Position numbers and translations under genes: made by a program. Under the pieces are notes generated by a model, which searched no databases, had not been told where the DNA came from, and was given only the letters and a program-made list of their open reading frames with translations. This document shows positions 1-64,000 of a DNA stretch of 64,000 nucleotides, in pieces (position 1 is the stretch's first letter; every line of letters begins with the position of its first letter). Source of the DNA: an uncultured Muribaculaceae bacterium (GTDB lineage: Bacteria; Bacillota_I; Bacilli_A; RF39; UBA660); NCBI GenBank assembly GCA_964616485.1, contig CAZTRB010000005.1, positions 11,592-75,591 on the forward strand. The letters run 5' to 3'.

Positions 1-613
1 TTCTATATTTGGATCATAGCAATCATCAGATGTTGCAAAAAATAAGTCTGCTTTTGTAGTCCAAGGAACAACAAAATCGTAAAATCCATCTAATTGTCCT
101 AATCTAGTAAATAATCCCGTAGAAACTTCTAACTCTATTTTCTTCGTATCATTTTCTGTTTTGTAATTTATTATTCCAAGTAAACTCTTAGCAGTATCTA
201 AAGAATCAACTCCATCAAATTCTCTAACTTCTCCCCAAAGCGTTCCTTCATTAAGTACTTGTTTGTTAAAATCAGAATAAGCATAAATAACAAATCCCAT
301 CTCTTCATTAACCAATATAACCTCTTCTTCATTAAACAACTCTGGAATAACACTAGGTTGCTCTACCCTATATACAATTTCAAACCCGTGTATATCACAT
401 CTTTCTAAAAACAGATTCCAAGGCATTGACTCATATGTATCTCCAGCTGCTGTCAATAGTGGTAAGAGCATTTCATAAACCTTTGATTTGGATTTTATAT
501 ACATAAGTTGATCTTCTCTACTCCAATCAGATCTTTTTTTTCCTATTTTTCTTTCAAAAAACTCTTCATTATAAATATTTAGTAAATCTCTTATTTCTTT
601 ATCATCACCCATT
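1..613 (-). CDS. hypothetical cytoplasmic protein, C-terminal part outside window (N-terminus MGDDKEIRDLLNIYNEEFFERK...)
   Basis: Reverse-strand ATG at 611-613 with AGGAGA 6 nt upstream; open frame continues to position 1; not in ORF track because no stop in window; no recognisable family motif. Confidence 0.45.
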
Positions 614-749
614 TTATTCTCCTAAACTTCTCTATTATTCTCTTTAATTTAATATAATAGTATTGATAAAATTACAAAAACGATTAAGAGAATAAATATT
701 GCACTTTTTCTTTATTTTTTTATATATATTATACAACTATTTTAGATTT

Positions 750-784
750 TATAAATAAAAAAGATAGATACTTTAATCTATCTT
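750..784 (-). terminator. intrinsic terminator after 778..1974 gene
   Basis: Hairpin aagatagat-actttaa-tctatctt (761-784, includes stop codon) followed on minus strand by T-run (plus-strand ataaataaaa). Confidence 0.5.
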
Positions 785-1974
785 TGATCAGAACCATTAC
801 CTACTTGCGGTAATAGTTCTTTAGGTCCATCAATACCCGGAACTTTTGAATCCGTCATATTCTTAAGAGTTATTAATTTAGCCACATTAGTAGCCGTTTT
901 TAATCCTTGAATAATACGCTCTTTTTGTTCAGGAGTAATTGGTTCTTGTTTTGCTTCTCCATAAAAAGGATGATAAACATTTCCCGAGATTAAATCTACG
1001 GTTATACCAGCATCATAGTTTAAACCATCATTGTAACTGGTAGATAACCTTAAAACAGCTGAACCTTTTTTTGTTGAAACACTATAATTTATAGATTCTC
1101 TTGCCTCTGGAGCCGATTTATAACTTATACTATACTCTAATATCTTATCATCATCGTAAGATATTCTATTATATCCAACATCTCCATGTCCATTAAAAGC
1201 ATTCATAATCATCTCATCTTCTGAAGTAACGTGGATATCCCACCTAACATTATCACTAAAATCTTTTGGATCTCTTATGTTAGGATTAGCAAAAGGATTT
1301 ATAGCATCACAAAGATCTCTTAAATTAGGATATATTTCTAACGCTGCTTCACTAGTTCCAAAATCTACCATATTATGTTTATTAAGCCATTCATCAATCG
1401 TAATATTTGGTTTTCCTTGTTCAATCAATCTTCTGTAAACTTCAGCCAATAACTCTTCTTGTTTATCAGCATGTATACTTATATTCGGATTATTTAAATT
1501 TTTCCCTTTAAAAAAATCTTCAAATTCGGTAAAAAAGATTATAGGTCCTATTTTTTTATTCATATTATAAGACTCTATATACATACTTTCTAAGTCATCT
1601 TCAATTAATTGATTTCTTTTTGCCTTAATAATATCTGAATACTTATATGGATAAACAGGATAAATTTCTTTATCAACAAATTCTTTGAATTCTTCAAATC
1701 TAGCGCTAGTACAAAACTCATTTGGACTATGACTCTCAAGATCTCTGCCTATTCTAATACCAGATAGAACACTTTTCGGATGTTTAGCGTATATTCTTTG
1801 TGCTAACTCTAATGGTATTTTACCACTAACATTTATATTACCTTCACTATTAAGACTTATGCTTATACCATCCTTAGAATATTCATCTGTTTCTATTCCC
1901 TTATCATTGATAACAGTACCCTTACGTTCTATCTCCAAGACGTCCATTAAAACTTTTAATTCTAATTCACTCAT
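778..1974 (-). CDS. hypothetical protein, 398 aa, no signal peptide or TM
   Basis: Long ORF with typical local codon usage; no motif I can assign; sits next to NERD-domain gene. Confidence 0.55.
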   Translation of the reverse strand: MSELELKVLMDVLEIERKGTVINDKGIETDEYSKDGISISLNSEGNINVSGKIPLELAQRIYAKHPKSVLSGIRIGRDLESHSPNEFCTSARFEEFKEFVDKEIYPVYPYKYSDIIKAKRNQLIEDDLESMYIESYNMNKKIGPIIFFTEFEDFFKGKNLNNPNISIHADKQEELLAEVYRRLIEQGKPNITIDEWLNKHNMVDFGTSEAALEIYPNLRDLCDAINPFANPNIRDPKDFSDNVRWDIHVTSEDEMIMNAFNGHGDVGYNRISYDDDKILEYSISYKSAPEARESINYSVSTKKGSAVLRLSTSYNDGLNYDAGITVDLISGNVYHPFYGEAKQEPITPEQKERIIQGLKTATNVAKLITLKNMTDSKVPGIDGPKELLPQVGNGSDQR

Positions 1975-2063
1975 TTTATTCCCCCTTTATGAATTTGGCA
2001 TTTATTGTATACGACTTAACACTAAAAGTCAAGATTTAGAAAACAAACAAAAATAATTAAATA

Positions 2064-2771
2064 TTATTTTTTTATTTTCAATTTTTCTATATGTTCTTTT
2101 TTTTCTACATTAGTTTTTTTTCCGTATTGTTTCAATTTATTATAAATAGTGTCTATTTCATCAATAGTCAACTCTTTTACATGTTCACTAATTAATATTC
2201 TTTCTTTTAACTCTTGCCTCTGAATAACTACCTTTCTGTCTACGTTTAATTTTTTAAATTCACTTCGTTCACTAAACACTATTAAAGAGTAAATTTTATT
2301 ATTTGGTATCAATTTTTCTAGATATTTAATATGTTTATGATTTTGCCACAGGGGATTATAAAACTTATATTTTTTTCCATATATATTACTTAACCAGTCT
2401 TTTTGGTTATAAGAACCATATATCCATCCACTATAATTCTTACTTTCAATAACATAAATACCAGAAGTGGTAATGTACACTAAATCAATCTCAGTCGTAC
2501 CATCTTCAGTAGGTATATATAAATTTGTTAATATCTTTGAATAAACGGGTATTTTCTCTAACTTAATAAACGTTAATCCTTCACCAAAATAACCTGTATC
2601 AATTAAAAATCTTAATAAGCTTACTCCACTTTCTTTTCTATAATTAGATTTGTAATACATAATTATATAAGGAATTTCTCTAAATAAATTTATTAAAAAT
2701 AATATAAGCAATAACCATCTAAGAGTATATATTAATTCTATAAAATTTTTAATAAGTTCTAATATTATCAT
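2064..2771 (-). CDS. NERD (nuclease-related domain) protein with N-terminal transmembrane segment
   Basis: N-terminal hydrophobic helix then segment GEGLTFIKLEKI...TEIDLVYITTSGIYVIESKNYSGWIYGSYNQKDW...YKFYNPLWQNHKHIKYLEKL typical of NERD domains. Confidence 0.6.
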   Translation of the reverse strand: MIILELIKNFIELIYTLRWLLLILFLINLFREIPYIIMYYKSNYRKESGVSLLRFLIDTGYFGEGLTFIKLEKIPVYSKILTNLYIPTEDGTTEIDLVYITTSGIYVIESKNYSGWIYGSYNQKDWLSNIYGKKYKFYNPLWQNHKHIKYLEKLIPNNKIYSLIVFSERSEFKKLNVDRKVVIQRQELKERILISEHVKELTIDEIDTIYNKLKQYGKKTNVEKKEHIEKLKIKK

Positions 2772-2830
2772 AATATTTTCTCCTAACAGTAAGTTTGAAT
2801 TTTTTAGAAATAATTTCGTTTTAATTTTAT

Positions 2831-2860
2831 AAACAAAAATGAAGAACCTTTCGGTCCTTC
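2831..2860 (-). terminator. recG intrinsic terminator
   Basis: Hairpin gaagaacc-tttc-ggtccttc (2841-2860) with A-run 2831-2840 on plus strand = T-run on minus strand downstream of recG stop. Confidence 0.55.
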
Positions 2861-2998
2861 GTCAGGGGGTTTTTGGTTGAATACACTCTCACATTATTAT
2901 AACCGTAAGAGCGAAACAGCATAATGTATTATCATTATGCATATTTATAATAATATGTATTTAGATAATTGTCAATTAGTTAGTTGATTTTTCCATAA

Positions 2999-4993
2999 TT
3001 AATCGGTATTTATTTCCGATATTAATCTTATTCTTAATTTATCTTTTTCATATTGTTCATCTTTTAAAAATTCTTCTGAATCTTTCTTCGCTTGAACTAA
3101 GATTTTATAGTCTATTCTTAGGTTAGCTATCTTAAAGGCCATATCTCCACTTTGTTTAGTACCGAAAAGATCTCCTGACCCTCTTAGTTTAAAGTCTTCT
3201 TCGCTAATAACGAAACCATCATTTATCGTTTCCATGATCTCTAATCTCTTAGTATCACTATTACTTATTAGTAAGCATTTTGATTCGATAGCGTTTCTTC
3301 CCACTCTTCCTCTTAATTGGTGAAGAGTCGAGAGTCCGAATCTATTGGCATTAAAGATTACCATCATCGTCGCATTTGGAACGTCTACTCCGACTTCGAT
3401 AACTGTCGTACTTATTAAGATATTGATCTTATTTTGTTTAAACTCTGACATGATAAGGTCTTTTTCTTTGGTCTTCATCTTTCCATGAACGATGTCGATA
3501 TTATATTTATTACCGAATACTAAGTTCATCTTATCTCTAAGAGTATAGACATTTAATAGATCTAATTCCTCATTCTCTTCGATTAGAGGTGCTATTACAT
3601 AGATTTGATAGTTCTTCTCTAGTTCATTACTCATCTGTTGATAGACTTCTTTCATCTCTTTTTCTGAATAGACTTTAGTCTTAACAGGTAGTCTTCCTTT
3701 AGGCATCTCTTTTATCGTTGAAACATCCATATCACCGTATACTGTTAATGCAAAAGTTCTCGGTATAGGAGTAGCACTCATATATAAGACGTCTGGCTTA
3801 ATACCTTTGTTTTTCAAGTTTGATCTTTGGTTAACTCCGAAACGATGTTGTTCATCGGTTACGACTAATCCTAGATTCTTGTATTCTACCTCTTCTTGAA
3901 TAAGAGCGTGGGTACCGATAATAATATCGACTTCACCATTCTTTAAATCTTCATAAATTACTTGTTTATCTTTCTTTGAGATAGAACCGATTAATAATTC
4001 TACTTTTAAGTCTTCGCTCTTAAATAACTCTCTTATATTGTTATAATGCTGAATAGCTAGTATTTCTGTCGGTGCCATCAAAGCACTCTGATAACCACAA
4101 AGTTTATTATAATACATAGCCATAATAGCTACTATCGTCTTACCACTACCAACGTCTCCTTGTAATAGACGATTCATTCTTCTCGTACTACTCAAGTCTT
4201 TAATTATCTCATCGATCGCATTTACTTGATCACTTGTTAATTCGAATGGTAACTTCTTAACTAGTGTATTTATATCTTTATCAGTCTTTCTTTCAACACC
4301 GATATTGTTCTTATTATTTTCGGCTTTCAAATAGTTTATCTTAAACATAAACTCGAATAACTCTTCGTATTTAAGTCTCATACTAGCTTCTTTTAACTTA
4401 TCATAATTAGGCGGATTATGAACGATATTAAGAGCCGTCTTTTTATTTAGAAAATCATATTTCTCAATTAAATGCCTTGGTATTCCTTCGGTAATATCTC
4501 TTCCATATTGAATAAGAGCATTATTAATACTATTAGCGATTATCTTTTGTGATAATCCGCTAGTAGTATGATAGACTGACTCAATCTTTTCTTTATCATT
4601 TAACGAACCAAATTTAATATCCGAGGCGTTGATGATATTCTTACTCTTATCATACTTACCTAAGACGATTACTTTCTCTCCGATATTAAGACTCTTCTTT
4701 AAGAATGCTCTTCCAAAGATCGATATACCTACTACGCCATAGACTGTTAGTAATCTAAAGTTTAACTTATTTAGACCACCTCTAAATCTAATGACGATCG
4801 GAACACTCTCGACTTTTCCATCGATAACGATCTTTTGCTCGACATCATCGATCGCTCTTATATCAGTCCTTTTTAAGACTTCATATCTATAAGGATAGTG
4901 GGTTACTAAATCATCTATCGTTAAAATATTTAATTTATTAAACAACTCTTCTGTTTTCGGACCTATTCCTTTTACTCCAGACAACTTATCCAT
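2999..4993 (-). CDS. recG: ATP-dependent DNA helicase RecG
   Basis: Wedge-domain N-terminus MDKLSGVKGIGPKTEE...HYPYRYE; helicase motif I GDVGSGKT and DEQHRFGV; ORF-track start at 5083 is probably an upstream extension, MDKL start chosen by alignment to RecG N-termini. Confidence 0.9.
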   Translation of the reverse strand: MDKLSGVKGIGPKTEELFNKLNILTIDDLVTHYPYRYEVLKRTDIRAIDDVEQKIVIDGKVESVPIVIRFRGGLNKLNFRLLTVYGVVGISIFGRAFLKKSLNIGEKVIVLGKYDKSKNIINASDIKFGSLNDKEKIESVYHTTSGLSQKIIANSINNALIQYGRDITEGIPRHLIEKYDFLNKKTALNIVHNPPNYDKLKEASMRLKYEELFEFMFKINYLKAENNKNNIGVERKTDKDINTLVKKLPFELTSDQVNAIDEIIKDLSSTRRMNRLLQGDVGSGKTIVAIMAMYYNKLCGYQSALMAPTEILAIQHYNNIRELFKSEDLKVELLIGSISKKDKQVIYEDLKNGEVDIIIGTHALIQEEVEYKNLGLVVTDEQHRFGVNQRSNLKNKGIKPDVLYMSATPIPRTFALTVYGDMDVSTIKEMPKGRLPVKTKVYSEKEMKEVYQQMSNELEKNYQIYVIAPLIEENEELDLLNVYTLRDKMNLVFGNKYNIDIVHGKMKTKEKDLIMSEFKQNKINILISTTVIEVGVDVPNATMMVIFNANRFGLSTLHQLRGRVGRNAIESKCLLISNSDTKRLEIMETINDGFVISEEDFKLRGSGDLFGTKQSGDMAFKIANLRIDYKILVQAKKDSEEFLKDEQYEKDKLRIRLISEINTD

Positions 4994-5051
4994 ACTATCA
5001 CTTCCCTGCACTGTATTATAGCACATTTTAGGGAATATAAAAAGTGAAACC

Positions 5052-5495
5052 TTACATTTCGAATAAGGTTTCACTAAATACACATATTAGATCTTCGTCT
5101 AGTTTCAAGGATTTATTATTTATTATCGTAAATGATAATTCTTCGTTTTCATTTAAAGTATCATATTCACTAAAAGAGTTGGTATTTATTAATTTTAAGT
5201 TATCAGAAAATATCTCATATGTTCCTTCTAGCTTAATATGTCCTTCACAAGAACTAATACTGAGTTCATAAGTAAAATCATCTCTAAGTTTTAAATAAGT
5301 GTTCATATCGTCTTTTACTCTATAGTCACCGTGCAGCTTCGTATCTGAAAAAGATCTCTTATTAACTGTATTAACAGCATAAACGTAAACTTCAATAGGT
5401 GTTGGAACGACAATGTATACTAGGATAATACTAAAAACTGCTATAAGTAAAAAAGTAATATTGGCTATTTTATTAAAGTCTCTACTCTCTTTCAT
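5052..5495 (-). CDS. hypothetical membrane-anchored protein (N-terminal TM, 147 aa)
   Basis: AGGAGG RBS 8 nt upstream of ATG at 5495; single N-terminal hydrophobic helix; no family motif. Confidence 0.5.
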   Translation of the reverse strand: MKESRDFNKIANITFLLIAVFSIILVYIVVPTPIEVYVYAVNTVNKRSFSDTKLHGDYRVKDDMNTYLKLRDDFTYELSISSCEGHIKLEGTYEIFSDNLKLINTNSFSEYDTLNENEELSFTIINNKSLKLDEDLICVFSETLFEM

Positions 5496-5601
5496 ATTAA
5501 AAGCCTCCTCTAATTATAGGATAACTAACAACTTTATAAAAGTAAACTAACAAGAGAGTGAAACAATGTTAACTTTACAATAAAATTTCATCTTTTTGTG
5601 C

Positions 5602-5630
5602 TTGACAAACTAAACCCTTTCGATTATTAT
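5602..5630 (+). promoter_or_regulatory. candidate sigma-A promoter (TTGACA-17-TATTAT) with no downstream plus-strand ORF
   Basis: ttgaca at 5602-5607, 17-nt spacer, tattat at 5625-5630. Confidence 0.3.
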
Positions 5631-5636
5631 ATAAAT

Positions 5637-5700
5637 CACCAGTTCGTAATGGCGAATTGGTCGCTAGTATCACACTAGCCAACCCCTTTTTATTCTTTTT
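5637..5700 (+). ncRNA. candidate small RNA or structured element (unclassified)
   Basis: Begins downstream of the orphan promoter; imperfect hairpin aattggtcgctagt-atcaca-ctagccaacc followed by ccttttttattcttttttt; no ORF on either strand. Confidence 0.2.
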
Positions 5701-5742
5701 TGTGAAGGGCCTTTCTCAGGGGGAAGGCTCTTCCTATTTTAT

Positions 5743-5782
5743 AAGAAAAACAGAGTAACATAAGTTACTCTGTTATTTTTTT
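5743..5782. terminator. bidirectional intrinsic terminator at end of PFOR gene
   Basis: Perfect 9-bp stem cagagtaac-ataa-gttactctg (5751-5772) flanked by A-run (5743-5750) and T-run (5773-5782); stem overlaps PFOR stop codon. Confidence 0.65.
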
Positions 5783-8700
5783 GTCTTCTTTTAAAGACTC
5801 ATAATGTTCGTATACTCTAATAGCTTCTCTCTTATTTATATCATAGAAGTCATCTTTCTTTTCAGGATTGACTTTATTAAGAGCTGCATACCTATTCTCT
5901 CCGTCTAAGAACTCTTCATATTTATCGAAGTCGGCTTTACTATCTAGAGAAAACTCTTCAGTCGTTGGGTTATATCTAAATATTGGGAAGTAACCTGATT
6001 CAGTTGCTTTCTTCTCTTCTTCGATACTAGTTCCCATTCCGGCTTTTATTCCTTGAACGATACATGGTGAATAAGCGATAATAAGTGAAGGTCCTTTGTG
6101 GTTCTTCGCTTCGTTGAAAGCCTTGATCGTCTGCATCATATTGGCACCTAGTGAAACTGTTGCAACATAGACATGAGGATAAGTCATAGCCATCTTAGCT
6201 AGATTCTTCTTGTGTGTCTCTTTACCCGAAGCAGCGAACTTAGCGATACCACCATACTTACTAGATTTAGACGCTTGTCCTCCAGTATTAGAATACATCT
6301 CGGTATCTAATACTAAGATATTAACGTCTTCATTACTTGCTAAGACGTGATCTAGACCGTTGTAACCGATGTCATAAGCCCAACCATCTCCTCCGATTAT
6401 CCAGAATGATTTGGTCTTGATAAAGTCTTTCTCTTCTAATAACTCTGGGATATTAAGACTGTCTACTATTTCATAAAGTCTCTTACTGTTTTCTAGATTA
6501 GTATCTTCTAGGTAAGAATTTACTACTTCTAAGTCATTATCATTTATCTTAGATAGGTTATCTCTTAAGATCATCTTAATCTTATCTTTGTGAATTACTT
6601 CAGATACTCTCATACCGAAACCAAACTCAGCATTGTCTTCAAACAATGAGTTAGCCCATGGTACTGAATAAGGAGTACTCGGTACGCTTCCACCATAAAT
6701 TGAAGAACATCCTGTAGCGTTAGCTATTACTAACTCTTCTCCGAATAATTGTGTTAACAATTTTATATATGGAGTCTCTCCACATCCAGCACAAGCGCCA
6801 GAATACTCGAATTTTGGTGTAGCGAACTGACTTCCCTTAACGGTATTAAGAGTCATCACTTGTTTTTCTGTAACGACGTTAAATAAATAATCCGTCTCTC
6901 TTAAAGTCTCTTCATCATTTATCTGTTCGATAGCCGTCATAACTAGAGCTTTCTCACCCTTCTTACCTGGACAAATGTTAACACATAGACCACAACCAGT
7001 ACACTGCTCGATATTAACACCGATTGCATATTTTAAGTTTTGATCTTTTATATTAGCATCGATTAATTTAGCTTTTAATGATTCTGGTGCATTCTCTACT
7101 TCCTCTTCATTAAGTAGGAAAGGTCTGATTACTCCATGAGGACAAACGAAAGCACACATATTACACATAATACAATTCTCTTCATTATAGACAGGTACTG
7201 TATCGGTAATATTTCTCTTCTCTTCTTTTGATCTTCCACCGACAAAACTACCATCGACAATTTTCTCAAATTCACTAACGGGAATAGAGTATCCTCTACG
7301 CTCATTTATAAGGTCAAAGATCGACTTTCCAACGAATGAAGATTTATTATCTTCGATGTCATCAAAACCAGAGAAATCGACTATTGTAAGTGTTTCTAAA
7401 GCTCTATCTATTGCCCGATTATTCTTCTCGATTACTTCAGTTCCTTTATTTTTAAATAAAGTCTCTAAGGCTTTTTTAATCTCTTTAAAAGCGATTTCAA
7501 AATCAATTAATTTACTTACTTTAAAGATAGCCGTAGCCATAATCGTATTAATCTTATTTCCAAGACCCACTTCATTAGATATCTTATTAGCATTAAGAGA
7601 ATAAACTTTAATATTCCTATTCTTAATAATAGCTCTATCTTTATTACTTAAAGCCTTAAATAATTCTTTATCATCTTTAAAAGTATTGACGATAAAAGTG
7701 CCGTTCTCGACAATATCATCTAACATATCAAACTTAGATAAATAACTATCTTTAGTACACACTACTAGACAAGGTTTGTTAACATAATATGTCGACTTAA
7801 TCGGCTTACTTGCAAAACGCATGTGACTCTTAGTAACACTACCAGACTTCTTCGAATCATACTCGAAGTAACCTTGAACATAAGAATCCGTATTATTACC
7901 GACAATCTTGATTATGTCTTTCGAAACACTGACCATTCCATCAGATCCAAAACCATAGATAACCACTTCTTTAGTCTCATTATCTACTGTTAAAGTGATC
8001 GGATCTAGACTCAAGTTAGTTAAGTCATCTTTTATACCGATCGTAAACCCATTAAACTTATCTTTTCTATCTAAGAACTTATAGACGGCATTTATCAGGC
8101 TAGGATCAGTATCTTTACTAGAAAGACCATATCTTCCTCCGACTACTTTAATGTTCTTACCTGTTTCCCTAATTACATTAGATATATCTAAATATAAAGG
8201 TTCGCTAGTCCCATGTTCTTTAGTACGACTTAAGACTGCTATATCAGTAACTGTATCTGGTAAAACATCTAATAAATATTTACTGCTAAACGGACGATAT
8301 AAGTGTACTTCGATTAGTCCAATCTTCTCACCCTTTAAACTATTGATAGTCTCTTTAATCGTCTCACAAATAGAACCCATAGCAACGATAATCTTCGTCG
8401 CGTCTTTTGCTCCATAATAATTAAACGGCTTATAGTCTCTTCCCGTAATAGCATTAATCTTTTTCATATACTCATTAACGATATCGGGAAGATTATCATA
8501 ATACTTATTTCTAGCTTCCGATAACTGGAAATAAATATCATCATTAGTATTAGTTCCTCTCGTTAAGTTATTAATACTTAAAGCTCTAGACCTAAACTCT
8601 TTTAAAGCGTCTTCATTTATTAATTCCTTTACTTTTTGAAAATCGATCACTTCTATCTTTTGTAACTCATGACTAGTCCTGAAACCATCAAAAGTATTTA

Positions 8701-9196
8701 TAAAAGGAACTTTACCTTCCATCGTAGAAAGATAACTAACGTTACTTAAATCCATTACTTCTTGAACAGAAGAGGATTGTAATATAGCAAACCCCGTCGT
8801 TCTAGCAGCATAGATATCTTGATGATCTCCTAAAATAGAAAGCGAATGACTCGCTAAAGAACGAGAAGCTACATTTATAACACAAGGAAATAACTGCCCT
8901 GCAATCTTATACATATTAGGAATCATCAACAAGAGTCCTTGAGAAGCCGTAAATGTCGTAGCTAAGATACCATTTTGAAGAGCACCATGAACCATAGCGA
9001 TAGCACCGGCTTCACTCTCCATCTCGACTACTTTTATTTTCGATCCCCAATAATTCTTCTTCCCTTCAGCACTCCAACTATCGACATTCTCAGCCATAGG
9101 TGATGCGGGTGTTATCGGATATATACCGGCTAGTTCAGAAAAATTATAAGCGACTAAACTACACGCTTCATTACCATCCATTATCTTATACATCAA
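5765..9196 (-). CDS. nifJ: pyruvate:ferredoxin (flavodoxin) oxidoreductase, single-chain PFOR
   Basis: N-terminus MDGNEACSLVAYNFSELAGIYPITPASPMAE; two CxxCxxCxxxCP ferredoxin motifs (CIMCNMCAFVCP, CTGCGLCVNICP); TPP-binding GDGW region; 1143 aa. Confidence 0.92.
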   Translation of the reverse strand: MMYKIMDGNEACSLVAYNFSELAGIYPITPASPMAENVDSWSAEGKKNYWGSKIKVVEMESEAGAIAMVHGALQNGILATTFTASQGLLLMIPNMYKIAGQLFPCVINVASRSLASHSLSILGDHQDIYAARTTGFAILQSSSVQEVMDLSNVSYLSTMEGKVPFINTFDGFRTSHELQKIEVIDFQKVKELINEDALKEFRSRALSINNLTRGTNTNDDIYFQLSEARNKYYDNLPDIVNEYMKKINAITGRDYKPFNYYGAKDATKIIVAMGSICETIKETINSLKGEKIGLIEVHLYRPFSSKYLLDVLPDTVTDIAVLSRTKEHGTSEPLYLDISNVIRETGKNIKVVGGRYGLSSKDTDPSLINAVYKFLDRKDKFNGFTIGIKDDLTNLSLDPITLTVDNETKEVVIYGFGSDGMVSVSKDIIKIVGNNTDSYVQGYFEYDSKKSGSVTKSHMRFASKPIKSTYYVNKPCLVVCTKDSYLSKFDMLDDIVENGTFIVNTFKDDKELFKALSNKDRAIIKNRNIKVYSLNANKISNEVGLGNKINTIMATAIFKVSKLIDFEIAFKEIKKALETLFKNKGTEVIEKNNRAIDRALETLTIVDFSGFDDIEDNKSSFVGKSIFDLINERRGYSIPVSEFEKIVDGSFVGGRSKEEKRNITDTVPVYNEENCIMCNMCAFVCPHGVIRPFLLNEEEVENAPESLKAKLIDANIKDQNLKYAIGVNIEQCTGCGLCVNICPGKKGEKALVMTAIEQINDEETLRETDYLFNVVTEKQVMTLNTVKGSQFATPKFEYSGACAGCGETPYIKLLTQLFGEELVIANATGCSSIYGGSVPSTPYSVPWANSLFEDNAEFGFGMRVSEVIHKDKIKMILRDNLSKINDNDLEVVNSYLEDTNLENSKRLYEIVDSLNIPELLEEKDFIKTKSFWIIGGDGWAYDIGYNGLDHVLASNEDVNILVLDTEMYSNTGGQASKSSKYGGIAKFAASGKETHKKNLAKMAMTYPHVYVATVSLGANMMQTIKAFNEAKNHKGPSLIIAYSPCIVQGIKAGMGTSIEEEKKATESGYFPIFRYNPTTEEFSLDSKADFDKYEEFLDGENRYAALNKVNPEKKDDFYDINKREAIRVYEHYESLKEDKKITE

Positions 9197-10142
9197 TATT
9201 TCTCCTTTTTAATCCCTTACTCATCTCTTTAATAATGTATATAGGTCTTTTCTTTATCTCTGAATATACCTTCGATAAATAGGCTCCTATTATTCCTAAT
9301 GAGAATAGTTGAACTCCTCCGACGAAGAAGATTAACCAAAATACTAATAACACACTACTTATAGAGACATCTATTATTAAGTTTACCACAATTATAACGA
9401 ATAAGACAAACGCTACGAGAGAAAATAATAGACTCATTACAAAAGGAATCATCAAAGGAACTGTTGAAAAACCAATTATTCCCTCGAAAGCATACACTAA
9501 GAGATTCCAAAAACTCCACTTAGTATTACCTGCCACTCTCTCGACATTCTTATACTCTAACCACTTAGTCTTAAATCCAACGAAAGTAAACAGACCTTTA
9601 GAATAACGATTATACTCTCTCATCGTCAAGATTGAATCGACTACTTGTCTTCTCATCAATCTAAAGTCTCTAGCTCCATCGACCATCTCTGTCTTAGAAA
9701 TTTTATTTATCAACTTATAAAATCTTCTAGCAAAGAAACTCCTAATAGGTGGTTCTCCTTTTCTAGTCGTCCTCCTACAAGCTACGACATCGTAGTCCTC
9801 CTCTTTAATAAGACGATACATCTCTTCTAAAAGACTAGGTGGATCTTGTAAATCAGCATCAAGCGTCGCTACATAATCTCCAGTCGCATGTTCTAATCCC
9901 GCTAAAACAGCACCTTCTTTACCAAAGTTTCTAGAAAGAGAAATATACTCTACTCTCTTATCTTTCTTCTTTAATTCTTTAATATATTCTAAAGTATTAT
10001 CTTTAGAACAATCATTGACAAAGACAAATTCAAAATTAACTTTCTTTAAGTTTTCTGCTATCCTAGTTACTTCTTCATAAAAGTAAGGAAGCGACTCCTC
10101 TTCATTATAACAAGGAACGACTAACGATATTTTTTCTCTCAT
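9186..10142 (-). CDS. family 2 glycosyltransferase, GtrB/CsbB-like polyprenyl-phosphate sugar synthase with C-terminal TM helices
   Basis: LVVPCYNEEESL...NDCSKDNT...DADLQDPP (DxD region) and two C-terminal TM helices, typical of bactoprenol-P glycosyltransferases. Confidence 0.85.
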   Translation of the reverse strand: MREKISLVVPCYNEEESLPYFYEEVTRIAENLKKVNFEFVFVNDCSKDNTLEYIKELKKKDKRVEYISLSRNFGKEGAVLAGLEHATGDYVATLDADLQDPPSLLEEMYRLIKEEDYDVVACRRTTRKGEPPIRSFFARRFYKLINKISKTEMVDGARDFRLMRRQVVDSILTMREYNRYSKGLFTFVGFKTKWLEYKNVERVAGNTKWSFWNLLVYAFEGIIGFSTVPLMIPFVMSLLFSLVAFVLFVIIVVNLIIDVSISSVLLVFWLIFFVGGVQLFSLGIIGAYLSKVYSEIKKRPIYIIKEMSKGLKRRNIDV

Positions 10143-10143
10143 A

Positions 10144-11592
10144 CTATTCTTTAATCCTTCTTTCTATTTTTTCAAAGATTCCCATATACCTAACATAAGC
10201 GTCTTTTTCCAAAGGAATCTCATAATACTTTTTAAGTTCTTTTAACTCTTCACTATTTATCGGGTTAAACTTATAGACTAGTTTTAAAGGGTTAGCTTTT
10301 ATCTCGATAGTATTTTGATTAGATTCTAACTGTTCTTTAATGTATTCTCCCCTAGTCTTCTCAAAATAAGATATTAACAAGAAAGAAGAGATATAATAAA
10401 TTACTAACAAGCTCGTTAATAAGACGACTCTCTTACTAACATTAAATTCTTTATTACTAACAAATATTGCTAAGGAACTAATTAAAAATAAAGTAAAGGC
10501 ATAATTATTACCAAAGTCCCACTCCTGTGATATAAGACTAAAAAGACTAACTGCAATCGAGAAGATAAATAAGACATTTATTAATCTCTTACTCTTTAAA
10601 TCTTTACTATAATAGTGAAGACTTCTAATCAATAAATAAAAATATAATAAGTAATAAAAAGCATAATACCAATTCTCTACTGCAAAGAAACCGTTATAAC
10701 GATTAATTACTAAAGTTAAAGATACTGGCGAATAGAAAGAGAAATTATAAATAAAAGAAAAATACAAGATGATATTAAATAAGACGATAAGTATTCTAGA
10801 GTAAATCCCTTTAAGTCTTTCCCCTAAATAAAAGTTAATCGGTATCGTCGACAATATTATTAATAATATATTTCTAGAAAAAGTATTTTCGATAAAATCG
10901 GGAATACTATTAAAGACATAGTTTATATCGAGAATAAAAATACTCTCTTTAAAGAAACTAAAGACGAATAATAAAGTCAAGAGATGAAAGATTACTACTA
11001 AGAGATACTTTTTATTATAATTACATATTAAGTAAAATATATTTGCTATAACAAAAGAAATAGCGATGAAGATAGACGAGGTAATAACATAACTACCGAG
11101 AAGTATCATCATGACATAATCACGATAGTTTCTCTCTTTATCTCTTATACTAAATAGACTATAGAAATATATAAAACCTAGTAATATCGGTATCGTATAA
11201 CTAAAAGCACCACTTACAGAGACGTAATTATAAGCAAACATATCGACGCTGACTAAAAGCATTAATAAAAATGTTATCACATACATAAACTTGTTCTTTA
11301 CTATTCCTAATAGAGTGTTGGTCCTAAAGACAAACATCGAAGTAACTATCGCTATTATCAGATTAAACCAAACTTTATTATAAGAGAATATATTAATAAA
11401 AAAACCACTTATTACTCTTCCGTCTAAAATAGAAGAATTTTCTAAATTATAAGCGATCCCCTCTTTACCTAAAGAAAAAAAAGCCCAATCTATTCCACCT
11501 AATGGAGATAAAAAAGCCACTATCAAAAAGAAGAAAAAGACATATGTCGTTAACTTATATTTATAATCTATCGTTTTAATTCTATCATTCAT
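10144..11592 (-). CDS. polytopic membrane protein (~12 TM), candidate GT-C-type glycosyltransferase or oligosaccharyltransferase partner of the GtrB-like enzyme
   Basis: 482 aa almost entirely hydrophobic helices with short loops, immediately upstream of and 2 nt from the GtrB-like gene; family not assignable by eye. Confidence 0.45.
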   Translation of the reverse strand: MNDRIKTIDYKYKLTTYVFFFFLIVAFLSPLGGIDWAFFSLGKEGIAYNLENSSILDGRVISGFFINIFSYNKVWFNLIIAIVTSMFVFRTNTLLGIVKNKFMYVITFLLMLLVSVDMFAYNYVSVSGAFSYTIPILLGFIYFYSLFSIRDKERNYRDYVMMILLGSYVITSSIFIAISFVIANIFYLICNYNKKYLLVVIFHLLTLLFVFSFFKESIFILDINYVFNSIPDFIENTFSRNILLIILSTIPINFYLGERLKGIYSRILIVLFNIILYFSFIYNFSFYSPVSLTLVINRYNGFFAVENWYYAFYYLLYFYLLIRSLHYYSKDLKSKRLINVLFIFSIAVSLFSLISQEWDFGNNYAFTLFLISSLAIFVSNKEFNVSKRVVLLTSLLVIYYISSFLLISYFEKTRGEYIKEQLESNQNTIEIKANPLKLVYKFNPINSEELKELKKYYEIPLEKDAYVRYMGIFEKIERRIKE

Positions 11593-11600
11593 AAAGTCTC

Positions 11601-12092
11601 CTATAACTTATCTATGTAATCCTCTATTAATTTTACCATATTTTTAGTATTACTCTCATACTTTTTAGGTTTAAAAGTCTTAGCTTTTTCTAAAGTCTTA
11701 GAAAGTTTATTAAGATCTTTAAGAGGAAGTATATATTTCTTAGAACTTAATTGTTCGATAATCTCTAATTGATGATCGTTATCATGCTCTTTAAACTTCT
11801 TTAGTCTAGGAGCAGCTATTACAACTTTATTATATTCTAATCCCTGTAAGATAGAACCTACTCCACCATGAGTAATTAATAAACTACAATCTTTAATCAT
11901 CTTAGCAAACTCTTCACGAGAAATAAAATCAAAGATTTTCATATTAGGACTCTCATACTTAGTATGACCTGCTTGGACAATTACTTCTTCTTTAATAGTT
12001 CCTTTCTTTATCTCTCTATCTATTTGCTCTAATAAACGTTTAAACTCTTTATCTTGAGTTCCAAGAGTAACTAATATCATTAGTAAATCCAC
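11601..12092 (-). CDS. Alg13-like glycosyltransferase catalytic subunit (GT28 C-terminal domain, Cps14G/EpsF-like)
   Basis: LVTLGTQDKEFKRL...LITHGGVGSILQGLEYNKVVIAAPR matches the GT28 C-terminal fold; overlaps the Alg14-like gene by 13 nt. Confidence 0.75.
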   Translation of the reverse strand: MDLLMILVTLGTQDKEFKRLLEQIDREIKKGTIKEEVIVQAGHTKYESPNMKIFDFISREEFAKMIKDCSLLITHGGVGSILQGLEYNKVVIAAPRLKKFKEHDNDHQLEIIEQLSSKKYILPLKDLNKLSKTLEKAKTFKPKKYESNTKNMVKLIEDYIDKL

Positions 12093-12550
12093 CCCCCATA
12101 AACCGCTTTAGGATAAAGTTTTAACATACTCTCCCATTGAACGATAAATAAATCGGCAAAGAGATAGATTAACCTTCCCGTAATCGTCTTACTCTTACTA
12201 TTAGCAAGCGTCTCGATATAAATAATCTTACTACCGAATATTTTACCGACACAACACATTGGTCCTGCCGTATGAGCACCAGTAGTTATGATTACTTTAG
12301 GTCTAATCTTAAAGTAAAGAAAGAGACTCTTAAAAGAATTATATATTAACTTAAAGGGATAAGTTAATAAATGAGCCTTAGTTCCATAGACTAAATACTT
12401 TACTTTTCCCGGATATTTATCTTTTAAAGTCATATTAGATTTAGTCTTTTCTGTTATTATATAGTGATCATATTTCTCAAACATCGAAGACAACTTCATC
12501 ATCTCAGATAAATGACCACCAGTAGAAGATATAAATAAAACCTTTTTCAT
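12080..12550 (-). CDS. Alg14-like glycosyltransferase accessory subunit (Cps14F/PssD-like)
   Basis: MKKVLFISSTGGHLSEM...IITTGAHTAGPMC...IIYIETLANSKSKTITGRL typical of Alg14-like proteins. Confidence 0.75.
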   Translation of the reverse strand: MKKVLFISSTGGHLSEMMKLSSMFEKYDHYIITEKTKSNMTLKDKYPGKVKYLVYGTKAHLLTYPFKLIYNSFKSLFLYFKIRPKVIITTGAHTAGPMCCVGKIFGSKIIYIETLANSKSKTITGRLIYLFADLFIVQWESMLKLYPKAVYGGWIY

Positions 12551-12557
12551 AAACCAC

Positions 12558-13772
12558 CTATTTTAGTATTTTAAACCAATCTTTCTCTATATTTTTAGCT
12601 AAGTACTTTTGAGATATTTTAAGATTCTCTTTACTTAGTTTTTCTCTATACTTATTATCTTTTAAAATAAGAACGATTTTTTCTTTTAAAAGGCTTAAGT
12701 CTCTATTAGGTATCAAAACATCACTATTATCTTCTAAGACTTCACATATTCCCTTAGCACTATCGAAACCAATAACAGGAAGTCCATAACTAGCAGCTTC
12801 GATTACGACTAAACCGAAAGACTCCGAGAATGATGTAGTTACGAAAAGAGAACTATCTAACATATACTTTTCTATCTTATCTTTAGATAAAAATCCGAGT
12901 AATTCGACATTATCATTTAAAGATAATTTCTTAATTTGTTTCTCTAAATTACTTCTTTCAGACCCATCACCGATTAGGTAAAGCTTAATATTAGGTATAT
13001 TTTCTCTAACCAAAGATAATACTTCTAAAAGGTCAGAGTGTCCTTTTTCTAGAGATAATCTTCCGACATTGATTATGTTATTTGTCTTTAATAGAGATTT
13101 TTTCTTCGGCAATTCGTCTAAGACATTGGGTATATAAAGACACTCTACATTCGTCTTATCTTTATAAAAGTCTCTGAGTTCTCTAGATACTAAGATAAAA
13201 TAAGAAAATCCTTTAATAGAAGATACTAACTTTCTAACATATTTTTTATCGTTATTATGATAGTTGTGATCGGTAACAATTTTTACAATATGTCTATTAC
13301 CATAAGTAGATACTAATCTATTATGGAAGGTCCTAGTAGTAATTACATACTTGCTATTTATTTTAATAATAGCATTAATATTTAAAAGACTTTTTTTAAA
13401 TAAGAGAACAAGAGCTATATATGCTTGTTTTAATATACCAAAGATATTCTTATTAGTTAATTCTTTTTTAAACTCTTCTCTATTAGGTTTAGAATCAATT
13501 AAATATTTTATCTTAATCTTCTTATCAAAATAAAACGCGGGTTGTTCTAGCAACTTATAAGTAGTTATAATCTCTATCTCAAACTTTTTATCTAGCATCT
13601 TACAAAGAGAAGACAAGTACTTTTCGATACCACCATATCCTAAATGAAGAGCTAATATCGTTATCTTATTTTCTTTTAGTTTTCTCTTGTTATATTTTAA
13701 AATTAAAAACACTAAAAATAAGATAATAACAAAAGACAATAATACTAATAACAGTTGCAATATATCACACAC
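12558..13772 (-). CDS. family 4 glycosyltransferase (GT-B, glycosyl transferase group 1) with N-terminal TM
   Basis: C-terminal GT-B motif NVGRLSLEKGHSDLLEV...TSFSESFGLVVIEAASYGLPVIG (E-x7-E region). Confidence 0.8.
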   Translation of the reverse strand: MCDILQLLLVLLSFVIILFLVFLILKYNKRKLKENKITILALHLGYGGIEKYLSSLCKMLDKKFEIEIITTYKLLEQPAFYFDKKIKIKYLIDSKPNREEFKKELTNKNIFGILKQAYIALVLLFKKSLLNINAIIKINSKYVITTRTFHNRLVSTYGNRHIVKIVTDHNYHNNDKKYVRKLVSSIKGFSYFILVSRELRDFYKDKTNVECLYIPNVLDELPKKKSLLKTNNIINVGRLSLEKGHSDLLEVLSLVRENIPNIKLYLIGDGSERSNLEKQIKKLSLNDNVELLGFLSKDKIEKYMLDSSLFVTTSFSESFGLVVIEAASYGLPVIGFDSAKGICEVLEDNSDVLIPNRDLSLLKEKIVLILKDNKYREKLSKENLKISQKYLAKNIEKDWFKILK

Positions 13773-13813
13773 TTTCTAAGTATAGTTTATCACTTTTAGA
13801 AGAATAATAAAAT

Positions 13814-13847
13814 AGCAAGAAAAAAGATATCTTTTTCAAGATATCTT
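13814..13847 (-). terminator. intrinsic terminator after the giant pilin-like gene
   Basis: Two copies of the self-complementary decamer aagatatctt (13824-13833, 13838-13847) form a 10-bp stem with loop tttc; T-run on minus strand (plus agcaagaaaa); stem includes stop codon. Confidence 0.55.
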
Positions 13848-16800
13848 ATCCCCAATTTTCACAACCACAAGCTGCTGTTCTACAAGAATTATTTCCTCCT
13901 ACACAAGTACTATAAGTGTATAGACAATTATTCCATCCACATGCACTATGTTGACAATAATAGTATCCGGCACATCCACAGCAATCATTATAACAGGTTG
14001 CAGCTTCCTCACCAGAAACACAACATGTTGTCGAAGTTTTATACCATGTTTGGCCACCCGAACTAGGTTTGCTACTTGCACACTTAGTTCCGCACCCATA
14101 ACCTCCTGTGTTTTGGTAACATTCATAGATATTTCCTTTAGTTTTACAATATGTTCCGCAACAAGAGTAACTAGTACATCTTTTATTTCCAGTACATCCG
14201 CATCCGGCAGTATAACAAGAATTATATCCTCCAACACAAACGGACGGGTTACCTGTTAAACAAGAATTCCATCCACAATTAGCATGTTGACAACTCTTAT
14301 TGGTAACACAACTCGATGTTATAGAACAAGTTCCTGTATTACCCGCTCCATCTGTAACCGTGTATGTCTTTGTACCTTTAACATTTGAATCATTATATGT
14401 AGCTGGAGATACTCCACTTGCATTATCAGAAGTTGTAACTTTTACGGTTATTCCATTAGCTCCATTCGCTGTTTTAACAGCAGTACAAGTAGGATTAACT
14501 GTATCTCTTTTTATCGTAAATACATTAGATGCAGCAGATGCATTACCTGCATTGTCAATTGATCTTACATAGAAATTCCAATTCCCATCCCAGTTTATCG
14601 TCCATGGATTTGACATTGCTGTCCAATTTGCAGCATCATGACTATACTGATAACTAGCAATTCCAGAACCAGTTCCGTCCGAAGATGATGCAGTTATTAC
14701 AACATTAGATTTTGTCCAAGTGCCTGAAGTATAAGAACCTAGATTGATCGTTGGTTTTGAAGGTTTTGTTGCATCTCTCTTTATTGTTACGACATTTGAA
14801 TTATCACTTATGTTACCAGATTTATCTATAGCCCTTACATAAACGTTCGTAGATATATCTGAACTAATTGTCCATGGATTCGACATCGTCGTCCATCCCG
14901 ACGTCCCATTAGTACTATATTCATATCTATCTAAGTTAGTATCCGATGAACTCGCTGTTATGACAATATTTTGATTTGACCATGTATTAGATGTATATGT
15001 AGTACCATCTGCTTTTTTCAAGGTTAAAGTTGGTTTCGACGGTTTCGTCGCATCTCTTTTAACATTAAAGACGTTTGACACATCACTTATATTACCAGCA
15101 CCATCAGTAGACCTTACATAGTAATTACTTTCGACATCTGTACTAATTGTCCATGGATTTGCCATATTTGTCCATCCTGAAGTTCCATTAACACTATATT
15201 CATATTTACTTATTCCTGAAATATTATCAGTTGAACTTGCCGTTACGACTACATTGCCAGAGGTCCATGTCCCTGAAGTATAAGAACCTAAATTGATCGT
15301 CGGTTTCGATGGTTTAGTAGCATCCCTTTTGATAACTACGGCATTAGATACATCACTAACATTTCCTGAGGAATCGATTGCTCTTACATAGATGTTTGTC
15401 GAAGTATCCCAGTTAATCGTCCATGGATTTGTCATAGCCATCCATCCCGATGTTCCGGTCGTACTATATTGATATCCAGCTAAGTTATCATCAGTTGAAC
15501 TTGCTGTAATGATTATATTTTGATTTGACCATGTATTAGATGTATAAGTAGAATTGTCTGCTTTCTTCATTGTCAATGTTGGTTTTGATGGTTTCGTCGC
15601 ATCTCTTCTAACAATAAATGGATTTGAATTATCACTTACGTTACCAGCACCATCAGTCGATCTGACATAGTAAGTTTTATCGGTATCGAAGTTTATCGTC
15701 CATGGATTTGACATCGTCGTCCATCCTGAAGTTCCATTGTTACTATATTCGTATTTGCTTATTCCCGAAATATTATCAGTTGAACTTGCCGTTACGACGA
15801 CATTACCAGAAGTCCATGTACCAGAAGTATACGAACCTAGATTAATCGTCGGCTTCGATGGTTTAGTACCATCTATTTTTACCGTTTGGTTGTTCGGACA
15901 AGTAACACAGTTTCCTGCTCTATCACAAACCTCGCCCGGTCCAGCCGTCGTCGTATTTATATCACTAGTATAAGGTTTAGTAATTGTCGTATTTACACAA
16001 CCACTACCACTATCACTACAAGTACCAATTATATTTACAGTCGTCTTACTCCATGCAGAACTTCCACCACTACTTACACAAGTTGGTTTCGTCGTATCGA
16101 TCGTATCGACGACTACCGCTTTATTAGTAACATGTCCAGCTTGGTCCTTAACCCACACATAATATGTACCATTATCAGAAGCTATATTTGGAACACCAAT
16201 TCCAAAACTAGTTCTTGCCGATATAGCGGTAAATGTCGGTTGTGTCGTCGAACTCTTATTTATACCGTAACCGATTATTCCTGAATTAGTATCTGTTCCG
16301 GTAAATACTATCGTTCCGTTAAGTCCGTCTTGACCAGTATCGATTATCGTCGAGTACGCTACATCCCAACTTACTGAAGTACCAGAACCCGTCAAGTAAA
16401 CGTGTCCGAAAGTCGAGAACGTTCCCGAACTACCCGCTTTTTGAATATAGATATATTCTGCCCAATCTCCAGTTCCAGCTTGTGGAGTGATCCAGTAGAC
16501 GCTTGAACCTGTACCGGTAGAATTAGAAGCTCTTTGAATAGTATACCCAACTGGTATCTTTGCAATTATTCTATGAGCATATACAGCATTAGCTCTCGAA
16601 GTTACAGTTTGAACATAACCTCCTAATCCAGGAGAACTGACACCATTTGTCGTTATTCTCATAACGTATGAACCATATGGGTTAGATTGAGCTACTCTAG
16701 CGTGAGTAACAGTACCATTTCCACTATTATTATATACGCTAAAGTTATTTGTCCCAGAAGCAAACGTCGGATCTTTGAATAACGGAGTCCCTGATATTGC

Positions 16801-18897
16801 TTCTGATATAACCGGAGCATTTTTATCTATTCTTACGATTTGGTCAGCCTGGCAAGTAGTACAGTTTCCTGCATTATCACAAACTTGTCCAGGTGATTCA
16901 TTAGTCGAATTTATATTAGAAGTATATGTTTTCGTTACCGTCGAATTCACACAACCACTATCAGCGTCATTACACGTTCCAGTAATCGTGACATTCGTCG
17001 TTTTCCATGTAGCGCTTCCACCACTATTTATACATGTTGGTGGTTCGTTATCGGCAGTTATCGTTTGGTGATACCATCCGCCACTATTTGGCGATTGAGT
17101 TATGACGTTACCAGCATTATCAACTAGTCTCGTATAAACGGTATATACTCCTCCAGGTAAACTAACAACGTGTTTATTTTGTCCAGTAATAGATGTAATG
17201 CCACCTACAGCAACACCGTTTCTTTCCATCTTGACTTGGAACTCTTTAATACCACTCAAATTATCAGCAACCGTAATTGTCAACGTTTGATTAGCACTAT
17301 ATACTCCCGTTAATAAGCTATAACTTGCAGTAGGAGCCGTCTTGTCGATTCTAGAAATCGTTACTGATGAAGGATCAGATGATAAACCGACAACGTTTCT
17401 CGTACGAACTTGAGCATTCGTTACATTTGACGAATAAATATTATAATTTGTCGATTGCCAAGAAGCGCCATCATTAAACGAATACTCAGTCGTTCTAACT
17501 AATCCAGCTCTTGGAATCAAGTTAACTTTTACATTGTTCTTAGTCCAGATACCTGGAGAAGCAGCGACTAAATCAATTCTAGAAACATTGTAAGATACAC
17601 CACTTAGTGCTCCTAAAACTAATCTAAAGTTAGAGTATTGTCCAACCGAAGGTAAAATAAACTCTATGTCTCTAGTACCTTGAATCATTAATGCTGATAC
17701 TGAGAGTTCATTCCCATTTTGATCTTTAAAGTAGACTCTACCCGTCGTCGTCGTTGGAATATTAGTATTTAAAGTCACAGTTAATTTCTTAATACCATTA
17801 AATGTCGGATACGAAGCAGTACCAAACGTTATAACTGGGTTTGTCGTAGTCGTCGTTAGTATTGTACCCGCTAAATTTAACCCCGAAAGAGTATATTCAT
17901 ATTGGTTAGGGAACAATTGATATGCATACTCAACATCAAATTCTGGTTTTGGAACACCCACTCTTACGTCGATTGAACAAATCCCCTCATTACCCGCTTC
18001 GTCTTTAACATAACCTACGACTGTCGTAAGTCCCATATCTAATTTAAGACTATCTTTTTTATTATAATCAATATTCTTTATACTAGTACCAAGTCCATAA
18101 GTTAAAAGTCCACTATCAGCATCATCTTTAGTATCGAACTTAACATAAACGTCTCCCGAATACCACCCTAACGCTTCTAAGTTTCCGCCATCTCTAATAA
18201 GTGTACAAGTTGGAGGAGTCTTATCGACATATACTTTTACCGGACAACTAGTTTGATTTCCACTCTTATCAACTATATTAATAAAACTCTCAGTAGTAGT
18301 CGTACCAAATGTCTTAGAGAATCTAGCTAAACGACAACCACTAGTTTGGTCACTACAACCAACACTAATTGTTCTATTTTCCTTAGTCCATGTAGTAGAT
18401 TCACCTATGACACTACCACATACCGGATTATCATTATCAGATTCATACTTAGAACAAGCCGAACCTTCAGTAGAATAATTTTCACAATACAAACACGCTC
18501 TATATTCGTAGTCACCACTAACTTTGCTTACCTCAACATAACTAAGTAAACTATTACAAAATCCATCTGTTTCCGGATCTTTTAATTCATCAGAGTAACC
18601 TTTTTCAATAACATCACTCAAATAGACAATAGATCTATCTCCATCGCCTGGTAAATTACAAGTGTAATCATTATTAGCAATACAATCAACAACCATGTTA
18701 TTCGTAGCTGTTTGCATATTCTTTTCATAAGCTAAATAAGTATTATCCTTACTACTTCCAATATAATTAGAAATAGCCGGAACTGTAATGATTGCCAATA
18801 TAGCAATTATCACGATAACGGCGATTACTTCTATTAAAGTAAACCCTTTCTTTTTCTTGGCTTTTTCCAAAATTTTACTAACAGTTTTCTTTCGCAT
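13846..18897 (-). CDS. giant (1683 aa) modular type IV pilin-like / pseudopilin-like surface protein: class III prepilin signal, Cys-containing modules, 5 tandem Ig-like repeats, Cys-rich C-terminal module
   Basis: MRKKTVSKILEKAKKKKG then FTLIEVIAVIVIIAILAIITVPA (prepilin peptidase site G/F, Glu at +5, hydrophobic alpha1 helix); AAGGAG RBS 8 nt upstream of ATG 18895-18897; promoter TTGACT-17-TAAAAT at 18932-18960 lies inside the ORF-track N-terminal extension, so start at 18897 preferred. Confidence 0.8.
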   Translation of the reverse strand: MRKKTVSKILEKAKKKKGFTLIEVIAVIVIIAILAIITVPAISNYIGSSKDNTYLAYEKNMQTATNNMVVDCIANNDYTCNLPGDGDRSIVYLSDVIEKGYSDELKDPETDGFCNSLLSYVEVSKVSGDYEYRACLYCENYSTEGSACSKYESDNDNPVCGSVIGESTTWTKENRTISVGCSDQTSGCRLARFSKTFGTTTTESFINIVDKSGNQTSCPVKVYVDKTPPTCTLIRDGGNLEALGWYSGDVYVKFDTKDDADSGLLTYGLGTSIKNIDYNKKDSLKLDMGLTTVVGYVKDEAGNEGICSIDVRVGVPKPEFDVEYAYQLFPNQYEYTLSGLNLAGTILTTTTTNPVITFGTASYPTFNGIKKLTVTLNTNIPTTTTGRVYFKDQNGNELSVSALMIQGTRDIEFILPSVGQYSNFRLVLGALSGVSYNVSRIDLVAASPGIWTKNNVKVNLIPRAGLVRTTEYSFNDGASWQSTNYNIYSSNVTNAQVRTRNVVGLSSDPSSVTISRIDKTAPTASYSLLTGVYSANQTLTITVADNLSGIKEFQVKMERNGVAVGGITSITGQNKHVVSLPGGVYTVYTRLVDNAGNVITQSPNSGGWYHQTITADNEPPTCINSGGSATWKTTNVTITGTCNDADSGCVNSTVTKTYTSNINSTNESPGQVCDNAGNCTTCQADQIVRIDKNAPVISEAISGTPLFKDPTFASGTNNFSVYNNSGNGTVTHARVAQSNPYGSYVMRITTNGVSSPGLGGYVQTVTSRANAVYAHRIIAKIPVGYTIQRASNSTGTGSSVYWITPQAGTGDWAEYIYIQKAGSSGTFSTFGHVYLTGSGTSVSWDVAYSTIIDTGQDGLNGTIVFTGTDTNSGIIGYGINKSSTTQPTFTAISARTSFGIGVPNIASDNGTYYVWVKDQAGHVTNKAVVVDTIDTTKPTCVSSGGSSAWSKTTVNIIGTCSDSGSGCVNTTITKPYTSDINTTTAGPGEVCDRAGNCVTCPNNQTVKIDGTKPSKPTINLGSYTSGTWTSGNVVVTASSTDNISGISKYEYSNNGTSGWTTMSNPWTINFDTDKTYYVRSTDGAGNVSDNSNPFIVRRDATKPSKPTLTMKKADNSTYTSNTWSNQNIIITASSTDDNLAGYQYSTTGTSGWMAMTNPWTINWDTSTNIYVRAIDSSGNVSDVSNAVVIKRDATKPSKPTINLGSYTSGTWTSGNVVVTASSTDNISGISKYEYSVNGTSGWTNMANPWTISTDVESNYYVRSTDGAGNISDVSNVFNVKRDATKPSKPTLTLKKADGTTYTSNTWSNQNIVITASSSDTNLDRYEYSTNGTSGWTTMSNPWTISSDISTNVYVRAIDKSGNISDNSNVVTIKRDATKPSKPTINLGSYTSGTWTKSNVVITASSSDGTGSGIASYQYSHDAANWTAMSNPWTINWDGNWNFYVRSIDNAGNASAASNVFTIKRDTVNPTCTAVKTANGANGITVKVTTSDNASGVSPATYNDSNVKGTKTYTVTDGAGNTGTCSITSSCVTNKSCQHANCGWNSCLTGNPSVCVGGYNSCYTAGCGCTGNKRCTSYSCCGTYCKTKGNIYECYQNTGGYGCGTKCASSKPSSGGQTWYKTSTTCCVSGEEAATCYNDCCGCAGYYYCQHSACGWNNCLYTYSTCVGGNNSCRTAACGCENWG
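13849..14328 (-). other. Cys-rich C-terminal module (~160 aa, >30 Cys) with internal duplication
   Basis: CQHANCGWNSCLTGNPSVCVGGYNSCYTAGCGC ... CQHSACGWNNCLYTYSTCVGGNNSCRTAACGC; CC and CGC clusters. Confidence 0.7.
14506..15873 (-). repeat. five in-frame tandem coding repeats (~273 bp, 90-92 aa each) alternating two subtypes
   Basis: Protein units D[AG]TKPSKPT...TASS[ST]D...GTSGW...NPWTI...YVR[AS][IT]D.[AS]GN[VI]SD..N....[IV][KR]R repeated 5 times; DNA-level recurrence of gtccatggatttgacat near 14594, 14876, 15420, 15705. Confidence 0.85.
15862..16089 (-). repeat. 6-Cys module copy 2 (PTCVSSGGSSAWSKTTVNIIGTCSDSGSGCVNTTITKPYTSDINTTTAGPGEVCDRAGNCVTC)
   Basis: Same Cys spacing as copy 1; sits directly before the tandem Ig-like repeats. 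Confidence 0.7.
16813..17040 (-). repeat. 6-Cys module copy 1 (PTCINSGGSATWKTTNVTITGTCNDADSGCVNSTVTKTYTSNINSTNESPGQVCDNAGNCTTC)
   Basis: ~75-aa module repeated again at 15862-16089 with recognisable DNA similarity. Confidence 0.7.
18826..18897 (-). other. class III (prepilin-type) signal peptide and N-terminal pilin helix
   Basis: Basic 18-aa leader ending in Gly followed by FTLIE and 20 hydrophobic residues. Confidence 0.8.
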
Positions 18898-18931
18898 AAT
18901 AAAGCTCCTTGTATTATCTTTTATATATAAC

Positions 18932-18960
18932 ATTTTAATATCTTTATACATAATAGTCAA
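18932..18960 (-). promoter_or_regulatory. candidate promoter of giant pilin-like gene (TTGACT-17-TAAAAT)
   Basis: Minus-strand ttgact (plus agtcaa 18955-18960), 17-nt spacer, taaaat (plus atttta 18932-18937); about 30 nt upstream of RBS/ATG. Confidence 0.4.
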
Positions 18961-19043
18961 GAAAGATTTAGTCGTTAAATCTTTTAGTTTTTTGTAAAAA
19001 GTTGTCTAATTCCTTATAAATTATGTAAAACTTTCCTAGCAAG

Positions 19044-19072
19044 TAGACACTATATACAATATATTATATAAT
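19044..19072 (+). promoter_or_regulatory. candidate divergent promoter of dockerin-GH73 operon (TAGACA-17-TATAAT)
   Basis: tagaca 19044-19049, 17-nt spacer, tataat 19067-19072, then GGAGGTG RBS before ATG 19106. Confidence 0.4.
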
Positions 19073-19105
19073 TATATTACTAATAATGGCATGGAGGTGT
19101 AACAA

Positions 19106-21121
19106 ATGAAGAGATTTTTATTCGTGATTCTTTTGATATTGCTTCTTTTTAATAGTGGAACAGCACATGCAGAAATTATTAAGACTGGTCGGGCTATAGC
19201 CGATGTTGGGCTTAGAATTAGAGCTACTCCCTCTACTAGCGGAACACAATTAGGAACGATACCCTATGGAACGATAGTTAGAATCATCGGTGAAGCGAAT
19301 GGTTCGGGATGTAACGATCCTTGGTTTCAAGTAATTTACTCTACTGGTAATAGTAATATAAACGGTTATTCTTGTTCTACTTATATAACGGAAATTACGG
19401 AGTATGATACTGAAGAGAATACGCCTACAACACCACCAGTAAATAGCGAGGACTTCGAAGCCTACTTAACTTCACAAGGATTCCCAGAAAGCTACAAAGT
19501 CAAACTAAGAATTTTACACGAACAACATCCTAATTGGATATTTGTCGGTATAAAAGTAAGAGAGTCTTGGCAAACGTCTTTAAATCTTCAAGGCGAAGAT
19601 GGAAGAAGTACATTAAATGTTAATGCGGCAAGAAAGGCTTTGGGGCAAGAGGGATATTTATCGACTGCAGCGGGACACTATAACTATGAGACTGACACTT
19701 TTATTCCTAAAGATGGTACTTATTGGTTTCAAGCTAACTCAGATGCTATTGGATATTACCTTGACCCAAGAAACTTCATGGACGAGAAAAATGTTTTCAT
19801 GTTCGAAAGTCTTTTACAAAACGATGCTATTCATACTAAATCAGTAGTCGACGGGATCTTGTCGAGTGACTTCATGAAACAATATTCTAATCATTTCATG
19901 AAAGGTGCAAGAGACTACAACGTTTCTGCTACGCACTTAGCATCACTATCTAGACAAGAAGTAGGAATTACTAACGGTAACATTGTTACTAACGGAAAAG
20001 CCGGAGTATTATCAGACGGAGTTAACTATAACGGTTACTATAACTTTTTTAATATCGGAGCATCATCATCGGGAGATCCGAAGTTAAAATCGTTACAAAG
20101 CGCTAAAGCTCGCGGCTGGAATTCACCTGAGAAATCAATCGTTGGTGGAGCGGCTTTTATATCTAGTGGTTATATTAATGCCGGACAATACACGGCTTAT
20201 CTTCAAAAGTTTAACGTCGATCCTAATGCTACTAAAGGAATATGGCATCAGTATATGACTAACATAGCGGCATTATCTTCGCCGGCAATTACGACATATA
20301 ACTCATATAATAATCTCGGTTTCATAAACCATTCATTTATATTCTCGATTCCAATATTTACTAATATGCCAGAAAGCACTTCGTTACCTCCCTTAGGTAA
20401 CCCAAATAACTGGCTAAAAGAAATAAAGATAAATGGTATCGCTTTATCTAGTTTCTACGGTGGTACCACTAATTACACCATCGATATTCCTTACGAGGAA
20501 GAGATTACAGTAGAGGCTAAAAAAGTAAATAGTAACGCTACTGTATCAGGAACTGGAACAAAAGCCTTAACGGAAGACAAAACCACTTTAACGATTAAAG
20601 TCACTGCTCAAAACGGAAGCGTTAAAAACTATACGGTAACAGTTAATCGTGGGATAAAAGACGATCCTAACTTAGAGATAGATCTTCTATTAAAAGATGT
20701 CTTAACTGATAGCAAATACAAATACGATAGTAAAAATCTTTGGGGAATAACTCTAGGAACTAGCGTTAAGAGTCTTACTAGTAAAATAAAAGGAAAATAT
20801 AAAACAGTAAGTGTAAATATAAAAAATAAAGACGGCAATACTAAAACAGACGGTGTCATAGTTACAGGAGATAAAGTAACGATAACGACTAAACAAGAAT
20901 CTACTACTATCGAAGTAATAATCTTTGGTGATACTAATGGAGACGGATACATCTCGGCAATCGACATCTTAAGCGCTCAAAAACATATCCTTGGATATAC
21001 TACTCTTTTAGGAACTAGTTTCAAAGCGGCAGACATAAATAAAGACGGTGTCATATCAGCTTATGACTTACTACAATTTCAAAAACACGTCTTAGGTTAT
21101 ACTAATATAAGCCAATCATAG
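19106..21121 (+). CDS. secreted peptidoglycan hydrolase: signal peptide, SH3b, GH73 N-acetylglucosaminidase domain, cadherin-like beta-sandwich domain, C-terminal type-I dockerin
   Basis: Signal peptide MKRFLFVILLILLLFNSGTAHA; SH3b GRAIADVGLRIRATPSTSGTQLGTIPYGTIVRII; glucosaminidase-like core aa ~230-400; cadherin-like NNWLKEIKINGIALS...TIKVTAQNGSVKNYTVTVNR; dockerin FGDTNGDGYISAIDILSAQKHILGYT...AADINKDGVISAYDLLQFQKHVLGYT. Confidence 0.8.
   Translation: MKRFLFVILLILLLFNSGTAHAEIIKTGRAIADVGLRIRATPSTSGTQLGTIPYGTIVRIIGEANGSGCNDPWFQVIYSTGNSNINGYSCSTYITEITEYDTEENTPTTPPVNSEDFEAYLTSQGFPESYKVKLRILHEQHPNWIFVGIKVRESWQTSLNLQGEDGRSTLNVNAARKALGQEGYLSTAAGHYNYETDTFIPKDGTYWFQANSDAIGYYLDPRNFMDEKNVFMFESLLQNDAIHTKSVVDGILSSDFMKQYSNHFMKGARDYNVSATHLASLSRQEVGITNGNIVTNGKAGVLSDGVNYNGYYNFFNIGASSSGDPKLKSLQSAKARGWNSPEKSIVGGAAFISSGYINAGQYTAYLQKFNVDPNATKGIWHQYMTNIAALSSPAITTYNSYNNLGFINHSFIFSIPIFTNMPESTSLPPLGNPNNWLKEIKINGIALSSFYGGTTNYTIDIPYEEEITVEAKKVNSNATVSGTGTKALTEDKTTLTIKVTAQNGSVKNYTVTVNRGIKDDPNLEIDLLLKDVLTDSKYKYDSKNLWGITLGTSVKSLTSKIKGKYKTVSVNIKNKDGNTKTDGVIVTGDKVTITTKQESTTIEVIIFGDTNGDGYISAIDILSAQKHILGYTTLLGTSFKAADINKDGVISAYDLLQFQKHVLGYTNISQS
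20924..21103 (+). other. type-I dockerin module (two Ca-binding F-hand repeats)
   Basis: Duplicated D.N.DG.I.A.D...(K)H.LG segments matching dockerin consensus GDVNGDGKVNSTD...LKRYILK. Confidence 0.8.
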
Positions 21122-21130
21122 GAGGACTTT

Positions 21131-22546
21131 ATGAAAAAAATCTTTAAACCATTTACAATGGTTTTCCTTTTTACAGTGATGTTTTTGTTTAATAATAACG
21201 TCTTGGCAGCTAACTTAAATGTCTCGATAACCTCGAGTACTAGTAGAGCGGTAGTTGGTAACAATATTACTTATACGGTTAGAGTGTCTTCTAATGCTAA
21301 ATTTGGTAATATTCATTATAGATTAGAATATGACACTTCTAAGTTAACTCATGTAAGTGGAACACTAAATAATTTTGATTTAAATGTTATCGATAAATAT
21401 TCTGCTACTTACACTTTTACTTTTAGAGCAAAAGCAAGTGGTAATGCTAGAGTAACGTTCGTAATCAACGAAGCCTTAGAATTAAATAACAATTCTTTTA
21501 ATTATAATACTAGAACCAATAAAGATATAACGATCATAACTCAACAACAATTAGAAGCTAGCTATAGTAAAAACAACTACCTATCATCTTTAAAAATAGA
21601 TAATTTTGAAATGACACCGGCTTTTAATAAAGATACTTTAGAATACTCGATAGAATTAGAAAACGATGTTAAATCAATAAATATTAGCGGTACTAAAGCA
21701 GATTCAACAGCATCAGTCGAAGGTTTGGGTGCACATGAATTAATAGAAGGACCAAATAAAATAAATATAAAAGTTACTGCCCAAAACGGTGCCTCTAGAA
21801 CATATACGATAAATGCAACGGTAAAAGAATTAAATCCCATTATCGTAACTGTCGACGGCAAAGAATATAATGTCGTTAGAAAAAAAGACCTAATAAAAAA
21901 ACCTAATAGCAAATACGAAGAGACGATTATACAAATAAATGAAGAAGATGTCCCAGCTTTCATAAACGAGACGACTAAAGTAACATTAATCGGGCTTAGA
22001 GATGAAGAGGACAACATTTCTTTATTTAGTGTTAAAAATGATACGTATATTCCTTACCAAGAATTCGCTTTTAGTAGTATAATATTTACGGAAGAAAATT
22101 TAGACGATCTTCCTAAAGGTTATACTAAAACTAAATTAAAACTCGAAGAAGTAGAAATAGACGCTTATCAAGATAACTCTAACTTAAATTTCTACCTAAT
22201 AAAAGGAGTGAACATTGAAACGGGAATAACTTCCCTATATCAATATGATAGTAAAGAAAACACTCTTCAAATATATAATGATTCATTAGCTAAACAAAAT
22301 AAGGAATTAACTAATAAGAATAATATTTATCTTTATACTATAATTGGTCTAATAGCACTCATAGCTATATCTTCCGGAACGATATTAGTAAAGACTTTAA
22401 AAAATGAAAAACCTAAAATAAAAAAAGAAGAGAAGACCGACAAAAAAGTCAAAGAAAAAGTAGAGGAACCGAAAGAACCTATCATAGAAGAAGAGAGTCT
22501 AACAAAACAAATAAAGAAAATGAAAAAAAATAAAAAACAATCTTAA
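21131..22546 (+). CDS. type-I membrane protein with signal peptide, cohesin-like N-terminal module, cadherin-like domain, C-terminal TM helix and Lys/Glu-rich cytoplasmic tail
   Basis: Signal MKKIFKPFTMVFLFTVMFLFNNNVLA; NLNVSITSSTSRAVVGNNITYTVRVSSNAKFGNIHYRLEYDTSKLTHVSG resembles cohesin (..YDp.vLe.vsv..G); cadherin-like YLSSLKIDNFEMTPAFNKDTLEYS...INIKVTAQNGASRTYTINATV; TM IYLYTIIGLIALIAISSGTILV; 10-nt gap to upstream dockerin gene. Confidence 0.55.
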   Translation: MKKIFKPFTMVFLFTVMFLFNNNVLAANLNVSITSSTSRAVVGNNITYTVRVSSNAKFGNIHYRLEYDTSKLTHVSGTLNNFDLNVIDKYSATYTFTFRAKASGNARVTFVINEALELNNNSFNYNTRTNKDITIITQQQLEASYSKNNYLSSLKIDNFEMTPAFNKDTLEYSIELENDVKSINISGTKADSTASVEGLGAHELIEGPNKINIKVTAQNGASRTYTINATVKELNPIIVTVDGKEYNVVRKKDLIKKPNSKYEETIIQINEEDVPAFINETTKVTLIGLRDEEDNISLFSVKNDTYIPYQEFAFSSIIFTEENLDDLPKGYTKTKLKLEEVEIDAYQDNSNLNFYLIKGVNIETGITSLYQYDSKENTLQIYNDSLAKQNKELTNKNNIYLYTIIGLIALIAISSGTILVKTLKNEKPKIKKEEKTDKKVKEKVEEPKEPIIEEESLTKQIKKMKKNKKQS

Positions 22547-22561
22547 TATACTGGAGGAATT

Positions 22562-24667
22562 ATGAAAAAGAAAAAGATCAAATACCAAAATATATTCACA
22601 ATACTTTGTATCTTAAGCAGCTTATATCTAATCCAATCTATCTACTTATTTTCACAAATAGAAACAGTTATTAGATACTCTGTAATTGGTATTTTAGTTC
22701 TTTTCGACTTCTTTATATTAATTAAGATGTTTTTCTTAAAGACTAAAAAAACTATTATATATATTATAGTCTTAGTCTTTTTTAGTGGAATATATATATT
22801 CTTAGGATACAATTTAAATAGAATATACTCTTATTTTACTAACTTAAATAAGACGATTACTTATTCGACTAGTTTAGTTACCTTAAAAAGTACTAAAGAT
22901 GTCGATCTAATAACACTTAAGAATGCTAATATAGGTCTTATCGATGATCCGACTTCTGAAGATGGACACATCTTAGCACAAGAGATAATAAAGAAAGAGA
23001 GTTTATCTAAAAACAATAATATTATCTATAGGCATTCATATACTGAACTTATATTAGATTTATATGATAAAGACTTAGACTATATTTTTCTTCCTAGTTC
23101 TTATGTCGATATCTTTAGTACGATCGAAGGTCTTGAAGATATAGAAGATAAAATTAAGACTATTCTAACGACAGAGATGGAAAAGACTAAAGAAGAGGCA
23201 CAACTATTAGGAGATCCTAAGAATATAGATGAACCATTCACGATGTTATTAATAGGTATTGATTCAACGGCTGATGGTATTCAAAATGCCGACTCATTTA
23301 ATGGAGATTCTCTTATGGTACTTACTTTTAATCCTAAGACGATGACTGCTACGATGTTAAGTATACCTAGAGATACGTATGTTCCAATAGCATGCTTTCC
23401 AAATAAAATAGAAAATAAGATAACTCATTCTGCTTCTCGTGGTACAAGTTGTGTTATAAATACTATTCAAAACTTATTGGATATAAAAATAGACTATTAT
23501 ATGAAGATTAACTTTACTGGTCTAGTCGAACTAGTCGATGCCGTCGGTGGAGTCGAAGTCGATGTTCCTTATAGTTTTTGTGAACAAAATAGTAAGAGAA
23601 AATTCGGTAATAGTACTATCTATGTAAAAGAAGGTTTAAGGACACTTAATGGTGAAGAGGCCTTAGCATTATCTAGAAATAGAAAGAATAATTATGAATA
23701 TTGTTCTAAAGAATGGACTAAGGGAAATAGAAGTGACTTTGTAAGAGCAGAGAACCAACAAAAAGTAGTTCAAGGAATATTAAATAAAGTAAAAGGTTAT
23801 ACTTCTATTAACAAAATAGAAGAGTTATTAAAAATAGTCTCTAAAAACTTAGATACTAATATGAGTGAGAAGACGATTTTCTCATTCTATAATATTGCAA
23901 AGGATGTCATGATATCATCGTCTAATTCTGATATACTATCTATTCAAAGATTAGAGATAGTCGGATGGGGACAAACGATATACGATGAGACATCTAAGTT
24001 ACAGTTGTGGAATTATGTTCCAAATAAGAGAAGTACCGAAGATGTAAAAGAAGCTATTAAAATAAATTTAGGACTGAAAAAACATGAGTTAATCAAGACT
24101 TTCACTTATTCTTGGAAAGAAGAATATACTCAAAAGATTCCAGGTAAAGGGCCTTATAGTATATATACTACTTATGACTTGCTAAAAGACTTTACTAACA
24201 TGAATATAACGGATGTCGAGCTATGGGCTGAAAAAAACGACATTACTTTAGTCATAGAAGAAGTAGAAAAGGTCGGTTACAAAAATGGTACAGTCGTTAA
24301 TCAAGAGTATCCAGTTAATAAGAGATTAGATTTAATACCCGATAGAACATTAAAAATAGAAGTAGTCAAGAATAAAGATACTAAAATAGACTGTTTAAAA
24401 GACGAGGAAAACATTATTTGTCTAATACCTGACTTTATCGGTAAAACTAAGAAAGACGTAGCTCTTTGGGGAAATAAGTTCTCTAATCTAGTAGATGTTA
24501 AATATGTAGAAGTGGAGTCTGAAGAAGAAGAGAATACGATAATAGATCAAACGATTAAAGGTATTACGATAAAAGAATTACTTGAGAATAAAGAGAGTAT
24601 CACTTTTACTATCGTTAAGAAAAAAGAAATAATACCACCTATCGAAGAAGAAATGGAAGAAGAATAA
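22562..24667 (+). CDS. LytR-CpsA-Psr (LCP) family cell-wall glycopolymer transferase with extended C-terminal region (701 aa)
   Basis: N-terminal TM helices; LCP core LLIGIDSTADG...GDSLMVLTFNPKTMTATMLSIPRDTYVPIAC...HSASRG...YYMKINFTGLVELVDAVGGVEVDVPYSF; ~280-aa C-terminal extension. Confidence 0.8.
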   Translation: MKKKKIKYQNIFTILCILSSLYLIQSIYLFSQIETVIRYSVIGILVLFDFFILIKMFFLKTKKTIIYIIVLVFFSGIYIFLGYNLNRIYSYFTNLNKTITYSTSLVTLKSTKDVDLITLKNANIGLIDDPTSEDGHILAQEIIKKESLSKNNNIIYRHSYTELILDLYDKDLDYIFLPSSYVDIFSTIEGLEDIEDKIKTILTTEMEKTKEEAQLLGDPKNIDEPFTMLLIGIDSTADGIQNADSFNGDSLMVLTFNPKTMTATMLSIPRDTYVPIACFPNKIENKITHSASRGTSCVINTIQNLLDIKIDYYMKINFTGLVELVDAVGGVEVDVPYSFCEQNSKRKFGNSTIYVKEGLRTLNGEEALALSRNRKNNYEYCSKEWTKGNRSDFVRAENQQKVVQGILNKVKGYTSINKIEELLKIVSKNLDTNMSEKTIFSFYNIAKDVMISSSNSDILSIQRLEIVGWGQTIYDETSKLQLWNYVPNKRSTEDVKEAIKINLGLKKHELIKTFTYSWKEEYTQKIPGKGPYSIYTTYDLLKDFTNMNITDVELWAEKNDITLVIEEVEKVGYKNGTVVNQEYPVNKRLDLIPDRTLKIEVVKNKDTKIDCLKDEENIICLIPDFIGKTKKDVALWGNKFSNLVDVKYVEVESEEEENTIIDQTIKGITIKELLENKESITFTIVKKKEIIPPIEEEMEEE

Positions 24668-24729
24668 ATTTTTAGCAACTATAGAGAGCTAGAGATAGAT
24701 TCTCTTTTGTTTGTCATTAAAATATTACT

Positions 24730-24758
24730 TTGACAATTAATATACTATATAGTATAAT
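24730..24758 (+). promoter_or_regulatory. consensus sigma-A promoter for rnj (TTGACA-17-TATAAT)
   Basis: ttgaca 24730-24735, 17-nt spacer, tataat 24753-24758, then AGGAG RBS. Confidence 0.6.
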
Positions 24759-24796
24759 CACCTAGTTAGTTCTTTAAAAATATGAAAGGAGAAATT

Positions 24797-26470
24797 ATGA
24801 ATAAAGAAACAAACGATACTAAAATTATTATTTTAGGAGGTTTGGGAGAAGTCGGTAAGAACATGTATTGTGTAATGCATGGTGACGACATTATTATTAT
24901 TGATTCGGGTATCAGTTTTCCAGATGCAGGAATTTTGGGAATTGATTATATATTACCAGATTTTACTTTTTTAAAGCAAAATCAAGATAAGATTAAAGCC
25001 TTGATAATAACTCATGGTCACGAGGACCATATAGGAGCTATTCCTTTTTTGGTGCAATCAATAGATATACCAGCGATATATGCCCCTAACCAAGCTAAAG
25101 AGTTAATAAGTATGAAGCTACAAGATCGTAACGTTAGATATGATAATCTATTCGTCTACGATGACAAGACAATTTTAAAATTTAATAAGCTAGAAGTAGA
25201 GTTTTTTATAACGACTCACTCGATTCCCGATTCACATGGAGTCTTGATAAAGACACCTGATGGAAACATCGTAACGACTGGAGACTTTAAGTTCGACTTT
25301 ACTCCGATAGGTCCGATGGCTGATTTACACAAAATGGCAAGAATCGGAGAAAACGGAGTTGATGTTCTATTAAGTGACTCAACAAACGCATTAAATGAAG
25401 GTATAAGTATAAGTGAGACGAAAGTAGACAATGCTCTAAATGATATTTTTGATAAATATACACAACAGAGAATAATAATAGCCACTTTCGCTTCAAACAT
25501 CTATCGTCTTAAACACATTATCGAGACATGTTACAATCACGGAAGAAAAATATGTGTCTTCGGTAGAAGTATGGAGAATAATATCAAGATATCGATAAGT
25601 GGTGGTTATATAAACCATTCTGATATCTTAGTCACACCAGAAGAAGCTAATTCGTTAAAGCCTGGTGAAGTAACTATACTATCTACCGGTTCACAAGGAG
25701 AACCTTTGGCTGCTCTTTCGAGAATATCTAACGGTACTCATAAGCAAATTAAGCTTAGACCAGACGATGTCGTAGTATTGTCATCTTCACCGATACCGGG
25801 CAATGCTCAAGCTATCGGGAATACGATAAACAAATTATATTTACAAGGAGTAAAAGTATATACTAATAATACTTCTAATGAAATCCATACATCGGGTCAT
25901 GCCAATATGGAAGAGCTAAAACTGATGATTAGGTTGATGAAACCAAAATATCTAGTGCCTTTCCACGGTGACTATCGCATGTTAAAGAGTCATGCCAACT
26001 TAGGAATAGAGTGTGGGGTACCAAAAGAAAATACCTTCGTCTTAAAAAACGGAGATGTCTTGGTATTAAAAGATCGTGTTCTAACTAAAGGAACGCCAGT
26101 AATAGCCAGTGATATCTATGTCGATGGTAGTCGCTTAGAAGAAGTAAACAGTGCTGTTCTAAGAGATCGTAAAGTAATGGCAAGTGATGGTATACTAGTA
26201 GTCATTGCTAATATCGATATGAAAAACAAGAGTCTGCTTATTAAACCTAACGTTACTACTAGAGGTTTTGTCCTAGTAAATGAGAATGAGACTTTATTAA
26301 AACAAATTGTAAATAAAGCCGAAGAAATAATCTTAAATAAGTTAGAAGATCAAGCATCTAGTTTCATGGATATTAAAAATCAAATAACGGCTGATTTATT
26401 CCCTTATGTATACGAATTAACGGGAAGAAAGCCGATCATATTGCCAGTAATTTTAGATATTAAGAAATAA
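24797..26470 (+). CDS. rnj: ribonuclease J (metallo-beta-lactamase/beta-CASP RNase)
   Basis: ILGGLGEVGKNMY...IITHGHEDHIGAIPFL (HxHxDH motif); start at second ATG, which has AGGAG spacing. Confidence 0.9.
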   Translation: MNKETNDTKIIILGGLGEVGKNMYCVMHGDDIIIIDSGISFPDAGILGIDYILPDFTFLKQNQDKIKALIITHGHEDHIGAIPFLVQSIDIPAIYAPNQAKELISMKLQDRNVRYDNLFVYDDKTILKFNKLEVEFFITTHSIPDSHGVLIKTPDGNIVTTGDFKFDFTPIGPMADLHKMARIGENGVDVLLSDSTNALNEGISISETKVDNALNDIFDKYTQQRIIIATFASNIYRLKHIIETCYNHGRKICVFGRSMENNIKISISGGYINHSDILVTPEEANSLKPGEVTILSTGSQGEPLAALSRISNGTHKQIKLRPDDVVVLSSSPIPGNAQAIGNTINKLYLQGVKVYTNNTSNEIHTSGHANMEELKLMIRLMKPKYLVPFHGDYRMLKSHANLGIECGVPKENTFVLKNGDVLVLKDRVLTKGTPVIASDIYVDGSRLEEVNSAVLRDRKVMASDGILVVIANIDMKNKSLLIKPNVTTRGFVLVNENETLLKQIVNKAEEIILNKLEDQASSFMDIKNQITADLFPYVYELTGRKPIILPVILDIKK

Positions 26471-26495
26471 AAAAACAGTTTCCTGTTTTTTTTTT
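26471..26495. terminator. bidirectional terminator between rnj and rny
   Basis: aaacag-tttcc-ctgttt stem flanked by A-run and T-run. Confidence 0.6.
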
Positions 26496-26496
26496 A

Positions 26497-28047
26497 CTAT
26501 TTTGCTTCTTCTTGAGCTCTAGTTTCTCTTATAACTGTTACTTTAATAGTACCCGGATATTGCATAGTAGACTCAATCTTTTCTTTAACCTCTCGCGCAA
26601 TCTTGTGAGACGTTAAGTCGTCGATCTCTTCTGGTTTAACTATTACTCTAAGTTCTCTACCCGCTTGAACAGCAAAGGTCTTATCGATACCACTCATATC
26701 TTTAGTAATCGCTTCTAGTTGACCTAGACGTTTAATATAGTTTTCTAAAGAATCGTTTCTAGCTCCTGGACGCGATGCCGATAGAGCATCTGCTATAGCT
26801 ACTATTACCGAGATAATCGATGTAGCTTCTCTATCGCCATGGTGAGACTCGATCGAATTAATAACCGCTTCATGTTCATTAAACTTTTTAGCAAGCTCAA
26901 TTCCAATCTCAACGTGACTTCCTTCAGCTTCGTGATCAATCGCTTTACCAATATCATGTAACAACCCAGCTCTCTTAGCAAGCATTTGATTCTCACCAAG
27001 TTCTGCCGCTATTAAACCTGCTAGATGTGCAACTTCTTTAGAGTGATCTAAGGCATTTTGACCATAACTAGATCTAAAATGTAATTTACCTATTATCTCT
27101 ACTAGTTGAGCATCGACTTTAGTAATACCAAGTTCGAATAAGGCATCATTACCATGCTCGATTACTTTTTGTTTCATCTCTTTACTTACTTTATCATAAA
27201 TCTCTTCGATTCTAGTCGGATGAATACGACCATCTTTAAGTAGAGTCTCTAACATTACTCTAGCAGTCTCTCTTCTTAAAGGATCAAAACTTGAAAGGAC
27301 TACCGCTTCCGGAGTATCATCGATTATTAAATCTACTCCCGTTATAGCTTCAATAGTACGAATATTTCTTCCCTCTCGTCCTATAATTCTTCCTTTTAAT
27401 TCATCATCTGGAAGAGCGACGACAGTAACAGTCTGATCATTCGCTATATCAGCAGCATATCTTTGCATAGACATCGTAAGTAAGTTTTTAGCCTTCTTAT
27501 CTACTTCTAATTTAGCTTCGTCTTCTCTTTCTTTAATATACAAAGAAATCTCTTTATTCATCGTCTCTTCGACAATTTTCATGACTTCTTTTCTAGCCTG
27601 ATCTCGATTTAACTTTGCTACATTCATAAGTTGTTCTAATTGTTCTTGTTTCATTTCTTCTATTTTTGCGTATTCTGACTGAATATCTTTTTGAGATTCT
27701 AAAATTTTATTTTCTTTTTCCTCTAAAGAAAGTTCTCTTTTTTGGAACAATTCATCACGCTTATCTAGGTTACCCTCTCTTGCATGTAACCTATCTTCAG
27801 CCGCTTTAATTTCGTCTTTCTTTTCTTTAAAACCTTTTTCCGCTTCTAGTTTAGTCTTGTGAAGTTCTTCTTTTAACTCAAATAAAGAATCACGTTTATT
27901 TCTTTCCGCTTCTTTTTTAGCATTCTCAATAATCTCGTCGGCATTTTTAGCGGCTTTTTTCACTTTATTGTTAATAAAGTAATATCCCGCAAAAAAACCA
28001 GTAAATATTCCAGCAAGAACTAGCAAAACAGAGATTAGTGTTTCCAT
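26497..28047 (-). CDS. rny: ribonuclease Y (N-terminal TM, KH domain, HD domain)
   Basis: [26 protein letters not shown]; [28 protein letters not shown]; [10 protein letters not shown]...; GGAGG RBS before METL. Confidence 0.92.
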
Positions 28048-28116
28048 AATTTCCTCCATTTTCTAATTCAATATAATTTAACAGTTAATATTACATAAGT
28101 AAATATTACTATCTCT

Positions 28117-28145
28117 ATTGTATGTTTTTTTAATGATATTGTCAA
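28117..28145 (-). promoter_or_regulatory. candidate rny promoter (TTGACA-17-TACAAT on minus strand)
   Basis: minus-strand ttgacaatatcattaaaaaaacatacaat. Confidence 0.45.
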
Positions 28146-28156
28146 AGTAAATTTTG

Positions 28157-28191
28157 AAACAAATAAAAAGAGAAATTTATTTTTTCTCTTT
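28157..28191 (-). terminator. recA intrinsic terminator
   Basis: aaagagaaa-tttattt-tttctcttt stem (28167-28191, includes recA stop) followed by T-rich tract on minus strand. Confidence 0.55.
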
Positions 28192-29190
28192 CTTTACACT
28201 AATACCATAAAATTCTCTAGTCTTAGTCTCAATCTCATCGAATAAATCTCTTCTCTCTTTAAGTAGGATTTTCACATTTTCTTTTCCTTGACCTAGTTTT
28301 TCACCGTTATAAGAGAACCAAGCTCCACCTTTTTCCACGATGTTTGCACTGACGGCTAGATCGATTAACTCTCCTTCTTTAGAAACCCCTTCTCCATACA
28401 TAATATCGACTGCTGCGACTTTGAATGGTGGAGCCACCTTGTTTTTAACGACTTTAACATTCGTCTTATTACCGATAATAGCGTCTCCTATCTTTATTTG
28501 TTCGCTTCTCCTAATCTCTAAACGAATCGTCGAATAGAATTTTAAAGCTCTACCACCAGGAGTCGTCTCTGGGTTACCAAACATGATTCCTACTTTTTCA
28601 CGCAATTGATTTATAAAGACAGCAATAGTGTTTGTTTTATTGATAACACCTGATAACTTTCTTAGAGCTTGACTCATAAGCCTAGCTTGTAATCCGACAT
28701 GTGAATCACCCATTTCACCAGCAATCTCTGCTTGTGGAACGAGTGCAGCCACCGAGTCGATAACGACGATACTAACGGCTTCACTTCTAACTAAAGCCTC
28801 ACATATTTCTAAAGCTTGTTCACCAGTATCTGGTTGAGCTAATAATAAATCGTTAATATTAACTCCTAAGTTTTTAGCATACGTCGGATCAAGAGCATGC
28901 TCAGCATCGATAAACGCCGCCTTACCACCTTGCTTTTGAACCTCGGCTATTGCATGTAATGCAAATGTCGTCTTACCACTTGATTCCGGACCATATATCT
29001 CGATAATCCTTCCTTTAGGATAACCACCGACACCTAATGCTATATCTAACGAAAGGGAACCACTTGGTACGGTATCGACTTCCATATGTCTGCTTTCTCC
29101 AAGCTTCATTATCGCACCTTTACCAAATTGTTTTTCTATATCTAATAATACTTGTTCTAATGTTTTTTCCTTGTCTGTACTTTTGTTCAT
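28177..29190 (-). CDS. recA: recombinase RecA
   Basis: [16 protein letters not shown] Walker [14 protein letters not shown], full-length collinearity with RecA. Confidence 0.97.
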
Positions 29191-29257
29191 AAATTACCTC
29201 CACTTATTACTCACAAAATTATAATACAATAGATTAAATAAAAAAGCAACTGTTTTT

Positions 29258-29271
29258 CGAACAATTGTTTG
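29258..29271. promoter_or_regulatory. candidate LexA (Cheo/SOS) box upstream of recA
   Basis: CGAACAATTGTTTG resembles Gram-positive SOS box CGAAC-N4-GTTCG (one half-site mismatch); ~8 bp upstream of putative -35 TTGCTT-17-TATTAT of recA. Confidence 0.4.
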
Positions 29272-29329
29272 TATTTAATGTTTTGTTGACACTTTGTATT
29301 AAAAAAATAAAATTTCTATAAAAGAAATT

Positions 29330-29938
29330 CTATTTTTCACGATCTTTATTAACAAAAATTATCTTTTTATTAATACTATAGTATTCAAACATAGACGTTA
29401 TAGATAATACTGTAGCAAAATATAATAAGAATTCAGCGGCTCTTATACCGATAAGTTCAAATGGTAAATTACCGAAAAATACTAACGAAATACCGATCAT
29501 TAACATTACTGTCTTCAATTTCCCGCTTCCTATTGCCGCTACTACCTTACCCTTAGCCGCAGCTTCCATCTTAATCGCATTAACGATTATATCTCTTAAT
29601 ACGATGACTATCGGTATTATAGCATCTATCTCATTTAATGAAGCTAAAATAATTAAAACTGAGTTAACTAAGATCTTATCAGCGATAGCATCTAACATCT
29701 TTCCCGTGTTAGTAATCAAACCTTTTTTTCTAGCGATATAACCGTCATAAAAATCAGTAAAAGACGCTATTAAAAAGATTACTCCACTAATAAGATATTT
29801 AGAATCTAAAACGACACTATCTGTTATCTTAATTATAGGAAAAACTATTCCTACTTCGTAAAATGGAAAAAGTAAGAGGATAATTAAAACAACAGCTAAT
29901 ACTATACGGGATAATGTTAATTTAATTGGTAAATTCAT
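29330..29938 (-). CDS. pgsA: CDP-diacylglycerol--glycerol-3-phosphate 3-phosphatidyltransferase
   Basis: CDP-alcohol phosphatidyltransferase motif DGYIARKKGLITNTGKMLDAIADK; multiple TM. Confidence 0.9.
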   Translation of the reverse strand: MNLPIKLTLSRIVLAVVLIILLLFPFYEVGIVFPIIKITDSVVLDSKYLISGVIFLIASFTDFYDGYIARKKGLITNTGKMLDAIADKILVNSVLIILASLNEIDAIIPIVIVLRDIIVNAIKMEAAAKGKVVAAIGSGKLKTVMLMIGISLVFFGNLPFELIGIRAAEFLLYFATVLSITSMFEYYSINKKIIFVNKDREK

Positions 29939-30416
29939 AATATAAACTCGCCCCCTTCTCGCTAAGAAGCTCTTCCGTTATCTTTCCTTTTTTAGGAAGT
30001 TTAATTAAGATTATTAAATATATTAATATTAAAAAAAATACTATAACACCCAAAGAAAAATAGACATATTTCTTATTTATTTTCTTTGCTTTTACCAATG
30101 TATATGGAGATACGACTTTCTTTTCTTTAGTATCTTTCTTTTGTGCTTCTAATATATCATCTAAAGATATTTTAGAAGTATGTTCAAATAAGAAATCATT
30201 AAACTCATCCAAGACATCTTCAGAATCAAGCCCCAGATATTTAGCATAGTAAGCAACAATTTCTTTCATCGATAAGACATCTTTAAAAGCTCTTACATTA
30301 CCGGCTTCTAAACTCTCTAGATCAAAACTATCTATCTTTAAATCATCAGCGGCTTCTTCGACACTAACACCGTTTCTCTCTCTCGTTTCTCTTAAATATT
30401 CACCAAGTTCTTTCAA
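29922..30416 (-). CDS. RodZ/YmfM-like membrane-anchored HTH (XRE-family) protein
   Basis: N-terminal HTH LGEYLRETRERNGVSVEEAADDLKI then single TM YFSLGVIVFFLILIYLIILI; conserved position upstream of pgsA as in Bacilli. Confidence 0.65.
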   Translation of the reverse strand: MKELGEYLRETRERNGVSVEEAADDLKIDSFDLESLEAGNVRAFKDVLSMKEIVAYYAKYLGLDSEDVLDEFNDFLFEHTSKISLDDILEAQKKDTKEKKVVSPYTLVKAKKINKKYVYFSLGVIVFFLILIYLIILIKLPKKGKITEELLSEKGASLYYEFTN

Positions 30417-30436
30417 CTGATCACCTCAATAAAAAA

Positions 30437-30788
30437 AATAATATTAATAAGCCATGTTCTGTTCCTATTTCTAGGCGACAAACATTTATCTACCGAATTA
30501 CTTCAGTCCTTAACTCCGTTTGATTCCTTCGTTAAAGTTCCTCTACCGAAATTTGAGTTTCTCGCTTGCGGGGTTTATCACGTTCCACTTCCATCGTTTC
30601 CAACTTGTTCGTCACTATGACACTTTATAGCTAATCTAGTCATATCCGAAGACTTAGACTATTTCGCCGCCGTTAGTTACCTACCTAGAGTTATTTTTTC
30701 CTCTAGCACAAACACTACAGACATCTCAGCCTGTGCGAGCATGGACTTTCCTCTATATTATTAAAAATACAGCGTTTGTCTTAATATT
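30437..30788 (-). ncRNA. rnpB: RNase P RNA, type B (Firmicutes)
   Basis: Reverse complement reads AGAGGAAAGTCCATGCTCGCACAGGCTGAGATG...GTGGAACG(T)GATAAACCCC...GCAAGCGAGAAACTCAAATTTCGGTAGAGGAAC...ACAGAACATGGCTTA, near-identical in conserved P4/P15/P18 regions to Bacillus subtilis RNase P RNA; ORF-free, GC-elevated 350-nt gap; gpsB-rnpB synteny as in B. subtilis. Confidence 0.92.
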
Positions 30789-31137
30789 ATTCATCTTTTC
30801 CATAAACAATTTTTTCAAGTTGTGATAACCTTCTAATGACATCAAGATTAGATAGATTCTTATTAGTATCGTCACACTCTGCTTCTTTAGCAATTTCTAG
30901 ACTAACTTTCAAATTTCTTATCTCTTGTTTTAAAGACATTATTTCATCGAGCAAAGACTCTTTCTCTTTCTCATAATCTTTTAACACCTTAAAAAATTGT
31001 TCATAATCTCCGATAATAAGATCTAAGTATTGATCAACTTCTTTTAATCGATACCCTCTAGTATCGATTTTAAATTCTTTTTCTAATATATCTTTCGAAG
31101 ACAGATTAAATTGTTCTTGATACATACTTTTCACCAA
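30787..31137 (-). CDS. gpsB: cell-cycle protein GpsB (DivIVA-domain)
   Basis: KDILEKEFKIDTRGYRLKEVDQYLDLIIGDYEQF DivIVA-like N-domain; C-terminal LDVIRRLSQLEKIVYGK GpsB tail. Confidence 0.8.
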   Translation of the reverse strand: MVKSMYQEQFNLSSKDILEKEFKIDTRGYRLKEVDQYLDLIIGDYEQFFKVLKDYEKEKESLLDEIMSLKQEIRNLKVSLEIAKEAECDDTNKNLSNLDVIRRLSQLEKIVYGKDE

Positions 31138-31291
31138 TCCCTTACGTTAACATTATCTAATATAATACGTTTTTTGTCAATGAAACATATTAGCTAATAT
31201 AAGGTTTATCATTATTTTTCTAATATAGTAGAATTTTTCTATAAAATATAGTATAATTTATGAGTATAATTATGTTATACAAGGAGATTAA

Positions 31292-31864
31292 ATGAATTAT
31301 CCAAAAGGCGTAAAAGTAATAGAAAATAAAAACTATAGATACGATAATAGAGGTATGATCTTAGAAGAAGACATAAACCTCTCTAATCAATATTATATAA
31401 ATAAGAAGATAGCCTATATATATAAGAGACCCACTCCAATACAAGCTACTAAGACGGAATATCGGAACAATAAAAAGATTATTAAAGAGGCTTTTTTTAA
31501 GGAGTCCTCTACTACCGATTATAACGGTCTTTATAAAGGAATATATATAGATTTTGAGGCTAAGGAGACGAGAAGTAAGACTTCTTTTCCATTAAGTAAC
31601 ATTCATAACCATCAAATAGAACATTTAACAAATGTCTTAGATAATGGTGGGTTGGCTTTCTTTATAATTAGATTTACTACTTTGGATAAGACTTTTTTAT
31701 TAACAGCAAAAGACTTTATAGAATATTTTCAGACTAGTAAAAGAAAATCTATTCCTTTAGATTATTTTAATGAAAGAGCATATCTTATCAAAGAGGGCTA
31801 CAATATTAGATTAGACTATATTAAAATAGTAGATATACTATTGGGAGGTACAAATGAGTGCTAA
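31292..31864 (+). CDS. recU: Holliday junction resolvase RecU
   Basis: GMILEEDINLSNQYY...YKGIYIDFEAKET...HQIEHL core; upstream of ponA as in Bacilli. Confidence 0.85.
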   Translation: MNYPKGVKVIENKNYRYDNRGMILEEDINLSNQYYINKKIAYIYKRPTPIQATKTEYRNNKKIIKEAFFKESSTTDYNGLYKGIYIDFEAKETRSKTSFPLSNIHNHQIEHLTNVLDNGGLAFFIIRFTTLDKTFLLTAKDFIEYFQTSKRKSIPLDYFNERAYLIKEGYNIRLDYIKIVDILLGGTNEC

Positions 31865-34652
31865 AAAGAGAAACAATAAAAAGAAATTATCGATAAAAAG
31901 AAATGTTAGGGATTTGATAATATTTACAATAATCGCTACTATTTTAGGATTAGTATTTATGAACTTAGTTTTTACTCTTCTTATGTTAGTAGGTATTTTC
32001 ATAATATTAAAACTATCTATATACTTAAGTAAAAAGAAAAAGAAGAAATCTTTTAGAATAATCTTAAATACTTTGGTTGCTATTATCTTAATTGGTTCAA
32101 TTGCAGTAGTCATCGGTGGTGCGTGGTTCTTAAATCGCGTCGTTAAAAATTCGCCAGAATTTAATGAAGAGGTATTATCGATGTCACAAACGACAAAGAT
32201 ATTCGATATGAATGGTGTTGAAATTACCGAATTAGGTACGGAAAAAAGAGAGATAATAAAGTTCGAAGACATGAGCGAAGTCTTAATAGACGCTCTAGTC
32301 GCTACTGAGGATTCTAGATTCTTTCAACATAACGGATTTGATGCTCCTCGTTTCTTAGCCGCTTCTGTCAAACAAATTTTAGGACAAAAAGATGCCGGTG
32401 GTGCTTCGACTATTACGATGCAAGTAGCTAAAAACAGTTATAACAAAGATAGATCTAATGTAGCATCTGGTACTGAAGGTATCGAACGTAAATTTAGTGA
32501 TATTTACTTAGCCGTATTTAAAATAGAAAAAAACTATTCTAAACAAGAGATCTTAGAGTTCTATATAAACAACCACTTCTTGGCAAACAATGCTTATGGA
32601 GTAGAACAAGCTAGTAAAATATATTTTAATAAGAAAGCTAGTCAATTAACGTTGTCTGAAGCGGCTCTTATAGTAGGAATGTTCCAAGCACCTAGTGCTA
32701 CTGATCCTTTTAAGTATCCAGAAACGGCTACTAAAAGAAGAGCCGAAGTATTATATTTAATGCAGACTCACGGATACATAACTAAAGAAGAAAGAGATAT
32801 TGCAAATGCAATACCCGTAAAATCACTTTTATTTTCGACAGCCGAAGAACAAAAATTTTATTCTTATTTAAATACTGTCGTTGAAGAAGCAATCAAGAAG
32901 TATGACGTTAATCCACATACTAGTTCTTTATTAGTATATACGAATATGAATAGATCATATCAAACTATAATCGATGATGTCTTTAGTGGAGCTACCTTTA
33001 ACTGGGAAAACCCTGTCGTTCAAGCGGGAGTCACACTTATGGACGTAAATACTGGTAAAATATTAGCTATCGGAGCCGGTAGAAACCAAACGGGTAATAG
33101 AAACCATAACTATGCTACTAGTTCAAAAAGACAAATCGGATCTGTAGCAAAACCGTTATTCGACTATGGTCCTGGTTTTGAATATAACAACTGGTCTACT
33201 TATACATTGTTCGATGATTCACGTTATTATTACTCGACTGGACAAGAATTAAGAAACTCAGATCGTGGTTATATGGGAACGATTACACTTAGAACCGCTC
33301 TTGCACAATCAAGAAATATACCAGCATTAAAAGCCTTCCAACAAGTAAATAAAAAACAAGTCTTTGACTTCGTCGATTCTCTTGGTGTAAGCATGGAACC
33401 TGACGCTTATAAGTCTAAATATCTACATGAAGCATATTCGATTGGTGCTTACACTGGATCTAATCCATTAGAGATGGCTGGAGCTTTTGCAGCTTTTGCT
33501 AACGGAGGGTTCTATTACGAACCGTATACTATTAACAAGATTGTCTTTAGAGATACGGGAGAAGTTCTAACAAACGAGTCTACGAAACAAAAAGTCATGA
33601 GTAGTTCAACTGCTTTCATGATGAACGACGTCTTAAAGACTGCAGTTAATAGTGGGCTAAGTGGTGCTGCTAAAATAAACGGTGTTAACATCGCTGCAAA
33701 GACGGGGACGACGAACCATACACCAGCTACATTACAAACTTTCGGATTACCAGGTAGTGCTTTAAACGATGCTTGGGTAGTCGGTTATGATACTAAGTTA
33801 GTCCTTTCTATCTGGTACGGATACGAACCTATAAGTCGACAATATTATACGACTAGTAATTCCGCTTATGTACAAAGAAAAGCACTATTCTCGGCTATTG
33901 GAGGAAAGATATTCCAAAGAGATGGATCGGACTTTCCAATGCCAAACACTGTCGTAAAAGTAGCTATCGAGATGGGAACTAACCCTGCTAAATTAGCTAG
34001 TCAATATACCCCTTCCGATAAAATAGTCTATGAATATTTTAAGAAAGGAACAGAGCCCACCGAAGAGTCGACAGTATACAAGAAGATGAATGCTCCTAGC
34101 AATCTCTCCTTGAGTTATGAACCTTCTACTAAAAACTTAATCTTAAATTGGAACTCAGCAGGTAACAAAGCAGATGACGATCTCGGTCTCGGTGCGCTAG
34201 GATATAAGATATATAAGAATGATGCTTATATAGACTTTACAACGAGTACTTCCTATACGATTAAAAACACTAGTAACCCAAATGGTATCTATTCAATTAG
34301 AGCCGGTTACCAACATAGTGATCAAAACAATAGTGGTGCTATATCTAAAGAGTTCTCTTTAGATAATATGAGTACTTATGATGCCACTTTAAACGTTCCA
34401 GCTAATAAGACTTATAGAGTAGGAGATTCTTTAGAAGCATATGATTTAAATCCAGGTGCTGGCGACGTAAAACTTCTTAAAGATGGAGTAGTTACCGTTG
34501 GAACTGTAGCAATATCAATTAAAAATAAAGACGGAGACACCGTCTCTGGTATCGATACAATAGATGTTGACAAATATACGATAACATATGTAGTAAGCTA
34601 TAAGAGTGCTTATACAAAAACATTAACGAGAACCGTTACTATAGATCCATAA
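31854..34652 (+). CDS. ponA: class A penicillin-binding protein 1A (transglycosylase + transpeptidase) with C-terminal extension
   Basis: GT51 motifs EDSRFFQHNGFD, ITMQVAKN; transpeptidase SVAKP (SxxK), SRN, KTGT; ~250-aa Ser/Thr-rich C-terminal extension. Confidence 0.92.
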   Translation: MSAKKRNNKKKLSIKRNVRDLIIFTIIATILGLVFMNLVFTLLMLVGIFIILKLSIYLSKKKKKKSFRIILNTLVAIILIGSIAVVIGGAWFLNRVVKNSPEFNEEVLSMSQTTKIFDMNGVEITELGTEKREIIKFEDMSEVLIDALVATEDSRFFQHNGFDAPRFLAASVKQILGQKDAGGASTITMQVAKNSYNKDRSNVASGTEGIERKFSDIYLAVFKIEKNYSKQEILEFYINNHFLANNAYGVEQASKIYFNKKASQLTLSEAALIVGMFQAPSATDPFKYPETATKRRAEVLYLMQTHGYITKEERDIANAIPVKSLLFSTAEEQKFYSYLNTVVEEAIKKYDVNPHTSSLLVYTNMNRSYQTIIDDVFSGATFNWENPVVQAGVTLMDVNTGKILAIGAGRNQTGNRNHNYATSSKRQIGSVAKPLFDYGPGFEYNNWSTYTLFDDSRYYYSTGQELRNSDRGYMGTITLRTALAQSRNIPALKAFQQVNKKQVFDFVDSLGVSMEPDAYKSKYLHEAYSIGAYTGSNPLEMAGAFAAFANGGFYYEPYTINKIVFRDTGEVLTNESTKQKVMSSSTAFMMNDVLKTAVNSGLSGAAKINGVNIAAKTGTTNHTPATLQTFGLPGSALNDAWVVGYDTKLVLSIWYGYEPISRQYYTTSNSAYVQRKALFSAIGGKIFQRDGSDFPMPNTVVKVAIEMGTNPAKLASQYTPSDKIVYEYFKKGTEPTEESTVYKKMNAPSNLSLSYEPSTKNLILNWNSAGNKADDDLGLGALGYKIYKNDAYIDFTTSTSYTIKNTSNPNGIYSIRAGYQHSDQNNSGAISKEFSLDNMSTYDATLNVPANKTYRVGDSLEAYDLNPGAGDVKLLKDGVVTVGTVAISIKNKDGDTVSGIDTIDVDKYTITYVVSYKSAYTKTLTRTVTIDP

Positions 34653-34657
34653 ATTAA

Positions 34658-34682
34658 AGTAGAGAATACTCTACTTTTTTTA
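34658..34682. terminator. terminator between ponA and nth
   Basis: agtagag-aata-ctctact stem followed by T7. Confidence 0.6.
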
Positions 34683-34694
34683 ATAAAAAAAAGC

Positions 34695-35333
34695 CTATTT
34701 AAGACTTTGTTTATAATACTTGCATATCTCTTGTAATTTACAAGAAGAACATTCTGGTTTTATAGCTTTACAATTATATCTTCCAAATAAGACTAATTGA
34801 TGATGAAGCTTACACCAGTTTTTCTTTGCAAATTTTTTCATTAACTTCTGTTCGATAACTTCTACCGAATCTTCTTCTTTGACTAAGTTTAATCTCTTAC
34901 TAACTCTAGCTACATGAGTATCAACAGCAATTGCTGGATAATCAAATAGATTACTTAAAACGACATTAGCAGTCTTTCTTCCTACTCCAGGAAGAACTTC
35001 TAAGTCTTCTCTGTTATTAGGAACAACACTACTATGTTTATCTATTAATATTTTAGCGATATCTTTGATGAAAATACTCTTCTTATTAAAAGTACCTATC
35101 GGTTTAATTATATTAGCAATATCTTCTACTGAACCTTCACTTAACTTAAATAAAGTGTCATATTTAGAAAAAAGTTCTGGAGTAACACTATTTACCCTCT
35201 TATCCGTCGTCTGAGCACTAAGAACTACTGCAATTAACAACTCATAGTCTTTATTATAATTAAGTTCACATCTAGGATTAGGATACTTTTCATCTAAATA
35301 ATCTTCTATTTTTTTAATTTTCACGCTCTTCAT
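34695..35333 (-). CDS. nth: endonuclease III
   Basis: HhH-GPD LPGVGRKTANVV, catalytic AVDTHV, 4Fe-4S cluster CKAIKPECSSCKLQEIC; start set at MKSVKIKK by alignment (ORF track extends to 35360). Confidence 0.9.
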   Translation of the reverse strand: MKSVKIKKIEDYLDEKYPNPRCELNYNKDYELLIAVVLSAQTTDKRVNSVTPELFSKYDTLFKLSEGSVEDIANIIKPIGTFNKKSIFIKDIAKILIDKHSSVVPNNREDLEVLPGVGRKTANVVLSNLFDYPAIAVDTHVARVSKRLNLVKEEDSVEVIEQKLMKKFAKKNWCKLHHQLVLFGRYNCKAIKPECSSCKLQEICKYYKQSLK

Positions 35334-35979
35334 CCATCCAGTCATAATCGAAGATATCAATCTTTTCTACCTCTTTTTTATTTTGATACTCTTTCTTGTT
35401 CTTTACTACATCTTCTCTAGTCTTAATACCTTTCTTACCCCACTCATAAAGAATCTTGTCGATATAACGAAGTTCTGGAACACCATTAAATACCGCTTCT
35501 TTAACAGCTTCTTTGACCATCTCTTCACTATAATTCATATCTTGCCATGCTTTTACTATCTCATATTGCATAGGCGATAAGGGCTTACCTAATTCACTCT
35601 CTAATAAACTATAAACGTTATATTCCTTAGTAATTTCATTATTAATATCCTCTATAAAGTAAGTCGCTATCTTTTCAAAGAAACGATCGAGAGATATATA
35701 CTCTTCAGTGACATTTTTCTCATTTTTAACGACTTTAATATTAATTAAATCCTTTTCTTTTAACAAAGAAACATATCTTAAGACTTCTTTAGGAGTAGTA
35801 CCAAAGTCTGCAGAGAACTTATTAATATCGAATAATAATTCCGTACTTAAACCATTTAAATACATCAAAAAGATAAATGTCTCTGAATCGATACCTAACT
35901 TTTTATAAAACTTATATAAATTAAGCGGTATAACGACATTCTTTCCTTTCATAATATCCAAGATCTTTTCTTGTTTCAT
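35314..35979 (-). CDS. dnaD: DnaD-domain replication initiation/membrane attachment protein
   Basis: C-terminal DnaD/DnaB domain YEIVKAWQDMNYSEEMVKEAVKEAVFNGVPELRYIDKILYEWGKKGIKTRED; dnaD-nth synteny. Confidence 0.75.
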   Translation of the reverse strand: MKQEKILDIMKGKNVVIPLNLYKFYKKLGIDSETFIFLMYLNGLSTELLFDINKFSADFGTTPKEVLRYVSLLKEKDLINIKVVKNEKNVTEEYISLDRFFEKIATYFIEDINNEITKEYNVYSLLESELGKPLSPMQYEIVKAWQDMNYSEEMVKEAVKEAVFNGVPELRYIDKILYEWGKKGIKTREDVVKNKKEYQNKKEVEKIDIFDYDWMDEEREN

Positions 35980-35987
35980 AAATCCCC

Positions 35988-37067
35988 CTAATAGTTTTTC
36001 TTAATATAGTCAATTATTACTCTATTGTCATTTTCTAAATTACCCTTTAATATTTTATCTTCAATATCTGTGAATATCATCGCTATTTTTAATTTGGAAT
36101 CGACCACTTCTAAGATCTCATTTCCTTTGATGTTAATATCTCTTTTAGAATATATAGGTAAAGAGCTATATTTCTCCGTTATAGCAAGACGATCTTTACC
36201 TAAGATATCTGCCGCTACTTGATTAATATAAAGACCATACTTATATAGTGTCTTTCTACTTATACCAGTCTTAACGACACTCTTAATATTTTTAATAATC
36301 TCTTTCTCATGCTTAGTAAAATTATATCTATCGGAGACATCGATCGATGACCATGCTCCTAAAAGATCGCTTTTAAAGACTATTTTCTCTAGATTATATA
36401 GTTCCAATTCCTTATCTAAACCTAATTCTAAAAGAAGAGATACTCCATAAGAAGCGTTCGGATTAGAAAATATTTTATCTAACTCTTGTCTCTTTCTCTC
36501 ATAAGATAAACCTACTAAATTTTGTTTAGTATCTATTATAGCTTTTTTTACTTCATCACACAACTTAAAATTTAGTGAAGTAGCAAATCTCACAGCCCTT
36601 AATATTCTAAGAGAGTCTTGCTCAAACTTATCATAAGCATTACCCACCGTCTTTATAATCTTGTTGTCGATGTCTTCCATACCATTTAGAAGATCTAGTA
36701 TACTTCCTTTGCTATCGATACATAGAGTATTTATCGTAAAGTCTCTTCTTTTTAAGTCCTCTACTAAATCATCGATATATTCTATCTCGACAGGTATTCT
36801 ATTATTATGATATTTTATCTCTCTACGGAAGGTCGTTATCTCAAATCTTTTACCATGAGAATAAACGGTAATTGCACCATAATTTTCATTTGGTAACAAT
36901 CCTTCTTCAAAAATCTTTAACAACTCCTGTGGTTTAGCATTAGTCGTTATATCGACGTCTAAAGAAGACATACCTAAAATATAATCTCTTACGAATCCTC
37001 CTACTATGTAAGCCTGAAAACCTGAACTCTCTAATTTTTTTAATAATTTTAATGAAGTCTTTAACAT
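35988..37067 (-). CDS. cca: CCA-adding tRNA nucleotidyltransferase
   Basis: GGFVRDYILGMSSLDVDITT polymerase-beta nucleotidyltransferase motif; 359 aa. Confidence 0.85.
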   Translation of the reverse strand: MLKTSLKLLKKLESSGFQAYIVGGFVRDYILGMSSLDVDITTNAKPQELLKIFEEGLLPNENYGAITVYSHGKRFEITTFRREIKYHNNRIPVEIEYIDDLVEDLKRRDFTINTLCIDSKGSILDLLNGMEDIDNKIIKTVGNAYDKFEQDSLRILRAVRFATSLNFKLCDEVKKAIIDTKQNLVGLSYERKRQELDKIFSNPNASYGVSLLLELGLDKELELYNLEKIVFKSDLLGAWSSIDVSDRYNFTKHEKEIIKNIKSVVKTGISRKTLYKYGLYINQVAADILGKDRLAITEKYSSLPIYSKRDINIKGNEILEVVDSKLKIAMIFTDIEDKILKGNLENDNRVIIDYIKKNY

Positions 37068-37080
37068 CGCATCTCCTCTG

Positions 37081-37560
37081 TTAATAATTATTATCTAAAT
37101 AAGTTATAATCTCTTTAATATCTTTTTCAAATAAAGTACCGAAAGCTAAGTCGATATACCATTCTTTCGTTTCTTTAATATATTTATCGATAAAATTTTT
37201 ATTAGCAAGGACAACCTCTTTAAGATTACAAAGACGATCCGCTAATTTAACGGTCTTGGCAGCTTCATTTAAAGAGATTCTCTCTATATAGTTAGACATA
37301 TCATAATTATCTTCTTTAGTAAGTAAAACGACTATATTAGCTATCTCAACACTCGTTAAAGAAGATAACTCTTCATAAGTAGTATCCGTATCTTCTAAAA
37401 GATCATGACATAGAGCAATGACCTGATATTTTTCATCAAAGCCTTTTTCTTTTAAAAGAAGAGATACAGAAAAAGGATGTAAATAATAAGGTGTCCCTTG
37501 AATTCTCTTTTGATCGGCATGTTTTAGTTTAACGAATTCTCTTATATTATCTATATTCAT
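37081..37560 (-). CDS. small HD-domain protein, RelA/SpoT-type hydrolase fold (possible small alarmone hydrolase)
   Basis: HPFSVSLLL...IALCHDLLEDTDTTYEEL (HD...HDxxED) in a 159-aa protein. Confidence 0.55.
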   Translation of the reverse strand: MNIDNIREFVKLKHADQKRIQGTPYYLHPFSVSLLLKEKGFDEKYQVIALCHDLLEDTDTTYEELSSLTSVEIANIVVLLTKEDNYDMSNYIERISLNEAAKTVKLADRLCNLKEVVLANKNFIDKYIKETKEWYIDLAFGTLFEKDIKEIITYLDNNY

Positions 37561-37607
37561 ATAGCCCTCTATTAATATTATATCATGTATTATAATGACA
37601 GCAAAAC

Positions 37608-37642
37608 ACTAAAACAAAAAAAAAGAAAAGTAAACCTTTTCT
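37608..37642 (-). terminator. hup intrinsic terminator
   Basis: gaaaag-taaac-cttttc stem then T-run of 8+ on minus strand. Confidence 0.6.
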
Positions 37643-37648
37643 TTCTTA

Positions 37649-37921
37649 CTAGTTAACTGCTTCTTTTAATGCTGTACCAGCTTTAAAAGTAACGGCTTTT
37701 CTCGCAGCAATTTTAACTTTTGCTCCTGTTTGTGGGTTACGTCCCTCTCTTGCTTTTCTATGTGAAACTCCGAAAGTTCCAAATCCAGCAACTGGTACCT
37801 TGTTCCCCTTTGCTAATGCATTAGAAATAGTATTAAATACTGCGTCTAAAGCACGTGTTGCATCAGCTTTTGTAAGTCCCGTTTCTTTTGCAACTGCTTC
37901 TACTAAATCTGCCTTTTTCAT
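37649..37921 (-). CDS. hup: DNA-binding protein HU
   Basis: MKKADLVEAVAKETGLTKADATRALDAVF...GFGTFGVSHRKAREGRNPQTGAKVKIAA; GC-richer codons typical of a highly expressed gene. Confidence 0.97.
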   Translation of the reverse strand: MKKADLVEAVAKETGLTKADATRALDAVFNTISNALAKGNKVPVAGFGTFGVSHRKAREGRNPQTGAKVKIAARKAVTFKAGTALKEAVN

Positions 37922-38018
37922 TATATTACCTCCTCCTTTTAAGCATAATATGCTTACATATACAAAATATCACAAATTATTTGTAAAATCAACATATTAT
38001 ACGTATTTTTCAATATAT

Positions 38019-39059
38019 TTACATAATTAACGCTTTTTCATTCAAAACATAGCGATAAGCCTTATTTTCATGGATAATAATAAACGTACTTTCTCTTTTC
38101 CTCTTACTCTCAAAAAACAAGATAGGTATCCTTAATTCATCTTCGATATCGATTAGATCTTTAACGTTAGTTATATCCATTACATTAAATTTACTTAAGT
38201 CTGGTTTTTTAGCCACTTCAGCGATAACATTGGCATAAGTAGTTAAGATCCTATCTCTTTCTTTAGTGTAAGGGTCAGCGTTTTTAAGGTGTAGTACTCT
38301 CTTTAAATAATAGAAGAATAAGACAAATGACACCATTACTAAGAATATTCCAATAGTAAGACCGTACTGATTAACGATGTTATCTTTACTAAAAACATTT
38401 TTATTCTCATTGAAAGATCCCGTTTTATCGACACTTACTACCGTATCCAAAAGAGGAATTTTAGCTGTCATAGTGTGAAGATCAGCGACTTTCTTAGCCG
38501 TTTCTTTAGTCGTAATAAGATTGTTTATTTCAAAGACAACTTTTATATAAGCCTCTGTTAAGATAGAACTTTCTTTTCTAAACTCCAAAGCTTCTTCTTG
38601 ATATTCTTTATAATCGATAGTCGTTTTATAATCAAAGAACACGACTCCTGTCTCTTGTTTTATGACTTTATTTTTAGGAAACAAAACGTCTTCTCTCTTC
38701 CATAATTCTTCCGTTTGAAGGCCGTCTTTATAAGTGTTAACTAAAAACAAAGATATAGAATATTCCGCTTCAGAATCAATTAGATTAATAGACGTAAGGT
38801 CATAAGTAAATTTTAAATCGATATAGTCGATATATTTAGCTAGAATCTTATTCTTATTAATATATTCATCTTTATATAAAAAGTTATCTTTTAGTCTAAA
38901 ATTATACTCGATATCACCGAAAGATTTATAATCGACAACGATATTATTTTTGTTATTTTCTATACTCGTACTATCATAAGTTATAATTGATCCGGCAAAA
39001 AAGAGTAATACCCCTAGTAATAATAATACTATACTTTCCTTTTCTTTAGTTCTTTTCAT
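38019..39059 (-). CDS. bitopic membrane protein (N-terminal TM, ~220-aa extracytoplasmic domain, second TM, ~100-aa cytoplasmic tail), last gene of der-hup island
   Basis: TM1 IVLLLLGVLLFFAGSII, TM2 GLTIGIFLVMVSFVLFFYYL; 14-nt gap to SipW-like gene; no assignable motif. Confidence 0.5.
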   Translation of the reverse strand: MKRTKEKESIVLLLLGVLLFFAGSIITYDSTSIENNKNNIVVDYKSFGDIEYNFRLKDNFLYKDEYINKNKILAKYIDYIDLKFTYDLTSINLIDSEAEYSISLFLVNTYKDGLQTEELWKREDVLFPKNKVIKQETGVVFFDYKTTIDYKEYQEEALEFRKESSILTEAYIKVVFEINNLITTKETAKKVADLHTMTAKIPLLDTVVSVDKTGSFNENKNVFSKDNIVNQYGLTIGIFLVMVSFVLFFYYLKRVLHLKNADPYTKERDRILTTYANVIAEVAKKPDLSKFNVMDITNVKDLIDIEDELRIPILFFESKRKRESTFIIIHENKAYRYVLNEKALIM

Positions 39060-39073
39060 CTTGACCTCCTATT

Positions 39074-40213
39074 TTAATTATTTAAAAGTTCATTAAACCA
39101 TACTGTAGGATATCCAAAATATGGTAGAGAAACATTATATTTTGCAACTATGTCTTCCGGATAAACTCTCCAGTTATCTTCTGACGAATTATTATCTCCT
39201 TTTGTTATGAGATAATCTATATCACCATTAGATAATCTACTTATATAATTAATCCTGTGAACGACATAGGTATTATCGTATCTATAATAGATTATATCAT
39301 ATTGAACTAAATTATTAATATCTTTATCACTTAATTTTTCTAAAATTAATAAATCTCCTCTTTTAAAAGTATCTTTCATACTATCGGATAAAACGGCCAT
39401 CGGATAATAATTAAATACTCTTAAGATAAACATTATTAATACCGATACGACGATGGCAAGAATAGTTATACCACCATTCTTTTCATCGATAAACCTTCTC
39501 GTTCTAGAATCGCTATTATTAACCAAGGTACTTATATTAAAATAGACGAACATCGGTAGCAACAAACCGAATAGAGTCGTTACAATCCAGGGATGGCTAG
39601 GTAAAATAGGTAAGATGATTAGTAATAGTCTCGTCCATACCAAGTAGATTATAGTCGTCTTATACTTCATATTTCTTTGTAAATAAGTCATGACATAACT
39701 AGTTATAATAAGCGGAAGGACTAATGAAGAAAACATCTTAAAAAGATAACTAAACTCACTTACAGAGAAAATATATAAGACATTCATACTACTGAAAGCC
39801 AATAAAAATGAAATGATACTATTATTAATTAAAGTATCTTTGGAGTTGGTAATTAACTTATATCTTATATACTCGTTTACCGTTATCGTTCCAATAGTAG
39901 TAAAAACAACTTTTAAAAGAGTAATTAAAGACCTATTATATATCGATTTCTCATAACCAAAGAAAAGACCAGACATAAAATATATTAAAGAATATATTAT
40001 TAAGATTATTATTATGTTTTGAGTCTTATCGTAGTTATCTTTGCTCTTAGTATATTTAGTATCGAATAAAAAGAAGAAAGTAACTGCTATTATCGATAAA
40101 ATTATCATATTCATTATTCCTGCATACACAGAGAAGATAGAAGTAACTAGATAATTTTGAAATATTATATATAAAAACAGTATTATATATGTTAAATATA
40201 TTTTCTTCATCAT
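39074..40213 (-). CDS. SipW-type (ER/archaeal-type S26B) signal peptidase I fused to a Cys-free ~8-TM N-terminal domain
   Basis: C-terminal peptidase MAVLSDSMKDTFKRGDLLILEK (Ser box; SipW VVLSGSMEPEFNTGDLILV) and ITKGDNNSSEDNW (GDNN box); ~280 aa of TM helices with no Cys precede it; AGGAGG RBS before MMKK. Confidence 0.6.
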   Translation of the reverse strand: MMKKIYLTYIILFLYIIFQNYLVTSIFSVYAGIMNMIILSIIAVTFFFLFDTKYTKSKDNYDKTQNIIIILIIYSLIYFMSGLFFGYEKSIYNRSLITLLKVVFTTIGTITVNEYIRYKLITNSKDTLINNSIISFLLAFSSMNVLYIFSVSEFSYLFKMFSSLVLPLIITSYVMTYLQRNMKYKTTIIYLVWTRLLLIILPILPSHPWIVTTLFGLLLPMFVYFNISTLVNNSDSRTRRFIDEKNGGITILAIVVSVLIMFILRVFNYYPMAVLSDSMKDTFKRGDLLILEKLSDKDINNLVQYDIIYYRYDNTYVVHRINYISRLSNGDIDYLITKGDNNSSEDNWRVYPEDIVAKYNVSLPYFGYPTVWFNELLNN

Positions 40214-40310
40214 GGTCCTCCTATTATAAATATTATATACTACAACAAAGAAAAAAAACAACTTTTACAGTCTTTTGTACTGTTTAATTGTTTTTTTGTA
40301 AACTTATCTT

Positions 40311-40826
40311 TTAACGAACTACATAGTCAAGTGTCAGCCTCAAGTCTTTTGTTAAGTCTTCAGCGGTAACTTCTTCAGTCATATCTGGATTATAATAAGC
40401 TATAACTTCAAATAATTTGCTTTGTCCGACTTGTAATACTTCACCGGCTTCTATTCCGTTTATTGTATAAATAATAAATCCTTCTCCATAGTCTTTAGGA
40501 TTTAATTCAATGGCATTTAATTTAGCATCTAGGTTTCCTTGATTTCTAACATTAACAACATATTTAACGGTATCACCAGGATCGACAAAAGTAGCGCTAA
40601 ATATAGCGGTCTTAGAATCTAAAACGGTCGATTCTAAACTTTTTCCACTTCCCTCAGTCTCTGTGCTATTAATTGCCGTTATCGCGACGTCAAAGTCAGG
40701 GTTAACGATCGTAGCACTTCCTTTTATTTCTAACTGCGTAGATAAAAGAGCATACCCTACTGACACAAAAACAAGTGCAACTAGTAAAGCTCCAATCATC
40801 GTATTTTTCTTATCTTTATTGCTCAT
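40311..40826 (-). CDS. secreted/anchored protein, possible TasA/camelysin-like SipW substrate (alternatively an effector immunity protein)
   Basis: Signal/anchor MSNKDKKNTMIGALLVALVFVSVGYALLSTQLEIKGSA; VDPGDTVKYVVNVRNQGNLDAKL resembles TasA LKPGDKLTKDFQFENNGSLAIK; position directly upstream of SipW-like peptidase. Confidence 0.4.
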   Translation of the reverse strand: MSNKDKKNTMIGALLVALVFVSVGYALLSTQLEIKGSATIVNPDFDVAITAINSTETEGSGKSLESTVLDSKTAIFSATFVDPGDTVKYVVNVRNQGNLDAKLNAIELNPKDYGEGFIIYTINGIEAGEVLQVGQSKLFEVIAYYNPDMTEEVTAEDLTKDLRLTLDYVVR

Positions 40827-40880
40827 ATAATCCTCCTATAATAAATTTTAATATATATGGCTTTTATTGTCAATTATTCG

Positions 40881-41948
40881 CTATGAATCTACTACTTTTA
40901 ATTTAAGACGAATCATACTCTTAACCTGATTAAATTGTTCAGTAGAATGAAACATTGTCTGTGAAATTGTCGTTGAACCTACTTTATCACCAGTTACGAC
41001 CCATTCGTAATAGTTTGTTCTTAAGAATGTACTAGGGTCTTTTCTATTTACATAAGGTTCAGAAACAGCTGTCGCATAGTTTTGCCAACCTTTAGCACCA
41101 TCAGCCGTCGTCCTTTGAAGCTGTTTTATTTTACCAGCACTAACTGGAAGTTTTACGATTATTCTAATAGTCTCTCCCTTTTTTACGACTATTTCATCAT
41201 CTCTTTTATATTCTTTTCCGTTATACCAAAGAGTAGGAGTTTGGGCTACTTTACCTATTTTAGGTGAGATATAATAATCATCATTATCAATATCTCCGAC
41301 AAAAGCCCTAGCTTCTTCATCGAGACTAAGATTAGTACTAGTTATTTGACTATTGACTATCTTTTTAACTTCTTCTTCCTTTATTTTAATCTCTTCTATT
41401 TTAGTAGTAGTAACTCCTTTAATAGAGGCTATCTCTTTATCAATACTCTCTTTTAAAATCGTCAAAGTTCTAAAGTCACTATCGACATTCGTCGTTAATT
41501 CATCTTTAGTAGATTGATAAGTCTTATAAGCACTAGTTAAAGTAGTCGTCTCTTCATTATTACTATCTAACTCGTATTTAGGTGAAGGTTCTCTTAGTTT
41601 ATCAAGAGTCTCTTTATTTTTCTCATACTGTAAATCTAAATCTTTAAAAGTCTCTAACATCGATACTAGATTGTTTACTATGCGTTCTGAAACTGGAATC
41701 AATGCTTGTTCGACATTTTTATTAAGATTTTTAATAGCTTCTATTATCTGTGGTAAAAACTCGGACTTTAAATACTCTTGTCCCGCTTCTTTCCAATTCT
41801 CACCGCTCATCGAATCTAATAGATTTGTGTCTATATCAACTATTTTAGTAACATCTTCAAGCACCCTTTTCGCTTTGTTAACAAGTTCTTTTTCACTTTT
41901 GAGTTTTTCATAATAATTATCGTAAGGATTAATATAAAAAATTGCCAT
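40881..41948 (-). CDS. LXG-like N-terminal domain protein with unassigned beta-rich C-terminal domain (T7SSb effector-like)
   Basis: No signal peptide; IVDIDTNLLDSMSGENWKEAGQEYLKSEF parallels LXG segment IVDLDNAFQGKGADAIKAFF at the same position (~aa 35-60); long predicted helical N-half; preceded by two WXG100-like genes. Confidence 0.5.
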   Translation of the reverse strand: MAIFYINPYDNYYEKLKSEKELVNKAKRVLEDVTKIVDIDTNLLDSMSGENWKEAGQEYLKSEFLPQIIEAIKNLNKNVEQALIPVSERIVNNLVSMLETFKDLDLQYEKNKETLDKLREPSPKYELDSNNEETTTLTSAYKTYQSTKDELTTNVDSDFRTLTILKESIDKEIASIKGVTTTKIEEIKIKEEEVKKIVNSQITSTNLSLDEEARAFVGDIDNDDYYISPKIGKVAQTPTLWYNGKEYKRDDEIVVKKGETIRIIVKLPVSAGKIKQLQRTTADGAKGWQNYATAVSEPYVNRKDPSTFLRTNYYEWVVTGDKVGSTTISQTMFHSTEQFNQVKSMIRLKLKVVDS

Positions 41949-41964
41949 TTAATCACATCCTTTA

Positions 41965-42288
41965 TTAATTTATATCTAATTTGCTAGTATTGTCTTCTAA
42001 AAATTGAATTCGATTTCTTTCATCGGTATTATAAGCTTCGATTGCTTCTTCTAAAAACAAAATCAAACTCTCTAATTCTTTTATTTCTAAAGGAAAGTTT
42101 TCACTTATCTTTAAATACTTGTCATACATAATTTGTTGAGTCTTACCAACCCAAACATCAGTTTCTCCATTTATTTGCTTTAGATTATGATCTAATTCAT
42201 CGAATTTACTTTCAAGACTAAACTTTTTTTGTTTTAAAAGAGCTACTACTTTTTCAAGTTCTTTAGTATTAATATCTAAATTCATCAT
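41965..42288 (-). CDS. WXG100-family small helical protein (EsxA/Lap-like)
   Basis: 107 aa; central DVWVGKTQQIMYDKYLKISENFPLEIKELESLILFLEEAI aligns with EsxA [32 protein letters not shown]. Confidence 0.6.
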   Translation of the reverse strand: MMNLDINTKELEKVVALLKQKKFSLESKFDELDHNLKQINGETDVWVGKTQQIMYDKYLKISENFPLEIKELESLILFLEEAIEAYNTDERNRIQFLEDNTSKLDIN

Positions 42289-42587
42289 AGCTTATCACCG
42301 TCTTTTCTCATTTCAGCAACAAACTCATTATTTCTCTTAGTGTATACCCCCATACAATAGTCTATCTTTTCATAGATTCTTTTCAACCTATGATTCTCAT
42401 ATTTACTTTTTGAAATAAATCCACGATACTTATCACAAAAAGCATCACTATCGACGCCTTTCCAATTTTGTTCGATTATCGGAAGTAAGTCTTCTATTTC
42501 TTTAATTACTTTTTCTATCTCTTCATACTTAGTCTCAATAGATAACGAAACACTATCCATTTCTTGAAATTTAACTTTTAGTTTCAT
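42285..42587 (-). CDS. WXG100-like small protein (second helper)
   Basis: 100 aa; IEQNWKGVDSDAFCDKYRGF contains W-x-G followed by AF as in WXG100 proteins; 4-nt overlap with next gene. Confidence 0.45.
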   Translation of the reverse strand: MKLKVKFQEMDSVSLSIETKYEEIEKVIKEIEDLLPIIEQNWKGVDSDAFCDKYRGFISKSKYENHRLKRIYEKIDYCMGVYTKRNNEFVAEMRKDGDKL

Positions 42588-42588
42588 A

Positions 42589-43482
42589 TTAAACTCCTTG
42601 CTTCAATACATCGATATATATTTCGTTAGTCAATAGGGTTTCAACGGTAATATCTAACTTTTTAGCGATGTTATTGATATAGTTTTTATATATACTCATC
42701 TCTTTATTAGTTAAGCCATCCGGTATTTCAGGAGCATAATAAAGAGAGTGAAAAGTTTTAAACAAAAGAGTCTTATTTTTATCCTCGATTAATAGTTCGG
42801 AAAAAGTAATATTACTTGATTCTGCTACTTTTTCTAGATGTTCTTTAGTTATTAAAAAAGTCAGGCTTTGTTCAAAAATATTAAAATCTTTGTTTTTTGC
42901 TAACAATTCTAAAAGTTGTTTTTGAATGACAAAATTATCTTCTGTAGAAAAAACTAAATTTGGTGCGAATCTTTTTAAGTAGAAGATTAAGGCCTTAGTG
43001 TTTTGGCCTCCAAATAAAAGACGATTTAAATTAAATGGGTCTTTTTCGTTAACGTTTTGAACTAGCAAACTTTGTCCAAACGAATCGAAATCAGCAAGGT
43101 CCGTAATCTGGCTATTAGGAAGCATGCTTGGTCCACCTACAGTCTCTCCAATTACACCACTAAATCCACCACCTCCAGTATAGCCACTATAACCACTACC
43201 ATTATTAGTATCATCTTCGACAATCTTACCAAGATTCTCTTCACTAGTTATCATGTCTTCACTATGTCCTCTAAGTCTTCTAATTAATTGTGTTTTATTT
43301 GTAGCAAGACTATCTACGTCTTTTTTAATATCTTCGGCAACAGTCGATAGTTCTAATTCTTTAAATACAGCAAAATCAGTAGCCACCGAAGTAGCGACTG
43401 CTTCCAAAAGGGCCGAAGTCTCTGATAACTTACTAATTACTTCTTCTAATTCTGCAGAGTTATAAATTATTTCATTTGTCAT
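42589..43482 (-). CDS. hypothetical bipartite protein: helical N-domain, Gly-rich linker, ~170-aa C-domain
   Basis: No signal/TM; GSGYSGYTGGGGFSGVIGETVGGP linker; begins 18 nt after der stop with AGGTG RBS. Confidence 0.5.
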   Translation of the reverse strand: MTNEIIYNSAELEEVISKLSETSALLEAVATSVATDFAVFKELELSTVAEDIKKDVDSLATNKTQLIRRLRGHSEDMITSEENLGKIVEDDTNNGSGYSGYTGGGGFSGVIGETVGGPSMLPNSQITDLADFDSFGQSLLVQNVNEKDPFNLNRLLFGGQNTKALIFYLKRFAPNLVFSTEDNFVIQKQLLELLAKNKDFNIFEQSLTFLITKEHLEKVAESSNITFSELLIEDKNKTLLFKTFHSLYYAPEIPDGLTNKEMSIYKNYINNIAKKLDITVETLLTNEIYIDVLKQGV

Positions 43483-43500
43483 ATAATCACCTACTTATTA

Positions 43501-44805
43501 TTAATCACTTCTATTTTTAAACTGTAATACTATCGGAGTACCACTTAATTCAAAATTTTCTCTTAATTTATTTTCTAAATATCTCTCGTATGAAAAGTGA
43601 ACGAGATTTTTATTATTAACATGAAATGTATATTTAGGAGGTTTCTTTCCCGTTTGATTGACAAAATATATCTTAAGTCTCTTACCTTTATAAGATGGTG
43701 GTGGATTTAATGTGTATGCTTCAATCATAACTTCAGATAAAAGACTACTCGCTATTTCTCTACTTATATTTTCTTTTACTTTAAGTATCTCAGGCATAAT
43801 AGTATGAATTCTCTTTTTAGTTAAAGCCGATGTAAATACGATCGGTACATAACTTAAAAATTGAAACTCTGATCTTACTTTCTTAGTATATTCTCTTATA
43901 TCCATATCTTTAACAGTATCCCATTTGTTAACGACGATTATTAATCCTTTACCACTTTCCAAGACATATCCGGCAATATGTTTATCATGCTCGATAATTC
44001 CTTCTTCCGCATTAATTACTAAGAGACAAATATCGCTACGATCAATCGCCTTCATACTTCTAAGAGCACTATACTTCTCAATATTTTCAAATATTCGTCC
44101 CTTTTTTCTTAATCCAGCTGTGTCGATAGCTACAAACTCTTCATCGTTATATCTGAACACCGTATCAACGGCATCTCTAGTCGTTCCAGGAACATCACTA
44201 ACAATTAAACGGTCTTCATTTAAAAGAGCATTTATAATACTACTCTTACCGACATTGGGCCTTCCAACGACGGAAAACTTTAAACGATTATCTTCTATTG
44301 AATAATCTCTCTTCGGTAAATGCGATACTATTTCATCGAAAAGTTCGATGAAACCGATATTATGCTCTCCACTTACTTGAACATAACTATCGAATCCAAG
44401 CTCATAAAAATCATAGATATTATCGATACTCTTTTTACTATCTACCTTGTTAATAACGACTATTACTTCCTTGTTACTTTTTCTTAACATATCTCTTACT
44501 AAATAGTCGTTACTAGTCAAGCCCTCTTTACCATCGACGATAAATAACACGACATCGGCTTGTTCGATAGCAATTTCCGCTTGCATTTTTATTACGTCAT
44601 TAAATTTTATCTCTTCACTATCGATACCACCGGTATCAATAACATTGAACTTATAATCTCCGTAAGTAGTATCACTATATATCCTGTCTCTAGTAACTCC
44701 AGGAGTATCTTCGATAATAGATATTCTTGAACCGACCATACGATTGAAGATTGTGCTTTTTCCAACATTAGGCGTTCCGACTAATGCGATAATTGGAAGG
44801 TTCAT
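43501..44805 (-). CDS. der: ribosome biogenesis GTPase Der (EngA), tandem GTPase domains + KH-like domain
   Basis: Two G-domains: GTPNVGKST...DTPG and GRPNVGKSS...DTAG. Confidence 0.96.
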   Translation of the reverse strand: MNLPIIALVGTPNVGKSTIFNRMVGSRISIIEDTPGVTRDRIYSDTTYGDYKFNVIDTGGIDSEEIKFNDVIKMQAEIAIEQADVVLFIVDGKEGLTSNDYLVRDMLRKSNKEVIVVINKVDSKKSIDNIYDFYELGFDSYVQVSGEHNIGFIELFDEIVSHLPKRDYSIEDNRLKFSVVGRPNVGKSSIINALLNEDRLIVSDVPGTTRDAVDTVFRYNDEEFVAIDTAGLRKKGRIFENIEKYSALRSMKAIDRSDICLLVINAEEGIIEHDKHIAGYVLESGKGLIIVVNKWDTVKDMDIREYTKKVRSEFQFLSYVPIVFTSALTKKRIHTIMPEILKVKENISREIASSLLSEVMIEAYTLNPPPSYKGKRLKIYFVNQTGKKPPKYTFHVNNKNLVHFSYERYLENKLRENFELSGTPIVLQFKNRSD

Positions 44806-44871
44806 ATAATCACCTCGATTTTCTTAATTATAGCAAATTTTCTCATCTTTGTTAACAAAAAAAGAAATAAA

Positions 44872-45462
44872 CTATTTCTCTTTTACTATTTGTTCTATTT
44901 GATTGACAATCTCTTCGCGTCCTAATTTAGTAACACTTGAAAAAAGAACGATATTGTCTCCGACAATTATATCTAAAGTATCTTTAAGTTGTTTTAAATT
45001 CTTCTCTTTTTCTCTAGAACTAACTTTATCTGTCTTTGTAGCAACGATCGTTACCGGTATTTGATAATGCTTTAAATAATTATACATTAAGACATCATCA
45101 CTACTAGGTTTATGACGAAAATCGACTAATAGAAAGACTCTCTTTAACTCGTCTCTTTTCTCCAAATACTCTTCTACCATAAGACCAAACTTCTTAATTT
45201 CCTCTTTACTAGTATCAGCATAACCGTAACCGGGCACATCGACTAAATAAAAGCTATTATCGACATTAAAGAAATTTAAAGTACTAGTCTTTCCAGGCTT
45301 AGAAGAAATACGAGCCATGTTTCTTCTATTGACAATCGTATTTAAGAAACTACTCTTACCGACATTACTGCGTCCTAACATAATGAATTCTTTCATGCCA
45401 TCTTCCGGATATTGACTTCTTCTAACGGCACTTATAAATAAATCGACATTATTAAAATTCAT
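44872..45462 (-). CDS. engB: ribosome biogenesis GTP-binding protein EngB/YsxC
   Basis: ISAVRRSQYPEDGMKEFIMLGRSNVGKSSFLN...DVPGYGYA; start set at MNFNN by alignment to YsxC. Confidence 0.9.
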   Translation of the reverse strand: MNFNNVDLFISAVRRSQYPEDGMKEFIMLGRSNVGKSSFLNTIVNRRNMARISSKPGKTSTLNFFNVDNSFYLVDVPGYGYADTSKEEIKKFGLMVEEYLEKRDELKRVFLLVDFRHKPSSDDVLMYNYLKHYQIPVTIVATKTDKVSSREKEKNLKQLKDTLDIIVGDNIVLFSSVTKLGREEIVNQIEQIVKEK

Positions 45463-46426
45463 CTCTCTCACCTTGACTTTCAATATACTCTTTACAAGTA
45501 TTGTCTAAATCTCTAATAAAAGGCATGACTTCATCCATACTAGAAAGTCTAGCACCAGAAGCAAATTGATGACCTCCACCCCTATATTTTTCAGCTACAG
45601 TATTTATTATCGGACCACGTGATCTAATATTAAACTTGATTATATTATTTTTAATATCTTCTGATACCGTAACCCATACCAAGATTTCTTCGATATTATT
45701 AAAGTTATTTATTAAGTTTCCAGCACTACTAGCATCTACTCCATACTCGGTCATTATATCGTTAGTAATGATTGTATAAGCAAGCTTATTGTCAGTAACA
45801 ATCATGTTTTGAGATATATAACCTTGTAATTTTATCTCATTTAAAGGCCTTAAATATAACTTTTGATATAAGTCTTCGACATCTAAGTGATACTTCTCAA
45901 TAAGCTCGGCAACAATTCTCAAAGTATTGTGATTACTATTGAAAAGGAATCTGTTAGTGTCCGATATTATACCTAAAAACAAATACTTAGCTACCTCTTC
46001 ATCAAGTTGTAAGTTGTTTTCTTTTATAAAACGATAGACTAATTCTGAGGCACTACTTGCCGTAGTATCTACATACTCTAAAGGGCCGAAAACATCGATT
46101 GCTGGATGATGGTCTATCTTGCATATCTCTTTATACAAATCGACATTAGAAGCTTCAATTCTCTTCATATCGGGCGTATCGACGACGATAAGTAAAGCTT
46201 CTTTATCTTTAGGATCAAACTTATCTAATTTAGGAAAATAGTTATACTTAGCACTCTTAGCTCCGACTGCATATATTTCTTTATCTTTAAAGGCTAACTT
46301 TAAAGATTCTTTTAAAGCTAGTTGTGCTCCCAAGGCATCGGGATCAACTCCGATATGCCTAGCGATTACTATTATCTTATATTCTTTTACTTTTTTATAT
46401 ATTTTTTTTAACATTGGTACATCCAT
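45452..46426 (-). CDS. nrnA: DHH/DHHA1 phosphoesterase NrnA (bifunctional oligoribonuclease / pAp phosphatase)
   Basis: IIVIARHIGVDPDALGAQLAL (DHH motif I), DHHP motif IV, C-terminal GGGH. Confidence 0.8.
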   Translation of the reverse strand: MDVPMLKKIYKKVKEYKIIVIARHIGVDPDALGAQLALKESLKLAFKDKEIYAVGAKSAKYNYFPKLDKFDPKDKEALLIVVDTPDMKRIEASNVDLYKEICKIDHHPAIDVFGPLEYVDTTASSASELVYRFIKENNLQLDEEVAKYLFLGIISDTNRFLFNSNHNTLRIVAELIEKYHLDVEDLYQKLYLRPLNEIKLQGYISQNMIVTDNKLAYTIITNDIMTEYGVDASSAGNLINNFNNIEEILVWVTVSEDIKNNIIKFNIRSRGPIINTVAEKYRGGGHQFASGARLSSMDEVMPFIRDLDNTCKEYIESQGERDEF

Positions 46427-46427
46427 T

Positions 46428-47609
46428 CTATTTGTTAATTATTTCCACCGTATCTCTTGCAATCATTAACTCTTCGTCCGTCGGTACAGTATATACTAAG
46501 ACACTAGAGTCTTCACTACTAATTTTAGCAAAAGTACCACGAGCTTTATTAGCTTCATTGTCTATCTTAATTCCAAGACAATTTAGTTTCTCGATTATTT
46601 CTGCACGAGATTCAGGACTTCGCTCACCTATTCCCGCCGTAAAGCAAATAGCGTCTACTTTACCTAACTGAACATAATACTGAGCTATATATTTAACGAT
46701 CGAGTTAACGAACATCTCTTGAGCGAGAATACAGTTTTCATCTCCTCTTTTAATACCTTCTTCGATATCGCGAGAATCACTACTTACGCGGCTTACTCCT
46801 AAAAGACCAGATTTCTTATTTAAGTCATTCATTACCTCGGTAGCACTCTTTCCTTCTTTTTCCATAACATAAGGAATAATAGATACGTCGATATCACCAC
46901 TTCTTGTTCCCATTACGACACCGGCATGAGGAGTAAATCCCATCGAAGTATCGATACATTTACCGTCTCTAACAGCAGTTATACTAGAACCGTTACCTAA
47001 GTGACAAGAGATAATATTAATATCTTCTCTTCCTAATTCTTCCATCATACGAAGAGTAATAAACCTGTGAGAAGTACCGTGAGCCCCATATTTTCTAACC
47101 GAATAATCTTCATACCAAGTATGTGGTACCGGATACAAGTATCTCTCTCTTGTCATCGTTTGATGAAACGCTGTATCAAAAACAGCTACCATCGGAGTCT
47201 TTGGTAAAACTTCTCTAAAAGCCTCGATACACGTGACATTTGCCGGATTATGAAGTGGAGCAAATTCATTGAAACTAATTATATCTGCTAATACTTCATC
47301 AGTTATCATGATCGAAGAGACATACTTGTCTTTACCATGAACGACACGATGACCAACTCCCTCTATCTCTTCATAATTAGAGATTACTTGGAGTTCTATT
47401 AATTTATCTAATAAGAGTTTAACGGCTACTGCATGATTTTCTAATTCATTTTCAACAACGATCTTATCACCCTTATACTTTAGAGCATAACGTCCTCCCT
47501 CAATTCCTATTCTTTCAAATAGTCCTGATATTAAAACTTCTTCACTATTAATATCAAATAAAGAAAATTTTAAAGAACTACTTCCTGCATTAATCGACAT
47601 TATTTTCAT
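46428..47609 (-). CDS. ackA: acetate kinase
   Basis: MKIMSINAGSSSLKFSLFD N-terminus, HLGNGSS, full-length collinearity. Confidence 0.95.
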   Translation of the reverse strand: MKIMSINAGSSSLKFSLFDINSEEVLISGLFERIGIEGGRYALKYKGDKIVVENELENHAVAVKLLLDKLIELQVISNYEEIEGVGHRVVHGKDKYVSSIMITDEVLADIISFNEFAPLHNPANVTCIEAFREVLPKTPMVAVFDTAFHQTMTRERYLYPVPHTWYEDYSVRKYGAHGTSHRFITLRMMEELGREDINIISCHLGNGSSITAVRDGKCIDTSMGFTPHAGVVMGTRSGDIDVSIIPYVMEKEGKSATEVMNDLNKKSGLLGVSRVSSDSRDIEEGIKRGDENCILAQEMFVNSIVKYIAQYYVQLGKVDAICFTAGIGERSPESRAEIIEKLNCLGIKIDNEANKARGTFAKISSEDSSVLVYTVPTDEELMIARDTVEIINK

Positions 47610-47665
47610 AAATTTACCTCTTTCAATAAGACTATTTTAACAAAGATTACCTTATTTGTGAACAC

Positions 47666-48853
47666 TTACAACAAATATTCAAAATTATCTTCTTCTTTTT
47701 CGGTAATGGTAATAGTCTCTATCTTACTTATCGTCTCATCAATCTTCGTTTCATAATCGATCTTTTTCTCTTCTTCTAGACACTCACTTAAGTAAGGATG
47801 AATAACGGGATGCTCTGGTACAAAGATCGTACAACAGTCTTCGAAAGGAAGAATGCTCGTATTATATGTATCTATTTCCTCAGCTATCTTAATTATATCT
47901 AATTTATCCATGCAAGCGACGGGTCTTATAACGGGCATATTAGTAACTTCGTTTATAACCGACATACTCCTAAGAGTCTGACTAGCTACTTGACCTATTG
48001 ATTCACCATTTATTAACACTTGGCACTTTCTTCTCTTAGCATATTTATCAGCTATCCTATACATCATACGACGCATGATCGTAATCATATAATCTTTACT
48101 CATATTTTGATAAATCGCTTCTTGTATATCGGTAAAAGGAACGATATGTAATTTAATTTCTTTGGTATAAGCAGCTAATTTTCTAGTAAGAGTAATGACT
48201 TTCTTTCTAGCATCTAAACTAGTATGAGGAAGTGCTTCAAAATATAACATCTCGGCATTAATTCCTCTTCTCATCGAAAGATAAGCGGCTACTGGCGAAT
48301 CGATACCACCACTTAACATGACTAACCCCTTACCCATACTATTAAGTGGATAACCACCTAAACCATTATAACTATCTGTATATATATAGACATATTCATT
48401 TCTAATCTCGATACTTACTAATAATTCTGGATTAGTAACATTAACCTTTTTATCTTTAGTATTCTTAAGTATAAGCCCACCCATTTGTCTAGAAAACTCA
48501 AGACTAGAGACGGGAAAAGTCTTATCACTACGTTTCGTTTCTACTTTAAACGTAGAAAAACTTTTATCTTTGATTATAGATAAAAGTGTCTTTTCGATAG
48601 TTTCAATATCTTTACTTATCTTATAAGCTAAAACATACTTATGAATTCCAAAAGTCTTATTAATTACTTTTAAAATCTCTTCTTTATCTTTAATATCAAA
48701 CTCTATATACATACGAGCAAGATCTTTTCTTATTTTAACATTATAATTAAGTAGTTTTTCATCTAAATCTCTATAAAGTAGACCTATAAAGAAATTACGA
48801 TTATTCTTTTTAGTATTAAGTTCACCATACTTAATCATTATAACTAGATTCAT
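47666..48853 (-). CDS. thiI: tRNA 4-thiouridine(8) synthase ThiI
   Basis: THUMP N-half, PP-loop SGGIDSPVAAY; ATG at 48853 has AAAGAGG RBS (ORF-track start is GTG 6 nt upstream). Confidence 0.9.
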   Translation of the reverse strand: MNLVIMIKYGELNTKKNNRNFFIGLLYRDLDEKLLNYNVKIRKDLARMYIEFDIKDKEEILKVINKTFGIHKYVLAYKISKDIETIEKTLLSIIKDKSFSTFKVETKRSDKTFPVSSLEFSRQMGGLILKNTKDKKVNVTNPELLVSIEIRNEYVYIYTDSYNGLGGYPLNSMGKGLVMLSGGIDSPVAAYLSMRRGINAEMLYFEALPHTSLDARKKVITLTRKLAAYTKEIKLHIVPFTDIQEAIYQNMSKDYMITIMRRMMYRIADKYAKRRKCQVLINGESIGQVASQTLRSMSVINEVTNMPVIRPVACMDKLDIIKIAEEIDTYNTSILPFEDCCTIFVPEHPVIHPYLSECLEEEKKIDYETKIDETISKIETITITEKEEDNFEYLL

Positions 48854-48867
48854 AAGCACCTCTTTTG

Positions 48868-49482
48868 TTATTTTACTTCGGTAATATAGAGTTTTTCCTC
48901 TACATGGACAATGACTAAATCTACTTTAGTTGGATAAGATAAATTTTCGACATAAGTTATATCTACTGTCGTTTTAAAACACTTATCATCCTTTAAATCG
49001 TCTTTGATATAAGAACACTTACCTTCAACTAATTTAGAAGTAGCTTCTTTTACTATTGGAAGCTTTTGCTTTCTATCTCCATAAACATTATTCTCAACAT
49101 ATTTATAGATCGTATCTTTAGCTGCTAAAGAGAAATTATCTTTTGCCGGAACATAGATAAACTCTATTCCACCAATATCTGAATTAGTTACTTTGCTGTT
49201 TAAATCGTAAAAATCTGCTGCAAATAATTCACTTATAATCAAGGCATAATCTTCTTCGACAATAGTTTCATTATTTAAGACTTCTTTTAATTTCTCAAAT
49301 TTTTCTTTATATAAATCAGTCTTATTTTCGTATAAGACATAACCATATTTCTCAATAGTCTCTAAGACCTTAACTTCTTCTATTACTTCTGGAGAAGATT
49401 TGAAAAAATAATACCATACTCCTACAAAAGCGACTAATAAGACGATTAAAAATACTAAAAACCACATTACTTTTCTCTTCAT
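48868..49482 (-). CDS. hypothetical membrane-anchored extracytoplasmic protein (204 aa)
   Basis: N-terminal TM MWFLVFLIVLLVAFVGVWYYFF; no assignable motif. Confidence 0.5.
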   Translation of the reverse strand: MKRKVMWFLVFLIVLLVAFVGVWYYFFKSSPEVIEEVKVLETIEKYGYVLYENKTDLYKEKFEKLKEVLNNETIVEEDYALIISELFAADFYDLNSKVTNSDIGGIEFIYVPAKDNFSLAAKDTIYKYVENNVYGDRKQKLPIVKEATSKLVEGKCSYIKDDLKDDKCFKTTVDITYVENLSYPTKVDLVIVHVEEKLYITEVK

Positions 49483-49483
49483 A

Positions 49484-51568
49484 TTAACTCCCTTTAATAA
49501 TATCTTCTTCGTTTACTACCGTTAATCTAGAATTCTTTATCAAGTCATATATTAGAATGTCATTAGATACTCTTAGTAACTTATCTACAAATTCCGTATT
49601 CTTAACGACTTCTTCTTGATTGACAATAGCGTTACCAAATACATAAGTCTCTTTTTTTCTACTGTTATAATACATATCTTTATTTAACCAACTACCATTT
49701 GGAAAAGGTACGAGGTTATTCTCCTTAACGCTGAATATATCTCTACCCAATGCATAATTATTATAAAAACCAAACATGTTTCCTAAAGTCGGCATTACGT
49801 TATACATAGCCATCGGATAACTAATTACTTCTGGTTTAACATCAGAGTCTTTAGACCATATTATTAATGGGACTCTCTTGATAAGTTCATAATCATACTC
49901 ATTGAAAGGTACATAATCAGGATCTTCTTCATCTAAAACAGCATCGTTTTCTTTATCATAGTTATAGAAACGTACATAGTTATCAAATGGTAATTTAGCA
50001 TCGTGATCACCATAGAGTACAATGACTGTGTTTTCTAACAATCCTTTGTCTTCTAATTCTTCTAATAATACTCCTAAAGCATAATCGGCATAATGAGCAG
50101 ACTTAATATAATTACCAAACTTAGTTCCTTCCATATAAGGATAAACGATCTCTTCAGTCTCACCAATTTCCTCATTATAAACTAATTCTTTTATATCGAC
50201 GGCAAACTCACCGTATTTATCTACTTGATTAAAAGGAGTATGATTGGTAAGCATGATAAGTGTCGCATAATAATTATCGTGCTCTTTCGCTATCTCTTCT
50301 ATTTTTAATACCGATTGTTTAAAGAAAGAAACATCGGATAAACCAAGGCCGATTATTTCATCGATCTCGTAATCAGTCTTTCCATATAAACGGTCATACC
50401 CCAAACTTTTATGCATAACTCTTCTGTTCCAATAGTCAGCATTATTACCATGCATCGAAAAGGCATAATATTCTTTTTCTTTTAATAATTTTGGTATAGA
50501 AATATACTCTTTATCGGCATAATTGCCAAAAGCCGTACCGACATTAGCCGGCATTAACGAAGTGTTAAAAGTAAACTCCGTATCACTACTATTACCTACG
50601 TTAACATGGGCAAAAAAGTTATCGAAATAAAGCCCAGAAGACGCTAATTTGTTTAAATTAGGAGTTACTTCTTCGCCATTAAATTTTAATCCGATTAAGA
50701 AAGATTGAAGACTTTCACCGTGTATAGATATTATATTCTTACCCTCATATACATTGGTATATTTATTACTCTTTTCTTTTATTGGAGTTTCAAAATATTC
50801 ATTAAAGTTTTTAAGGGCATTATCAAATCCAAAAAGAGAAGCAAATTTAGGTTCAAGGCTTTTCACCATATCATTTAAATGATATGGAAAGATACCAAAT
50901 CTCATAACGATGTTTTCCCTATTCCACTGTCTCATTAAAGTACCATAATCATTATCTCTTAATTGTAATAAGAAAAATATCGTAGAAAAAACTGCAAAAG
51001 CAAAAGTAGCTTTAGCTAATTTTTTAGAAGTCTTTAAAAACCCCGTATTTTTATAATAATCGTTTTTTAAATAATGACGATGAAAATAATATAAAATTAT
51101 CGGTGCTAATAGATATAGAAGATCTTTGATTTCAAAGACATTTTCTATAACGGCATCTCCGACAGCAACGATAAACTTCATCGTCGAAAGTTGAGATATA
51201 GAAGCGAAAGAAGTATAGTTCGTATAATAAGAAGAGTTAATTAAACAAATAAGAGATAAGATAAAAGTAATTGAAAACATATAAGTAAACTTATATTTAT
51301 CTTTTAATAGATAAGAGATTGAACCGATCAATAATATAAAGGAAAAGTCTCCTAATAGAGGAGAATAGTCTAATAGATTATCAATCGAATTTATCGTTAA
51401 ATATCTAAGTAACCAAGCATTAAAAACATTTAAAAAAACAAACAATACAAATAATTTATTGTTCTTTAAATATGTTACAAAAGAATTTTTAAAATTTAAA
51501 AGACTTCCTTTCGGATTATTTTTAAATGTATTATAATTTTTTTTAATCTTTCTAAATAACTTCTTCAT
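49484..51568 (-). CDS. ltaS: LtaS-family polyglycerolphosphate (lipoteichoic acid) synthase / sulfatase-like membrane enzyme
   Basis: Five N-terminal TM helices then extracellular alkaline-phosphatase-superfamily domain (IHGESLQSF, FSMHGNNADYWNR, LTNHTPF, YGDHD). Confidence 0.8.
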   Translation of the reverse strand: MKKLFRKIKKNYNTFKNNPKGSLLNFKNSFVTYLKNNKLFVLFVFLNVFNAWLLRYLTINSIDNLLDYSPLLGDFSFILLIGSISYLLKDKYKFTYMFSITFILSLICLINSSYYTNYTSFASISQLSTMKFIVAVGDAVIENVFEIKDLLYLLAPIILYYFHRHYLKNDYYKNTGFLKTSKKLAKATFAFAVFSTIFFLLQLRDNDYGTLMRQWNRENIVMRFGIFPYHLNDMVKSLEPKFASLFGFDNALKNFNEYFETPIKEKSNKYTNVYEGKNIISIHGESLQSFLIGLKFNGEEVTPNLNKLASSGLYFDNFFAHVNVGNSSDTEFTFNTSLMPANVGTAFGNYADKEYISIPKLLKEKEYYAFSMHGNNADYWNRRVMHKSLGYDRLYGKTDYEIDEIIGLGLSDVSFFKQSVLKIEEIAKEHDNYYATLIMLTNHTPFNQVDKYGEFAVDIKELVYNEEIGETEEIVYPYMEGTKFGNYIKSAHYADYALGVLLEELEDKGLLENTVIVLYGDHDAKLPFDNYVRFYNYDKENDAVLDEEDPDYVPFNEYDYELIKRVPLIIWSKDSDVKPEVISYPMAMYNVMPTLGNMFGFYNNYALGRDIFSVKENNLVPFPNGSWLNKDMYYNSRKKETYVFGNAIVNQEEVVKNTEFVDKLLRVSNDILIYDLIKNSRLTVVNEEDIIKGS

Positions 51569-51613
51569 CCGTATACCTCGCGATTATATTATAGCAAAAA
51601 CAAACACTTCTTT

Positions 51614-52450
51614 CTAGTTTTTATTTCTCTCTTCTTTGTTTTTTAAATGGTTATATGAGTTTAAAATCATTCCTAAAACAAAGATATAAGATAAGACATA
51701 AAGCCATAGCATTAAGAATAAGAGACTAGACATGCTACCATAGAAAGTCTCATATCCAGTGTAAAAATCAATATAATATGAGTATAAAAAAGTACTTATT
51801 ACCCACATAATAGAAGTAAATAAAGTCCCAGCATTTAACTCTTTACTATTTAATCTAATACTAGGAGCGATATAATATAAAAATTTGACTGCTAAATAAA
51901 TAAAGAGAAAAGAGATTGGGTATTTAAATAAATTAAATACTAAATAATAAATACTATCAGTTATATTCGTATTAGTTACGATTGATCCGATTATTCTAAA
52001 TATTAAGTTACCAAAAGCAGGCACCAACAATAAGAAAACGAATAGTATAATAAGAACGATAAACATGAAAAAAGACTTTATCTTTTTCTTTAAATAGTTT
52101 TTATCGTCGACTTTATATATAGAATTAGAGGCAATTATTATCGAGTATGTCCCATTAGATGCTAACAAAACGGTCGGTATTAAAACTATCCATAAACTTA
52201 GACTCGAAATATCACTCTTAGATACTCCTATGATTAGATTAGCGACATTAGTAGGTAAGTTATTATGAATAATAGTCGTCATACTCTCCGAAGAGATACT
52301 AAATTTTGTCAAAACAGCACCGAGTAACACCAGTAAAGGGACTAACATCATCATTAAATAAAAAGCCAGGTGAGCAGGTAAAACACTCATCTCTGGCCTT
52401 TTTATAAGATTATATATTTCCTTGAAAAAGGCTGTTACTTTTCTCTTCAT
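51614..52450 (-). CDS. YihY/BrkB-family polytopic membrane protein
   Basis: LPAHLAFYLMMMLVPLLVLL and six TM helices characteristic of YihY/virulence factor BrkB family. Confidence 0.7.
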   Translation of the reverse strand: MKRKVTAFFKEIYNLIKRPEMSVLPAHLAFYLMMMLVPLLVLLGAVLTKFSISSESMTTIIHNNLPTNVANLIIGVSKSDISSLSLWIVLIPTVLLASNGTYSIIIASNSIYKVDDKNYLKKKIKSFFMFIVLIILFVFLLLVPAFGNLIFRIIGSIVTNTNITDSIYYLVFNLFKYPISFLFIYLAVKFLYYIAPSIRLNSKELNAGTLFTSIMWVISTFLYSYYIDFYTGYETFYGSMSSLLFLMLWLYVLSYIFVLGMILNSYNHLKNKEERNKN

Positions 52451-52462
52451 TTTAAGACCTTC

Positions 52463-54514
52463 TTACTTATATTCCTCTTTATCTTTACGCATTTCTAAAG
52501 TAGCTTCATTTATAGCATCATCAATCGTCTTTATCTCATCGATAATCATACTAAAACCAATAGCAGCACCAAATCCATAAGGAAGAGTCTTTAACTCTTT
52601 AGAAATCTTTTTAGCATAAGTAGTAACTTGTTGTTCACTGTATCCGACCAAATAAATTAAGAATTCATTTCCATCAGTTCTTATAATCTCAGTCTTTTCA
52701 AGCTGAGTATTAACTAAAATACTAGCAGCACCAATAATAAGCTTATCACCTTGATCATAACCATAATTGTCATTTACATATTTAACATTATTTAAGTCGA
52801 TTACGATTATACCTTGTGGATACTTATCACTATCATTCCATAGTTTTTTACTAAAGTTTAAGTAATTTCTATTCTTAAGAGAAGTTAACATATCAGTATA
52901 TTTACGACGCTCTTCTTTCTTAACATATTTTTTCTCTTTAAAACTTCTTAATATTAGAATAACGACTAAGATAGCTATGATAGGAATGATTAAGATAACA
53001 AAAAGTATTACATATAATTCTTCAAAAGAACTCTTTTCTAAAAGTGTTAGATTAAGACTGCTTAGACCTTCGTTACGATAATTATAATAAGAGTTAGTAC
53101 TTATTATATAGTCGAATATTTTATGTAAGACTTTATTGCTATCATCATTTTTAACCATAAAATTATAGTCTTTAGTAATCGTCGATTCAAATAAAATCTC
53201 ATAATCAGAAAACTTATTATTTTTGTAATAGTTATATACTTCTTTATCGACGACGACTAAGTTACCATTAGAACTCTTAAGTAGACTGTCTAGAGTTTGT
53301 GCTGGTACGAGAGCAGCTTTGCTACTATCTTTAAAATAATTATAAATAGCATTGTTTTCTAATAAGTATACTTTTCTACCTTTAGTCGACTCAAAAGTAT
53401 TAACGACAAACTTATCTTTAGCTTTTCCTAAGACGACATATTTCTCGATAAACGGAGAAATAGTAGGTACGTAATTACTATGTTCAAAATCATAGTAATT
53501 AAAGTAAATATCAACTTCCCCCTTATTAATAGCTTCTTTTAAAGCTTCAAGGGTATCGTATTTATTAAAAGTTATTACCTTATCACTCATTAATCTTTGC
53601 ATCCTACCAATGTATTCAGCAGCTATTCCCGACAATTCCTTCTTGTCTTTTACTTCGTAAGGATAGTTTTCTACATAACCATAAATATAGTTTTTAGTTA
53701 AAAATTCTGTCTTTTCCTTATCGTTTATATTAGCGGCATTAATATAATAATCTAAAAGCATCTTATTATATACCGAGACGTAATTGTTCTTCTTCCAAGT
53801 CTTAAAATATTTAGTAACGATCTCGTTCATTCTCGAATCATTCTCTTTATCACTTAAAGAGAGAACGATACTTCTACTAAAATCGGTAAATATGTATTTA
53901 ATATGAAAATCTTCTTTTAAAATAGTCTCATTCAGATACATCGTATTAGGAATAATAATCATATCGATAGCGTCTTTTTCATAATCTTCAAAAAGTTTAT
54001 CGGCTTCTTCATAAGTCTTATATTTGACTTGACCATAACTCTTTAAATAATAAATTATCTCATCAGAATCGTTAGCTAAAATTCCAAAAGTCTTACTTCC
54101 CACCTCATTAATTGAGTCATATCTACCTTTTTCTTTACCAATCAAAGCATAGACTTCTTCTTGTAAGAATAAGTCTTTTTCACTTAATACTTCTTTATTA
54201 GTTAAAATTCTAAATCTATAGCCTTTAGAATCGATAACACTTTCTTTTAAAAAAGGAACAACATTAAATTCAAAACCAGTATCTTTACTAAAATCATCGA
54301 TAAATCTTCTAAAAACACCGCCGTTACCAAAAACAGGATAATCACTAAGAATACTAAAATCGACGACTGTCGCTTGATTCTCCTTAATCCATTTATTATC
54401 CGCTACCGTAAACGAATTTTGGTCTTCCTTATTAAAATAATAATATAACGATAAGAATGTCACTATCGCTATTATTAAAGGTATTATAAATAACCATTTC
54501 TTCTTAATTTTCAT
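52463..54514 (-). CDS. membrane sensor with large extracytoplasmic domain and degenerate GGDEF domain (DGNEF)
   Basis: TM1 aa 8-25, ~465-aa extracytoplasmic region, TM2 LYVILFVILIIPIIAILVVILIL, then GGDEF fold LTSLKNRNYL...IDLNNVKYVNDNYGYDQGDKLI...IIRTDGNEFLIYL where canonical R-x-GG[DE]EF reads R-T-DGNEF. Confidence 0.75.
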   Translation of the reverse strand: MKIKKKWLFIIPLIIAIVTFLSLYYYFNKEDQNSFTVADNKWIKENQATVVDFSILSDYPVFGNGGVFRRFIDDFSKDTGFEFNVVPFLKESVIDSKGYRFRILTNKEVLSEKDLFLQEEVYALIGKEKGRYDSINEVGSKTFGILANDSDEIIYYLKSYGQVKYKTYEEADKLFEDYEKDAIDMIIIPNTMYLNETILKEDFHIKYIFTDFSRSIVLSLSDKENDSRMNEIVTKYFKTWKKNNYVSVYNKMLLDYYINAANINDKEKTEFLTKNYIYGYVENYPYEVKDKKELSGIAAEYIGRMQRLMSDKVITFNKYDTLEALKEAINKGEVDIYFNYYDFEHSNYVPTISPFIEKYVVLGKAKDKFVVNTFESTKGRKVYLLENNAIYNYFKDSSKAALVPAQTLDSLLKSSNGNLVVVDKEVYNYYKNNKFSDYEILFESTITKDYNFMVKNDDSNKVLHKIFDYIISTNSYYNYRNEGLSSLNLTLLEKSSFEELYVILFVILIIPIIAILVVILILRSFKEKKYVKKEERRKYTDMLTSLKNRNYLNFSKKLWNDSDKYPQGIIVIDLNNVKYVNDNYGYDQGDKLIIGAASILVNTQLEKTEIIRTDGNEFLIYLVGYSEQQVTTYAKKISKELKTLPYGFGAAIGFSMIIDEIKTIDDAINEATLEMRKDKEEYK

Positions 54515-54525
54515 AATTCACCACT

Positions 54526-55269
54526 TTATTGAACATTCGTCCAAACAAACTTTGTCGCTCCTCTTCTTAAATAACCGATCATTGGAAATCTACTACCTTG
54601 TCGGCTTTTTATAGTATCGACACTAGCATCTATATCGCTAGCTTTCTTCGTGACTTTAAGACTACAAGTACCTTCGGTAGTTCCGTCTTTAACGAAACCA
54701 TATATCGTATGAGTACCATCTTCTTTTAAATCATACGTTTGTTTTTGATTATAGACTACTTCTTTTGCACTAGATAATCCATAAGATAATCCGGTTACAC
54801 GAGATAAGTCATTAACGAACCTAATCTCTATCTTATCGACAAAGTTACCATCTTCATCCATTTTACCCGTGGCCATTATCGTACAGTTATAGTCTTTATT
54901 CAAGAAAAACTCGATATCATAAAACTTTTTTTGTTCATCATTTAATACTTCCGTTACTTTAGAAGCCAAAGCCTTACCTGGCGCCATATCTGCAGAATCT
55001 TTAATCGTGACTATTACTTTTACTATTTTCCCACTAACATACGGTTTAGTAACTCTTACGACAATATCTTCTTTCTCAATTTCTGTCTTAATACTATCTA
55101 ATTGTTCTTTTGATATAAGCACACTCTCGATTCCATCAAGTCGCTCACCATAAACTGGCATCCCACTACTTCCGATAAATAAATTATATATAAAGTAGCC
55201 AAAAGCAATGACTACTATGTAAACTAAAATAATAAATACTGTTAATTTATGTTTTTTTATAAAATTCAT
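54526..55269 (-). CDS. hypothetical membrane-anchored protein (247 aa)
   Basis: N-terminal TM LTVFIILVYIVVIAFGYFIYNLFI; no assignable motif. Confidence 0.5.
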   Translation of the reverse strand: MNFIKKHKLTVFIILVYIVVIAFGYFIYNLFIGSSGMPVYGERLDGIESVLISKEQLDSIKTEIEKEDIVVRVTKPYVSGKIVKVIVTIKDSADMAPGKALASKVTEVLNDEQKKFYDIEFFLNKDYNCTIMATGKMDEDGNFVDKIEIRFVNDLSRVTGLSYGLSSAKEVVYNQKQTYDLKEDGTHTIYGFVKDGTTEGTCSLKVTKKASDIDASVDTIKSRQGSRFPMIGYLRRGATKFVWTNVQ

Positions 55270-55351
55270 ACTTCACACTCCAGTACACTAATTATATACC
55301 AATTTAAGTCAATAATCAAATCTAAGAAGAAAAAAAAGCAATATTTTTTTA

Positions 55352-56767
55352 CTACTTTTCTAACTCTTCTTTTATTTTTGCCATCAACGTCGCTGGGTTA
55401 ACATTTCCCTTTGTTTCTTTCATGATTTGACCCATTATATATTTAAGCGCTCTCTCATTACCACTCTTGTAATCGATGACACTTTGTTCATTGGCCAACA
55501 ACACTTCTTTAATCATATTATCGACGACATCATTGTCTATTTCTCTTACACCGTGATCATCTAATATTTTATCAACAGAATCTGTTGATAAAAGTAATTC
55601 GTCCAATATATCTTTAAATAATTTACTATTTATCTTACCACTATCTAAGTAATCGACCGTTTGTTTAAATTTTTCTCTCGTTAAATTTGTCTTTTCGATA
55701 GTCATATCGTTTTTATTTAAAAATGCTGCAATATCTCCTAAAAGAAGATTACTAGCAATGACAAGATTGATGTCTTCGTCTAAAAACTGATTTAAATAGT
55801 CAGAGACAACTCTATTTTGAAGAATCTTGGCACTATTAATTTCACTTATTCCAAAAGCCAAATATTTTTCTCTTCTCTCTTCTAATGACATAGGCATCTC
55901 TTTTTTCGTCTTAGCAATATATTCATCAGTTAAGATGACGAAAGGAATATCCGGTTCTGGGAAATAACGATAATCATTACCCGTCTCTTTTTTACGCATA
56001 AGTATCGTCGTATCAGTCTTATCATCGTATCTTCTCGTCTCTTCTGTTAAGACTTCACCTTTTTCTAATAAGGAAGACTGTCTCTTTTCTTCATACTCGA
56101 TAGCTAATCCGACATTACTAATCGAACCAATATTCTTTATCTCTATTTTAGTTCCTAACTTTTCAGTCTTACTAATCGAGACATTACAATCACATCTCAT
56201 GCTTCCTTCTTCGATTTTACAATTGGAAACATCGGCATATATTAAAAGATTTCTAAGTTTATCGACATATTTAACAGCTTCTTCTGCCGAGGAAATATCG
56301 GCTTCAGTAACTATTTCTACTAAAGGAACTCCAGATCTGTTGAAATCTAATAAAGATCTATTATCGGAATGAATACTCTTGCTAGTATCTTCTTCTATGT
56401 GAATATCATGAATCCTTATTTTCTTTAAACCGTTATCCGTGTCTATTTCGACATAACCATCTACTCCGATAGGTGTTCTGTTTTGTGTAATTTGATAACT
56501 CTTCGGATTATCGGGATAAAAGTAATTCTTTCTATCGAAATGCATTCTCTTATTTATCTTACAATTAAGTACTAAAGCCGCTCTTAAAGCGAGAGCAACG
56601 GCTTCTTTATTTACTAAAGGCAACGTTCCAGGATAACCCCAATCGATAAGAGTAGTACTAGTATTAGCCATTTTCCCATAATTGTTAGCACTAGCCGAGA
56701 ACATCTTCGTCTTTGTCTTTAATTCGACGTGTACTTCGATACCTACAGTCGTCTTATAACTACTCAT
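55352..56767 (-). CDS. gatB: Asp/Glu-tRNA(Asn/Gln) amidotransferase subunit B
   Basis: TTVGIEVHVELKTKTKMF N-terminus, full-length GatB collinearity; start at MSSYKT by alignment. Confidence 0.95.
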   Translation of the reverse strand: MSSYKTTVGIEVHVELKTKTKMFSASANNYGKMANTSTTLIDWGYPGTLPLVNKEAVALALRAALVLNCKINKRMHFDRKNYFYPDNPKSYQITQNRTPIGVDGYVEIDTDNGLKKIRIHDIHIEEDTSKSIHSDNRSLLDFNRSGVPLVEIVTEADISSAEEAVKYVDKLRNLLIYADVSNCKIEEGSMRCDCNVSISKTEKLGTKIEIKNIGSISNVGLAIEYEEKRQSSLLEKGEVLTEETRRYDDKTDTTILMRKKETGNDYRYFPEPDIPFVILTDEYIAKTKKEMPMSLEERREKYLAFGISEINSAKILQNRVVSDYLNQFLDEDINLVIASNLLLGDIAAFLNKNDMTIEKTNLTREKFKQTVDYLDSGKINSKLFKDILDELLLSTDSVDKILDDHGVREIDNDVVDNMIKEVLLANEQSVIDYKSGNERALKYIMGQIMKETKGNVNPATLMAKIKEELEK

Positions 56768-58214
56768 TAGAAGCACCTCCTTTAGGATTTAAATCTAACT
56801 TTAGTTCTTTCTCGATAAAAGATGCCAATTTATAAATGGTCGCTTCATCGAAATCTTTTCCTATTATTTGCATTCCAATTGGAAGATTTTCTATGAAACC
56901 AATAGGAAGATTTAATGCAGGTATTCCCGCCATGTTAGCCGGCATAACTAAAACATCATCAAGAAACGACTTATTAGGGTCTTTCTGTTCAGAATCTATA
57001 TCATAAGCAGTAGTCGTCGTAGTCGGACCAATTATCAAATCATAATCTTTAAAGATATTTAAAAAATTCTTTCTAATATCATCTCTTATCTTTAAAGCTT
57101 TATCATAATATTTTCTAGCATTATCTCCACTCAATACTAAAGAACCAATCATAATTCTTCTCTTTACTTCATCTCCAAATCCTTCTCCTCTAGTCTTAGC
57201 ATAAAGCTCTTCTAAATCAGAAGGGTTATTATGAGAATAGCCGTATTTAATACCATCAAATCTGGCTAGATTACTGCTAGCTTCTCCCATAGCAATAATC
57301 TGATAAAGAGTGACGATCTCTTTTAAATGTTCAATCTCGACAAAGTCGATAAGACATCCTTTTTCTCTTAAAAGACTAACGATATCATTAAATTTATCGA
57401 GCACGTTTTTATCGACTATATCAGTAACAAAATAACTAGGAATAGCGATTTTCATTCCCTTTATATCTTCACCTATTAATCTAGTGAAATCATCTAAATT
57501 ATCTGAACTAGTCATATCGTTTTCGTCTAATCCCGCTATTACATTTAAAAAAGCCGCATTGTCATAGACATTTTTACTAAAGTGACCTATTTGATCTAAA
57601 CTAGAAGCAAATGCTACCAACCCATATCTAGATACCCTTCCATAAGTAGGTTTAATTCCGACTAAACCGCAGTAACTAGCTGGTTGTCTAATCGAACCTC
57701 CCGTGTCACTTCCTAATGAGAGTGGAACTATTCCAGCACCTACACAAGAAGCGGAACCACCACTACTACCACCAGTTATCTTCTTAATATTCCAAGGGTT
57801 TTTAGGTTCTTTAAAATAACTCGTCTTACTAGTAGAACCCATAGCAAACTCATCCATATTAGTCTTACCGATAATGATCATATTATTTTCTTTTATCTTT
57901 TTAACGACTGTCGCATCATAAATCGGTACGAAGTTTTCTAACATCTTCGAAGCACAAGTAGTTCTTAGATTCTCTGTACAAATATTATCTTTTATAGCGA
58001 TAGGTATACCGAAAAAAAGTGTGTCTACTTCTTTATTTTCTAGTTCAATAGCACGTTTTAAAGCCTCTTCCTTATTTAAAGTTATAAAACTATTCAAGAT
58101 AGCATTATCTTCAATGTTTTTAAAAGCTTCTTCGACTAAGTCTTTAGGAGTAATGATTTTTTCTCTTAACAATTTATTTATCTCTCTTATTTCAAGATTT
58201 AAATACTTACTCAC
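56760..58214 (-). CDS. gatA: Asp/Glu-tRNA(Asn/Gln) amidotransferase subunit A (amidase)
   Basis: Amidase signature GGSSGGSASCVGAG..SLGSDTGGSIRQPAS. Confidence 0.95.
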   Translation of the reverse strand: MSKYLNLEIREINKLLREKIITPKDLVEEAFKNIEDNAILNSFITLNKEEALKRAIELENKEVDTLFFGIPIAIKDNICTENLRTTCASKMLENFVPIYDATVVKKIKENNMIIIGKTNMDEFAMGSTSKTSYFKEPKNPWNIKKITGGSSGGSASCVGAGIVPLSLGSDTGGSIRQPASYCGLVGIKPTYGRVSRYGLVAFASSLDQIGHFSKNVYDNAAFLNVIAGLDENDMTSSDNLDDFTRLIGEDIKGMKIAIPSYFVTDIVDKNVLDKFNDIVSLLREKGCLIDFVEIEHLKEIVTLYQIIAMGEASSNLARFDGIKYGYSHNNPSDLEELYAKTRGEGFGDEVKRRIMIGSLVLSGDNARKYYDKALKIRDDIRKNFLNIFKDYDLIIGPTTTTTAYDIDSEQKDPNKSFLDDVLVMPANMAGIPALNLPIGFIENLPIGMQIIGKDFDEATIYKLASFIEKELKLDLNPKGGASNE

Positions 58215-58509
58215 TTAACATCACCGGAACTTCCACAAAGTTACCACTAGCTCTAGGTACACTAATAATTACCTTTTTATAATCCAGCATATCTTTTACT
58301 TCATCTTCTCTCAAAGTAGAATCTTTAGAAAAAGGGCTAATCAATATATCTTCATCAGTCGCTTTAATATCTTCTATTTTAGAGACACTATCCATTATCA
58401 TCTTTAACTGAACTCTAAATTTTTCTATCTCTTCTTCAGTTAAATATATTTTAGCTAAGTTAGCTACTCTTAAAACTTCTTCTCTCGATAATTTTTCCAA
58501 AAAAATCAC
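58207..58509 (-). CDS. gatC: Asp/Glu-tRNA(Asn/Gln) amidotransferase subunit C
   Basis: 100 aa; VLRVANLAKIYLTEEEIEKF; 8-nt overlap with gatA. Confidence 0.88.
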   Translation of the reverse strand: MIFLEKLSREEVLRVANLAKIYLTEEEIEKFRVQLKMIMDSVSKIEDIKATDEDILISPFSKDSTLREDEVKDMLDYKKVIISVPRASGNFVEVPVMLSE

Positions 58510-58542
58510 TCGCTTTCATTTAAATAATATATCATAAAATCT

Positions 58543-58570
58543 AACAAATAAAAAGAGAGTAGTCTCTCTT
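58543..58570 (-). terminator. intrinsic terminator after 58585..59001 gene
   Basis: aagagag-tagt-ctctctt stem followed on minus strand by TTTTATTTG. Confidence 0.55.
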
Positions 58571-58584
58571 TCGAATAGTTATTA

Positions 58585-59001
58585 CTAATTATTAGCATCA
58601 GAATATAAATTTATAAACCTATTAACATTTTCCCTATGCTTTTTAATAGCCATGTTCCTTTTCGTTACTTTAAAAGCTATCTTCTCAGATGTTTTTAAAG
58701 TAATCATAATTTTCTTATACCAAAAAAGACCTCCACTTTTAAAAGTAACGCTTTCTATATTATCATCGCTTATAAATTGAATCTTATCTGGTTCTGGCCT
58801 ACCACTAAATTGATTAAGAGGTATTATACCAATCCCTTTTTCCATTTTATTAATTAACATAGATTTTAACTTAGCGTTTGCAAAAACACCTAAAAGCAGG
58901 TGCTGAGTAGCAGTCGGCAAAATCATTCCTAAAAAGTAAATATTATCATTACCCCAAAAATTAGCATCTCTAAAAGCCTTTTCTATTTTTCCATCGTTCA
59001 T
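58585..59001 (-). CDS. hypothetical small protein (138 aa), possible bacterial PH-like domain
   Basis: No signal/TM; no assignable motif. Confidence 0.45.
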   Translation of the reverse strand: MNDGKIEKAFRDANFWGNDNIYFLGMILPTATQHLLLGVFANAKLKSMLINKMEKGIGIIPLNQFSGRPEPDKIQFISDDNIESVTFKSGGLFWYKKIMITLKTSEKIAFKVTKRNMAIKKHRENVNRFINLYSDANN

Positions 59002-59145
59002 ATATAACCTCTTTCTCTTTTAATTAATAATAGCACATGTTTAGTTTATTTAAATAGTAATTAACATTTTTTACATCTTTTAAATAACATATATGTTGTT
59101 AAAATATCGATATTGTTGTATATTTAATCTATACTAGGAGGTATT

Positions 59146-60228
59146 ATGAATAGAAAAATAAAAGTAGTCCAATATGGTGTTGGTAAAATGTCGCAATATA
59201 CGATGCGTTATGCTATCGAAAAAGGTTGTGAAATAGTCGGAGCAGTCGATTTAAATCCAGAAATTGTTGGAAAAGATATTTCTGTTATTTTAGGTGGTAA
59301 CGCTACTGGAGTATTAGTATCTTCGATTGCAGATGCAGAGAAAATGCTTTTAGAAACGAGACCCGATGTTTGCTTAGTAACTACTATGAGTCTACTAAAT
59401 GATGTCTATTCTGCTCTTGAATTATGTGCTAAGTTAGGAATAAACGCTATTACTATTTGTGAAGAGACTTTCTTCTCGCTTAACTCTAATCCTATTTCTA
59501 CTAAAGCGATAAATGCTATTGCTACAGAAACGGGAGCAACGATATTAGGTACCGGTTACCAAGACGTTTATTGGGCTTATCTAGTATCTACCATTGCTGG
59601 TTCTACTCAAAGAATATCTAAAATCAAAGGGTCTTCTTCATATAATGTAGAAGAGTATGGAATAGCTTTAGCTAAGGCTCATGGAGCTGGATTAACGATA
59701 GATGAGTTTAATAAGACGATAGCGGCAGCCGATGATATAAGTGAAGAAGAGAGACAACAATTAATCGATAAATGTGAATTTCTTCCATCTTATATGTGGA
59801 ATGTAAATGGTTGGTTAGCTTCTAAATTAGGACTTAAAGTAATCTCACAAACACAAAAATGTGTTCCACAGATTGCAGAAGAAGACATAGAATCTAGTAC
59901 TTTAGGTTTAACTATTTCTAAAGGAAATGCTACTGGTATGAGTGCCGTCGTTATAACAGAGACGGAAGAAGGAATAACGATCGAATCAGAATGTATCGGT
60001 AAAGTTTATGGAGACGAAGATTTCGATAAAAATGAATGGACTGTCTACGGTGAACCAGACACGACTTTTGTCGTAAATAGACCATCTACTGTAGAGTTAA
60101 CTTGTGCTACGATGATTAACAGAATACCAGACGTAATAGATGCTCCCGGAGGATTTATAACTTCTGATAAACTAAGAGAGCCAACATATAAGTCAAAAGC
60201 TTTAAATGAATATGTTGAAAACTATTAA
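59146..60228 (+). CDS. NAD(P)-dependent oxidoreductase of the DapB-N-like amine dehydrogenase family (2,4-diaminopentanoate dehydrogenase-like)
   Basis: Rossmann N-terminus IKVVQYGVGKMSQY, IVGAVDLNPEIVGKD, ILGTGYQD, NRIPDVIDAPGGFI resemble IVGVCD..VGKD / VLGTGINPG / NMIPHVINAEPG of diaminopentanoate dehydrogenases. Confidence 0.5.
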   Translation: MNRKIKVVQYGVGKMSQYTMRYAIEKGCEIVGAVDLNPEIVGKDISVILGGNATGVLVSSIADAEKMLLETRPDVCLVTTMSLLNDVYSALELCAKLGINAITICEETFFSLNSNPISTKAINAIATETGATILGTGYQDVYWAYLVSTIAGSTQRISKIKGSSSYNVEEYGIALAKAHGAGLTIDEFNKTIAAADDISEEERQQLIDKCEFLPSYMWNVNGWLASKLGLKVISQTQKCVPQIAEEDIESSTLGLTISKGNATGMSAVVITETEEGITIESECIGKVYGDEDFDKNEWTVYGEPDTTFVVNRPSTVELTCATMINRIPDVIDAPGGFITSDKLREPTYKSKALNEYVENY

Positions 60229-60235
60229 GTATTAA

Positions 60236-60259
60236 AAAAACACACATAAGTGTGTTTTT
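60236..60259. terminator. bidirectional terminator between amine-dehydrogenase-like gene and fhs
   Basis: aaacacac-ataa-gtgtgttt perfect 8-bp stem with flanking A/T runs. Confidence 0.65.
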
Positions 60260-61877
60260 AAATGCCTATAATTTCTCCTGAGTTATCTAAATAAATTTTC
60301 TCGTAATTAGGCGTTTTAGATAGGCCGGGCATGGTTAAGATTTCACCTAAGAAAACCGTTATAAAACCCGCACCAGTACGTAGTTCTATATCTCTTACTA
60401 AGACATCAAAGTCTTTAGGATAACCCAACTTTTTAGGATCATCACTTATAGAATATTGAGTCTTAGCAATACATATAGGTAATTCGTCTTCTTTGATATT
60501 ATTAATGTATTCGATTTTCCTTAAAGCTTTCTCACTATATGAAATAGAACTCGCTCTATAAATTTCTTTACATACTTTTTCTATCTTAGTAGTTATAGAT
60601 TCTGAAAAATCATATAGGGGTTTAAAATCATTTTCTAAATCACTTATCTCAACTATTTTATTAGCAAGAGCAACGGTCGATAATCCTCCCTTTAAATAAG
60701 CTTCACTGGTAGCAAATTTGACTAATTTATCGTTACAATAATTTTTTACTACACCTATCTCTTCATCGGTATCATCTGAGAATTCGTTTAGACAAACGAT
60801 AACATTAGAAGTAAATTTTTTCATATTTTCGATATGGACTCCTAGATTAGGTAACCCAGCTATTAACGATTCTCTCTCGTCTTCTAAGTTACCATTGTGT
60901 TTTAAAGCTCTAATGGTAGCGACGATAACGATACAATCTGGTTTTAAGTTAGCTTTTTGGCACTTGATATTTAAAAACTTTTCTGCACCGAGGTCAGCTC
61001 CAAATCCCGCTTCCGTTATAACATAATCAGCGAGTTGTAACGCTAAATTAGTAGACACTATCGAACTACAACCATGAGATACGTTAGCAAAAGGGCCACC
61101 ATGAACTAAGACAGGATTATTTTCTAATGTCTGTACTAAATTAGGATTAAAAGCATCTTTTAAAAGAGCCATTAGGGAACCACTAATATTTAAATCTCTT
61201 ACATATAAAGGATTACCATTTAAATCTTTAGCAATAAAAATGTTTTCTAAATTAGTCTTTAAATCATCGTAGTCGGTAGACAAACAAAAGATACTCATGA
61301 CTTCACTCGCTGCCGTAATATCGAAAGAAGTCTCATATGAAACTTTACTATTTATCGTCAAATCTCTTAAAGACCTATCATTTACATCGAGACATCTTTT
61401 AAATACTATCTCGTTTGGATCTATATTTAATTTATTACCATGAAATACGATATTATCGATAGCGGCAGAAATAAGGTTGTTAGCACTAGTTATAGCATGA
61501 AAATCTCCGGTAAAGTGAAGATTAATATCTTCTCTAGGAATCAATTGACTATAACCGTCTCCTGTCGCTCCGCCTTTAATACCAAAGATAGGTCCTAAAG
61601 ACGGTTCTCGAAGAGCGCCGATTGCATCTTTACCTAGGTGTTTAAAAGCATCGACTAAACCTATAGCAACGGTAGTCTTTCCTTCTCCATAAGGAGTAGG
61701 ATTTATTCCCGTTACTAAGATAAGTTTACCTTTTTTTCTCTTCATGACATCATTAAAATAAATCTTTGCTTTATCTTTACCATAATAACTTAATAAGTTA
61801 TCATCTAAATCTAACTTTTCAGCTATTTCTCTAATCTCTTTTTTAACCACTCTTTTAGCAATCTCTTCACTATTCAT
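60258..61877 (-). CDS. fhs: formate--tetrahydrofolate ligase
   Basis: TPYGEGKTTVAIGL, PSLGPIFGIKGGATGDGYSQ, full-length collinearity. Confidence 0.96.
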   Translation of the reverse strand: MNSEEIAKRVVKKEIREIAEKLDLDDNLLSYYGKDKAKIYFNDVMKRKKGKLILVTGINPTPYGEGKTTVAIGLVDAFKHLGKDAIGALREPSLGPIFGIKGGATGDGYSQLIPREDINLHFTGDFHAITSANNLISAAIDNIVFHGNKLNIDPNEIVFKRCLDVNDRSLRDLTINSKVSYETSFDITAASEVMSIFCLSTDYDDLKTNLENIFIAKDLNGNPLYVRDLNISGSLMALLKDAFNPNLVQTLENNPVLVHGGPFANVSHGCSSIVSTNLALQLADYVITEAGFGADLGAEKFLNIKCQKANLKPDCIVIVATIRALKHNGNLEDERESLIAGLPNLGVHIENMKKFTSNVIVCLNEFSDDTDEEIGVVKNYCNDKLVKFATSEAYLKGGLSTVALANKIVEISDLENDFKPLYDFSESITTKIEKVCKEIYRASSISYSEKALRKIEYINNIKEDELPICIAKTQYSISDDPKKLGYPKDFDVLVRDIELRTGAGFITVFLGEILTMPGLSKTPNYEKIYLDNSGEIIGI

Positions 61878-61912
61878 ATTATCACCTACCTTGATTATAC
61901 TATATTTTTAGA

Positions 61913-63751
61913 CTATTTATTTAATTTATTTATTACCGAAACAATTGCATCGACACTTAGGTTTTCACTTTCATATAACTCTTCGATACTACCTTGCTCA
62001 ATAAATTTATCTTTATATCCTAGTGAGACTATCTTTTTAGAGAAACCTATCTCATTTAAATACATTTGTACTTTAGAACCTAAACCACCATTTAACAAAT
62101 TATCTTCAATCGTAATTATGTTATACTTTTTGTCTTTTAGATACATTAACAGTTCCTTGTCCACCGGCTTTACAAAAGTAACACTTACCACCATGACATT
62201 CTTTCTACTCTTTTCTACTGCCTCTAATGCTTTTTGAGACATCTTTCCAACAGCTAAAACAGCTGTTTTTTCTCCTTCTCTAAGCACTTCCCATTTACCA
62301 AGTTCCACCTTTTTTAATTTATCCATAGCAAAATAGTCCTTTCCTCTAGGATATCTAATCGCTATCGGAAAACCTTGTTTTAGCGACCATTTTAAAATAG
62401 TCTCTAAATCAGTCGCATGCTTAGGAGCTATAATTACTAAGTTAGGTATCATCGATAAATAAGATAAATCGAATATTCCTTGATGTGTCTCACCGTCGTC
62501 TCCGACTATTCCCGCACGATCAATAGCAAATATTACCGGTAATTTTTGCATACTAACATCGTGAATAACTTGATCTATTCCTCTTTGTAAGAAAGTCGAA
62601 TAAATAGCTAATACAGGACGCATACCCTCGTTTGCTAAGCCGGCTGCTAAAGTAACTGAGTGTTCTTCGCATATACCCACGTCAAAACTTCTCTCTGGAT
62701 AATCTTTAAAAAATTTGCTTAGTCCCACTCCTTCTTTCATAGCTGCCGTTATAACGACTATCTTCGGATCTTTTTTAGCTAAATTTAATAACGCTTTACC
62801 AAATTCTTCCGAATATGTTGCACCTACTTGCTTAAGTACTCCTAGATTCTTATCAAAAGACTTTACTCCATGATATGATTCCGGATCAATCAAAGCCTTC
62901 TCATAACCTTTTCCTTTAGTAGTAACGACATGTAAAAGAACTGGTTCATCTTTATTCTTTATCCTATTCAATACTTTTATTAAGAGATTTATATCGTGGC
63001 CATCGATCGGTCCGACATATGTAAGTCCCATAGCTTCAAAGTATTTAGAAGGTACTAAGAAACCTTTAACACGATGTTTAACTGCCGATGTAACTCGAAT
63101 AAACTTATCTCCTAAATATGTTCCATCGACACTATGTTTAACTTTGTTTTTTAGATTAATATATTTTTTGTTTATACTAATTCTACTCAAATAACTAGAT
63201 AAACCACCGACGTTAGAAGATATACTCATTCCGTTATCATTTAATATTACAAGCATTTTGGTCTTTCTATAACCTAAATCATTTATAGCTTCAAGACTCA
63301 TTCCATTGCTAATAGCGGCATCTCCAACTAAAGAAATGACATTAAAATCCTCTTTCTTTAAGTCTCTTGCCCTAGCAATACCAAGAGAAGCCGAGATAGA
63401 AGTACTACTATGACCAGTTTCAAAAAAATCATATTTACTCTCGCTCCTATAAGGGAAACCCCTTAATCCTTTATACATTCTAAGTCGATCAAACTGTTCT
63501 TTTCTTCCCGTTAAAATCTTATAAACATAACTTTGATGACCAACATCAAAGATTATCTTATCCTTATCAAAATCAAAGACTGAAACAAGAGCGATAGTAA
63601 GCTCTACTACTCCTAAATTAGAAGCTAAATGACCTCCCGTCTTAGAGACTTTATCAATCAAAAACTCTCTAATTTCATTAGCTAATTTTTTCTTCTCTTT
63701 TATATTTAATTTCTTTACATCATCTATACTATTAACTTTGTCTAAAACCAC
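61913..63751 (-). CDS. dxs: 1-deoxy-D-xylulose-5-phosphate synthase
   Basis: GGHLASNLGVVELTIAL...DVGHQSYVYKILTGR TPP-binding N-terminus; transketolase-like central and C-terminal domains. Confidence 0.96.
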   Translation of the reverse strand: MVLDKVNSIDDVKKLNIKEKKKLANEIREFLIDKVSKTGGHLASNLGVVELTIALVSVFDFDKDKIIFDVGHQSYVYKILTGRKEQFDRLRMYKGLRGFPYRSESKYDFFETGHSSTSISASLGIARARDLKKEDFNVISLVGDAAISNGMSLEAINDLGYRKTKMLVILNDNGMSISSNVGGLSSYLSRISINKKYINLKNKVKHSVDGTYLGDKFIRVTSAVKHRVKGFLVPSKYFEAMGLTYVGPIDGHDINLLIKVLNRIKNKDEPVLLHVVTTKGKGYEKALIDPESYHGVKSFDKNLGVLKQVGATYSEEFGKALLNLAKKDPKIVVITAAMKEGVGLSKFFKDYPERSFDVGICEEHSVTLAAGLANEGMRPVLAIYSTFLQRGIDQVIHDVSMQKLPVIFAIDRAGIVGDDGETHQGIFDLSYLSMIPNLVIIAPKHATDLETILKWSLKQGFPIAIRYPRGKDYFAMDKLKKVELGKWEVLREGEKTAVLAVGKMSQKALEAVEKSRKNVMVVSVTFVKPVDKELLMYLKDKKYNIITIEDNLLNGGLGSKVQMYLNEIGFSKKIVSLGYKDKFIEQGSIEELYESENLSVDAIVSVINKLNK

Positions 63752-63759
63752 TGTTTACC

Positions 63760-64000
63760 TCACTTAAATAACATATACTGAACTTTCTCTTTCAACACAT
63801 GAATATATTTCATTTCACCCTTTAACTCTCTAGTATAATACTTATTACCGCTTATATCGACACTTACAACTTGATTAGAAGACGGCAATACGTCTTTAGT
63901 AGTATATAGCCATCTATAAAACGAAGATAATTCGATATCCATATTATTTAATATATAAGTAAATAATAAATCAGGACCCAAGTACTTGATATATTCATAC
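63760..64000 (-). CDS. hypothetical protein, N-terminal part outside window (C-terminus ...YEYIKYLGPDLLFTYILNN...KVQYMLFK)
   Basis: Reading frame continues open to position 64000 (ORF-track M is a TTG inside a longer frame); 8-nt gap to dxs. Confidence 0.4.
   Translation of the reverse strand, partial: YEYIKYLGPDLLFTYILNNMDIELSSFYRWLYTTKDVLPSSNQVVSVDISGNKYYTRELKGEMKYIHVLKEKVQYMLFK

Follow-up and report, generated by a model that had tools for sequence, protein, structure and literature searches.

A conserved gene pair of uncultured gut Bacilli encodes a candidate cohesin–dockerin tether for a GH73 peptidoglycan hydrolase

Two adjacent genes in the 64-kb stretch of DNA that we analyzed (the window) appear to put the plug-and-socket of the cellulosome to another use, tying a peptidoglycan-cutting enzyme to the membrane of the cell that secretes it. 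ORF1 encodes a secreted GH73 protein that ends in a dockerin, and ORF2 encodes a membrane-anchored protein with a divergent cohesin module. We consider it probable, with moderate confidence, that the pair forms a two-component, 1:1 cohesin–dockerin tether by which a cell-wall hydrolase is held at the membrane and acts on the cell's own wall. The features of the locus, all on the + strand, are as follows.

19044–19072, +, promoter-like site TAGACA-17-TATAAT 5' of ORF1 (11/12 consensus match)
19094–19100, +, Shine-Dalgarno GGAGGTG of ORF1, from sequence
19106–21121, +, ORF1, 671 aa: SH3b, GH73, cadherin-like domain, X segment and dockerin (domain searches)
19208–19387, +, SH3_3 (bacterial SH3) domain, ORF1 residues 35–94 (Pfam 44.4 bits, cutoff 27)
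19682–20332, +, GH73 N-acetylglucosaminidase-like catalytic domain, ORF1 residues ~193–409 (homology to SagB, Atl and AtlE structures, E 6e-17 to 1e-10)
20420–20650, +, cadherin-like beta-sandwich domain, ORF1 residues 439–515 (Pfam 24.3 bits, cutoff 24.2)
20663–20905, +, beta-rich "X" segment 5' of the dockerin, ORF1 residues 520–600 (phmmer)
20906–21118, +, dockerin, ORF1 residues 601–671, with two 22-residue repeats (609–630 and 643–664), each a Ca loop plus helix
21120–21125, +, Shine-Dalgarno AGGAGG of ORF2, overlapping the TAG stop of ORF1
21131–22546, +, ORF2, 471 aa: signal peptide, cohesin, cadherin-like domain, MID domain, TM helix and Lys-rich tail
21209–21559, +, divergent cohesin module, ORF2 residues 27–143 (orthologue profiles, phmmer, structure search)
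21581–21820, +, cadherin-like beta-sandwich domain, ORF2 residues 151–230 (Pfam 36.3 bits)
21842–22273, +, MID, a conserved beta-rich domain, ORF2 residues 238–381 (AlphaFold pLDDT 81–94)
22325–22390, +, C-terminal TM helix, ORF2 residues 399–420 (Kyte-Doolittle 2.16)
22391–22543, +, Lys-rich tail of ORF2, predicted cytoplasmic, 51 aa (19 K/R versus 11 D/E)
22562–24667, +, ORF3, 701 aa, LytR-CpsA-Psr (LCP) ligase joining glycopolymers to peptidoglycan, with TM segments at the N-terminus and PASTA at the C-terminus

The ORF1–ORF2 family comprises 221 species-level genomes and 166 clusters at 50% identity. The pair is carried by uncultured gut Bacilli with small genomes, one of which is available as a closed chromosome of 1.31 Mb (OZ006981.1). 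The cohesin gene lies directly 3' of the dockerin-bearing gene in 80 out of 80 species-level loci, and GH73 was found in the upstream gene at all loci where that ORF is complete. Exactly one dockerin and one cohesin, always adjacent, were present in each of 81 regions (81/81, ~1 Mb of sequence covered). The pair is single copy and sits in a core-chromosome context, with the envelope-synthesis genes LCP, MurG and LtaS/YfhO as recurring neighbours. In existing annotation the name given to either protein is just "cadherin-like beta sandwich domain-containing protein", and the cohesin is thereby overlooked. Searching phage records with tblastn returned two full-length matches, both on faecal contigs labelled "UNVERIFIED Bacteriophage sp."; we rejected a phage origin (endolysin or prophage) because the larger of these contigs lacks genes for phage structural proteins and carries LtaS, YfhO, GtrB-like, ClpC and RadA genes.

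The layout around the pair suggests an operon. The initial annotation placed the two genes 10 nt apart; the actual intergenic gap is 9 nt, and both genes share a reading frame with the ORF1 stop codon between them. No terminator-like sites were found between ORF1 and ORF3, and no regulatory RNA was detected near the operon by Rfam. The next strong promoter-like site (12/12, 24730–24758) lies past ORF3, which is a probable third operon gene. Among the 80 loci, an LCP gene follows the pair directly on the same strand in ~26 and lies divergently upstream in ~6.

The first protein had been proposed to be an SH3b-GH73 enzyme, and this is borne out by the SH3_3 match and by homology of the catalytic domain to staphylococcal GH73 structures. 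The only hydrophobic segment of ORF1 is its signal peptide (residues 1–22, with cleavage placed by inspection between AHA and E), and LPXTG-like motifs are absent from both ORF1 and ORF2. The Pfam Glucosaminidase profile (PF01832) scores 14.8 bits, below its cutoff of 30.2, and the NCBIfam SagB profile (NF052642) gives 78 bits (E 5.6e-22), far from its equivalog cutoff of 425 bits. The domain matches the solved enzymes 6fxp and 6u0o (SagB), 6fxo (Atl), 4pi7 (AtlE) and 5wqw with E-values of 6e-17 to 2e-9; a further search gave 2e-16 to 4e-10 for the staphylococcal structures. The predicted catalytic residue, Glu285 (codon 19958–19960), aligns with the Glu of LLETG ("E-[TV]-G" motif) and is invariant in 75/75 orthologues; Tyr383 of the YxT[ND] motif is conserved in 72 of the 75. 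The GH73 domain is thus real but divergent as judged from sequence, and ORF1 is a predicted N-acetylglucosaminidase whose closest characterised catalytic relatives are housekeeping autolysins. SH3_3 was detected in only some orthologues, the cadherin-like domain is absent from a few, and the X segment, for which there is no Pfam family, was seen by phmmer in about half.

The C-terminal dockerin reported by the initial annotation passed the profile check: Dockerin_1 (PF00404) matches residues 608–663 with 47 bits (cutoff 22.9, E 2.9e-12) over profile positions 2–57 of 57, and EF-hand_5 just exceeds its cutoff (26.0 bits, cutoff 25.9). The repeat strings cited at the time correspond to residues 607–632 and 641–666. 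A six-frame regex over the whole window found no Ca loops besides these two. In dockerin Ca loops the ligands are at positions 1, 3, 5, 9 and 12. D1 is conserved in 75/75 (repeat 1) and 72/75 (repeat 2) and D12 in 75/75 and 74/75, with N, S or D at position 3 and D or N at position 5. The contact positions show internal two-fold symmetry, as positions 10, 11, 17 and 18 are the same in both repeats in 62, 57, 75 and 73 of 75 species, respectively (in ORF1, positions 10 and 11 are A618/I619 and A652/Y653), and the strongest covariation within the dockerin is between symmetric positions. We label the dockerin as putatively type I, a label taken only from the PF00404 match and the best PDB sequence matches, which are the type-I dockerins 2ccl, 6kg9, 1ohz and 2vn6.

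ORF2 has the topology previously described: it begins with a signal peptide and has one hydrophobic helix near the C-terminus (residues 399–420), and the AlphaFold model places a helix at residues 384–424 that spans the TM segment. The cadherin-like domain was likewise correctly assigned to both proteins. It is present in 44/44 ORF2 orthologues, and the PF12733 domains of ORF1 and ORF2 resemble each other (E 1e-7 to 1e-13). MID has many invariant residues and no Pfam or PDB sequence match.

The N-terminal module of ORF2 had been called cohesin-like on its sequence pattern. Pfam did not detect this in the window protein itself, in which PF00963 gave no match at E ≤ 0.1, but orthologue, scaffoldin and structural comparisons uphold the identity; the refuting outcome named beforehand, a module without profile or structure match, did not occur. 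Of the 44 orthologues, 17 match PF00963 with E below 0.01, the best of them at 9e-8, and 10 out of 10 orthologues tested exceed the profile cutoff (25.4–31.6 bits versus 24.1) over residues ~32–150 and profile positions 1–126 of 139. These passing orthologues are 34–60% identical to the window module. A phmmer search with ORF2 residues 26–145 matched multiple stretches of six multi-cohesin scaffoldins (P0259, P0276, P0292, P0295, P0327 and P0355; E 2.3e-10 to 4.1e-5), each with 3–10 Pfam cohesins; P0276 also bears CBM3 and a dockerin. A profile of the ORF2 family matches the cohesin structures 3l8q (E 6e-4) and 2y3n (E 3e-3), and phmmer with the single ORF2 sequence against the PDB gave nothing meaningful. 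The full four-domain ORF2 model yielded unspecific multi-Ig matches in the fold search, and a domain-only model was used in its place. In this comparison the module is predicted to form a nine-stranded beta-sandwich with cohesins as its top structural matches. At ~115 residues the module is shorter than a typical cohesin (~140), and the orthologue Pfam matches end near profile position 110–126 of 139.

We propose that ORF1 leaves the cell through Sec and is a soluble GH73 N-acetylglucosaminidase without a wall or membrane anchor of its own. Its C-terminal dockerin would fold around two Ca2+ ions and plug, in a Ca-dependent manner, into the one divergent cohesin of ORF2, which forms the tip farthest from the membrane, probably in either of two orientations given its symmetry. 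ORF2 would stand on the outer face of the membrane, with two further beta domains as a stalk and one C-terminal TM helix holding the protein. The complex would act as a fixed-length leash that keeps the glucosaminidase beside the membrane, so that the enzyme would not escape into the gut lumen and would work, as the cell grows or separates, on its own peptidoglycan, which is probably thin. The tether genes would be co-transcribed with the LCP glycopolymer ligase. The term "surface display" used initially may be better replaced by "membrane leash", because ORF2 is anchored by a TM helix and genes of wall synthesis recur next to the pair.

A further reading goes beyond the tether, and we hold it only tentatively, as possible but doubtful. 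Here the membrane cohesin would be a molecular ruler for a plug-in glucosaminidase, a functional analogue of SagB–SpdC and the lineage's principal control of wall hydrolysis. Owing to the fixed length of the stalk, glycan strands would be cut only at a defined distance from the membrane, in coordination with LCP and MurG. Part of this joint reading is that the carriers are thin-walled, reduced-genome gut Bacilli in which most of the classical autolysins would be missing through loss, as would sortases in some orders.

The same assembly could instead face outward, as a one-enzyme "lyticome" whose GH73 scavenges or attacks the peptidoglycan of neighbouring or dead bacteria, either to feed muropeptides or amino sugars to a reduced-genome cell or to kill competitors. 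We regard this as unlikely. Attack or defence is proposed for dockerin-bearing putative lysozymes in rumen metagenomes (PMC6487960), and PMC6403190 contains the "lyticome" idea. The uncultured Bacilli with the pair have small genomes, and related orders are predicted to be thin-walled with incomplete peptidoglycan precursor pathways, possibly needing scavenged muropeptides (PMC10868615), a context that is only suggestive for this organism. If fully extended, the two proteins with their seven folded modules could span a thin wall. However, the strict conservation of a single-copy pair beside the cell's own envelope genes and the kinship of the catalytic domain with housekeeping autolysins count against this reading, and neither an immunity gene nor a toxin partner or an uptake system was seen in the neighbourhoods sampled.

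The idea that the dockerin and the ORF2 module would be each other's ligands is independently supported, at the level of sequence, by the 80/80 synteny, the 1:1 stoichiometry and co-evolution. In a mirror-tree comparison, dockerin divergence follows that of the ORF2 cohesin (r 0.45) and not that of the cadherin-like and MID domains (r 0.23 and 0.15). Mutual information between dockerin and cohesin residues is only modestly above phylogeny-matched controls; this residue-level covariation (L622/L656 with F58/G59, I619/Y653 with L116, S623 with N120) is weak and suggestive, and we do not take it as contact evidence. It would also fit an explanation in which the genes are functionally linked and their products do not bind through these modules: the dockerin might be a Ca-binding module that recognizes a glycopolymer of the wall or a cohesin from another locus, the ORF2 module might bind something else, or the proteins might associate through their shared, mutually similar PF12733 domains. 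For many dockerins and cohesins outside cellulosomes, no partner is known. We nevertheless judge this explanation improbable, as the invariable one-to-one adjacency and the mirror-tree result count against it, and four loci (L034, L054, L072 and L078) encode an ORF1 without the cadherin-like domain yet retain the dockerin and the cohesin. A last alternative, very improbable and already largely refuted, takes the module for an unspecialized spacer of Ig-like or beta-sandwich type, in coincidental synteny with a dockerin gene; it would draw on the missing Pfam match in the window protein, BatD/DUF11-like matches in 7 out of 44 orthologues and Foldseek, in which TRAP-beta had the best E-values and MG and CARDB domains scored close behind.

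Returning to the 1:1 membrane tether, we compared it with known cohesin–dockerin systems. Classical anchoring scaffoldins attach by SLH domains or sortase. The initial annotation was right to set the pair apart from a cellulosome: there is one cohesin and one dockerin, the enzyme is directed at peptidoglycan, and CBM, SLH and LPXTG are absent from the two proteins. In C. perfringens, both modules are reportedly carried on secreted catalytic enzymes and form soluble enzyme complexes, as Adams and colleagues are said to have described in 2008. Relative to those non-cellulosomal cohesins (NagJ GH84 and NanJ GH33; PDB 2w1n, 2vo8 and 2o4e), the cohesin here belongs to a TM-anchored protein without a catalytic module, and the enzyme is one directed at peptidoglycan; in its sequence, the ORF1 dockerin is nearer to the type-I dockerins of cellulosomes. 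The Archaeoglobus fulgidus non-cellulosomal cohesin (PDB 2xdh) is archaeal, occurs in an unrelated protein context and has no link to a wall hydrolase.

The gene arrangement resembles that of minimal cellulosomes. In C. lentocellum, ClcC and ClcD are a single-cohesin protein and a single-dockerin enzyme encoded by adjacent genes, with 1:1 pairing shown (PMC13487519). The pair described here shares this adjacency and the canonical duplicated Ca-loop-and-helix dockerin, whereas ClcC carries CBM3, targets cellulose and pairs with a GH5 enzyme; here the enzyme is GH73, the anchor is a C-terminal TM helix and there is no CBM. Fusion of a dockerin to a peptidoglycan-cleaving module also has parallels in Ruminococcus cellulosomes and rumen metagenomes, among putative lysozymes and hydrolases of the cell wall. 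In the main text of the two reports, these are add-ons to multi-cohesin cellulosomes and are read as weapons, and that text mentions no dedicated adjacent membrane cohesin, 1:1 conserved operon or GH73 (PMC6487960; PMC6403190).

Positioning of peptidoglycan hydrolases is a central problem of the cell wall, one that bacteria are known to solve by wall-binding repeats, by intrinsic TM anchors or by partner proteins such as FtsEX or SpdC, among other means. If our model holds, a conserved, compact cohesin–dockerin leash would be a mechanistically different way to position these enzymes. Most non-cellulosomal cohesin–dockerin pairs have no assigned role, and the leash would give them a clear function in the physiology of a large lineage of uncultured gut bacteria. 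The ORF1–ORF2 pair is small and would be orthogonal to cellulosomal pairs. The closest characterised relative of the ORF1 catalytic domain is SagB of S. aureus (PDB 6u0o and 6fxp, E ~1e-16), which has its own TM anchor and works with SpdC, an 8-TM CAAX-protease-like protein (bioRxiv 10.1101/2020.05.21.109470). In both systems a GH73 glucosaminidase would be held and positioned at the membrane by a partner membrane protein. The likeness is a functional analogy only, and the pair does not belong to the SagB–SpdC system: unlike SagB, ORF1 is soluble, with a cleavable signal peptide where SagB has its anchor, ORF2 crosses the membrane once and its fold is unrelated, and the coupling would be cohesin–dockerin. 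Were the more tentative ruler reading true, the pair would be a cohesin–dockerin-based functional analogue of the SagB–SpdC peptidoglycan release factor.

The window has a low GC content (about 28-39%) and the look of core chromosome; its ORF1-ORF3 region is made up of three tightly packed plus-strand genes:

19106-21121, plus strand: ORF1, 671 aa, with a Sec-type signal peptide, SH3_3, GH73 and cadherin-like domains, a segment of ~80 aa and a C-terminal dockerin
21131-22546, plus strand: ORF2, 471 aa, with a signal peptide, an N-terminal module of ~115 aa, a cadherin-like domain, the conserved MID domain, a hydrophobic helix and a Lys-rich tail
22562-24667, plus strand: ORF3, an LCP (LytR-CpsA-Psr) glycopolymer ligase with three TM segments at its N-terminus and PASTA repeats (31 bits) at its C-terminus

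We verified the domain content of ORF1 that the initial annotation had proposed. PF00404 detected the C-terminal dockerin with 47 bits against a cutoff of 22.9 (E = 2.9e-12), and the Pfam SH3_3 match scored 44 bits. The cadherin-like domain reported for both proteins was recovered with 24.3 bits in ORF1 (Pfam cutoff 24.2) and 36 bits in ORF2. The ~80-aa segment between the cadherin-like domain and the dockerin has no family assignment. The Pfam Glucosaminidase model scored 14.8 bits on ORF1, below its cutoff of 30.2. The NCBIfam SagB model matched with 78 bits (E = 5.6e-22), the solved staphylococcal glucosaminidases SagB, Atl and AtlE matched the GH73 domain with E values of 6e-17 to 1e-10, and the catalytic Glu of 'LLETG' aligns with Glu285, which is kept in 75/75 orthologues. 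ORF1 is thus predicted, from NCBIfam SagB and the solved structures rather than from Pfam, to carry a divergent GH73 domain, and the proposed SH3b-GH73 architecture stands. A variant of 1043 aa with a long additional N-terminal region occurs in a relative (locus L074, 2801-5929).

ORF2 lies directly downstream, as had been stated, but its start is 9 nt past the ORF1 stop and not 10, and its AGGAGG ribosome-binding site overlaps that stop. The two genes share a reading frame with only TAG and three codons between them; read-through of the stop would yield a fusion in which the dockerin runs into the ORF2 signal peptide. The predicted signal peptide and C-terminal membrane segment were both found, the latter as a single hydrophobic helix (residues 399-420) followed by a 51-aa Lys-rich tail. 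The beta-rich MID domain (residues 238-381; window 21842-22273, plus strand) is confidently predicted and has many invariant residues, e.g. R250, K251, P275, Y309, G365, Y370 and Q380. It has no sequence relative in Pfam or PDB, and its divergence follows that of the GH73 (partial r 0.39) and cadherin-like domains, not that of the dockerin.

The cohesin-like pattern of the N-terminal module was upheld by relatives of ORF2, although not by Pfam on the window protein itself, where PF00963 gave no match even at E ≤ 0.1. PF00963 matches 17 of 44 full-length orthologues (best E = 9e-8), and its curated cutoff of 24.1 was exceeded, exactly on this module, in all 10 orthologues examined (25.4-31.6 bits). 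A profile of the ORF2 family matched cellulosomal type-II cohesin structures (3l8q, 6e-4; 2y3n, 3e-3). A single-sequence search with the 120-aa window module, run over 1.84 billion representatives, recovered the module's own family and also large proteins, the latter over multiple stretches. Six of the seven large proteins checked contain 3-10 Pfam cohesins, and one is a classical scaffoldin (CBM3, 10 cohesins and a dockerin). The fold match is non-exclusive: similar scores go to a CLIPPER domain, to TRAP-beta and to macroglobulin (MG) domains. At ~115 aa the module is also under the usual cohesin size of ~140 aa. We therefore describe it as a shortened, divergent cohesin homologue.

The case for a partnership of ORF1 and ORF2 is a comparative one. 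Scanning one genome per species yielded 221 relatives, of which the best 80 loci were examined. The same-strand ORF directly upstream of the cohesin gene carries a dockerin in 80/80 of these, accompanied by GH73 in every complete ORF; a frameshift interrupts one of them, and three run off contig ends (one of the three with the dockerin only). In locus L061 (2530-4526), a frameshift separates a GH73 ORF from a cadherin-like/dockerin ORF. HMMs built from the family's own dockerins and cohesins found exactly one dockerin ORF and one cohesin ORF per region across 81 regions (~1 Mb in all), with no further hits even at E ≤ 10, and no additional dockerin Ca loop was detected in any frame of the window. 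In mirror-tree comparisons, dockerin distances correlate most with the cohesin module (r 0.45; partial r 0.32 once three other domains are controlled for, a value that 0/500 permutations reached), ahead of the GH73 domain of the same polypeptide (0.39) and far ahead of the ORF2 cadherin-like (0.23) and MID (0.15) domains. The cohesin module likewise tracks the domains of ORF1 more closely than its own neighbours in ORF2.

Within the dockerin, the positions that covary most strongly are symmetric counterparts in the two repeats. The putative contact positions 10 and 11 of the 22-residue repeat vary among species, yet are the same in both repeats in 62/75 and 57/75 species, respectively, which would be the signature of dockerins with two binding orientations. 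Residue-level covariation between dockerin and cohesin is modestly above controls and was therefore not taken as a sign of contacts. In five loci with similar module sequences (L009, L013, L044, L056 and L075), both dockerin repeats have Gly in place of Leu at position 14, and the cohesin Gly59 conserved elsewhere is lost ('LGxW' to 'M[VS][SA]L' or 'LIAL'). We regard the two changes as a candidate for compensation at the interface, possibly from a single evolutionary event.

A promoter-like site lies upstream of ORF1 and the next strong one beyond ORF3, with no terminator-like site between them, and ORF3 is probably co-transcribed with the pair. We know of no discussion of an LCP-PASTA fusion such as ORF3. 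The operon is flanked by an envelope-glycan cluster (GT4, Alg13/Alg14-like, GT2) and by RNase J, RNase Y and RecA. The cluster (9186-13772, minus strand) encodes GT2, a 482-aa protein without Pfam match, a split Alg13-like (GT28 C-terminal)/Alg14 pair and GT4. Among the best 80 of 221 loci, an LCP gene follows the pair in about 26 and precedes it divergently in about 6. MurG follows it in at least two loci, and other upstream neighbours are O-antigen-ligase/GT4 or LtaS, YfhO and a GtrB-like gene. The gene divergent from ORF1 (13846-18960, minus strand) encodes a 1704-aa protein. At its N-terminus this protein carries a ComGC/GspG-like methylation motif of the prepilin type, besides six OmpL47-type barrel repeats, Big_7 domains and a C-terminus rich in Cys; it may be read as a giant surface protein resembling pilins, which would be unusual for a type-IV pilin. 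The window also encodes a bacterial class B RNase P RNA (30444-30787, minus strand; 296 bits) and no tRNA genes across its 64 kb.

The pair is carried by uncultured Bacilli of gut and rumen, labelled among others Mycoplasmatota, Mollicutes, Erysipelotrichaceae and 'Clostridium sp. CAG:762'; their sequences include one closed chromosome of 1.31 Mb. The pair also occurs in two human faecal virome contigs labelled 'UNVERIFIED: Bacteriophage sp.', L082 (MT836697.1, 6050-9470; its cohesin protein lacks MID) and L083 (MT839502.1, 578-4229). We rejected a phage origin and regard both as bacterial fragments filed as phage, because the remaining L082 genes are LtaS-like, YfhO, GtrB-like GT2, ClpC and RadA. 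No phage or mobile-element context of the pair was seen. For the related uncultured orders RF39, RFN20 and ML615J-28, a published analysis predicts thin walls and the loss of most PBPs and lyt/cwl hydrolases, with sortases predicted absent in two of them (PMC10868615); for the present organism this setting is suggestive only.

The initial observation, a dockerin-GH73 gene beside a membrane-anchored cohesin-like gene, was thus confirmed, and its reading as a tether is supported by the synteny, the one-of-each counts and the mirror-tree correlation. On computational grounds, we consider a cohesin-dockerin tether assembly quite likely. The membrane cohesin of ORF2 would retain and position the ORF1 enzyme; such a means of holding it is plausible because ORF1 has no hydrophobic segment past its signal peptide, no Pfam-detectable wall-binding repeat and, like ORF2, no LPXTG-like motif. 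The main functional rival keeps the same assembly and turns it outward, for scavenging or attack; putative lysozymes with dockerins in rumen metagenomes are read as weapons in earlier reports (PMC6487960; PMC6403190). We judge that rival unlikely, and favour, with moderate confidence, the tether in a housekeeping role on the cell's own wall.

Cohesins and dockerins outside cellulosomes are already known. For a cellulase, 1:1 pairing of an adjacent cohesin and dockerin-enzyme has recently been validated (PMC13487519). In the full-text literature searched, neither a dockerin-GH73 enzyme that has its own TM-anchored cohesin nor any cohesin-dockerin system of these uncultured Bacilli is described, and where the two proteins are named at all, both are labelled only 'cadherin-like'. 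The closest characterised catalytic relative, SagB, is likewise a glucosaminidase held at the membrane, where a partner membrane protein sets its position. Its partner and coupling are unrelated to the proposed cohesin-dockerin arrangement of ORF1 and ORF2, and SagB is therefore an analogy and not a member of the same system.

What the first reader, a model, noticed from the sequence alone, without database searches (positions are those of the whole stretch)
38019..43482. 5.4-kb accessory insertion between conserved der and hup: T7SS-effector-like genes joined to a SipW/TasA-like secretion module
In Bacilli, der and hbs are near neighbours. Here eight closely spaced minus-strand genes (gaps of 14-54 nt or overlaps) fill the interval. 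These are a bipartite unknown protein, two WXG100-like proteins, an LXG-like protein, a TasA/camelysin-like protein, a SipW-type peptidase fused to an 8-TM domain, and a bitopic membrane protein. The first gene begins 18 nt after der. The combination of T7SSb substrate-like proteins with a SipW-dependent secretion module is not a described arrangement. No EssC/EsaA/EssB core is in the window.
Basis: partly seen in the sequence, partly recalled or inferred. Interest (0 to 1): 0.6.

Follow-up and report, generated by a model that had tools for sequence, protein, structure and literature searches.

The report
Secretion-substrate cassette beside a surface-fibre module
Between the housekeeping genes der and hup of an uncultured gut bacterium lie two separate, poorly studied surface systems: a four-gene set of type VII secretion-style helical proteins, and a three-gene set that probably builds a TasA/AbpX-like extracellular fibre; they look like neighbours in a variable stretch of chromosome rather than one new machine.

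Summary
The genes are real, but there are seven, not eight. Genes g2 and g3 belong to the WXG100 superfamily. Gene g4 has a modular helical N-domain and an Ig-like C-domain; it resembles LXG in architecture but does not match the Pfam LXG model. Gene g6 is an archaeal/ER-type signal peptidase I behind about 8 extra transmembrane helices, and g7 is DUF5305. Gene g5 does not match Pfam camelysin/TasA, but its profile matches the archaeal fibre protein AbpX (hhalign 88%, E 3e-6).

Related uncultured Bacilli MAGs carry g5-g7 at the same chromosomal position, so that module is a conserved resident and not an insertion. The g1-g4 set is present in some lineages, absent in others, and replaced by another WXG100 cluster in a third group.

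Gene g5 has its own promoter, conserved across lineages, and a terminator-like hairpin. Cassettes like g1-g4 occur without g5-g7, and on one metagenomic contig they lie directly next to a bona fide essC. The g5/SPase/DUF5305 arrangement matches loci recently described for AbpX and Tafi fibres.

Best reading: two independent modules lying side by side. Each is a new member or variant of a known kind. Functional coupling is not excluded, because one lineage has g5 fused into the g1-g4 operon. Interest is moderate to low.

The parts
42589..43482 (-). g1, 297 aa. It has an N-terminal helical hairpin, a Gly-rich linker, and a C-terminal helical domain with repeated [ILV]T[ILV]E.LL motifs. It is the first gene of the four-gene cassette.
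   Evidence: ORF. Weak DUF5344 (Lap3-type) hit, E 0.07. The N-terminus resembles the g3 family by hhalign (72%, E 3e-5). Homologues lead every g1-g4-like cassette. The C-terminal repeats are shared with the 741-aa protein of the L011 WXG100 cluster.
42285..42587 (-). g2, 100 aa, a WXG100-superfamily protein with the motif W42-K-G44.
   Evidence: Pfam WXG100 E 4.9e-5, 24.0 bits, below the 27.3 cut-off. TIGR03930 E 7e-6. hhalign of the family against bona fide WXG100 gives 96%, E 4e-9 over 82 columns. W-x-G is invariant in 10 of 10 homologues.
41965..42288 (-). g3, 107 aa, a second WXG100-superfamily protein with the motif W46-V-G48. It overlaps g2 by 4 nt.
   Evidence: Weak hits to YwqH-like (E 1e-3) and ESAT6_2 (E 1e-4). 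hhalign against bona fide WXG100 gives 82-92%, E 1e-5 to 8e-7. The Trp is invariant, and the family shares a C-terminal motif of the form N-L-[DSNE]-[IVL]-N.
40881..41948 (-). g4, 355 aa, a modular effector-like protein with no Sec signal. It has an elongated three-helix N-domain with invariant W52 in the first turn, a disordered linker, and a C-terminal Ig-like beta-sandwich.
   Evidence: AF2 model, pLDDT 86.5. The C-domain resembles Ig-like domains of the S-layer protein SbsC, E 6e-5. The N-domain occurs with other C-termini, with Peptidase_C39_2 in 21 of 54 proteins scanned. The C-domain occurs at the end of Sec-signal Ig-repeat surface proteins.
40845..40873 (-). Sigma-A-type promoter of g5 (TTGACA-17-TAAAAT), followed by a conserved 5' UTR and ribosome-binding site.
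   Evidence: It matches 11 of 12 consensus positions. The same -35, spacer length, -10 and UTR are present upstream of g5 in 9 of 10 lineages, whether the upstream gene is g4, spoVIF or something else.
40311..40826 (-). g5, 171 aa, the presumed fibre subunit. It has a Sec-type signal peptide with a nearly invariant S-V-G-Y-A|L-L-S cleavage region, an amphipathic N-terminal strand, and an acidic beta-sandwich.
   Evidence: AF2 predicts an N-terminal helix plus a beta-sandwich, pLDDT 77. The mature protein has pI 4.23 and 15.9% Asp+Glu. Profile comparison with the AbpX family gives 88.5%, E 2.7e-6, above 60 of 60 column shuffles. There is no Peptidase_M73 hit.
40251..40299 (-). Terminator- or attenuator-like hairpin with a U-run, between g5 and g6.
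   Evidence: Predicted at -12.8 kcal/mol in the window. A hairpin plus U-run of different sequence lies at the same place in six other lineages.
39074..40210 (-). g6, 378 aa, an archaeal/ER-type (SipW-like) signal peptidase I. A conserved domain of about 8 TM helices precedes the usual membrane anchor.
   Evidence: TIGR02228 scores 68.7 bits, above the 51.85 cut-off. The SipW equivalog model scores 57.6, far below 190. Peptidase_S26 matches. Hydropathy gives about 9 TM segments. The S-x-S-M, H-R-I and G-D-N-N boxes are invariant, as are many polar residues in the TM domain. The TM domain has no Pfam family.
38019..39059 (-). g7, 346 aa, a DUF5305 protein: TM helix, extracellular domain, TM helix, cytoplasmic domain. 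It is the presumed accessory subunit of the signal peptidase.
   Evidence: PF17231 scores 48.5 bits, above the 29 cut-off. Hydropathy places TM segments at 7-31 and 228-256. The accessory role was proposed for TafG and for AbpX loci in PMC11821415, PMC12337348 and bioRxiv 10.64898/2026.01.04.697558.
43501..44805 (-). der (engA), the upstream flank.
   Evidence: Two GTPase domains plus a KH-like domain. It is 77-79% identical to der in the syntenic relatives.
37649..37921 (-). hup (HU), the downstream flank.
   Evidence: Bac_DNA_binding domain. It is 86% identical in relatives.

Best explanation
The interval holds two independent modules that happen to be neighbours.

[quoted passage not shown] It has two WXG100-type proteins (g2, g3) and a larger helical accessory protein (g1). 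I infer that these bind the elongated helical N-domain of g4 and target it to an EssC-driven T7SSb encoded elsewhere in the genome. This would parallel the way Lap proteins target LXG toxins. The cargo domain of g4 is an Ig-like surface-protein domain, not a recognisable toxin. No immunity gene follows g4.

Module B (g5-g7) is a fibre module of the TasA superfamily, AbpX type. Gene g5 is transcribed from its own strong promoter, and a hairpin limits read-through into g6-g7. I infer that g5 is exported by Sec and cleaved after the conserved G-Y-A by the dedicated multi-TM signal peptidase g6, working with the DUF5305 protein g7. The acidic beta-sandwich subunits would then polymerise outside the cell by donating their freed N-terminal strand to the next subunit.

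Shown here: the domain identities, the remote homologies, the conserved synteny, the independent distribution of the two modules, the conserved promoter and hairpin, and the physical linkage of the cassette family to essC. Inferred: secretion routes, protein complexes, peptidase cleavage and fibre formation.
For: Module A.
- The g2 and g3 families match bona fide WXG100 proteins by hhalign (96% and 82-92%), and their W-x-G motifs are conserved.
- g1 shows weak DUF5344 (Lap3-type) similarity, and g3 weak YwqH-like similarity. DUF5344 is one of the families encoded upstream of LXG toxins (PMC10801868).
- The g4 N-domain is a helix-turn(W52)-helix fold plus a third helix. It is fused to many different C-termini.
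- The four-gene unit recurs as a block, sometimes in tandem.
- On L034, two such cassettes directly abut EssC (TIGR03928, 1041 bits against a 778 cut-off) and further WXG100 genes.

Module B.
- g6 passes the archaeal-type SPase I model and has about 8 extra TM helices.
- g7 passes the DUF5305 model.
- The g5 profile matches the AbpX family (88.5%, E 2.7e-6). The score is 44.3, against a maximum of 22 in 60 column shuffles, and the beta-core alone scores 31.4.
- Mature g5 has pI 4.2 and 16% acidic residues, as reported for AbpX homologues.
- The published AbpX and Tafi loci have the same SPase I (10 TM helices) plus DUF5305 plus small subunit layout.

Independence of the two modules.
- The g5 promoter is conserved in 9 of 10 lineages, and a hairpin follows g5 in all lineages examined.
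- g5-g7 occurs without g1-g4 in L008, L014, L016 and L017.
- Cassettes occur without g5-g7 in L022, L026/L029, L030 and L034.
Against: - No T7SS core gene lies in the 64-kb window or about 4 kb beyond each end. Whether this organism can export g1-g4 is therefore unknown.
- g4 and 53 relatives fail the Pfam LXG model, and no PDB LXG structure was recovered by sequence or fold search.
- g2 and g3 fall below the curated WXG100 cut-offs.
- The g5 link to AbpX is remote. Foldseek against the PDB gave nothing significant, with the TasA fibre 8aur at E 0.029.
- WXG-type cassettes of two different kinds sit next to g5-g7 in six of about ten lineages. In the L003 lineage g5 follows g4 by 9 nt, has no promoter, and g6-g7 are absent. 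This could point to a functional tie between the modules.
Confidence: 0.6

Rival explanations
1. The two modules work together. Protein g4 is exported by a T7SS with help from g1-g3, and it uses its Ig-like C-domain to cap, anchor or decorate the g5 fibre. Alternatively, the helical proteins chaperone g5 assembly.
For: g1-g4 and g5 are contiguous in at least four diverged lineages: the window, L002, L003-6 and L020. In the L003 lineage g5 follows g4 by 9 nt with only a ribosome-binding site between them, and g5 stays intact although g6-g7 are gone. A second kind of WXG100 cluster lies beside g5-g7 in L011 and L015. The AbpX paper reports tip and anchor proteins in such loci. The g4 C-domain is an extracellular surface-protein domain.
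Against: The g5 promoter is conserved whatever lies upstream. g5-g7 exists alone in several lineages, and cassettes exist alone elsewhere. A Sec-signal protein carrying the g4 C-domain (P0019) is not near any g5-like or SPase module. g4 has no donor-strand-like N-terminus and no detectable similarity to g5 (and the Pfam results).
Confidence: 0.12
2. Module B is not a fibre system. It is a dedicated processing route for a soluble or wall-bound beta-sandwich protein, such as a calcium-binding adhesin or a matrix or spore-surface protein.
For: Only weak generic beta-sandwich hits were found: DUF11, DUF7507 and CARDB, the collagenase collagen-binding domain at E 0.02, and nothing significant by Foldseek. 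The AbpX donor-strand signature residues are not conserved. In sporulating relatives the locus lies between spoVIF and spoIVA.
Against: The match to AbpX is collinear from the signal peptide through the core and exceeds all shuffles. In the AF2 monomer, the N-terminal region that includes the stretch just after the predicted cleavage site (residues 16-40) has pLDDT below 50, as expected for a donor strand. The layout of a strong promoter followed by a hairpin after g5 is typical of a major structural subunit. The module is kept in the window organism, which has lost spoVIF, spoIVA and the SASP gene from the syntenic positions.
Confidence: 0.15
3. The whole 5.4 kb is a recently acquired accessory island inserted between der and hup.
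For: B. subtilis has no such genes between der and hbs (recalled from memory, not tested). g1-g4 presence varies among relatives. g1 starts 18 nt after der.
Against: g5-g7 lies at the same position in all relatives at 37-54% identity, while der is 77-79% identical. GC content is not deviant. No integrase, repeats or tRNA genes flank the interval. g1-g4 orthologues are as diverged as g5-g7. What differs in the window is the loss of spoVIF, spoIVA and small ORFs, not a gain.
Confidence: 0.05
4. The multi-TM signal peptidase and DUF5305 pair is itself an export device for the signal-less WXG-like proteins, in a genome without a T7SS.
For: No essC lies in the 64-kb window. The 8-TM domain of g6 is conserved, rich in invariant polar residues, and has no known family. 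A related MAG has only a 1.31-Mb chromosome.
Against: The cassette family lies next to a canonical essC on L034. Cassettes occur without g6-g7. g6 or g6-g7 are lost in lineages that keep WXG clusters, namely L015 and L003/4. The literature assigns this peptidase type to Sec substrates.
Confidence: 0.03

Closest known systems
T7SSb LXG effector loci with Lap targeting factors, for example TelA-LapA3-LapA4 of Streptococcus intermedius and ywqH-ywqI-ywqJ of B. subtilis (PMC10801868, PMC9600955)
   Same: Small WXG100-like helical proteins are encoded directly upstream of a larger protein. That larger protein has an elongated helical N-domain that is kept while the C-terminal domain is swapped. There are weak DUF5344 and YwqH-like similarities. 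The cassette family is physically linked to essC on L034.
   Different: The g4 N-domain is not detected by Pfam LXG (0 of 54 proteins), and it carries a W-x-E-[LA]-G turn instead of L-x-G. Both small partners keep a true W-x-G motif. A third accessory protein of about 300 aa (g1), with a repeat domain, leads the cassette. The cargo here is an Ig-like surface domain, and no immunity gene follows. No T7SS core is seen near the window copy.
AbpX-type loci of the TasA superfamily in archaea and Bacillota (bioRxiv 10.64898/2026.01.04.697558)
   Same: A small acidic secreted beta-sandwich subunit (pI about 4, about 15% Asp+Glu), a dedicated signal peptidase I with many extra TM helices, and a DUF5305 accessory protein. 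The g5 profile matches the AbpX family (88.5%, E 2.7e-6).
   Different: About 9 TM helices are predicted rather than the 10 reported. The donor-strand signature (aromatic at position 2, acidic at position 4) is not conserved. No minor subunit, tip, SLH or LPXTG anchor, or c-di-GMP regulator is present in the module. The module sits at a fixed housekeeping and sporulation locus in small-genome gut Bacilli.
Tafi (Tat-fimbriae) loci of haloarchaea: TafD signal peptidase plus TafG DUF5305 plus TafA/E pilins (PMC11821415, PMC12337348)
   Same: A dedicated signal peptidase I paired with a DUF5305 protein, next to 150-200-aa pilin-like subunits that assemble by strand donation.
   Different: Tafi subunits use Tat signals, whereas g5 has a Sec-type signal without a twin arginine. 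TafD has 4 TM helices and a C-terminal extra domain. Tafi loci carry regulators and further structural genes.
The tapA-sipW-tasA operon of Bacillus subtilis
   Same: An ER/archaeal-type signal peptidase encoded beside the fibre subunit that it processes.
   Different: g5 fails the Peptidase_M73 (TasA/camelysin) model. g6 fails the SipW equivalog model (57.6 bits against 190) and has 8 extra TM helices. There is no TapA, and a DUF5305 protein is present instead.

Membership tests
WXG100 (PF06013 / TIGR03930) | About 100 aa forming a helix-turn-helix, with a central W-x-G motif | tested here: met
   g2 is 100 aa with W42-K-G44, and the motif is invariant in 10 of 10 homologues. g3 is 107 aa with W46-V-G48; the Trp is invariant and the Gly is present in 8 of 10.
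WXG100 (PF06013 / TIGR03930) | Score above the curated HMM cut-off | tested here: not met
   g2 scores 24.0 bits against 27.3 (Pfam) and 26.1 against 44.85 (TIGR03930). g3 scores 15.5 and 14.3.
WXG100 (PF06013 / TIGR03930) | Profile-level homology to bona fide members | tested here: met
   hhalign of the g2 family against the L011/L015 WXG100 proteins (one of which scores 47 bits on Pfam) gives 96%, E 4e-9. The g3 family gives 82-92%. The two bona fide paralogues match each other at 87%.
WXG100 (PF06013 / TIGR03930) | Export by an EssC/EccC type VII system | not testable with these tools
   No essC lies in the window. The family is linked to essC only on L034.
LXG polymorphic toxins (PF04740) | Match to the LXG domain model or to solved LXG structures | tested here: not met
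   No LXG hit in g4 (E up to 1) or in any of the 54 proteins scanned (g4 plus 53 that share its N-domain; E up to 0.01). The PDB sequence search gave only coiled-coil noise. Foldseek returned no LXG chain among the top 50.
LXG polymorphic toxins (PF04740) | A conserved helical N-domain with interchangeable C-terminal domains | tested here: met
   N-domain residues 1-180 are found with other C-termini, including Peptidase_C39_2 in 21 of 54 and a 5353-aa protein. The C-domain is found on unrelated Sec-signal proteins. The AF2 model is an elongated three-helix domain.
LXG polymorphic toxins (PF04740) | Small alpha-helical targeting-factor genes immediately upstream | tested here: met
   g2 and g3 (and g1) precede g4 in every cassette. 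This rule for LXG loci comes from PMC10801868.
LXG polymorphic toxins (PF04740) | A toxin C-domain with a downstream immunity gene | tested here: not met
   The C-domain is Ig-like and resembles SbsC domains. Only 54 nt, carrying the g5 promoter, separate g4 from g5.
LXG polymorphic toxins (PF04740) | Genomic association with the T7SSb core | tested here: inconclusive
   Two cassettes abut EssC on L034 (TIGR03928, 1041 bits). Nothing comparable lies near the window copy.
TasA/camelysin (Peptidase_M73) | Match to the family model | tested here: not met
   No hit in g5 or in 10 homologues at E up to 1.
TasA/camelysin (Peptidase_M73) | TasA-like jelly-roll fold | tested here: inconclusive
AbpX-like fibre subunits (TasA superfamily) | Sequence homology to AbpX | tested here: met
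   hhalign of A7 against A8 gives 88.5%, E 2.7e-6 over 130 collinear columns. The score is 44.3, against a maximum of 22 in 60 column shuffles; the core without the signal peptide and donor strand scores 31.4. This is remote homology, and the support is moderate.
AbpX-like fibre subunits (TasA superfamily) | Low pI (about 4) and about 15% Asp/Glu | tested here: met
   Mature g5 has pI 4.23 and 15.9% Asp+Glu.
AbpX-like fibre subunits (TasA superfamily) | [quoted passage not shown] | tested here: not met
   The predicted mature N-terminus is L-L-S-T-Q-L-E. In the alignment, Trp corresponds to Leu and Glu to Thr.
AbpX-like fibre subunits (TasA superfamily) | Dedicated signal peptidase I with about ten TM helices, plus a DUF5305 accessory protein, in the locus | tested here: met
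   g6 has about 9 predicted TM helices. g7 scores 48.5 bits on PF17231, above the 29 cut-off.
AbpX-like fibre subunits (TasA superfamily) | Polymerisation by donor-strand complementation | not testable with these tools
   No multimer prediction was available. In the monomer model the region after the cleavage site has low confidence.
SipW / archaeal-ER-type signal peptidase I | Match to the archaeal-type SPase I model, with Ser/His catalytic boxes | tested here: met
   TIGR02228 scores 68.7 bits against a 51.85 cut-off. S-x-S-M, H-R-I and G-D-N-N are invariant in 7 of 7 sequences.
SipW / archaeal-ER-type signal peptidase I | SipW equivalog (NF046067) | tested here: not met
   The score is 57.6 bits against a 190 cut-off.
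DUF5305 (TafG-like SPase accessory) | Match to the family model, with TM / extracellular domain / TM / cytoplasmic domain topology | tested here: met
   PF17231 E 1e-12, 48.5 bits against 29. Hydropathy places TM segments at 7-31 and 228-256.

The most novel reading that the evidence does not exclude
The T7SS-type cassette and the fibre module form one surface organelle. In this reading, the signal-less protein g4 is delivered by a type VII route with the help of g1-g3. Its Ig-like domain then becomes the tip, anchor or decoration of a Sec-exported, SipW-type-processed g5 fibre. That would be a structure built from two different secretion pathways. The L003 lineage, where g5 has been absorbed into the g1-g4 operon and the dedicated peptidase lost, would be the clearest trace of such coupling.
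Probability: 0.1. Interest if true: 0.7.

Novelty: new variant of a known kind. Interest (0 to 1): 0.35.

Why it matters
Module B extends the recently recognised AbpX/Tafi type of TasA-superfamily fibre system into small-genome, uncultured gut Bacilli. This system combines a dedicated multi-TM signal peptidase I with a DUF5305 protein. In these bacteria it sits at a fixed, conserved locus with a strongly conserved promoter, which makes it a tractable candidate for a gut biofilm or adhesion fibre.

Module A defines a family of T7SSb-linked cassettes that current LXG and WXG100 models miss. The cassette has two true W-x-G proteins, a repeat-bearing accessory protein of about 300 aa, and an effector with a W-x-E-L-G helical targeting domain. 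Its cargoes include papain-like peptidase domains and Ig-like surface domains, with no evident immunity genes. Recognising the family would improve the annotation of type VII substrates in gut Firmicutes. The finding does not by itself reveal a new mechanism.

Tried and rejected
Searches that gave nothing useful:
- Pfam and NCBIfam on the seven proteins gave no LXG, Peptidase_M73, DUF3130 or DUF3958 hits.
- PDB sequence searches with the g5 profiles (A2, A7) and the g4 N-domain profile (A5) returned only weak collagenase collagen-binding-domain hits and coiled-coil noise.
- Foldseek of the g5 model against the PDB gave no hit at E 1e-3 or better.
- A metagenome scan with the g5 profile found nothing.
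- The word-index homologue search found only 3-4 relatives each for g4, g5 and AbpX.

Ideas rejected:
- A recent horizontally acquired island, because of the synteny and the flat GC profile.
- A prophage or integrative element, because there are no tRNA genes and no integrase among the annotated flanking genes.
- The 698-aa gene upstream of g5 in L011 as a fibre tip protein. It is a signal-less helical-repeat protein.
- Sec-signal proteins bearing the g4 C-domain as partners of g5-like modules. The context of P0019 shows none.
- The g6 TM domain as a CPBP or exosortase relative. It has no Pfam hit and no conserved His or Cys.

Full report
WHAT IS THERE. Window 38019-43482 carries seven minus-strand ORFs between der (43501-44805) and the HU gene hup (37649-37921). 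From der to hup the intergenic gaps are 18, 1, -4, 16, 54, 97, 14 and 97 nt. Gene g6 most likely starts at the ATG at 40210, behind an AGGAGG ribosome-binding site, giving 378 aa as called in the public collection; the 395-aa TTG start is unlikely. GC content across the cluster (26-36%) matches the flanks. All seven ORFs have homologues at 25-54% identity, in the same order, on independent contigs, so they are real genes.

DOMAIN IDENTITIES, g1-g4. Gene g2 (100 aa) hits WXG100 just below the curated cut-offs: Pfam 24.0 bits against 27.3, and TIGR03930 E 7e-6. Gene g3 (107 aa) hits YwqH-like and ESAT6_2 weakly. Family profiles settle the question. By hhalign, the g2 family matches bona fide WXG100 proteins from the related loci L011 and L015 at 96% (E 4e-9, full length). 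The g3 family matches at 82-92%, as well as the two bona fide paralogues match each other. W-x-G is invariant in ten g2 homologues, and the Trp is invariant in ten g3 homologues.

Gene g1 (297 aa) has a helical N-terminus with weak DUF5344 similarity (E 0.07) and g3-like similarity. A Gly-rich linker follows, then a C-terminal domain with [ILV]T[ILV]E.LL repeats that it shares with a 741-aa protein of the L011 WXG100 cluster.

Gene g4 (355 aa) has no signal peptide and no Pfam hit. Its AF2 model (pLDDT 86.5) shows helix 22-47, a turn carrying the invariant W52, helix 56-117, a beta-hairpin, helix 139-177, a disordered linker and a C-terminal Ig-like sandwich. The sandwich is closest to domains of the S-layer protein SbsC (E 6e-5).

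A full HMMER search of 1.84 billion representative proteins found 207 relatives of g4 and showed that it is modular. The N-domain occurs with other C-termini; 21 of the 54 proteins scanned (g4 plus 53 N-domain relatives) carry a Peptidase_C39_2-like domain, and one is a 5353-aa protein. The C-domain closes Sec-signal surface proteins made of Big_2 and Bact_surface_Ig-like repeats. None of the 54 proteins hits Pfam LXG, and PDB sequence and fold searches did not recover an LXG structure. Thus g4 resembles an LXG effector in architecture and gene context, but it is not a detectable member of that family.

DOMAIN IDENTITIES, g5-g7. Gene g6 passes the archaeal-type signal peptidase I model (TIGR02228, 68.7 bits against 51.85) but not the SipW equivalog model (57.6 against 190). 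It has invariant S-x-S-M, H-R-I and G-D-N-N boxes. Ahead of the usual membrane anchor it has about eight extra TM helices, with many invariant polar residues and no Pfam family.

Gene g7 passes DUF5305 (48.5 bits against 29). Its topology is TM helix, extracellular domain, TM helix, cytoplasmic domain.

Gene g5 (171 aa) has a Sec-type signal with a nearly invariant S-V-G-Y-A|L-L-S region. The N-terminal region that includes the stretch after the predicted cleavage site (residues 16-40) has low model confidence, and a beta-sandwich follows (AF2 pLDDT 77). It fails Peptidase_M73 in all 11 family members, and Foldseek against the PDB is uninformative, with the TasA fibre at E 0.029.

LITERATURE LINK. 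A search for DUF5305 led to three papers. In haloarchaeal Tafi loci the signal peptidase TafD is paired with the DUF5305 protein TafG (PMC11821415, PMC12337348). A 2026 preprint on the archaeal fibre protein AbpX (10.64898/2026.01.04.697558) reports several things. AbpX homologues occur in Bacillota. Their dedicated signal peptidase I has ten TM helices. DUF5305 is the presumed accessory subunit of the peptidase. The subunits are acidic (pI about 4, about 15% Asp/Glu) and polymerise by donor-strand complementation.

I took the AbpX sequence from that paper's supplement and its four database relatives. A profile-profile comparison with an 11-member g5 family gave 88.5% probability, E 2.7e-6, over 130 collinear columns. 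The score of 44.3 exceeded all 60 column-shuffled controls (maximum 22). The beta-core alone, without the signal peptide and donor strand, still scored 31.4. Mature g5 has pI 4.23 and 15.9% Asp+Glu. [quoted passage not shown] I therefore regard g5-g7 as a divergent AbpX-type module of the TasA superfamily, with moderate confidence.

COMPARATIVE CONTEXT. Look-ups and a genome scan recovered the locus in several uncultured Bacilli MAGs from animal guts, including a closed 1.31-Mb chromosome. In all of them the order is ackA-nrnA-engB-(ORF)-der-(small ORF)-spoVIF-[variable]-g5-g6-g7-(racemase)-spoIVA-hup-cca-dnaD-nth. This matches the window's flanks. The der proteins are 77-79% identical, hup 86%, and g5-g7 37-54%.

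The module is therefore an old, fast-evolving resident of the locus and not an insertion. The variable part is what precedes g5:
- g1-g4 in the window, L002, L003-6 and L020;
- nothing in L008-10, L016 and L017;
- unrelated genes in L014;
- in L011 and L015, a different WXG100 cluster between der and spoVIF, plus a helical-repeat gene.

The window lineage has instead lost spoVIF, spoIVA, the SASP gene and small ORFs that are present at the syntenic positions in relatives.

ARE THE TWO HALVES ONE SYSTEM? Several results argue for independence. A near-consensus promoter (TTGACA-17-TAAAAT, 40873-40845) lies in the 54-nt g4-g5 gap. The same -35 box, spacing, -10 box and 5' UTR precede g5 in 9 of 10 lineages, whatever gene is upstream. 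A hairpin plus U-run follows g5 in every lineage examined, with different stem sequences; this pattern is typical of a highly expressed structural subunit. The g5-g7 module occurs alone in several lineages.

Conversely, the g1-g2-g3-g4 block recurs without g5-g7. It occurs twice in tandem beside infC in L022 and L026/L029, in L030, and twice in tandem in L034. In L034 the cassettes are followed directly by a 1534-aa protein that passes the EssC equivalog model (TIGR03928, 1041 bits against 778; it has FHA and FtsK domains). Further WXG100 genes follow. This is the main evidence that the cassette family is T7SSb cargo.

No T7SS core gene is present in the 64-kb window or about 4 kb beyond it. 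Export in this organism remains an inference.

RESIDUAL DOUBT. WXG-type clusters of two kinds lie beside g5-g7 in about six of ten lineages. In the L003 lineage g5 follows g4 by 9 nt without a promoter, and g6-g7 are missing. L015 has lost g6 but kept g7. These facts fit a variable hot spot undergoing erosion. They also leave about a 10% chance of real functional coupling, for example with g4 acting as a fibre tip or anchor. A Sec-signal protein carrying the g4 C-domain is not near any such module, which argues against a general tie.

VERDICT. The most likely picture is a T7SSb-type substrate cassette of an unrecognised family lying next to an AbpX/TasA-superfamily fibre module, in a variable interval of a conserved chromosomal neighbourhood. 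Each module is a new member or variant of a known kind. I found no paper describing the juxtaposition, but it is probably not a functional unit. Interest 0.35.

Noticed in passing
window 37649-48859, compared with L008, L011 and L016: The window lineage lacks spoVIF, spoIVA, a SASP gene, a racemase and two small ORFs. Its relatives carry these at syntenic positions around der, hup and ackA. In L008 spoIVA is itself split into fragments. This suggests that sporulation is being lost in this clade of small-genome gut Bacilli.
   Followed up: partly
L034 5759-20306: A T7SSb locus with an unusual layout. Two g1-g4-like cassettes are followed by essC (1534 aa), an 87-aa ORF, a 508-aa g1/741-like protein with a weak GerD hit, two WXG100 genes, and a 677-aa protein cut by the contig end. 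No essB, esaA or yukD model hit was seen in the part held.
   Followed up: partly
L003 10001-12542 and L004 2201-6043: In this lineage g5 follows g4 by 9 nt and has no promoter of its own. g6 and g7 are absent. An AAA_14/DUF4143 ATPase gene lies between g5 and spoIVA.
   Followed up: partly
L015 9269-11011: g6 (the signal peptidase) is deleted, leaving 178 nt between g5 and g7, but the DUF5305 gene is kept. This is odd if DUF5305 is only a peptidase accessory.
   Followed up: no
L019 9833-10912: A distant DUF5305 protein (30% identity) stands alone directly after a penicillin-binding-protein gene in a division/cell-wall (mraZ-rsmH-ftsL-pbp) cluster. No dedicated signal peptidase is nearby.
   Followed up: no
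L022 5523-11362; L026 and L029: Tandem g1-g4-like cassettes lie beside infC-rpmI-rplT. Their effectors end in Peptidase_C39_2-like domains, and no candidate immunity gene follows them.
   Followed up: partly
g3 family alignment (window 41965-42288 and homologues): The last five residues follow a conserved motif of the form N-L-[DSNE]-[IVL]-N in nearly all g3 homologues. This may be an export or recognition signal.
   Followed up: no
window 13846-18960 (minus strand): A 1704-aa protein with a prepilin-type N-terminal methylation motif and Big_7 domains. It lies directly upstream of a glycosyltransferase cluster (GT4, Alg14/Alg13-like, GT2).
   Followed up: no
window 19106-22546 (plus strand): Two secreted-looking proteins with cadherin-like beta-sandwich domains. 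The first also carries an SH3_3 domain and a C-terminal type I dockerin, which is unexpected in a small-genome Bacilli lineage. A LytR-CpsA-Psr/PASTA protein follows.
   Followed up: no
L011 7789-9885 and L012 312-2408: A 698-aa signal-less protein made of about 37-aa helical repeats lies directly upstream of the g5 promoter in this lineage. It gives many spurious weak Pfam hits, and its function is unknown.
   Followed up: partly
window 30444-30787 (minus strand): Class B bacterial RNase P RNA (296 bits), consistent with a Bacillota/Mollicutes-type organism.
   Followed up: no

Follow-up and report, generated by a model that had tools for sequence, protein, structure and literature searches.

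A dedicated signal peptidase is the one enzymatic component common to all of the biofilm fibre systems of the TasA superfamily (TasA, Tafi, AbpA and AbpX). The enzyme of B. subtilis, SipW, has about 190 residues and only flanking membrane anchors. In the Taf systems the signal peptidase encoded in the cluster is required for the processing of the pilins, which are subunits of 150-200 residues that associate by donor-strand exchange (PMC11821415, PMC12337348); deletion of tafD blocks TafA processing along with fibre formation, and archaeal Tafi loci carry the same trio of subunit, peptidase and DUF5305 protein that is described below (PMC11821415). An accessory role for DUF5305 has been proposed both in that study and in a 2026 preprint on AbpX (bioRxiv 10.64898/2026.01.04.697558), which places a 'ten TM' SPase I and DUF5305 in the AbpX loci of bacteria and archaea alike. 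The number of TM helices takes up one sentence of the preprint, which does not identify the extra ones and mentions neither CPBP nor CAAX nor Rce1 (bioRxiv 10.64898/2026.01.04.697558).

One type I signal peptidase, SpsB of S. aureus, is known to have a membrane partner. This partner, SpbR, in which the motif reads HELYMR, attaches to SpsB by way of its own TM5 and TM7 and the TM helix of SpsB and regulates the peptidase without protease activity, and its effect on SpsB is inhibition and not the recruitment of substrate (PMC12260438). Other non-catalytic members of the CPBP group, SpdC and APH-1, are scaffolds for other enzymes (PMC12260438), and active CPBPs require the motifs FxxxH and HxxxN/D, as Manolaridis 2013 is cited in PMC12260438. 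Our literature search turned up no paper that connects CPBP/CAAX proteases to fibres of the TasA type or to the peptidases that serve them. The gene considered here brings the two subjects together, and on balance we favour the reading that it encodes the dedicated peptidase of a three-gene fibre system whose 8-TM half is a degenerate, CPBP-like, non-catalytic partner.

The fusion gene and its peptidase domain

Within the window, by which is meant the whole 64,000-nucleotide stretch of DNA that was analysed, the gene occupies positions 39074..40213 of the minus strand and joins a CPBP-like 8-TM domain to an archaeal/ER-type signal peptidase I. In both the ORF list and the sequence the frame is open throughout, with no interruption before the stop codon at 39074-39076. 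An ATG-ATG pair, with AGGAGG 5 nt upstream, offers two candidate starts, at 40213 (379 aa) and at 40210 (378 aa), and residues are numbered here according to the 378-aa form. A protein of that length that is 100% identical (P0001) has been recorded on other, independent contigs.

Hydropathy and an AF2 model (pLDDT 87.4) agree on the layout, in which residues 1-233 form eight TM helices, followed by a K/R-rich linker, a ninth helix (246-266) and the catalytic domain last, and they bear out the claim of an earlier note on this DNA that an 8-TM domain precedes the peptidase. The N-terminal domain comprises residues 1-243 (39482..40210, minus strand) and is assigned a probable CPBP/Rce1-like (Abi) fold, divergent and degenerate. 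TM9 (residues 246-266; 39413..39475, minus strand), which comes after the K/R-rich cytoplasmic linker, forms the peptidase's own membrane anchor; it has a hydropathy peak of 2.84, is helical from 246 to 262 in the AF2 model, and the match to TIGR02228 begins at residue 250. Neither hydropathy nor the model places a TM helix at the C terminus, and the count is 8+1. The positive-inside pattern suggests that both ends of the 8-TM bundle are cytoplasmic and that the peptidase domain lies outside. How the two domains are placed relative to each other is uncertain in the model (pLDDT of about 60 in the linker, pTM 0.72).

The extracytoplasmic S26 domain (39077..39412, minus strand) is well supported by profile matches, by which the C-terminal half of the protein is an archaeal/ER-type signal peptidase I (MEROPS S26B-like). 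It scores 68.8 bits against TIGR02228, the NCBIfam model of archaeal-type signal peptidase I (cut-off 51.85; residues 250-372), and 32.2 bits against Pfam Peptidase_S26 (cut-off 22.9; the C-terminal ~130 aa), and the family profile matches human SEC11A/C at 4e-19. The two boxes from which the earlier note had recognized a SipW-type peptidase are both there, LSDSMKDTFKRGDLLI spanning residues 274-289 and KGDNN residues 337-341. Conservation reaches 100% in 235 family sequences at S277, M278, H318, R319, G338, D339 and D345. By analogy with Sec11 and SipW, Ser277 (39380-39382, minus strand) and His318 (39257-39259), the latter replacing the bacterial Lys, are assigned as the catalytic pair, together with the Asp of the GDN motif (Asp339, 39194-39196). 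The ER/archaeal assignment of the note thus stands, but the protein is not a SipW orthologue: it scores 57.8 bits against the SipW equivalog NF046067, far below the cut-off of 190, and has 378 residues, an 8-TM N-domain and no C-terminal TM. It belongs instead among the peptidases that serve individual fibre loci of the TasA superfamily, TafD and the SPase I of the AbpX loci.

This fused architecture is standard in a large family. A homologue search gave 354 full-length-type matches, and a profile of the N-domain alone reached 1,557 clusters at 50% identity; among the best 150 of these 1,557 matches most are 370-400 aa long, while roughly 30 are shorter (138-337 aa) and look like fragments. 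Because the N-domain clusters are so many and the full-length matches nearly all fall between 370 and 400 aa, the fusion is neither an artefact nor a rarity. The earlier note had named a fusion that is common in the lineage and has a known function as something that would count against its claim; only the first half of this applies, and the preprint had already noted the form. Loci of relatives were sampled with a narrow alignment, which found only 7, and the range of taxa with the fused form is for this reason under-sampled.

A degenerate CPBP relative in the membrane

The earlier note had left the N-terminal domain as an orphan, and direct searches would leave it so: nothing credible was found in Pfam or NCBIfam, where the sole match was DUF6541 at 13 bits, 46 family members scanned at E<=10 gave scattered chance matches only, with no match to PF02517 even at that threshold, and PDB sequences searched with the N-domain profile and with an archaeal CPBP alignment gave no match. 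The CPBP signal emerged only with profiles on both sides. In hhalign comparison with archaeal PF02517 proteins the N-domain is matched at Prob 95.8% (E 6.6e-9), rising with deeper profiles of 235 and 83 sequences to Prob 97.8% (E 7.1e-13, 166 columns), and reversed and shuffled controls score <=23.4 as against 66-90 for the real comparison; the N-domain profile set against a single archaeal CPBP sequence is not significant (Prob 1.8%). A Foldseek check that the note had proposed returned the SpdC complex (6u0o_A, prob 1.00) and Rce1 (4cad, prob 0.95-0.98) as the only credible membrane-domain matches, at TM 0.41-0.53 and rmsd 6-8 A. On the profile comparisons the N-domain is a divergent CPBP/Rce1-like domain, and the link is remote. 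A motif scan found no canonical CPBP gene in the window.

Glu113-Tyr-Ile-Arg116 (39863..39874, minus strand), at the cytoplasmic end of TM4, is by conservation and alignment a remnant of CPBP motif 1 (EExxxR), and in the alignment E113 and R116 fall opposite the invariant E and R in the archaeal 'ESIFRG'. The spacing between E113 and R116 (E-x-x-R) is one residue shorter than in archaeal CPBP proteins, and the first Glu of the EE pair is replaced in the archaeal relatives too. Across 235 relatives E113 is conserved in 99%, R116 in 98% and N101 in 98%, the last having been lost from the window protein, which has Val at position 101. Motifs 2 and 3 (FxxxH, HxxxN/D) are absent, and the highest conservation of His at any N-domain position is 22%. 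Since E113-x-x-R116 alone survives and no His is conserved, the domain appears to be a degenerate (pseudo-protease) relative of the CPBP family and not an active member, and for the same reason it is probably non-catalytic, although the 98-99% conservation of Glu113, Arg116 and Asn101 exceeds the obvious needs of a scaffold and leaves room for residual chemistry.

An exosortase/archaeosortase identity was considered and rejected, in keeping with the earlier note: neither Cys (at most 17%) nor His is conserved, and there is no exosortase match in NCBIfam, in Pfam or by fold. The note had reached this view from the lack of Cys, which is indeed absent from the whole of the window's protein but is not a family trait, the N-domain being Cys-free in only 28 of 234 relatives.

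Archaea provide a split form. In three loci from Bathyarchaeia and Nitrososphaeria (L011, L012 and L013) a separate PF02517 gene accompanies DUF5305, an S26 peptidase and predicted secreted proteins of 200-240 aa, and in L011 and L013, where the peptidase has 177-183 aa, the PF02517 gene lies directly upstream of it, in the domain order of the fusion. Fused in the one case and split in the other, the two halves provide Rosetta-stone evidence for a partnership between a CPBP-like pseudo-protease and a signal peptidase.

The three-gene locus

Upstream of the fusion gene lies a gene for a 171-aa precursor (40311..40826, minus strand) that family profiles suggest to be an AbpX-like fibre subunit of the TasA superfamily. 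The match to AbpX 9sj2_C has E 8.4e-4 with an 8-sequence profile and 4.7e-4 with a 39-sequence profile (about 23 bits, a modest score), and 9rhp_A is matched at E 0.008 and 0.003; profile searches gave no other credible solved relative than AbpX, and a PDB sequence search with the 171-aa protein alone gave no match. A relationship to the AbpX branch is thus suggested with modest significance. The signal peptide covers about residues 1-26 (40749-40826, minus strand) and is predicted to be cleaved at VGYA↓LLS, which would expose a predicted donor strand, LLSTQLEIKGSATI (40707-40748, minus strand). This junction, VGYA↓L[L/F]S...I.G, is the best-conserved part of the precursor: Y25 and A26 are nearly invariant in the family, G36 is invariant, and an N-terminal L-x-I-x-G strand is conserved. 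The protein is the probable substrate of the fusion peptidase, as the earlier note had proposed, and a gene of its type precedes the fusion gene in L001-L007, L009 and L010, L008 ending at a contig edge.

Downstream, beginning 14 nt after the peptidase stop, is a gene for a 346-aa DUF5305 protein (38019..39059, minus strand; 48.5 bits with PF17231, whose cut-off is 29), a TafG-like putative peptidase accessory subunit. In every locus examined, bacterial or archaeal, DUF5305 adjoins the peptidase or lies close to it, and we infer that the two may form a complex. The order of ~171-aa secreted protein, fusion peptidase and DUF5305 is conserved in uncultured Bacilli, and the module is kept in Bacilli/Erysipelotrichaceae MAGs down to 30% identity; in gene content it matches the Tafi/AbpX fibre loci of archaea. 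Of the promoter-like sites in the region the best one (TTGACA-17-TAAAAT, 11/12; 40845..40873, minus strand) lies just upstream of the pilin-like gene, and the three-gene unit possibly starts there; the site is a consensus match only, in a region whose total count of such sites is not above shuffled expectation. The WXG100-like genes farther upstream were considered as part of the system and set aside, as they are missing from the loci of all relatives and a strong promoter-like site stands between them and the three genes.

How the two halves may work together

The favoured reading may be set out as follows. The AbpX-like subunit, the fusion peptidase and the DUF5305 accessory protein would constitute a fibre system of the bundling-pilus (TasA-like) kind. 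The subunit precursor would be exported by its Sec-type signal peptide and cut at the conserved junction by the extracytoplasmic Sec11/SipW-type domain (Ser277-His318, Asp339/Asp345), and the cut would free the N-terminal beta-strand, through which subunits would polymerise by donor-strand complementation. The CPBP-like half would pack against the anchor helix of the peptidase as a non-catalytic membrane partner, controlling the access of the signal-peptide helix to the active site and so docking or gating the cognate pilin, with the relationship of SpbR to SpsB as the model. The docking role is drawn by analogy. That part of the earlier note's proposal in which the N-domain would couple substrate recognition to cleavage is plausible; nothing was found in support of a coupling of translocation to cleavage.

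An unlikely reading, though the one that survives best among the rivals, makes the N-domain a built-in, SpbR-like inhibitor or gate, which bars the peptidase from general secretory proteins or silences it until a signal comes, with no recruitment of pilin. The only CPBP-like/signal peptidase pair to have been studied experimentally, SpbR-SpsB, is inhibitory (PMC12260438), and fusion would ensure a 1:1 stoichiometry, but an inhibitor permanently fused to a dedicated enzyme fits poorly with a minimal three-gene module that has no regulator, and the strongly conserved junction motif of the substrate suggests positive recognition. This reading and that of a docking partner differ only in the direction of the effect.

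Slightly more doubtful again is an active glutamic-type intramembrane protease that clears the cleaved signal peptide of the pilin from the membrane or cuts the substrate a second time, so that one polypeptide would carry out two proteolytic steps. Rce1, MroQ and other CPBP enzymes do cleave peptides inside the membrane (PMC12260438), the relatives that archaea encode as separate proteins carry the annotation of CPBP glutamic-type proteases, and the near-invariance of E113, R116 and N101 would suit such an activity. Set against this are the lack of the conserved His that FxxxH and HxxxN/D would supply, the replacement of the first Glu of EE in the archaeal relatives as well, the loss of N101 from the window protein and the precedent of SpbR and SpdC, which carry similar remnants and are non-catalytic (PMC12260438).

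It is quite improbable that the N-domain acts apart from the catalytic step, as a platform for fibre assembly, a membrane anchor or an export conduit. No protein of the minimal locus stands out as an anchor, and a C-terminal tail found in 95 of 235 relatives (KVIVDKGRVN and QLEVETGN are examples) resembles the N-terminal strand of the subunit and could plug its groove; the tail is absent from the window protein, however, CPBP folds are not known as channels, and anchoring could fall to DUF5305 or other factors. Finally, an assembly or frameshift artefact of two genes, or an exosortase/archaeosortase-like transpeptidase, can be dismissed, for although the length is unusual and a split arrangement exists in archaea, the sequencing error that the earlier note had allowed for is contradicted by a continuous frame, an identical protein on independent contigs and hundreds of fused homologues of 370-400 aa, and the exosortase by the conservation of neither Cys nor His and the failure of any exosortase HMM or fold to match.

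The fusion and its split archaeal form connect findings that have stood apart, those on the SpbR-SpsB pair of staphylococci and those on the 'ten-TM' peptidases from AbpX loci. If the N-domain is indeed a non-catalytic docking partner, many unexplained bacterial 'Abi/CAAX-like' proteins would gain a candidate role in regulating secretory processing. The compact system of three genes from gut Bacilli is one in which the role of the partner domain could be studied. More speculatively, degenerate CPBP/CAAX-like proteins might be ancient and general partners of type I signal peptidases, unlinked in SpbR-SpsB, adjacent in Bathyarchaeia and Nitrososphaeria and fused in Bacilli, and with DUF5305 they would make up a prokaryotic 'signal peptidase complex' in which the signal-peptide junction decides which fibre subunits are selected; in the 40% of the family whose C-terminal tail is donor-strand-like, the complex might also prime or anchor the fibre.

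Comparison with known systems

The locus resembles those of TafD, TafG and TafA-C-E of the haloarchaeal Tat-fimbriae and the Thermococcales DUF1102 clusters in that the peptidase is encoded in the cluster with a DUF5305 partner (PMC11821415, PMC12337348). TafD differs in that it has 4 TM helices, a second domain outside the cell and no CPBP-like bundle; haloarchaeal Taf substrates use Tat whereas the 171-aa precursor has a Sec-type signal peptide, and the Taf pilins belong to another branch of the superfamily. Like SipW of B. subtilis, which serves TasA and TapA, the enzyme is a Ser-His peptidase of the ER/archaeal type that probably serves one kind of fibre subunit, and the P2' residue is aromatic or bulky in both, A↓AF in TasA as the site is given in PMC10269814 and A↓L[L/F] here; unlike the SipW system, this one has no TapA, and DUF5305 takes the accessory position.

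The N-terminal half appears to share with Rce1 and other CPBP proteins (PF02517), SpdC and APH-1 an 8-TM bundle whose two ends lie in the cytoplasm and whose TM4 carries motif 1, and departs from Rce1/CPBP in having no Pfam-level match, no motifs 2 and 3, an E-x-x-R version of motif 1 and a fusion to a serine peptidase. SpbR is likewise a degenerate CAAX/CPBP-like 8-TM protein that keeps only an x-E-x-x-x-R remnant of motif 1 and is the partner of a type I signal peptidase, but SpbR and SpsB are the products of separate, unlinked genes, SpsB is a P-type (Ser-Lys) housekeeping enzyme, and no fibre system is involved. Closest of all is the SPase I of the AbpX loci, which is also of the TIGR02228 type, stands beside an AbpX-like subunit and DUF5305, is polytopic where others have 1-2 TM helices, and is found in Bacillota too; 8+1 helices are counted in the fusion peptidase as against the 'ten-TM' of the published description, and the two are very probably one protein family. 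The 'ten-TM' peptidases of AbpX loci were thus already known, and what the present profile comparisons add is the identification of their extra helices as probably CPBP-like.

Gene integrity, catalytic domain and topology

The gene for the fusion peptidase (39074..40213, minus strand) is a single uninterrupted reading frame opening with ATG-ATG at 40213/40210 behind an AGGAGG, and no break that would separate its two parts was seen; a 378-aa protein 100% identical to it (P0001), whose form sets the residue numbering used here, occurs on independent contigs. A longer reading from a TTG (to 40261) is unlikely because the AGGAGG ribosome-binding site sits at the ATG pair. Two curated models recognise the C-terminal third: TIGR02228, for archaeal-type signal peptidase I (68.8 bits; cut-off 51.85), and Pfam S26 (32.2; cut-off 22.9). 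A profile built from the family reaches human SEC11A/C at 4e-19 and bacterial LepB-type enzymes only at about 1e-3. Ser277, Met278, His318, Arg319, Gly338, Asp339 and Asp345 are invariant in 235 relatives and, as aligned, represent the Ser-His(-Asp) constellation of ER/archaeal-type enzymes; the catalytic boxes quoted in the earlier note are therefore real. Its naming of the enzyme as SipW-type holds for the likely manner of working, which resembles that of SipW and TafD, but not for formal class, as the SipW equivalog model gives 57.8 bits, below its cut-off of 190; by profile score the protein is assigned to TIGR02228.

Hydropathy and an AlphaFold2 model of the whole protein (pLDDT 87.4, pTM 0.72) place eight transmembrane helices in residues 1-233, as had been read from the sequence. 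After a basic linker comes a ninth helix (246-266), which anchors the peptidase itself, and then a beta-rich catalytic domain. Because clusters of charged residues alternate between the loops, the arrangement is consistent with an N-in, C-in eight-helix bundle and a catalytic domain outside the cell. The protein contains no cysteine, which the earlier note took to argue against an exosortase-like fusion; since the N-terminal domain (residues 1-243) is cysteine-free in just 28 of 234 relatives, this is a quirk of the one AT-rich sequence.

Identity of the membrane domain

Direct HMM searches with the N-terminal domain returned no credible match. Structural comparison, an approach foreseen in the earlier note, did return matches: a Foldseek search of the PDB with the full model paired the C-terminal domain with SipA, a pilus-associated signal peptidase homologue, and the membrane part with chain A of the SagB-SpdC complex (prob 1.00, TMt 0.53), taken as SpdC from its length and the helical alignment, and with Rce1 (prob 0.98, TMt 0.46). 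With a model of the N-terminal domain only (pLDDT 86.9, pTM 0.83), Rce1 was the sole credible match (prob 0.95-0.97, TM 0.41-0.47), with APH-1 a weak second. By itself the Rce1 match is suggestive, short of conclusive.

The peptidase domain led to a Bathyarchaeia locus (L011) whose genes run in the order two predicted secreted proteins of 225-234 aa, DUF5305 (84 bits), CPBP and peptidase. There a 291-aa polytopic protein passes the Pfam Rce1-like model (26.3 bits against 22.4) and the gene for a 177-aa S26 peptidase begins 19 nt past it; the two genes follow each other precisely as the two domains do in the fusion. Homologues of the 291-aa protein are stand-alone, 270-290 aa long and annotated as CPBP/CAAX proteases, and CPBP, DUF5305 and S26 peptidase genes occur together in two more loci (L012 and L013), one of them from Nitrososphaeria. 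Profile-profile comparison of the bacterial N-terminal domains with the archaeal CPBPs gave a probability of 95.8% (E 6.6e-9, score 66, 148 columns), and deeper profiles (235 against 83 sequences) gave 97.8% (E 7.1e-13, score 90, 166 columns); reversed and locally column-shuffled controls never scored above 23.4. In this alignment Glu113 and Arg116 lie opposite the two invariant residues, E and R, of CPBP motif 1 (ESIFRG in the archaeal proteins), Tyr176 opposite a near-invariant Phe, and the P-x-x-P...W segment opposite an archaeal P...WW. From these alignments we conclude that the N-terminal domain is a divergent member of a signal peptidase-associated CPBP clade, best described as a remote, degenerate relative below Pfam-level membership. 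Further products of the archaeal clusters are large NosD/beta-helix (and PKD) proteins (L012:5856-7292, L013:6671-8203), which may be tip or adhesin parts of the fibre.

Active CPBPs require EExxxR, FxxxH and HxxxN/D (PMC12260438). In the alignment of relatives, no N-terminal domain position exceeds 22% conservation of His or 17% of Cys; the conserved positions are Tyr73, Tyr77, Gly81, Gly85, Tyr91, Asn101, Glu113, Arg116, Pro166, Tyr176, Tyr189, Pro201, Ile202, Pro204 and Trp208. In the archaeal stand-alone relatives the first Glu of motif 1 is replaced by T, S, Y or A and the motif-3 His is mostly missing. That the domain acts as a protease in its own right is kept alive by the near-invariance of Glu113 and Arg116, and is made less likely because the histidines are missing; judged by its residues, the domain is probably catalytically dead. 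Residue 101 (39908-39910, minus strand) is Val in the window protein as against Asn in 98% of the 235 family members. The window protein and P0002, a 77% identical relative, carry Val/Ile at this site, which lies in TM4, 12 residues ahead of Glu113.

Distribution of the fused form

A whole-protein search returned 354 matches, of which the best 120 are almost all 372-404 aa long with query coverage of 80-100%; the few that are named are labelled 'signal peptidase I [Bacilli bacterium]'. Searched for exhaustively by HMM, the N-terminal domain alone (query alignment A2) gave 1,557 cluster representatives at E<=1e-3, of which 1,185 reach <=1e-10. Among the best 150 of the 1,557, most are 370-400 aa long and carry the domain at their N-terminal end, about 30 are shorter (138-337 aa) and look like fragments, and no stand-alone form was seen. 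In this large family the fused form is the norm, and the domain combination first noticed in a single gene is recurrent. Close relatives occur in species-representative genomes that are MAGs of uncultured Bacilli/Erysipelotrichaceae, a closed 1.31-Mb chromosome among them.

Two variations of the architecture were seen. A 655-aa metagenomic relative (P0237) carries CBM49 and CBM_2 N-terminal to the CPBP-like and peptidase unit, and could be either a genuine fusion of three parts or the product of gene calling that joined it to a secreted protein encoded upstream. A C-terminal tail of 8-15 aa past the GYP motif is present in 95 of 235 relatives (P0071-P0119 and others; L002:7980-9194) and absent from the window protein; examples are EDKVIVDKGRVN and QQLEVNTGN. 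In 60 of the 95 the tail follows the pattern hydrophobic-x-hydrophobic-x-x-G. It is similar to the strand with which the adjacent fibre subunits begin (TQLEIKGSA, ETLTINGTA), and it might mimic a donor strand that primes or anchors the fibre.

A probable three-gene fibre module

A DUF5305 protein of 346-380 aa follows the peptidase in every bacterial locus examined (the window and ten relatives' loci), and a secreted protein of about 164-179 aa precedes it in all except L008, where the contig end falls inside the peptidase gene. In the window these neighbours lie at 38019..39059 (PF17231, 48.5 bits; cut-off 29) and 40311..40826; at a more distant locus (30% identity) the small protein is represented by three paralogues. 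Common to the small proteins are a basic n-region, then a hydrophobic core and a strongly conserved junction, VGYAL(L/F)S-x-x-L-x-I-x-G, with Tyr25 and Ala26 nearly invariant and Gly36 invariant, and downstream of it a PGD/PGA...N-x-G-(S/N)-I-x-A-K-L core. The only credible solved match of their family profiles is AbpX (9sj2_C, E 8.4e-4 and 4.7e-4; 9rhp_A, 0.008 and 0.003). AbpX is a fibre subunit of the TasA superfamily and forms polymers through donor-strand complementation (bioRxiv 10.64898/2026.01.04.697558). Cleavage after Ala26 is suggested by the register of the AbpX alignment, by the -3/-1 rule (Gly24, Ala26) and by a bulky P2' residue, likewise present in TasA (PMC10269814).

Immediately 5' of the small gene, TTGACA-17-TAAAAT is the best promoter-like site of the region, by consensus match only. 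Four minus-strand genes lie between der and the module (40881-43482), encoding a 297-aa protein, 100-aa and 107-aa proteins with sub-threshold WXG100/YwqH-like scores, and a 355-aa protein with neither a match nor a signal peptide. They were not found in the relatives' loci, in most of which der directly precedes the module; they are thus outside it and may be an inserted WXG100/LXG-like cassette. Shortly 3' of the module, four relatives' loci (L005:5809-7284, L007:8731-10206, L008:2196-3671, L010:8255-9730) have a 491-aa gene whose product begins MDKQEIIKNIA...GAVRTGKST and looks like the sporulation protein SpoIVA; if it is SpoIVA, this would hint that these reduced-genome gut Bacilli sporulate. 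Elsewhere in the window, 13846-18951 (minus strand) encodes a 1,701-aa protein, unusually large for a pilin-like protein; its N-terminus carries a methylation motif of the prepilin type (KKGFTLI; PF07963, 29 bits), and it also has Big_7 Ig-like domains. The sole plus-strand block of the region (19106-24667) encodes a secreted SH3_3, cadherin-like and dockerin protein, a cadherin-like-domain protein and a LytR_cpsA_psr and PASTA protein; a dockerin is unexpected in a small-genome Bacilli MAG.

Proposed mechanism and comparison with known systems

The analysis establishes a Sec11/SipW-type catalytic domain with a degenerate CPBP-like bundle fused ahead of it, genes for an AbpX-like subunit and DUF5305 as conserved neighbours, and a split CPBP and peptidase in archaea. 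In the favoured scheme the bundle would lie against TM9, where it would dock or gate the signal-peptide helix of the pilin; the outside catalytic domain would then cleave after Ala26, freeing the strand LLSTQLEIKGSATI for donor-strand polymerisation, and DUF5305 would round off a small 'signal peptidase complex'. On sequence evidence the bundle may either bring substrate in or hold the enzyme back. The finding is computational in its basis; it hangs together, can be tested and offers a useful evolutionary link.

Archaeal Tafi loci hold the same trio, in which TafD is the signal peptidase and TafG the DUF5305 protein, next to the pilins, and deletion of tafD leaves TafA unprocessed and abolishes the fimbriae (PMC11821415, PMC12337348); maturation of both Tafi and TasA subunits needs cluster-encoded peptidases (PMC11821415). 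DUF5305 has been proposed as an accessory subunit of the signal peptidase, at times fused to it (bioRxiv 10.64898/2026.01.04.697558). Because that preprint reports a polytopic peptidase with ten TM helices and nowhere mentions CPBP, CAAX or Rce1, the architecture itself is no longer unreported, having appeared once in the literature, and the extra domain is left unnamed there. Literature searches found neither the CPBP identification, nor the archaeal split form, nor the parallel with SpbR and SpsB of S. aureus. In that pair a signal peptidase has a degenerate CAAX/CPBP-like partner: SpbR (motif HELYMR) is no protease, binds SpsB through contacts of its TM5 and TM7 with the SpsB transmembrane helix, plus an extracellular loop, and alters which substrates are cut (PMC12260438).
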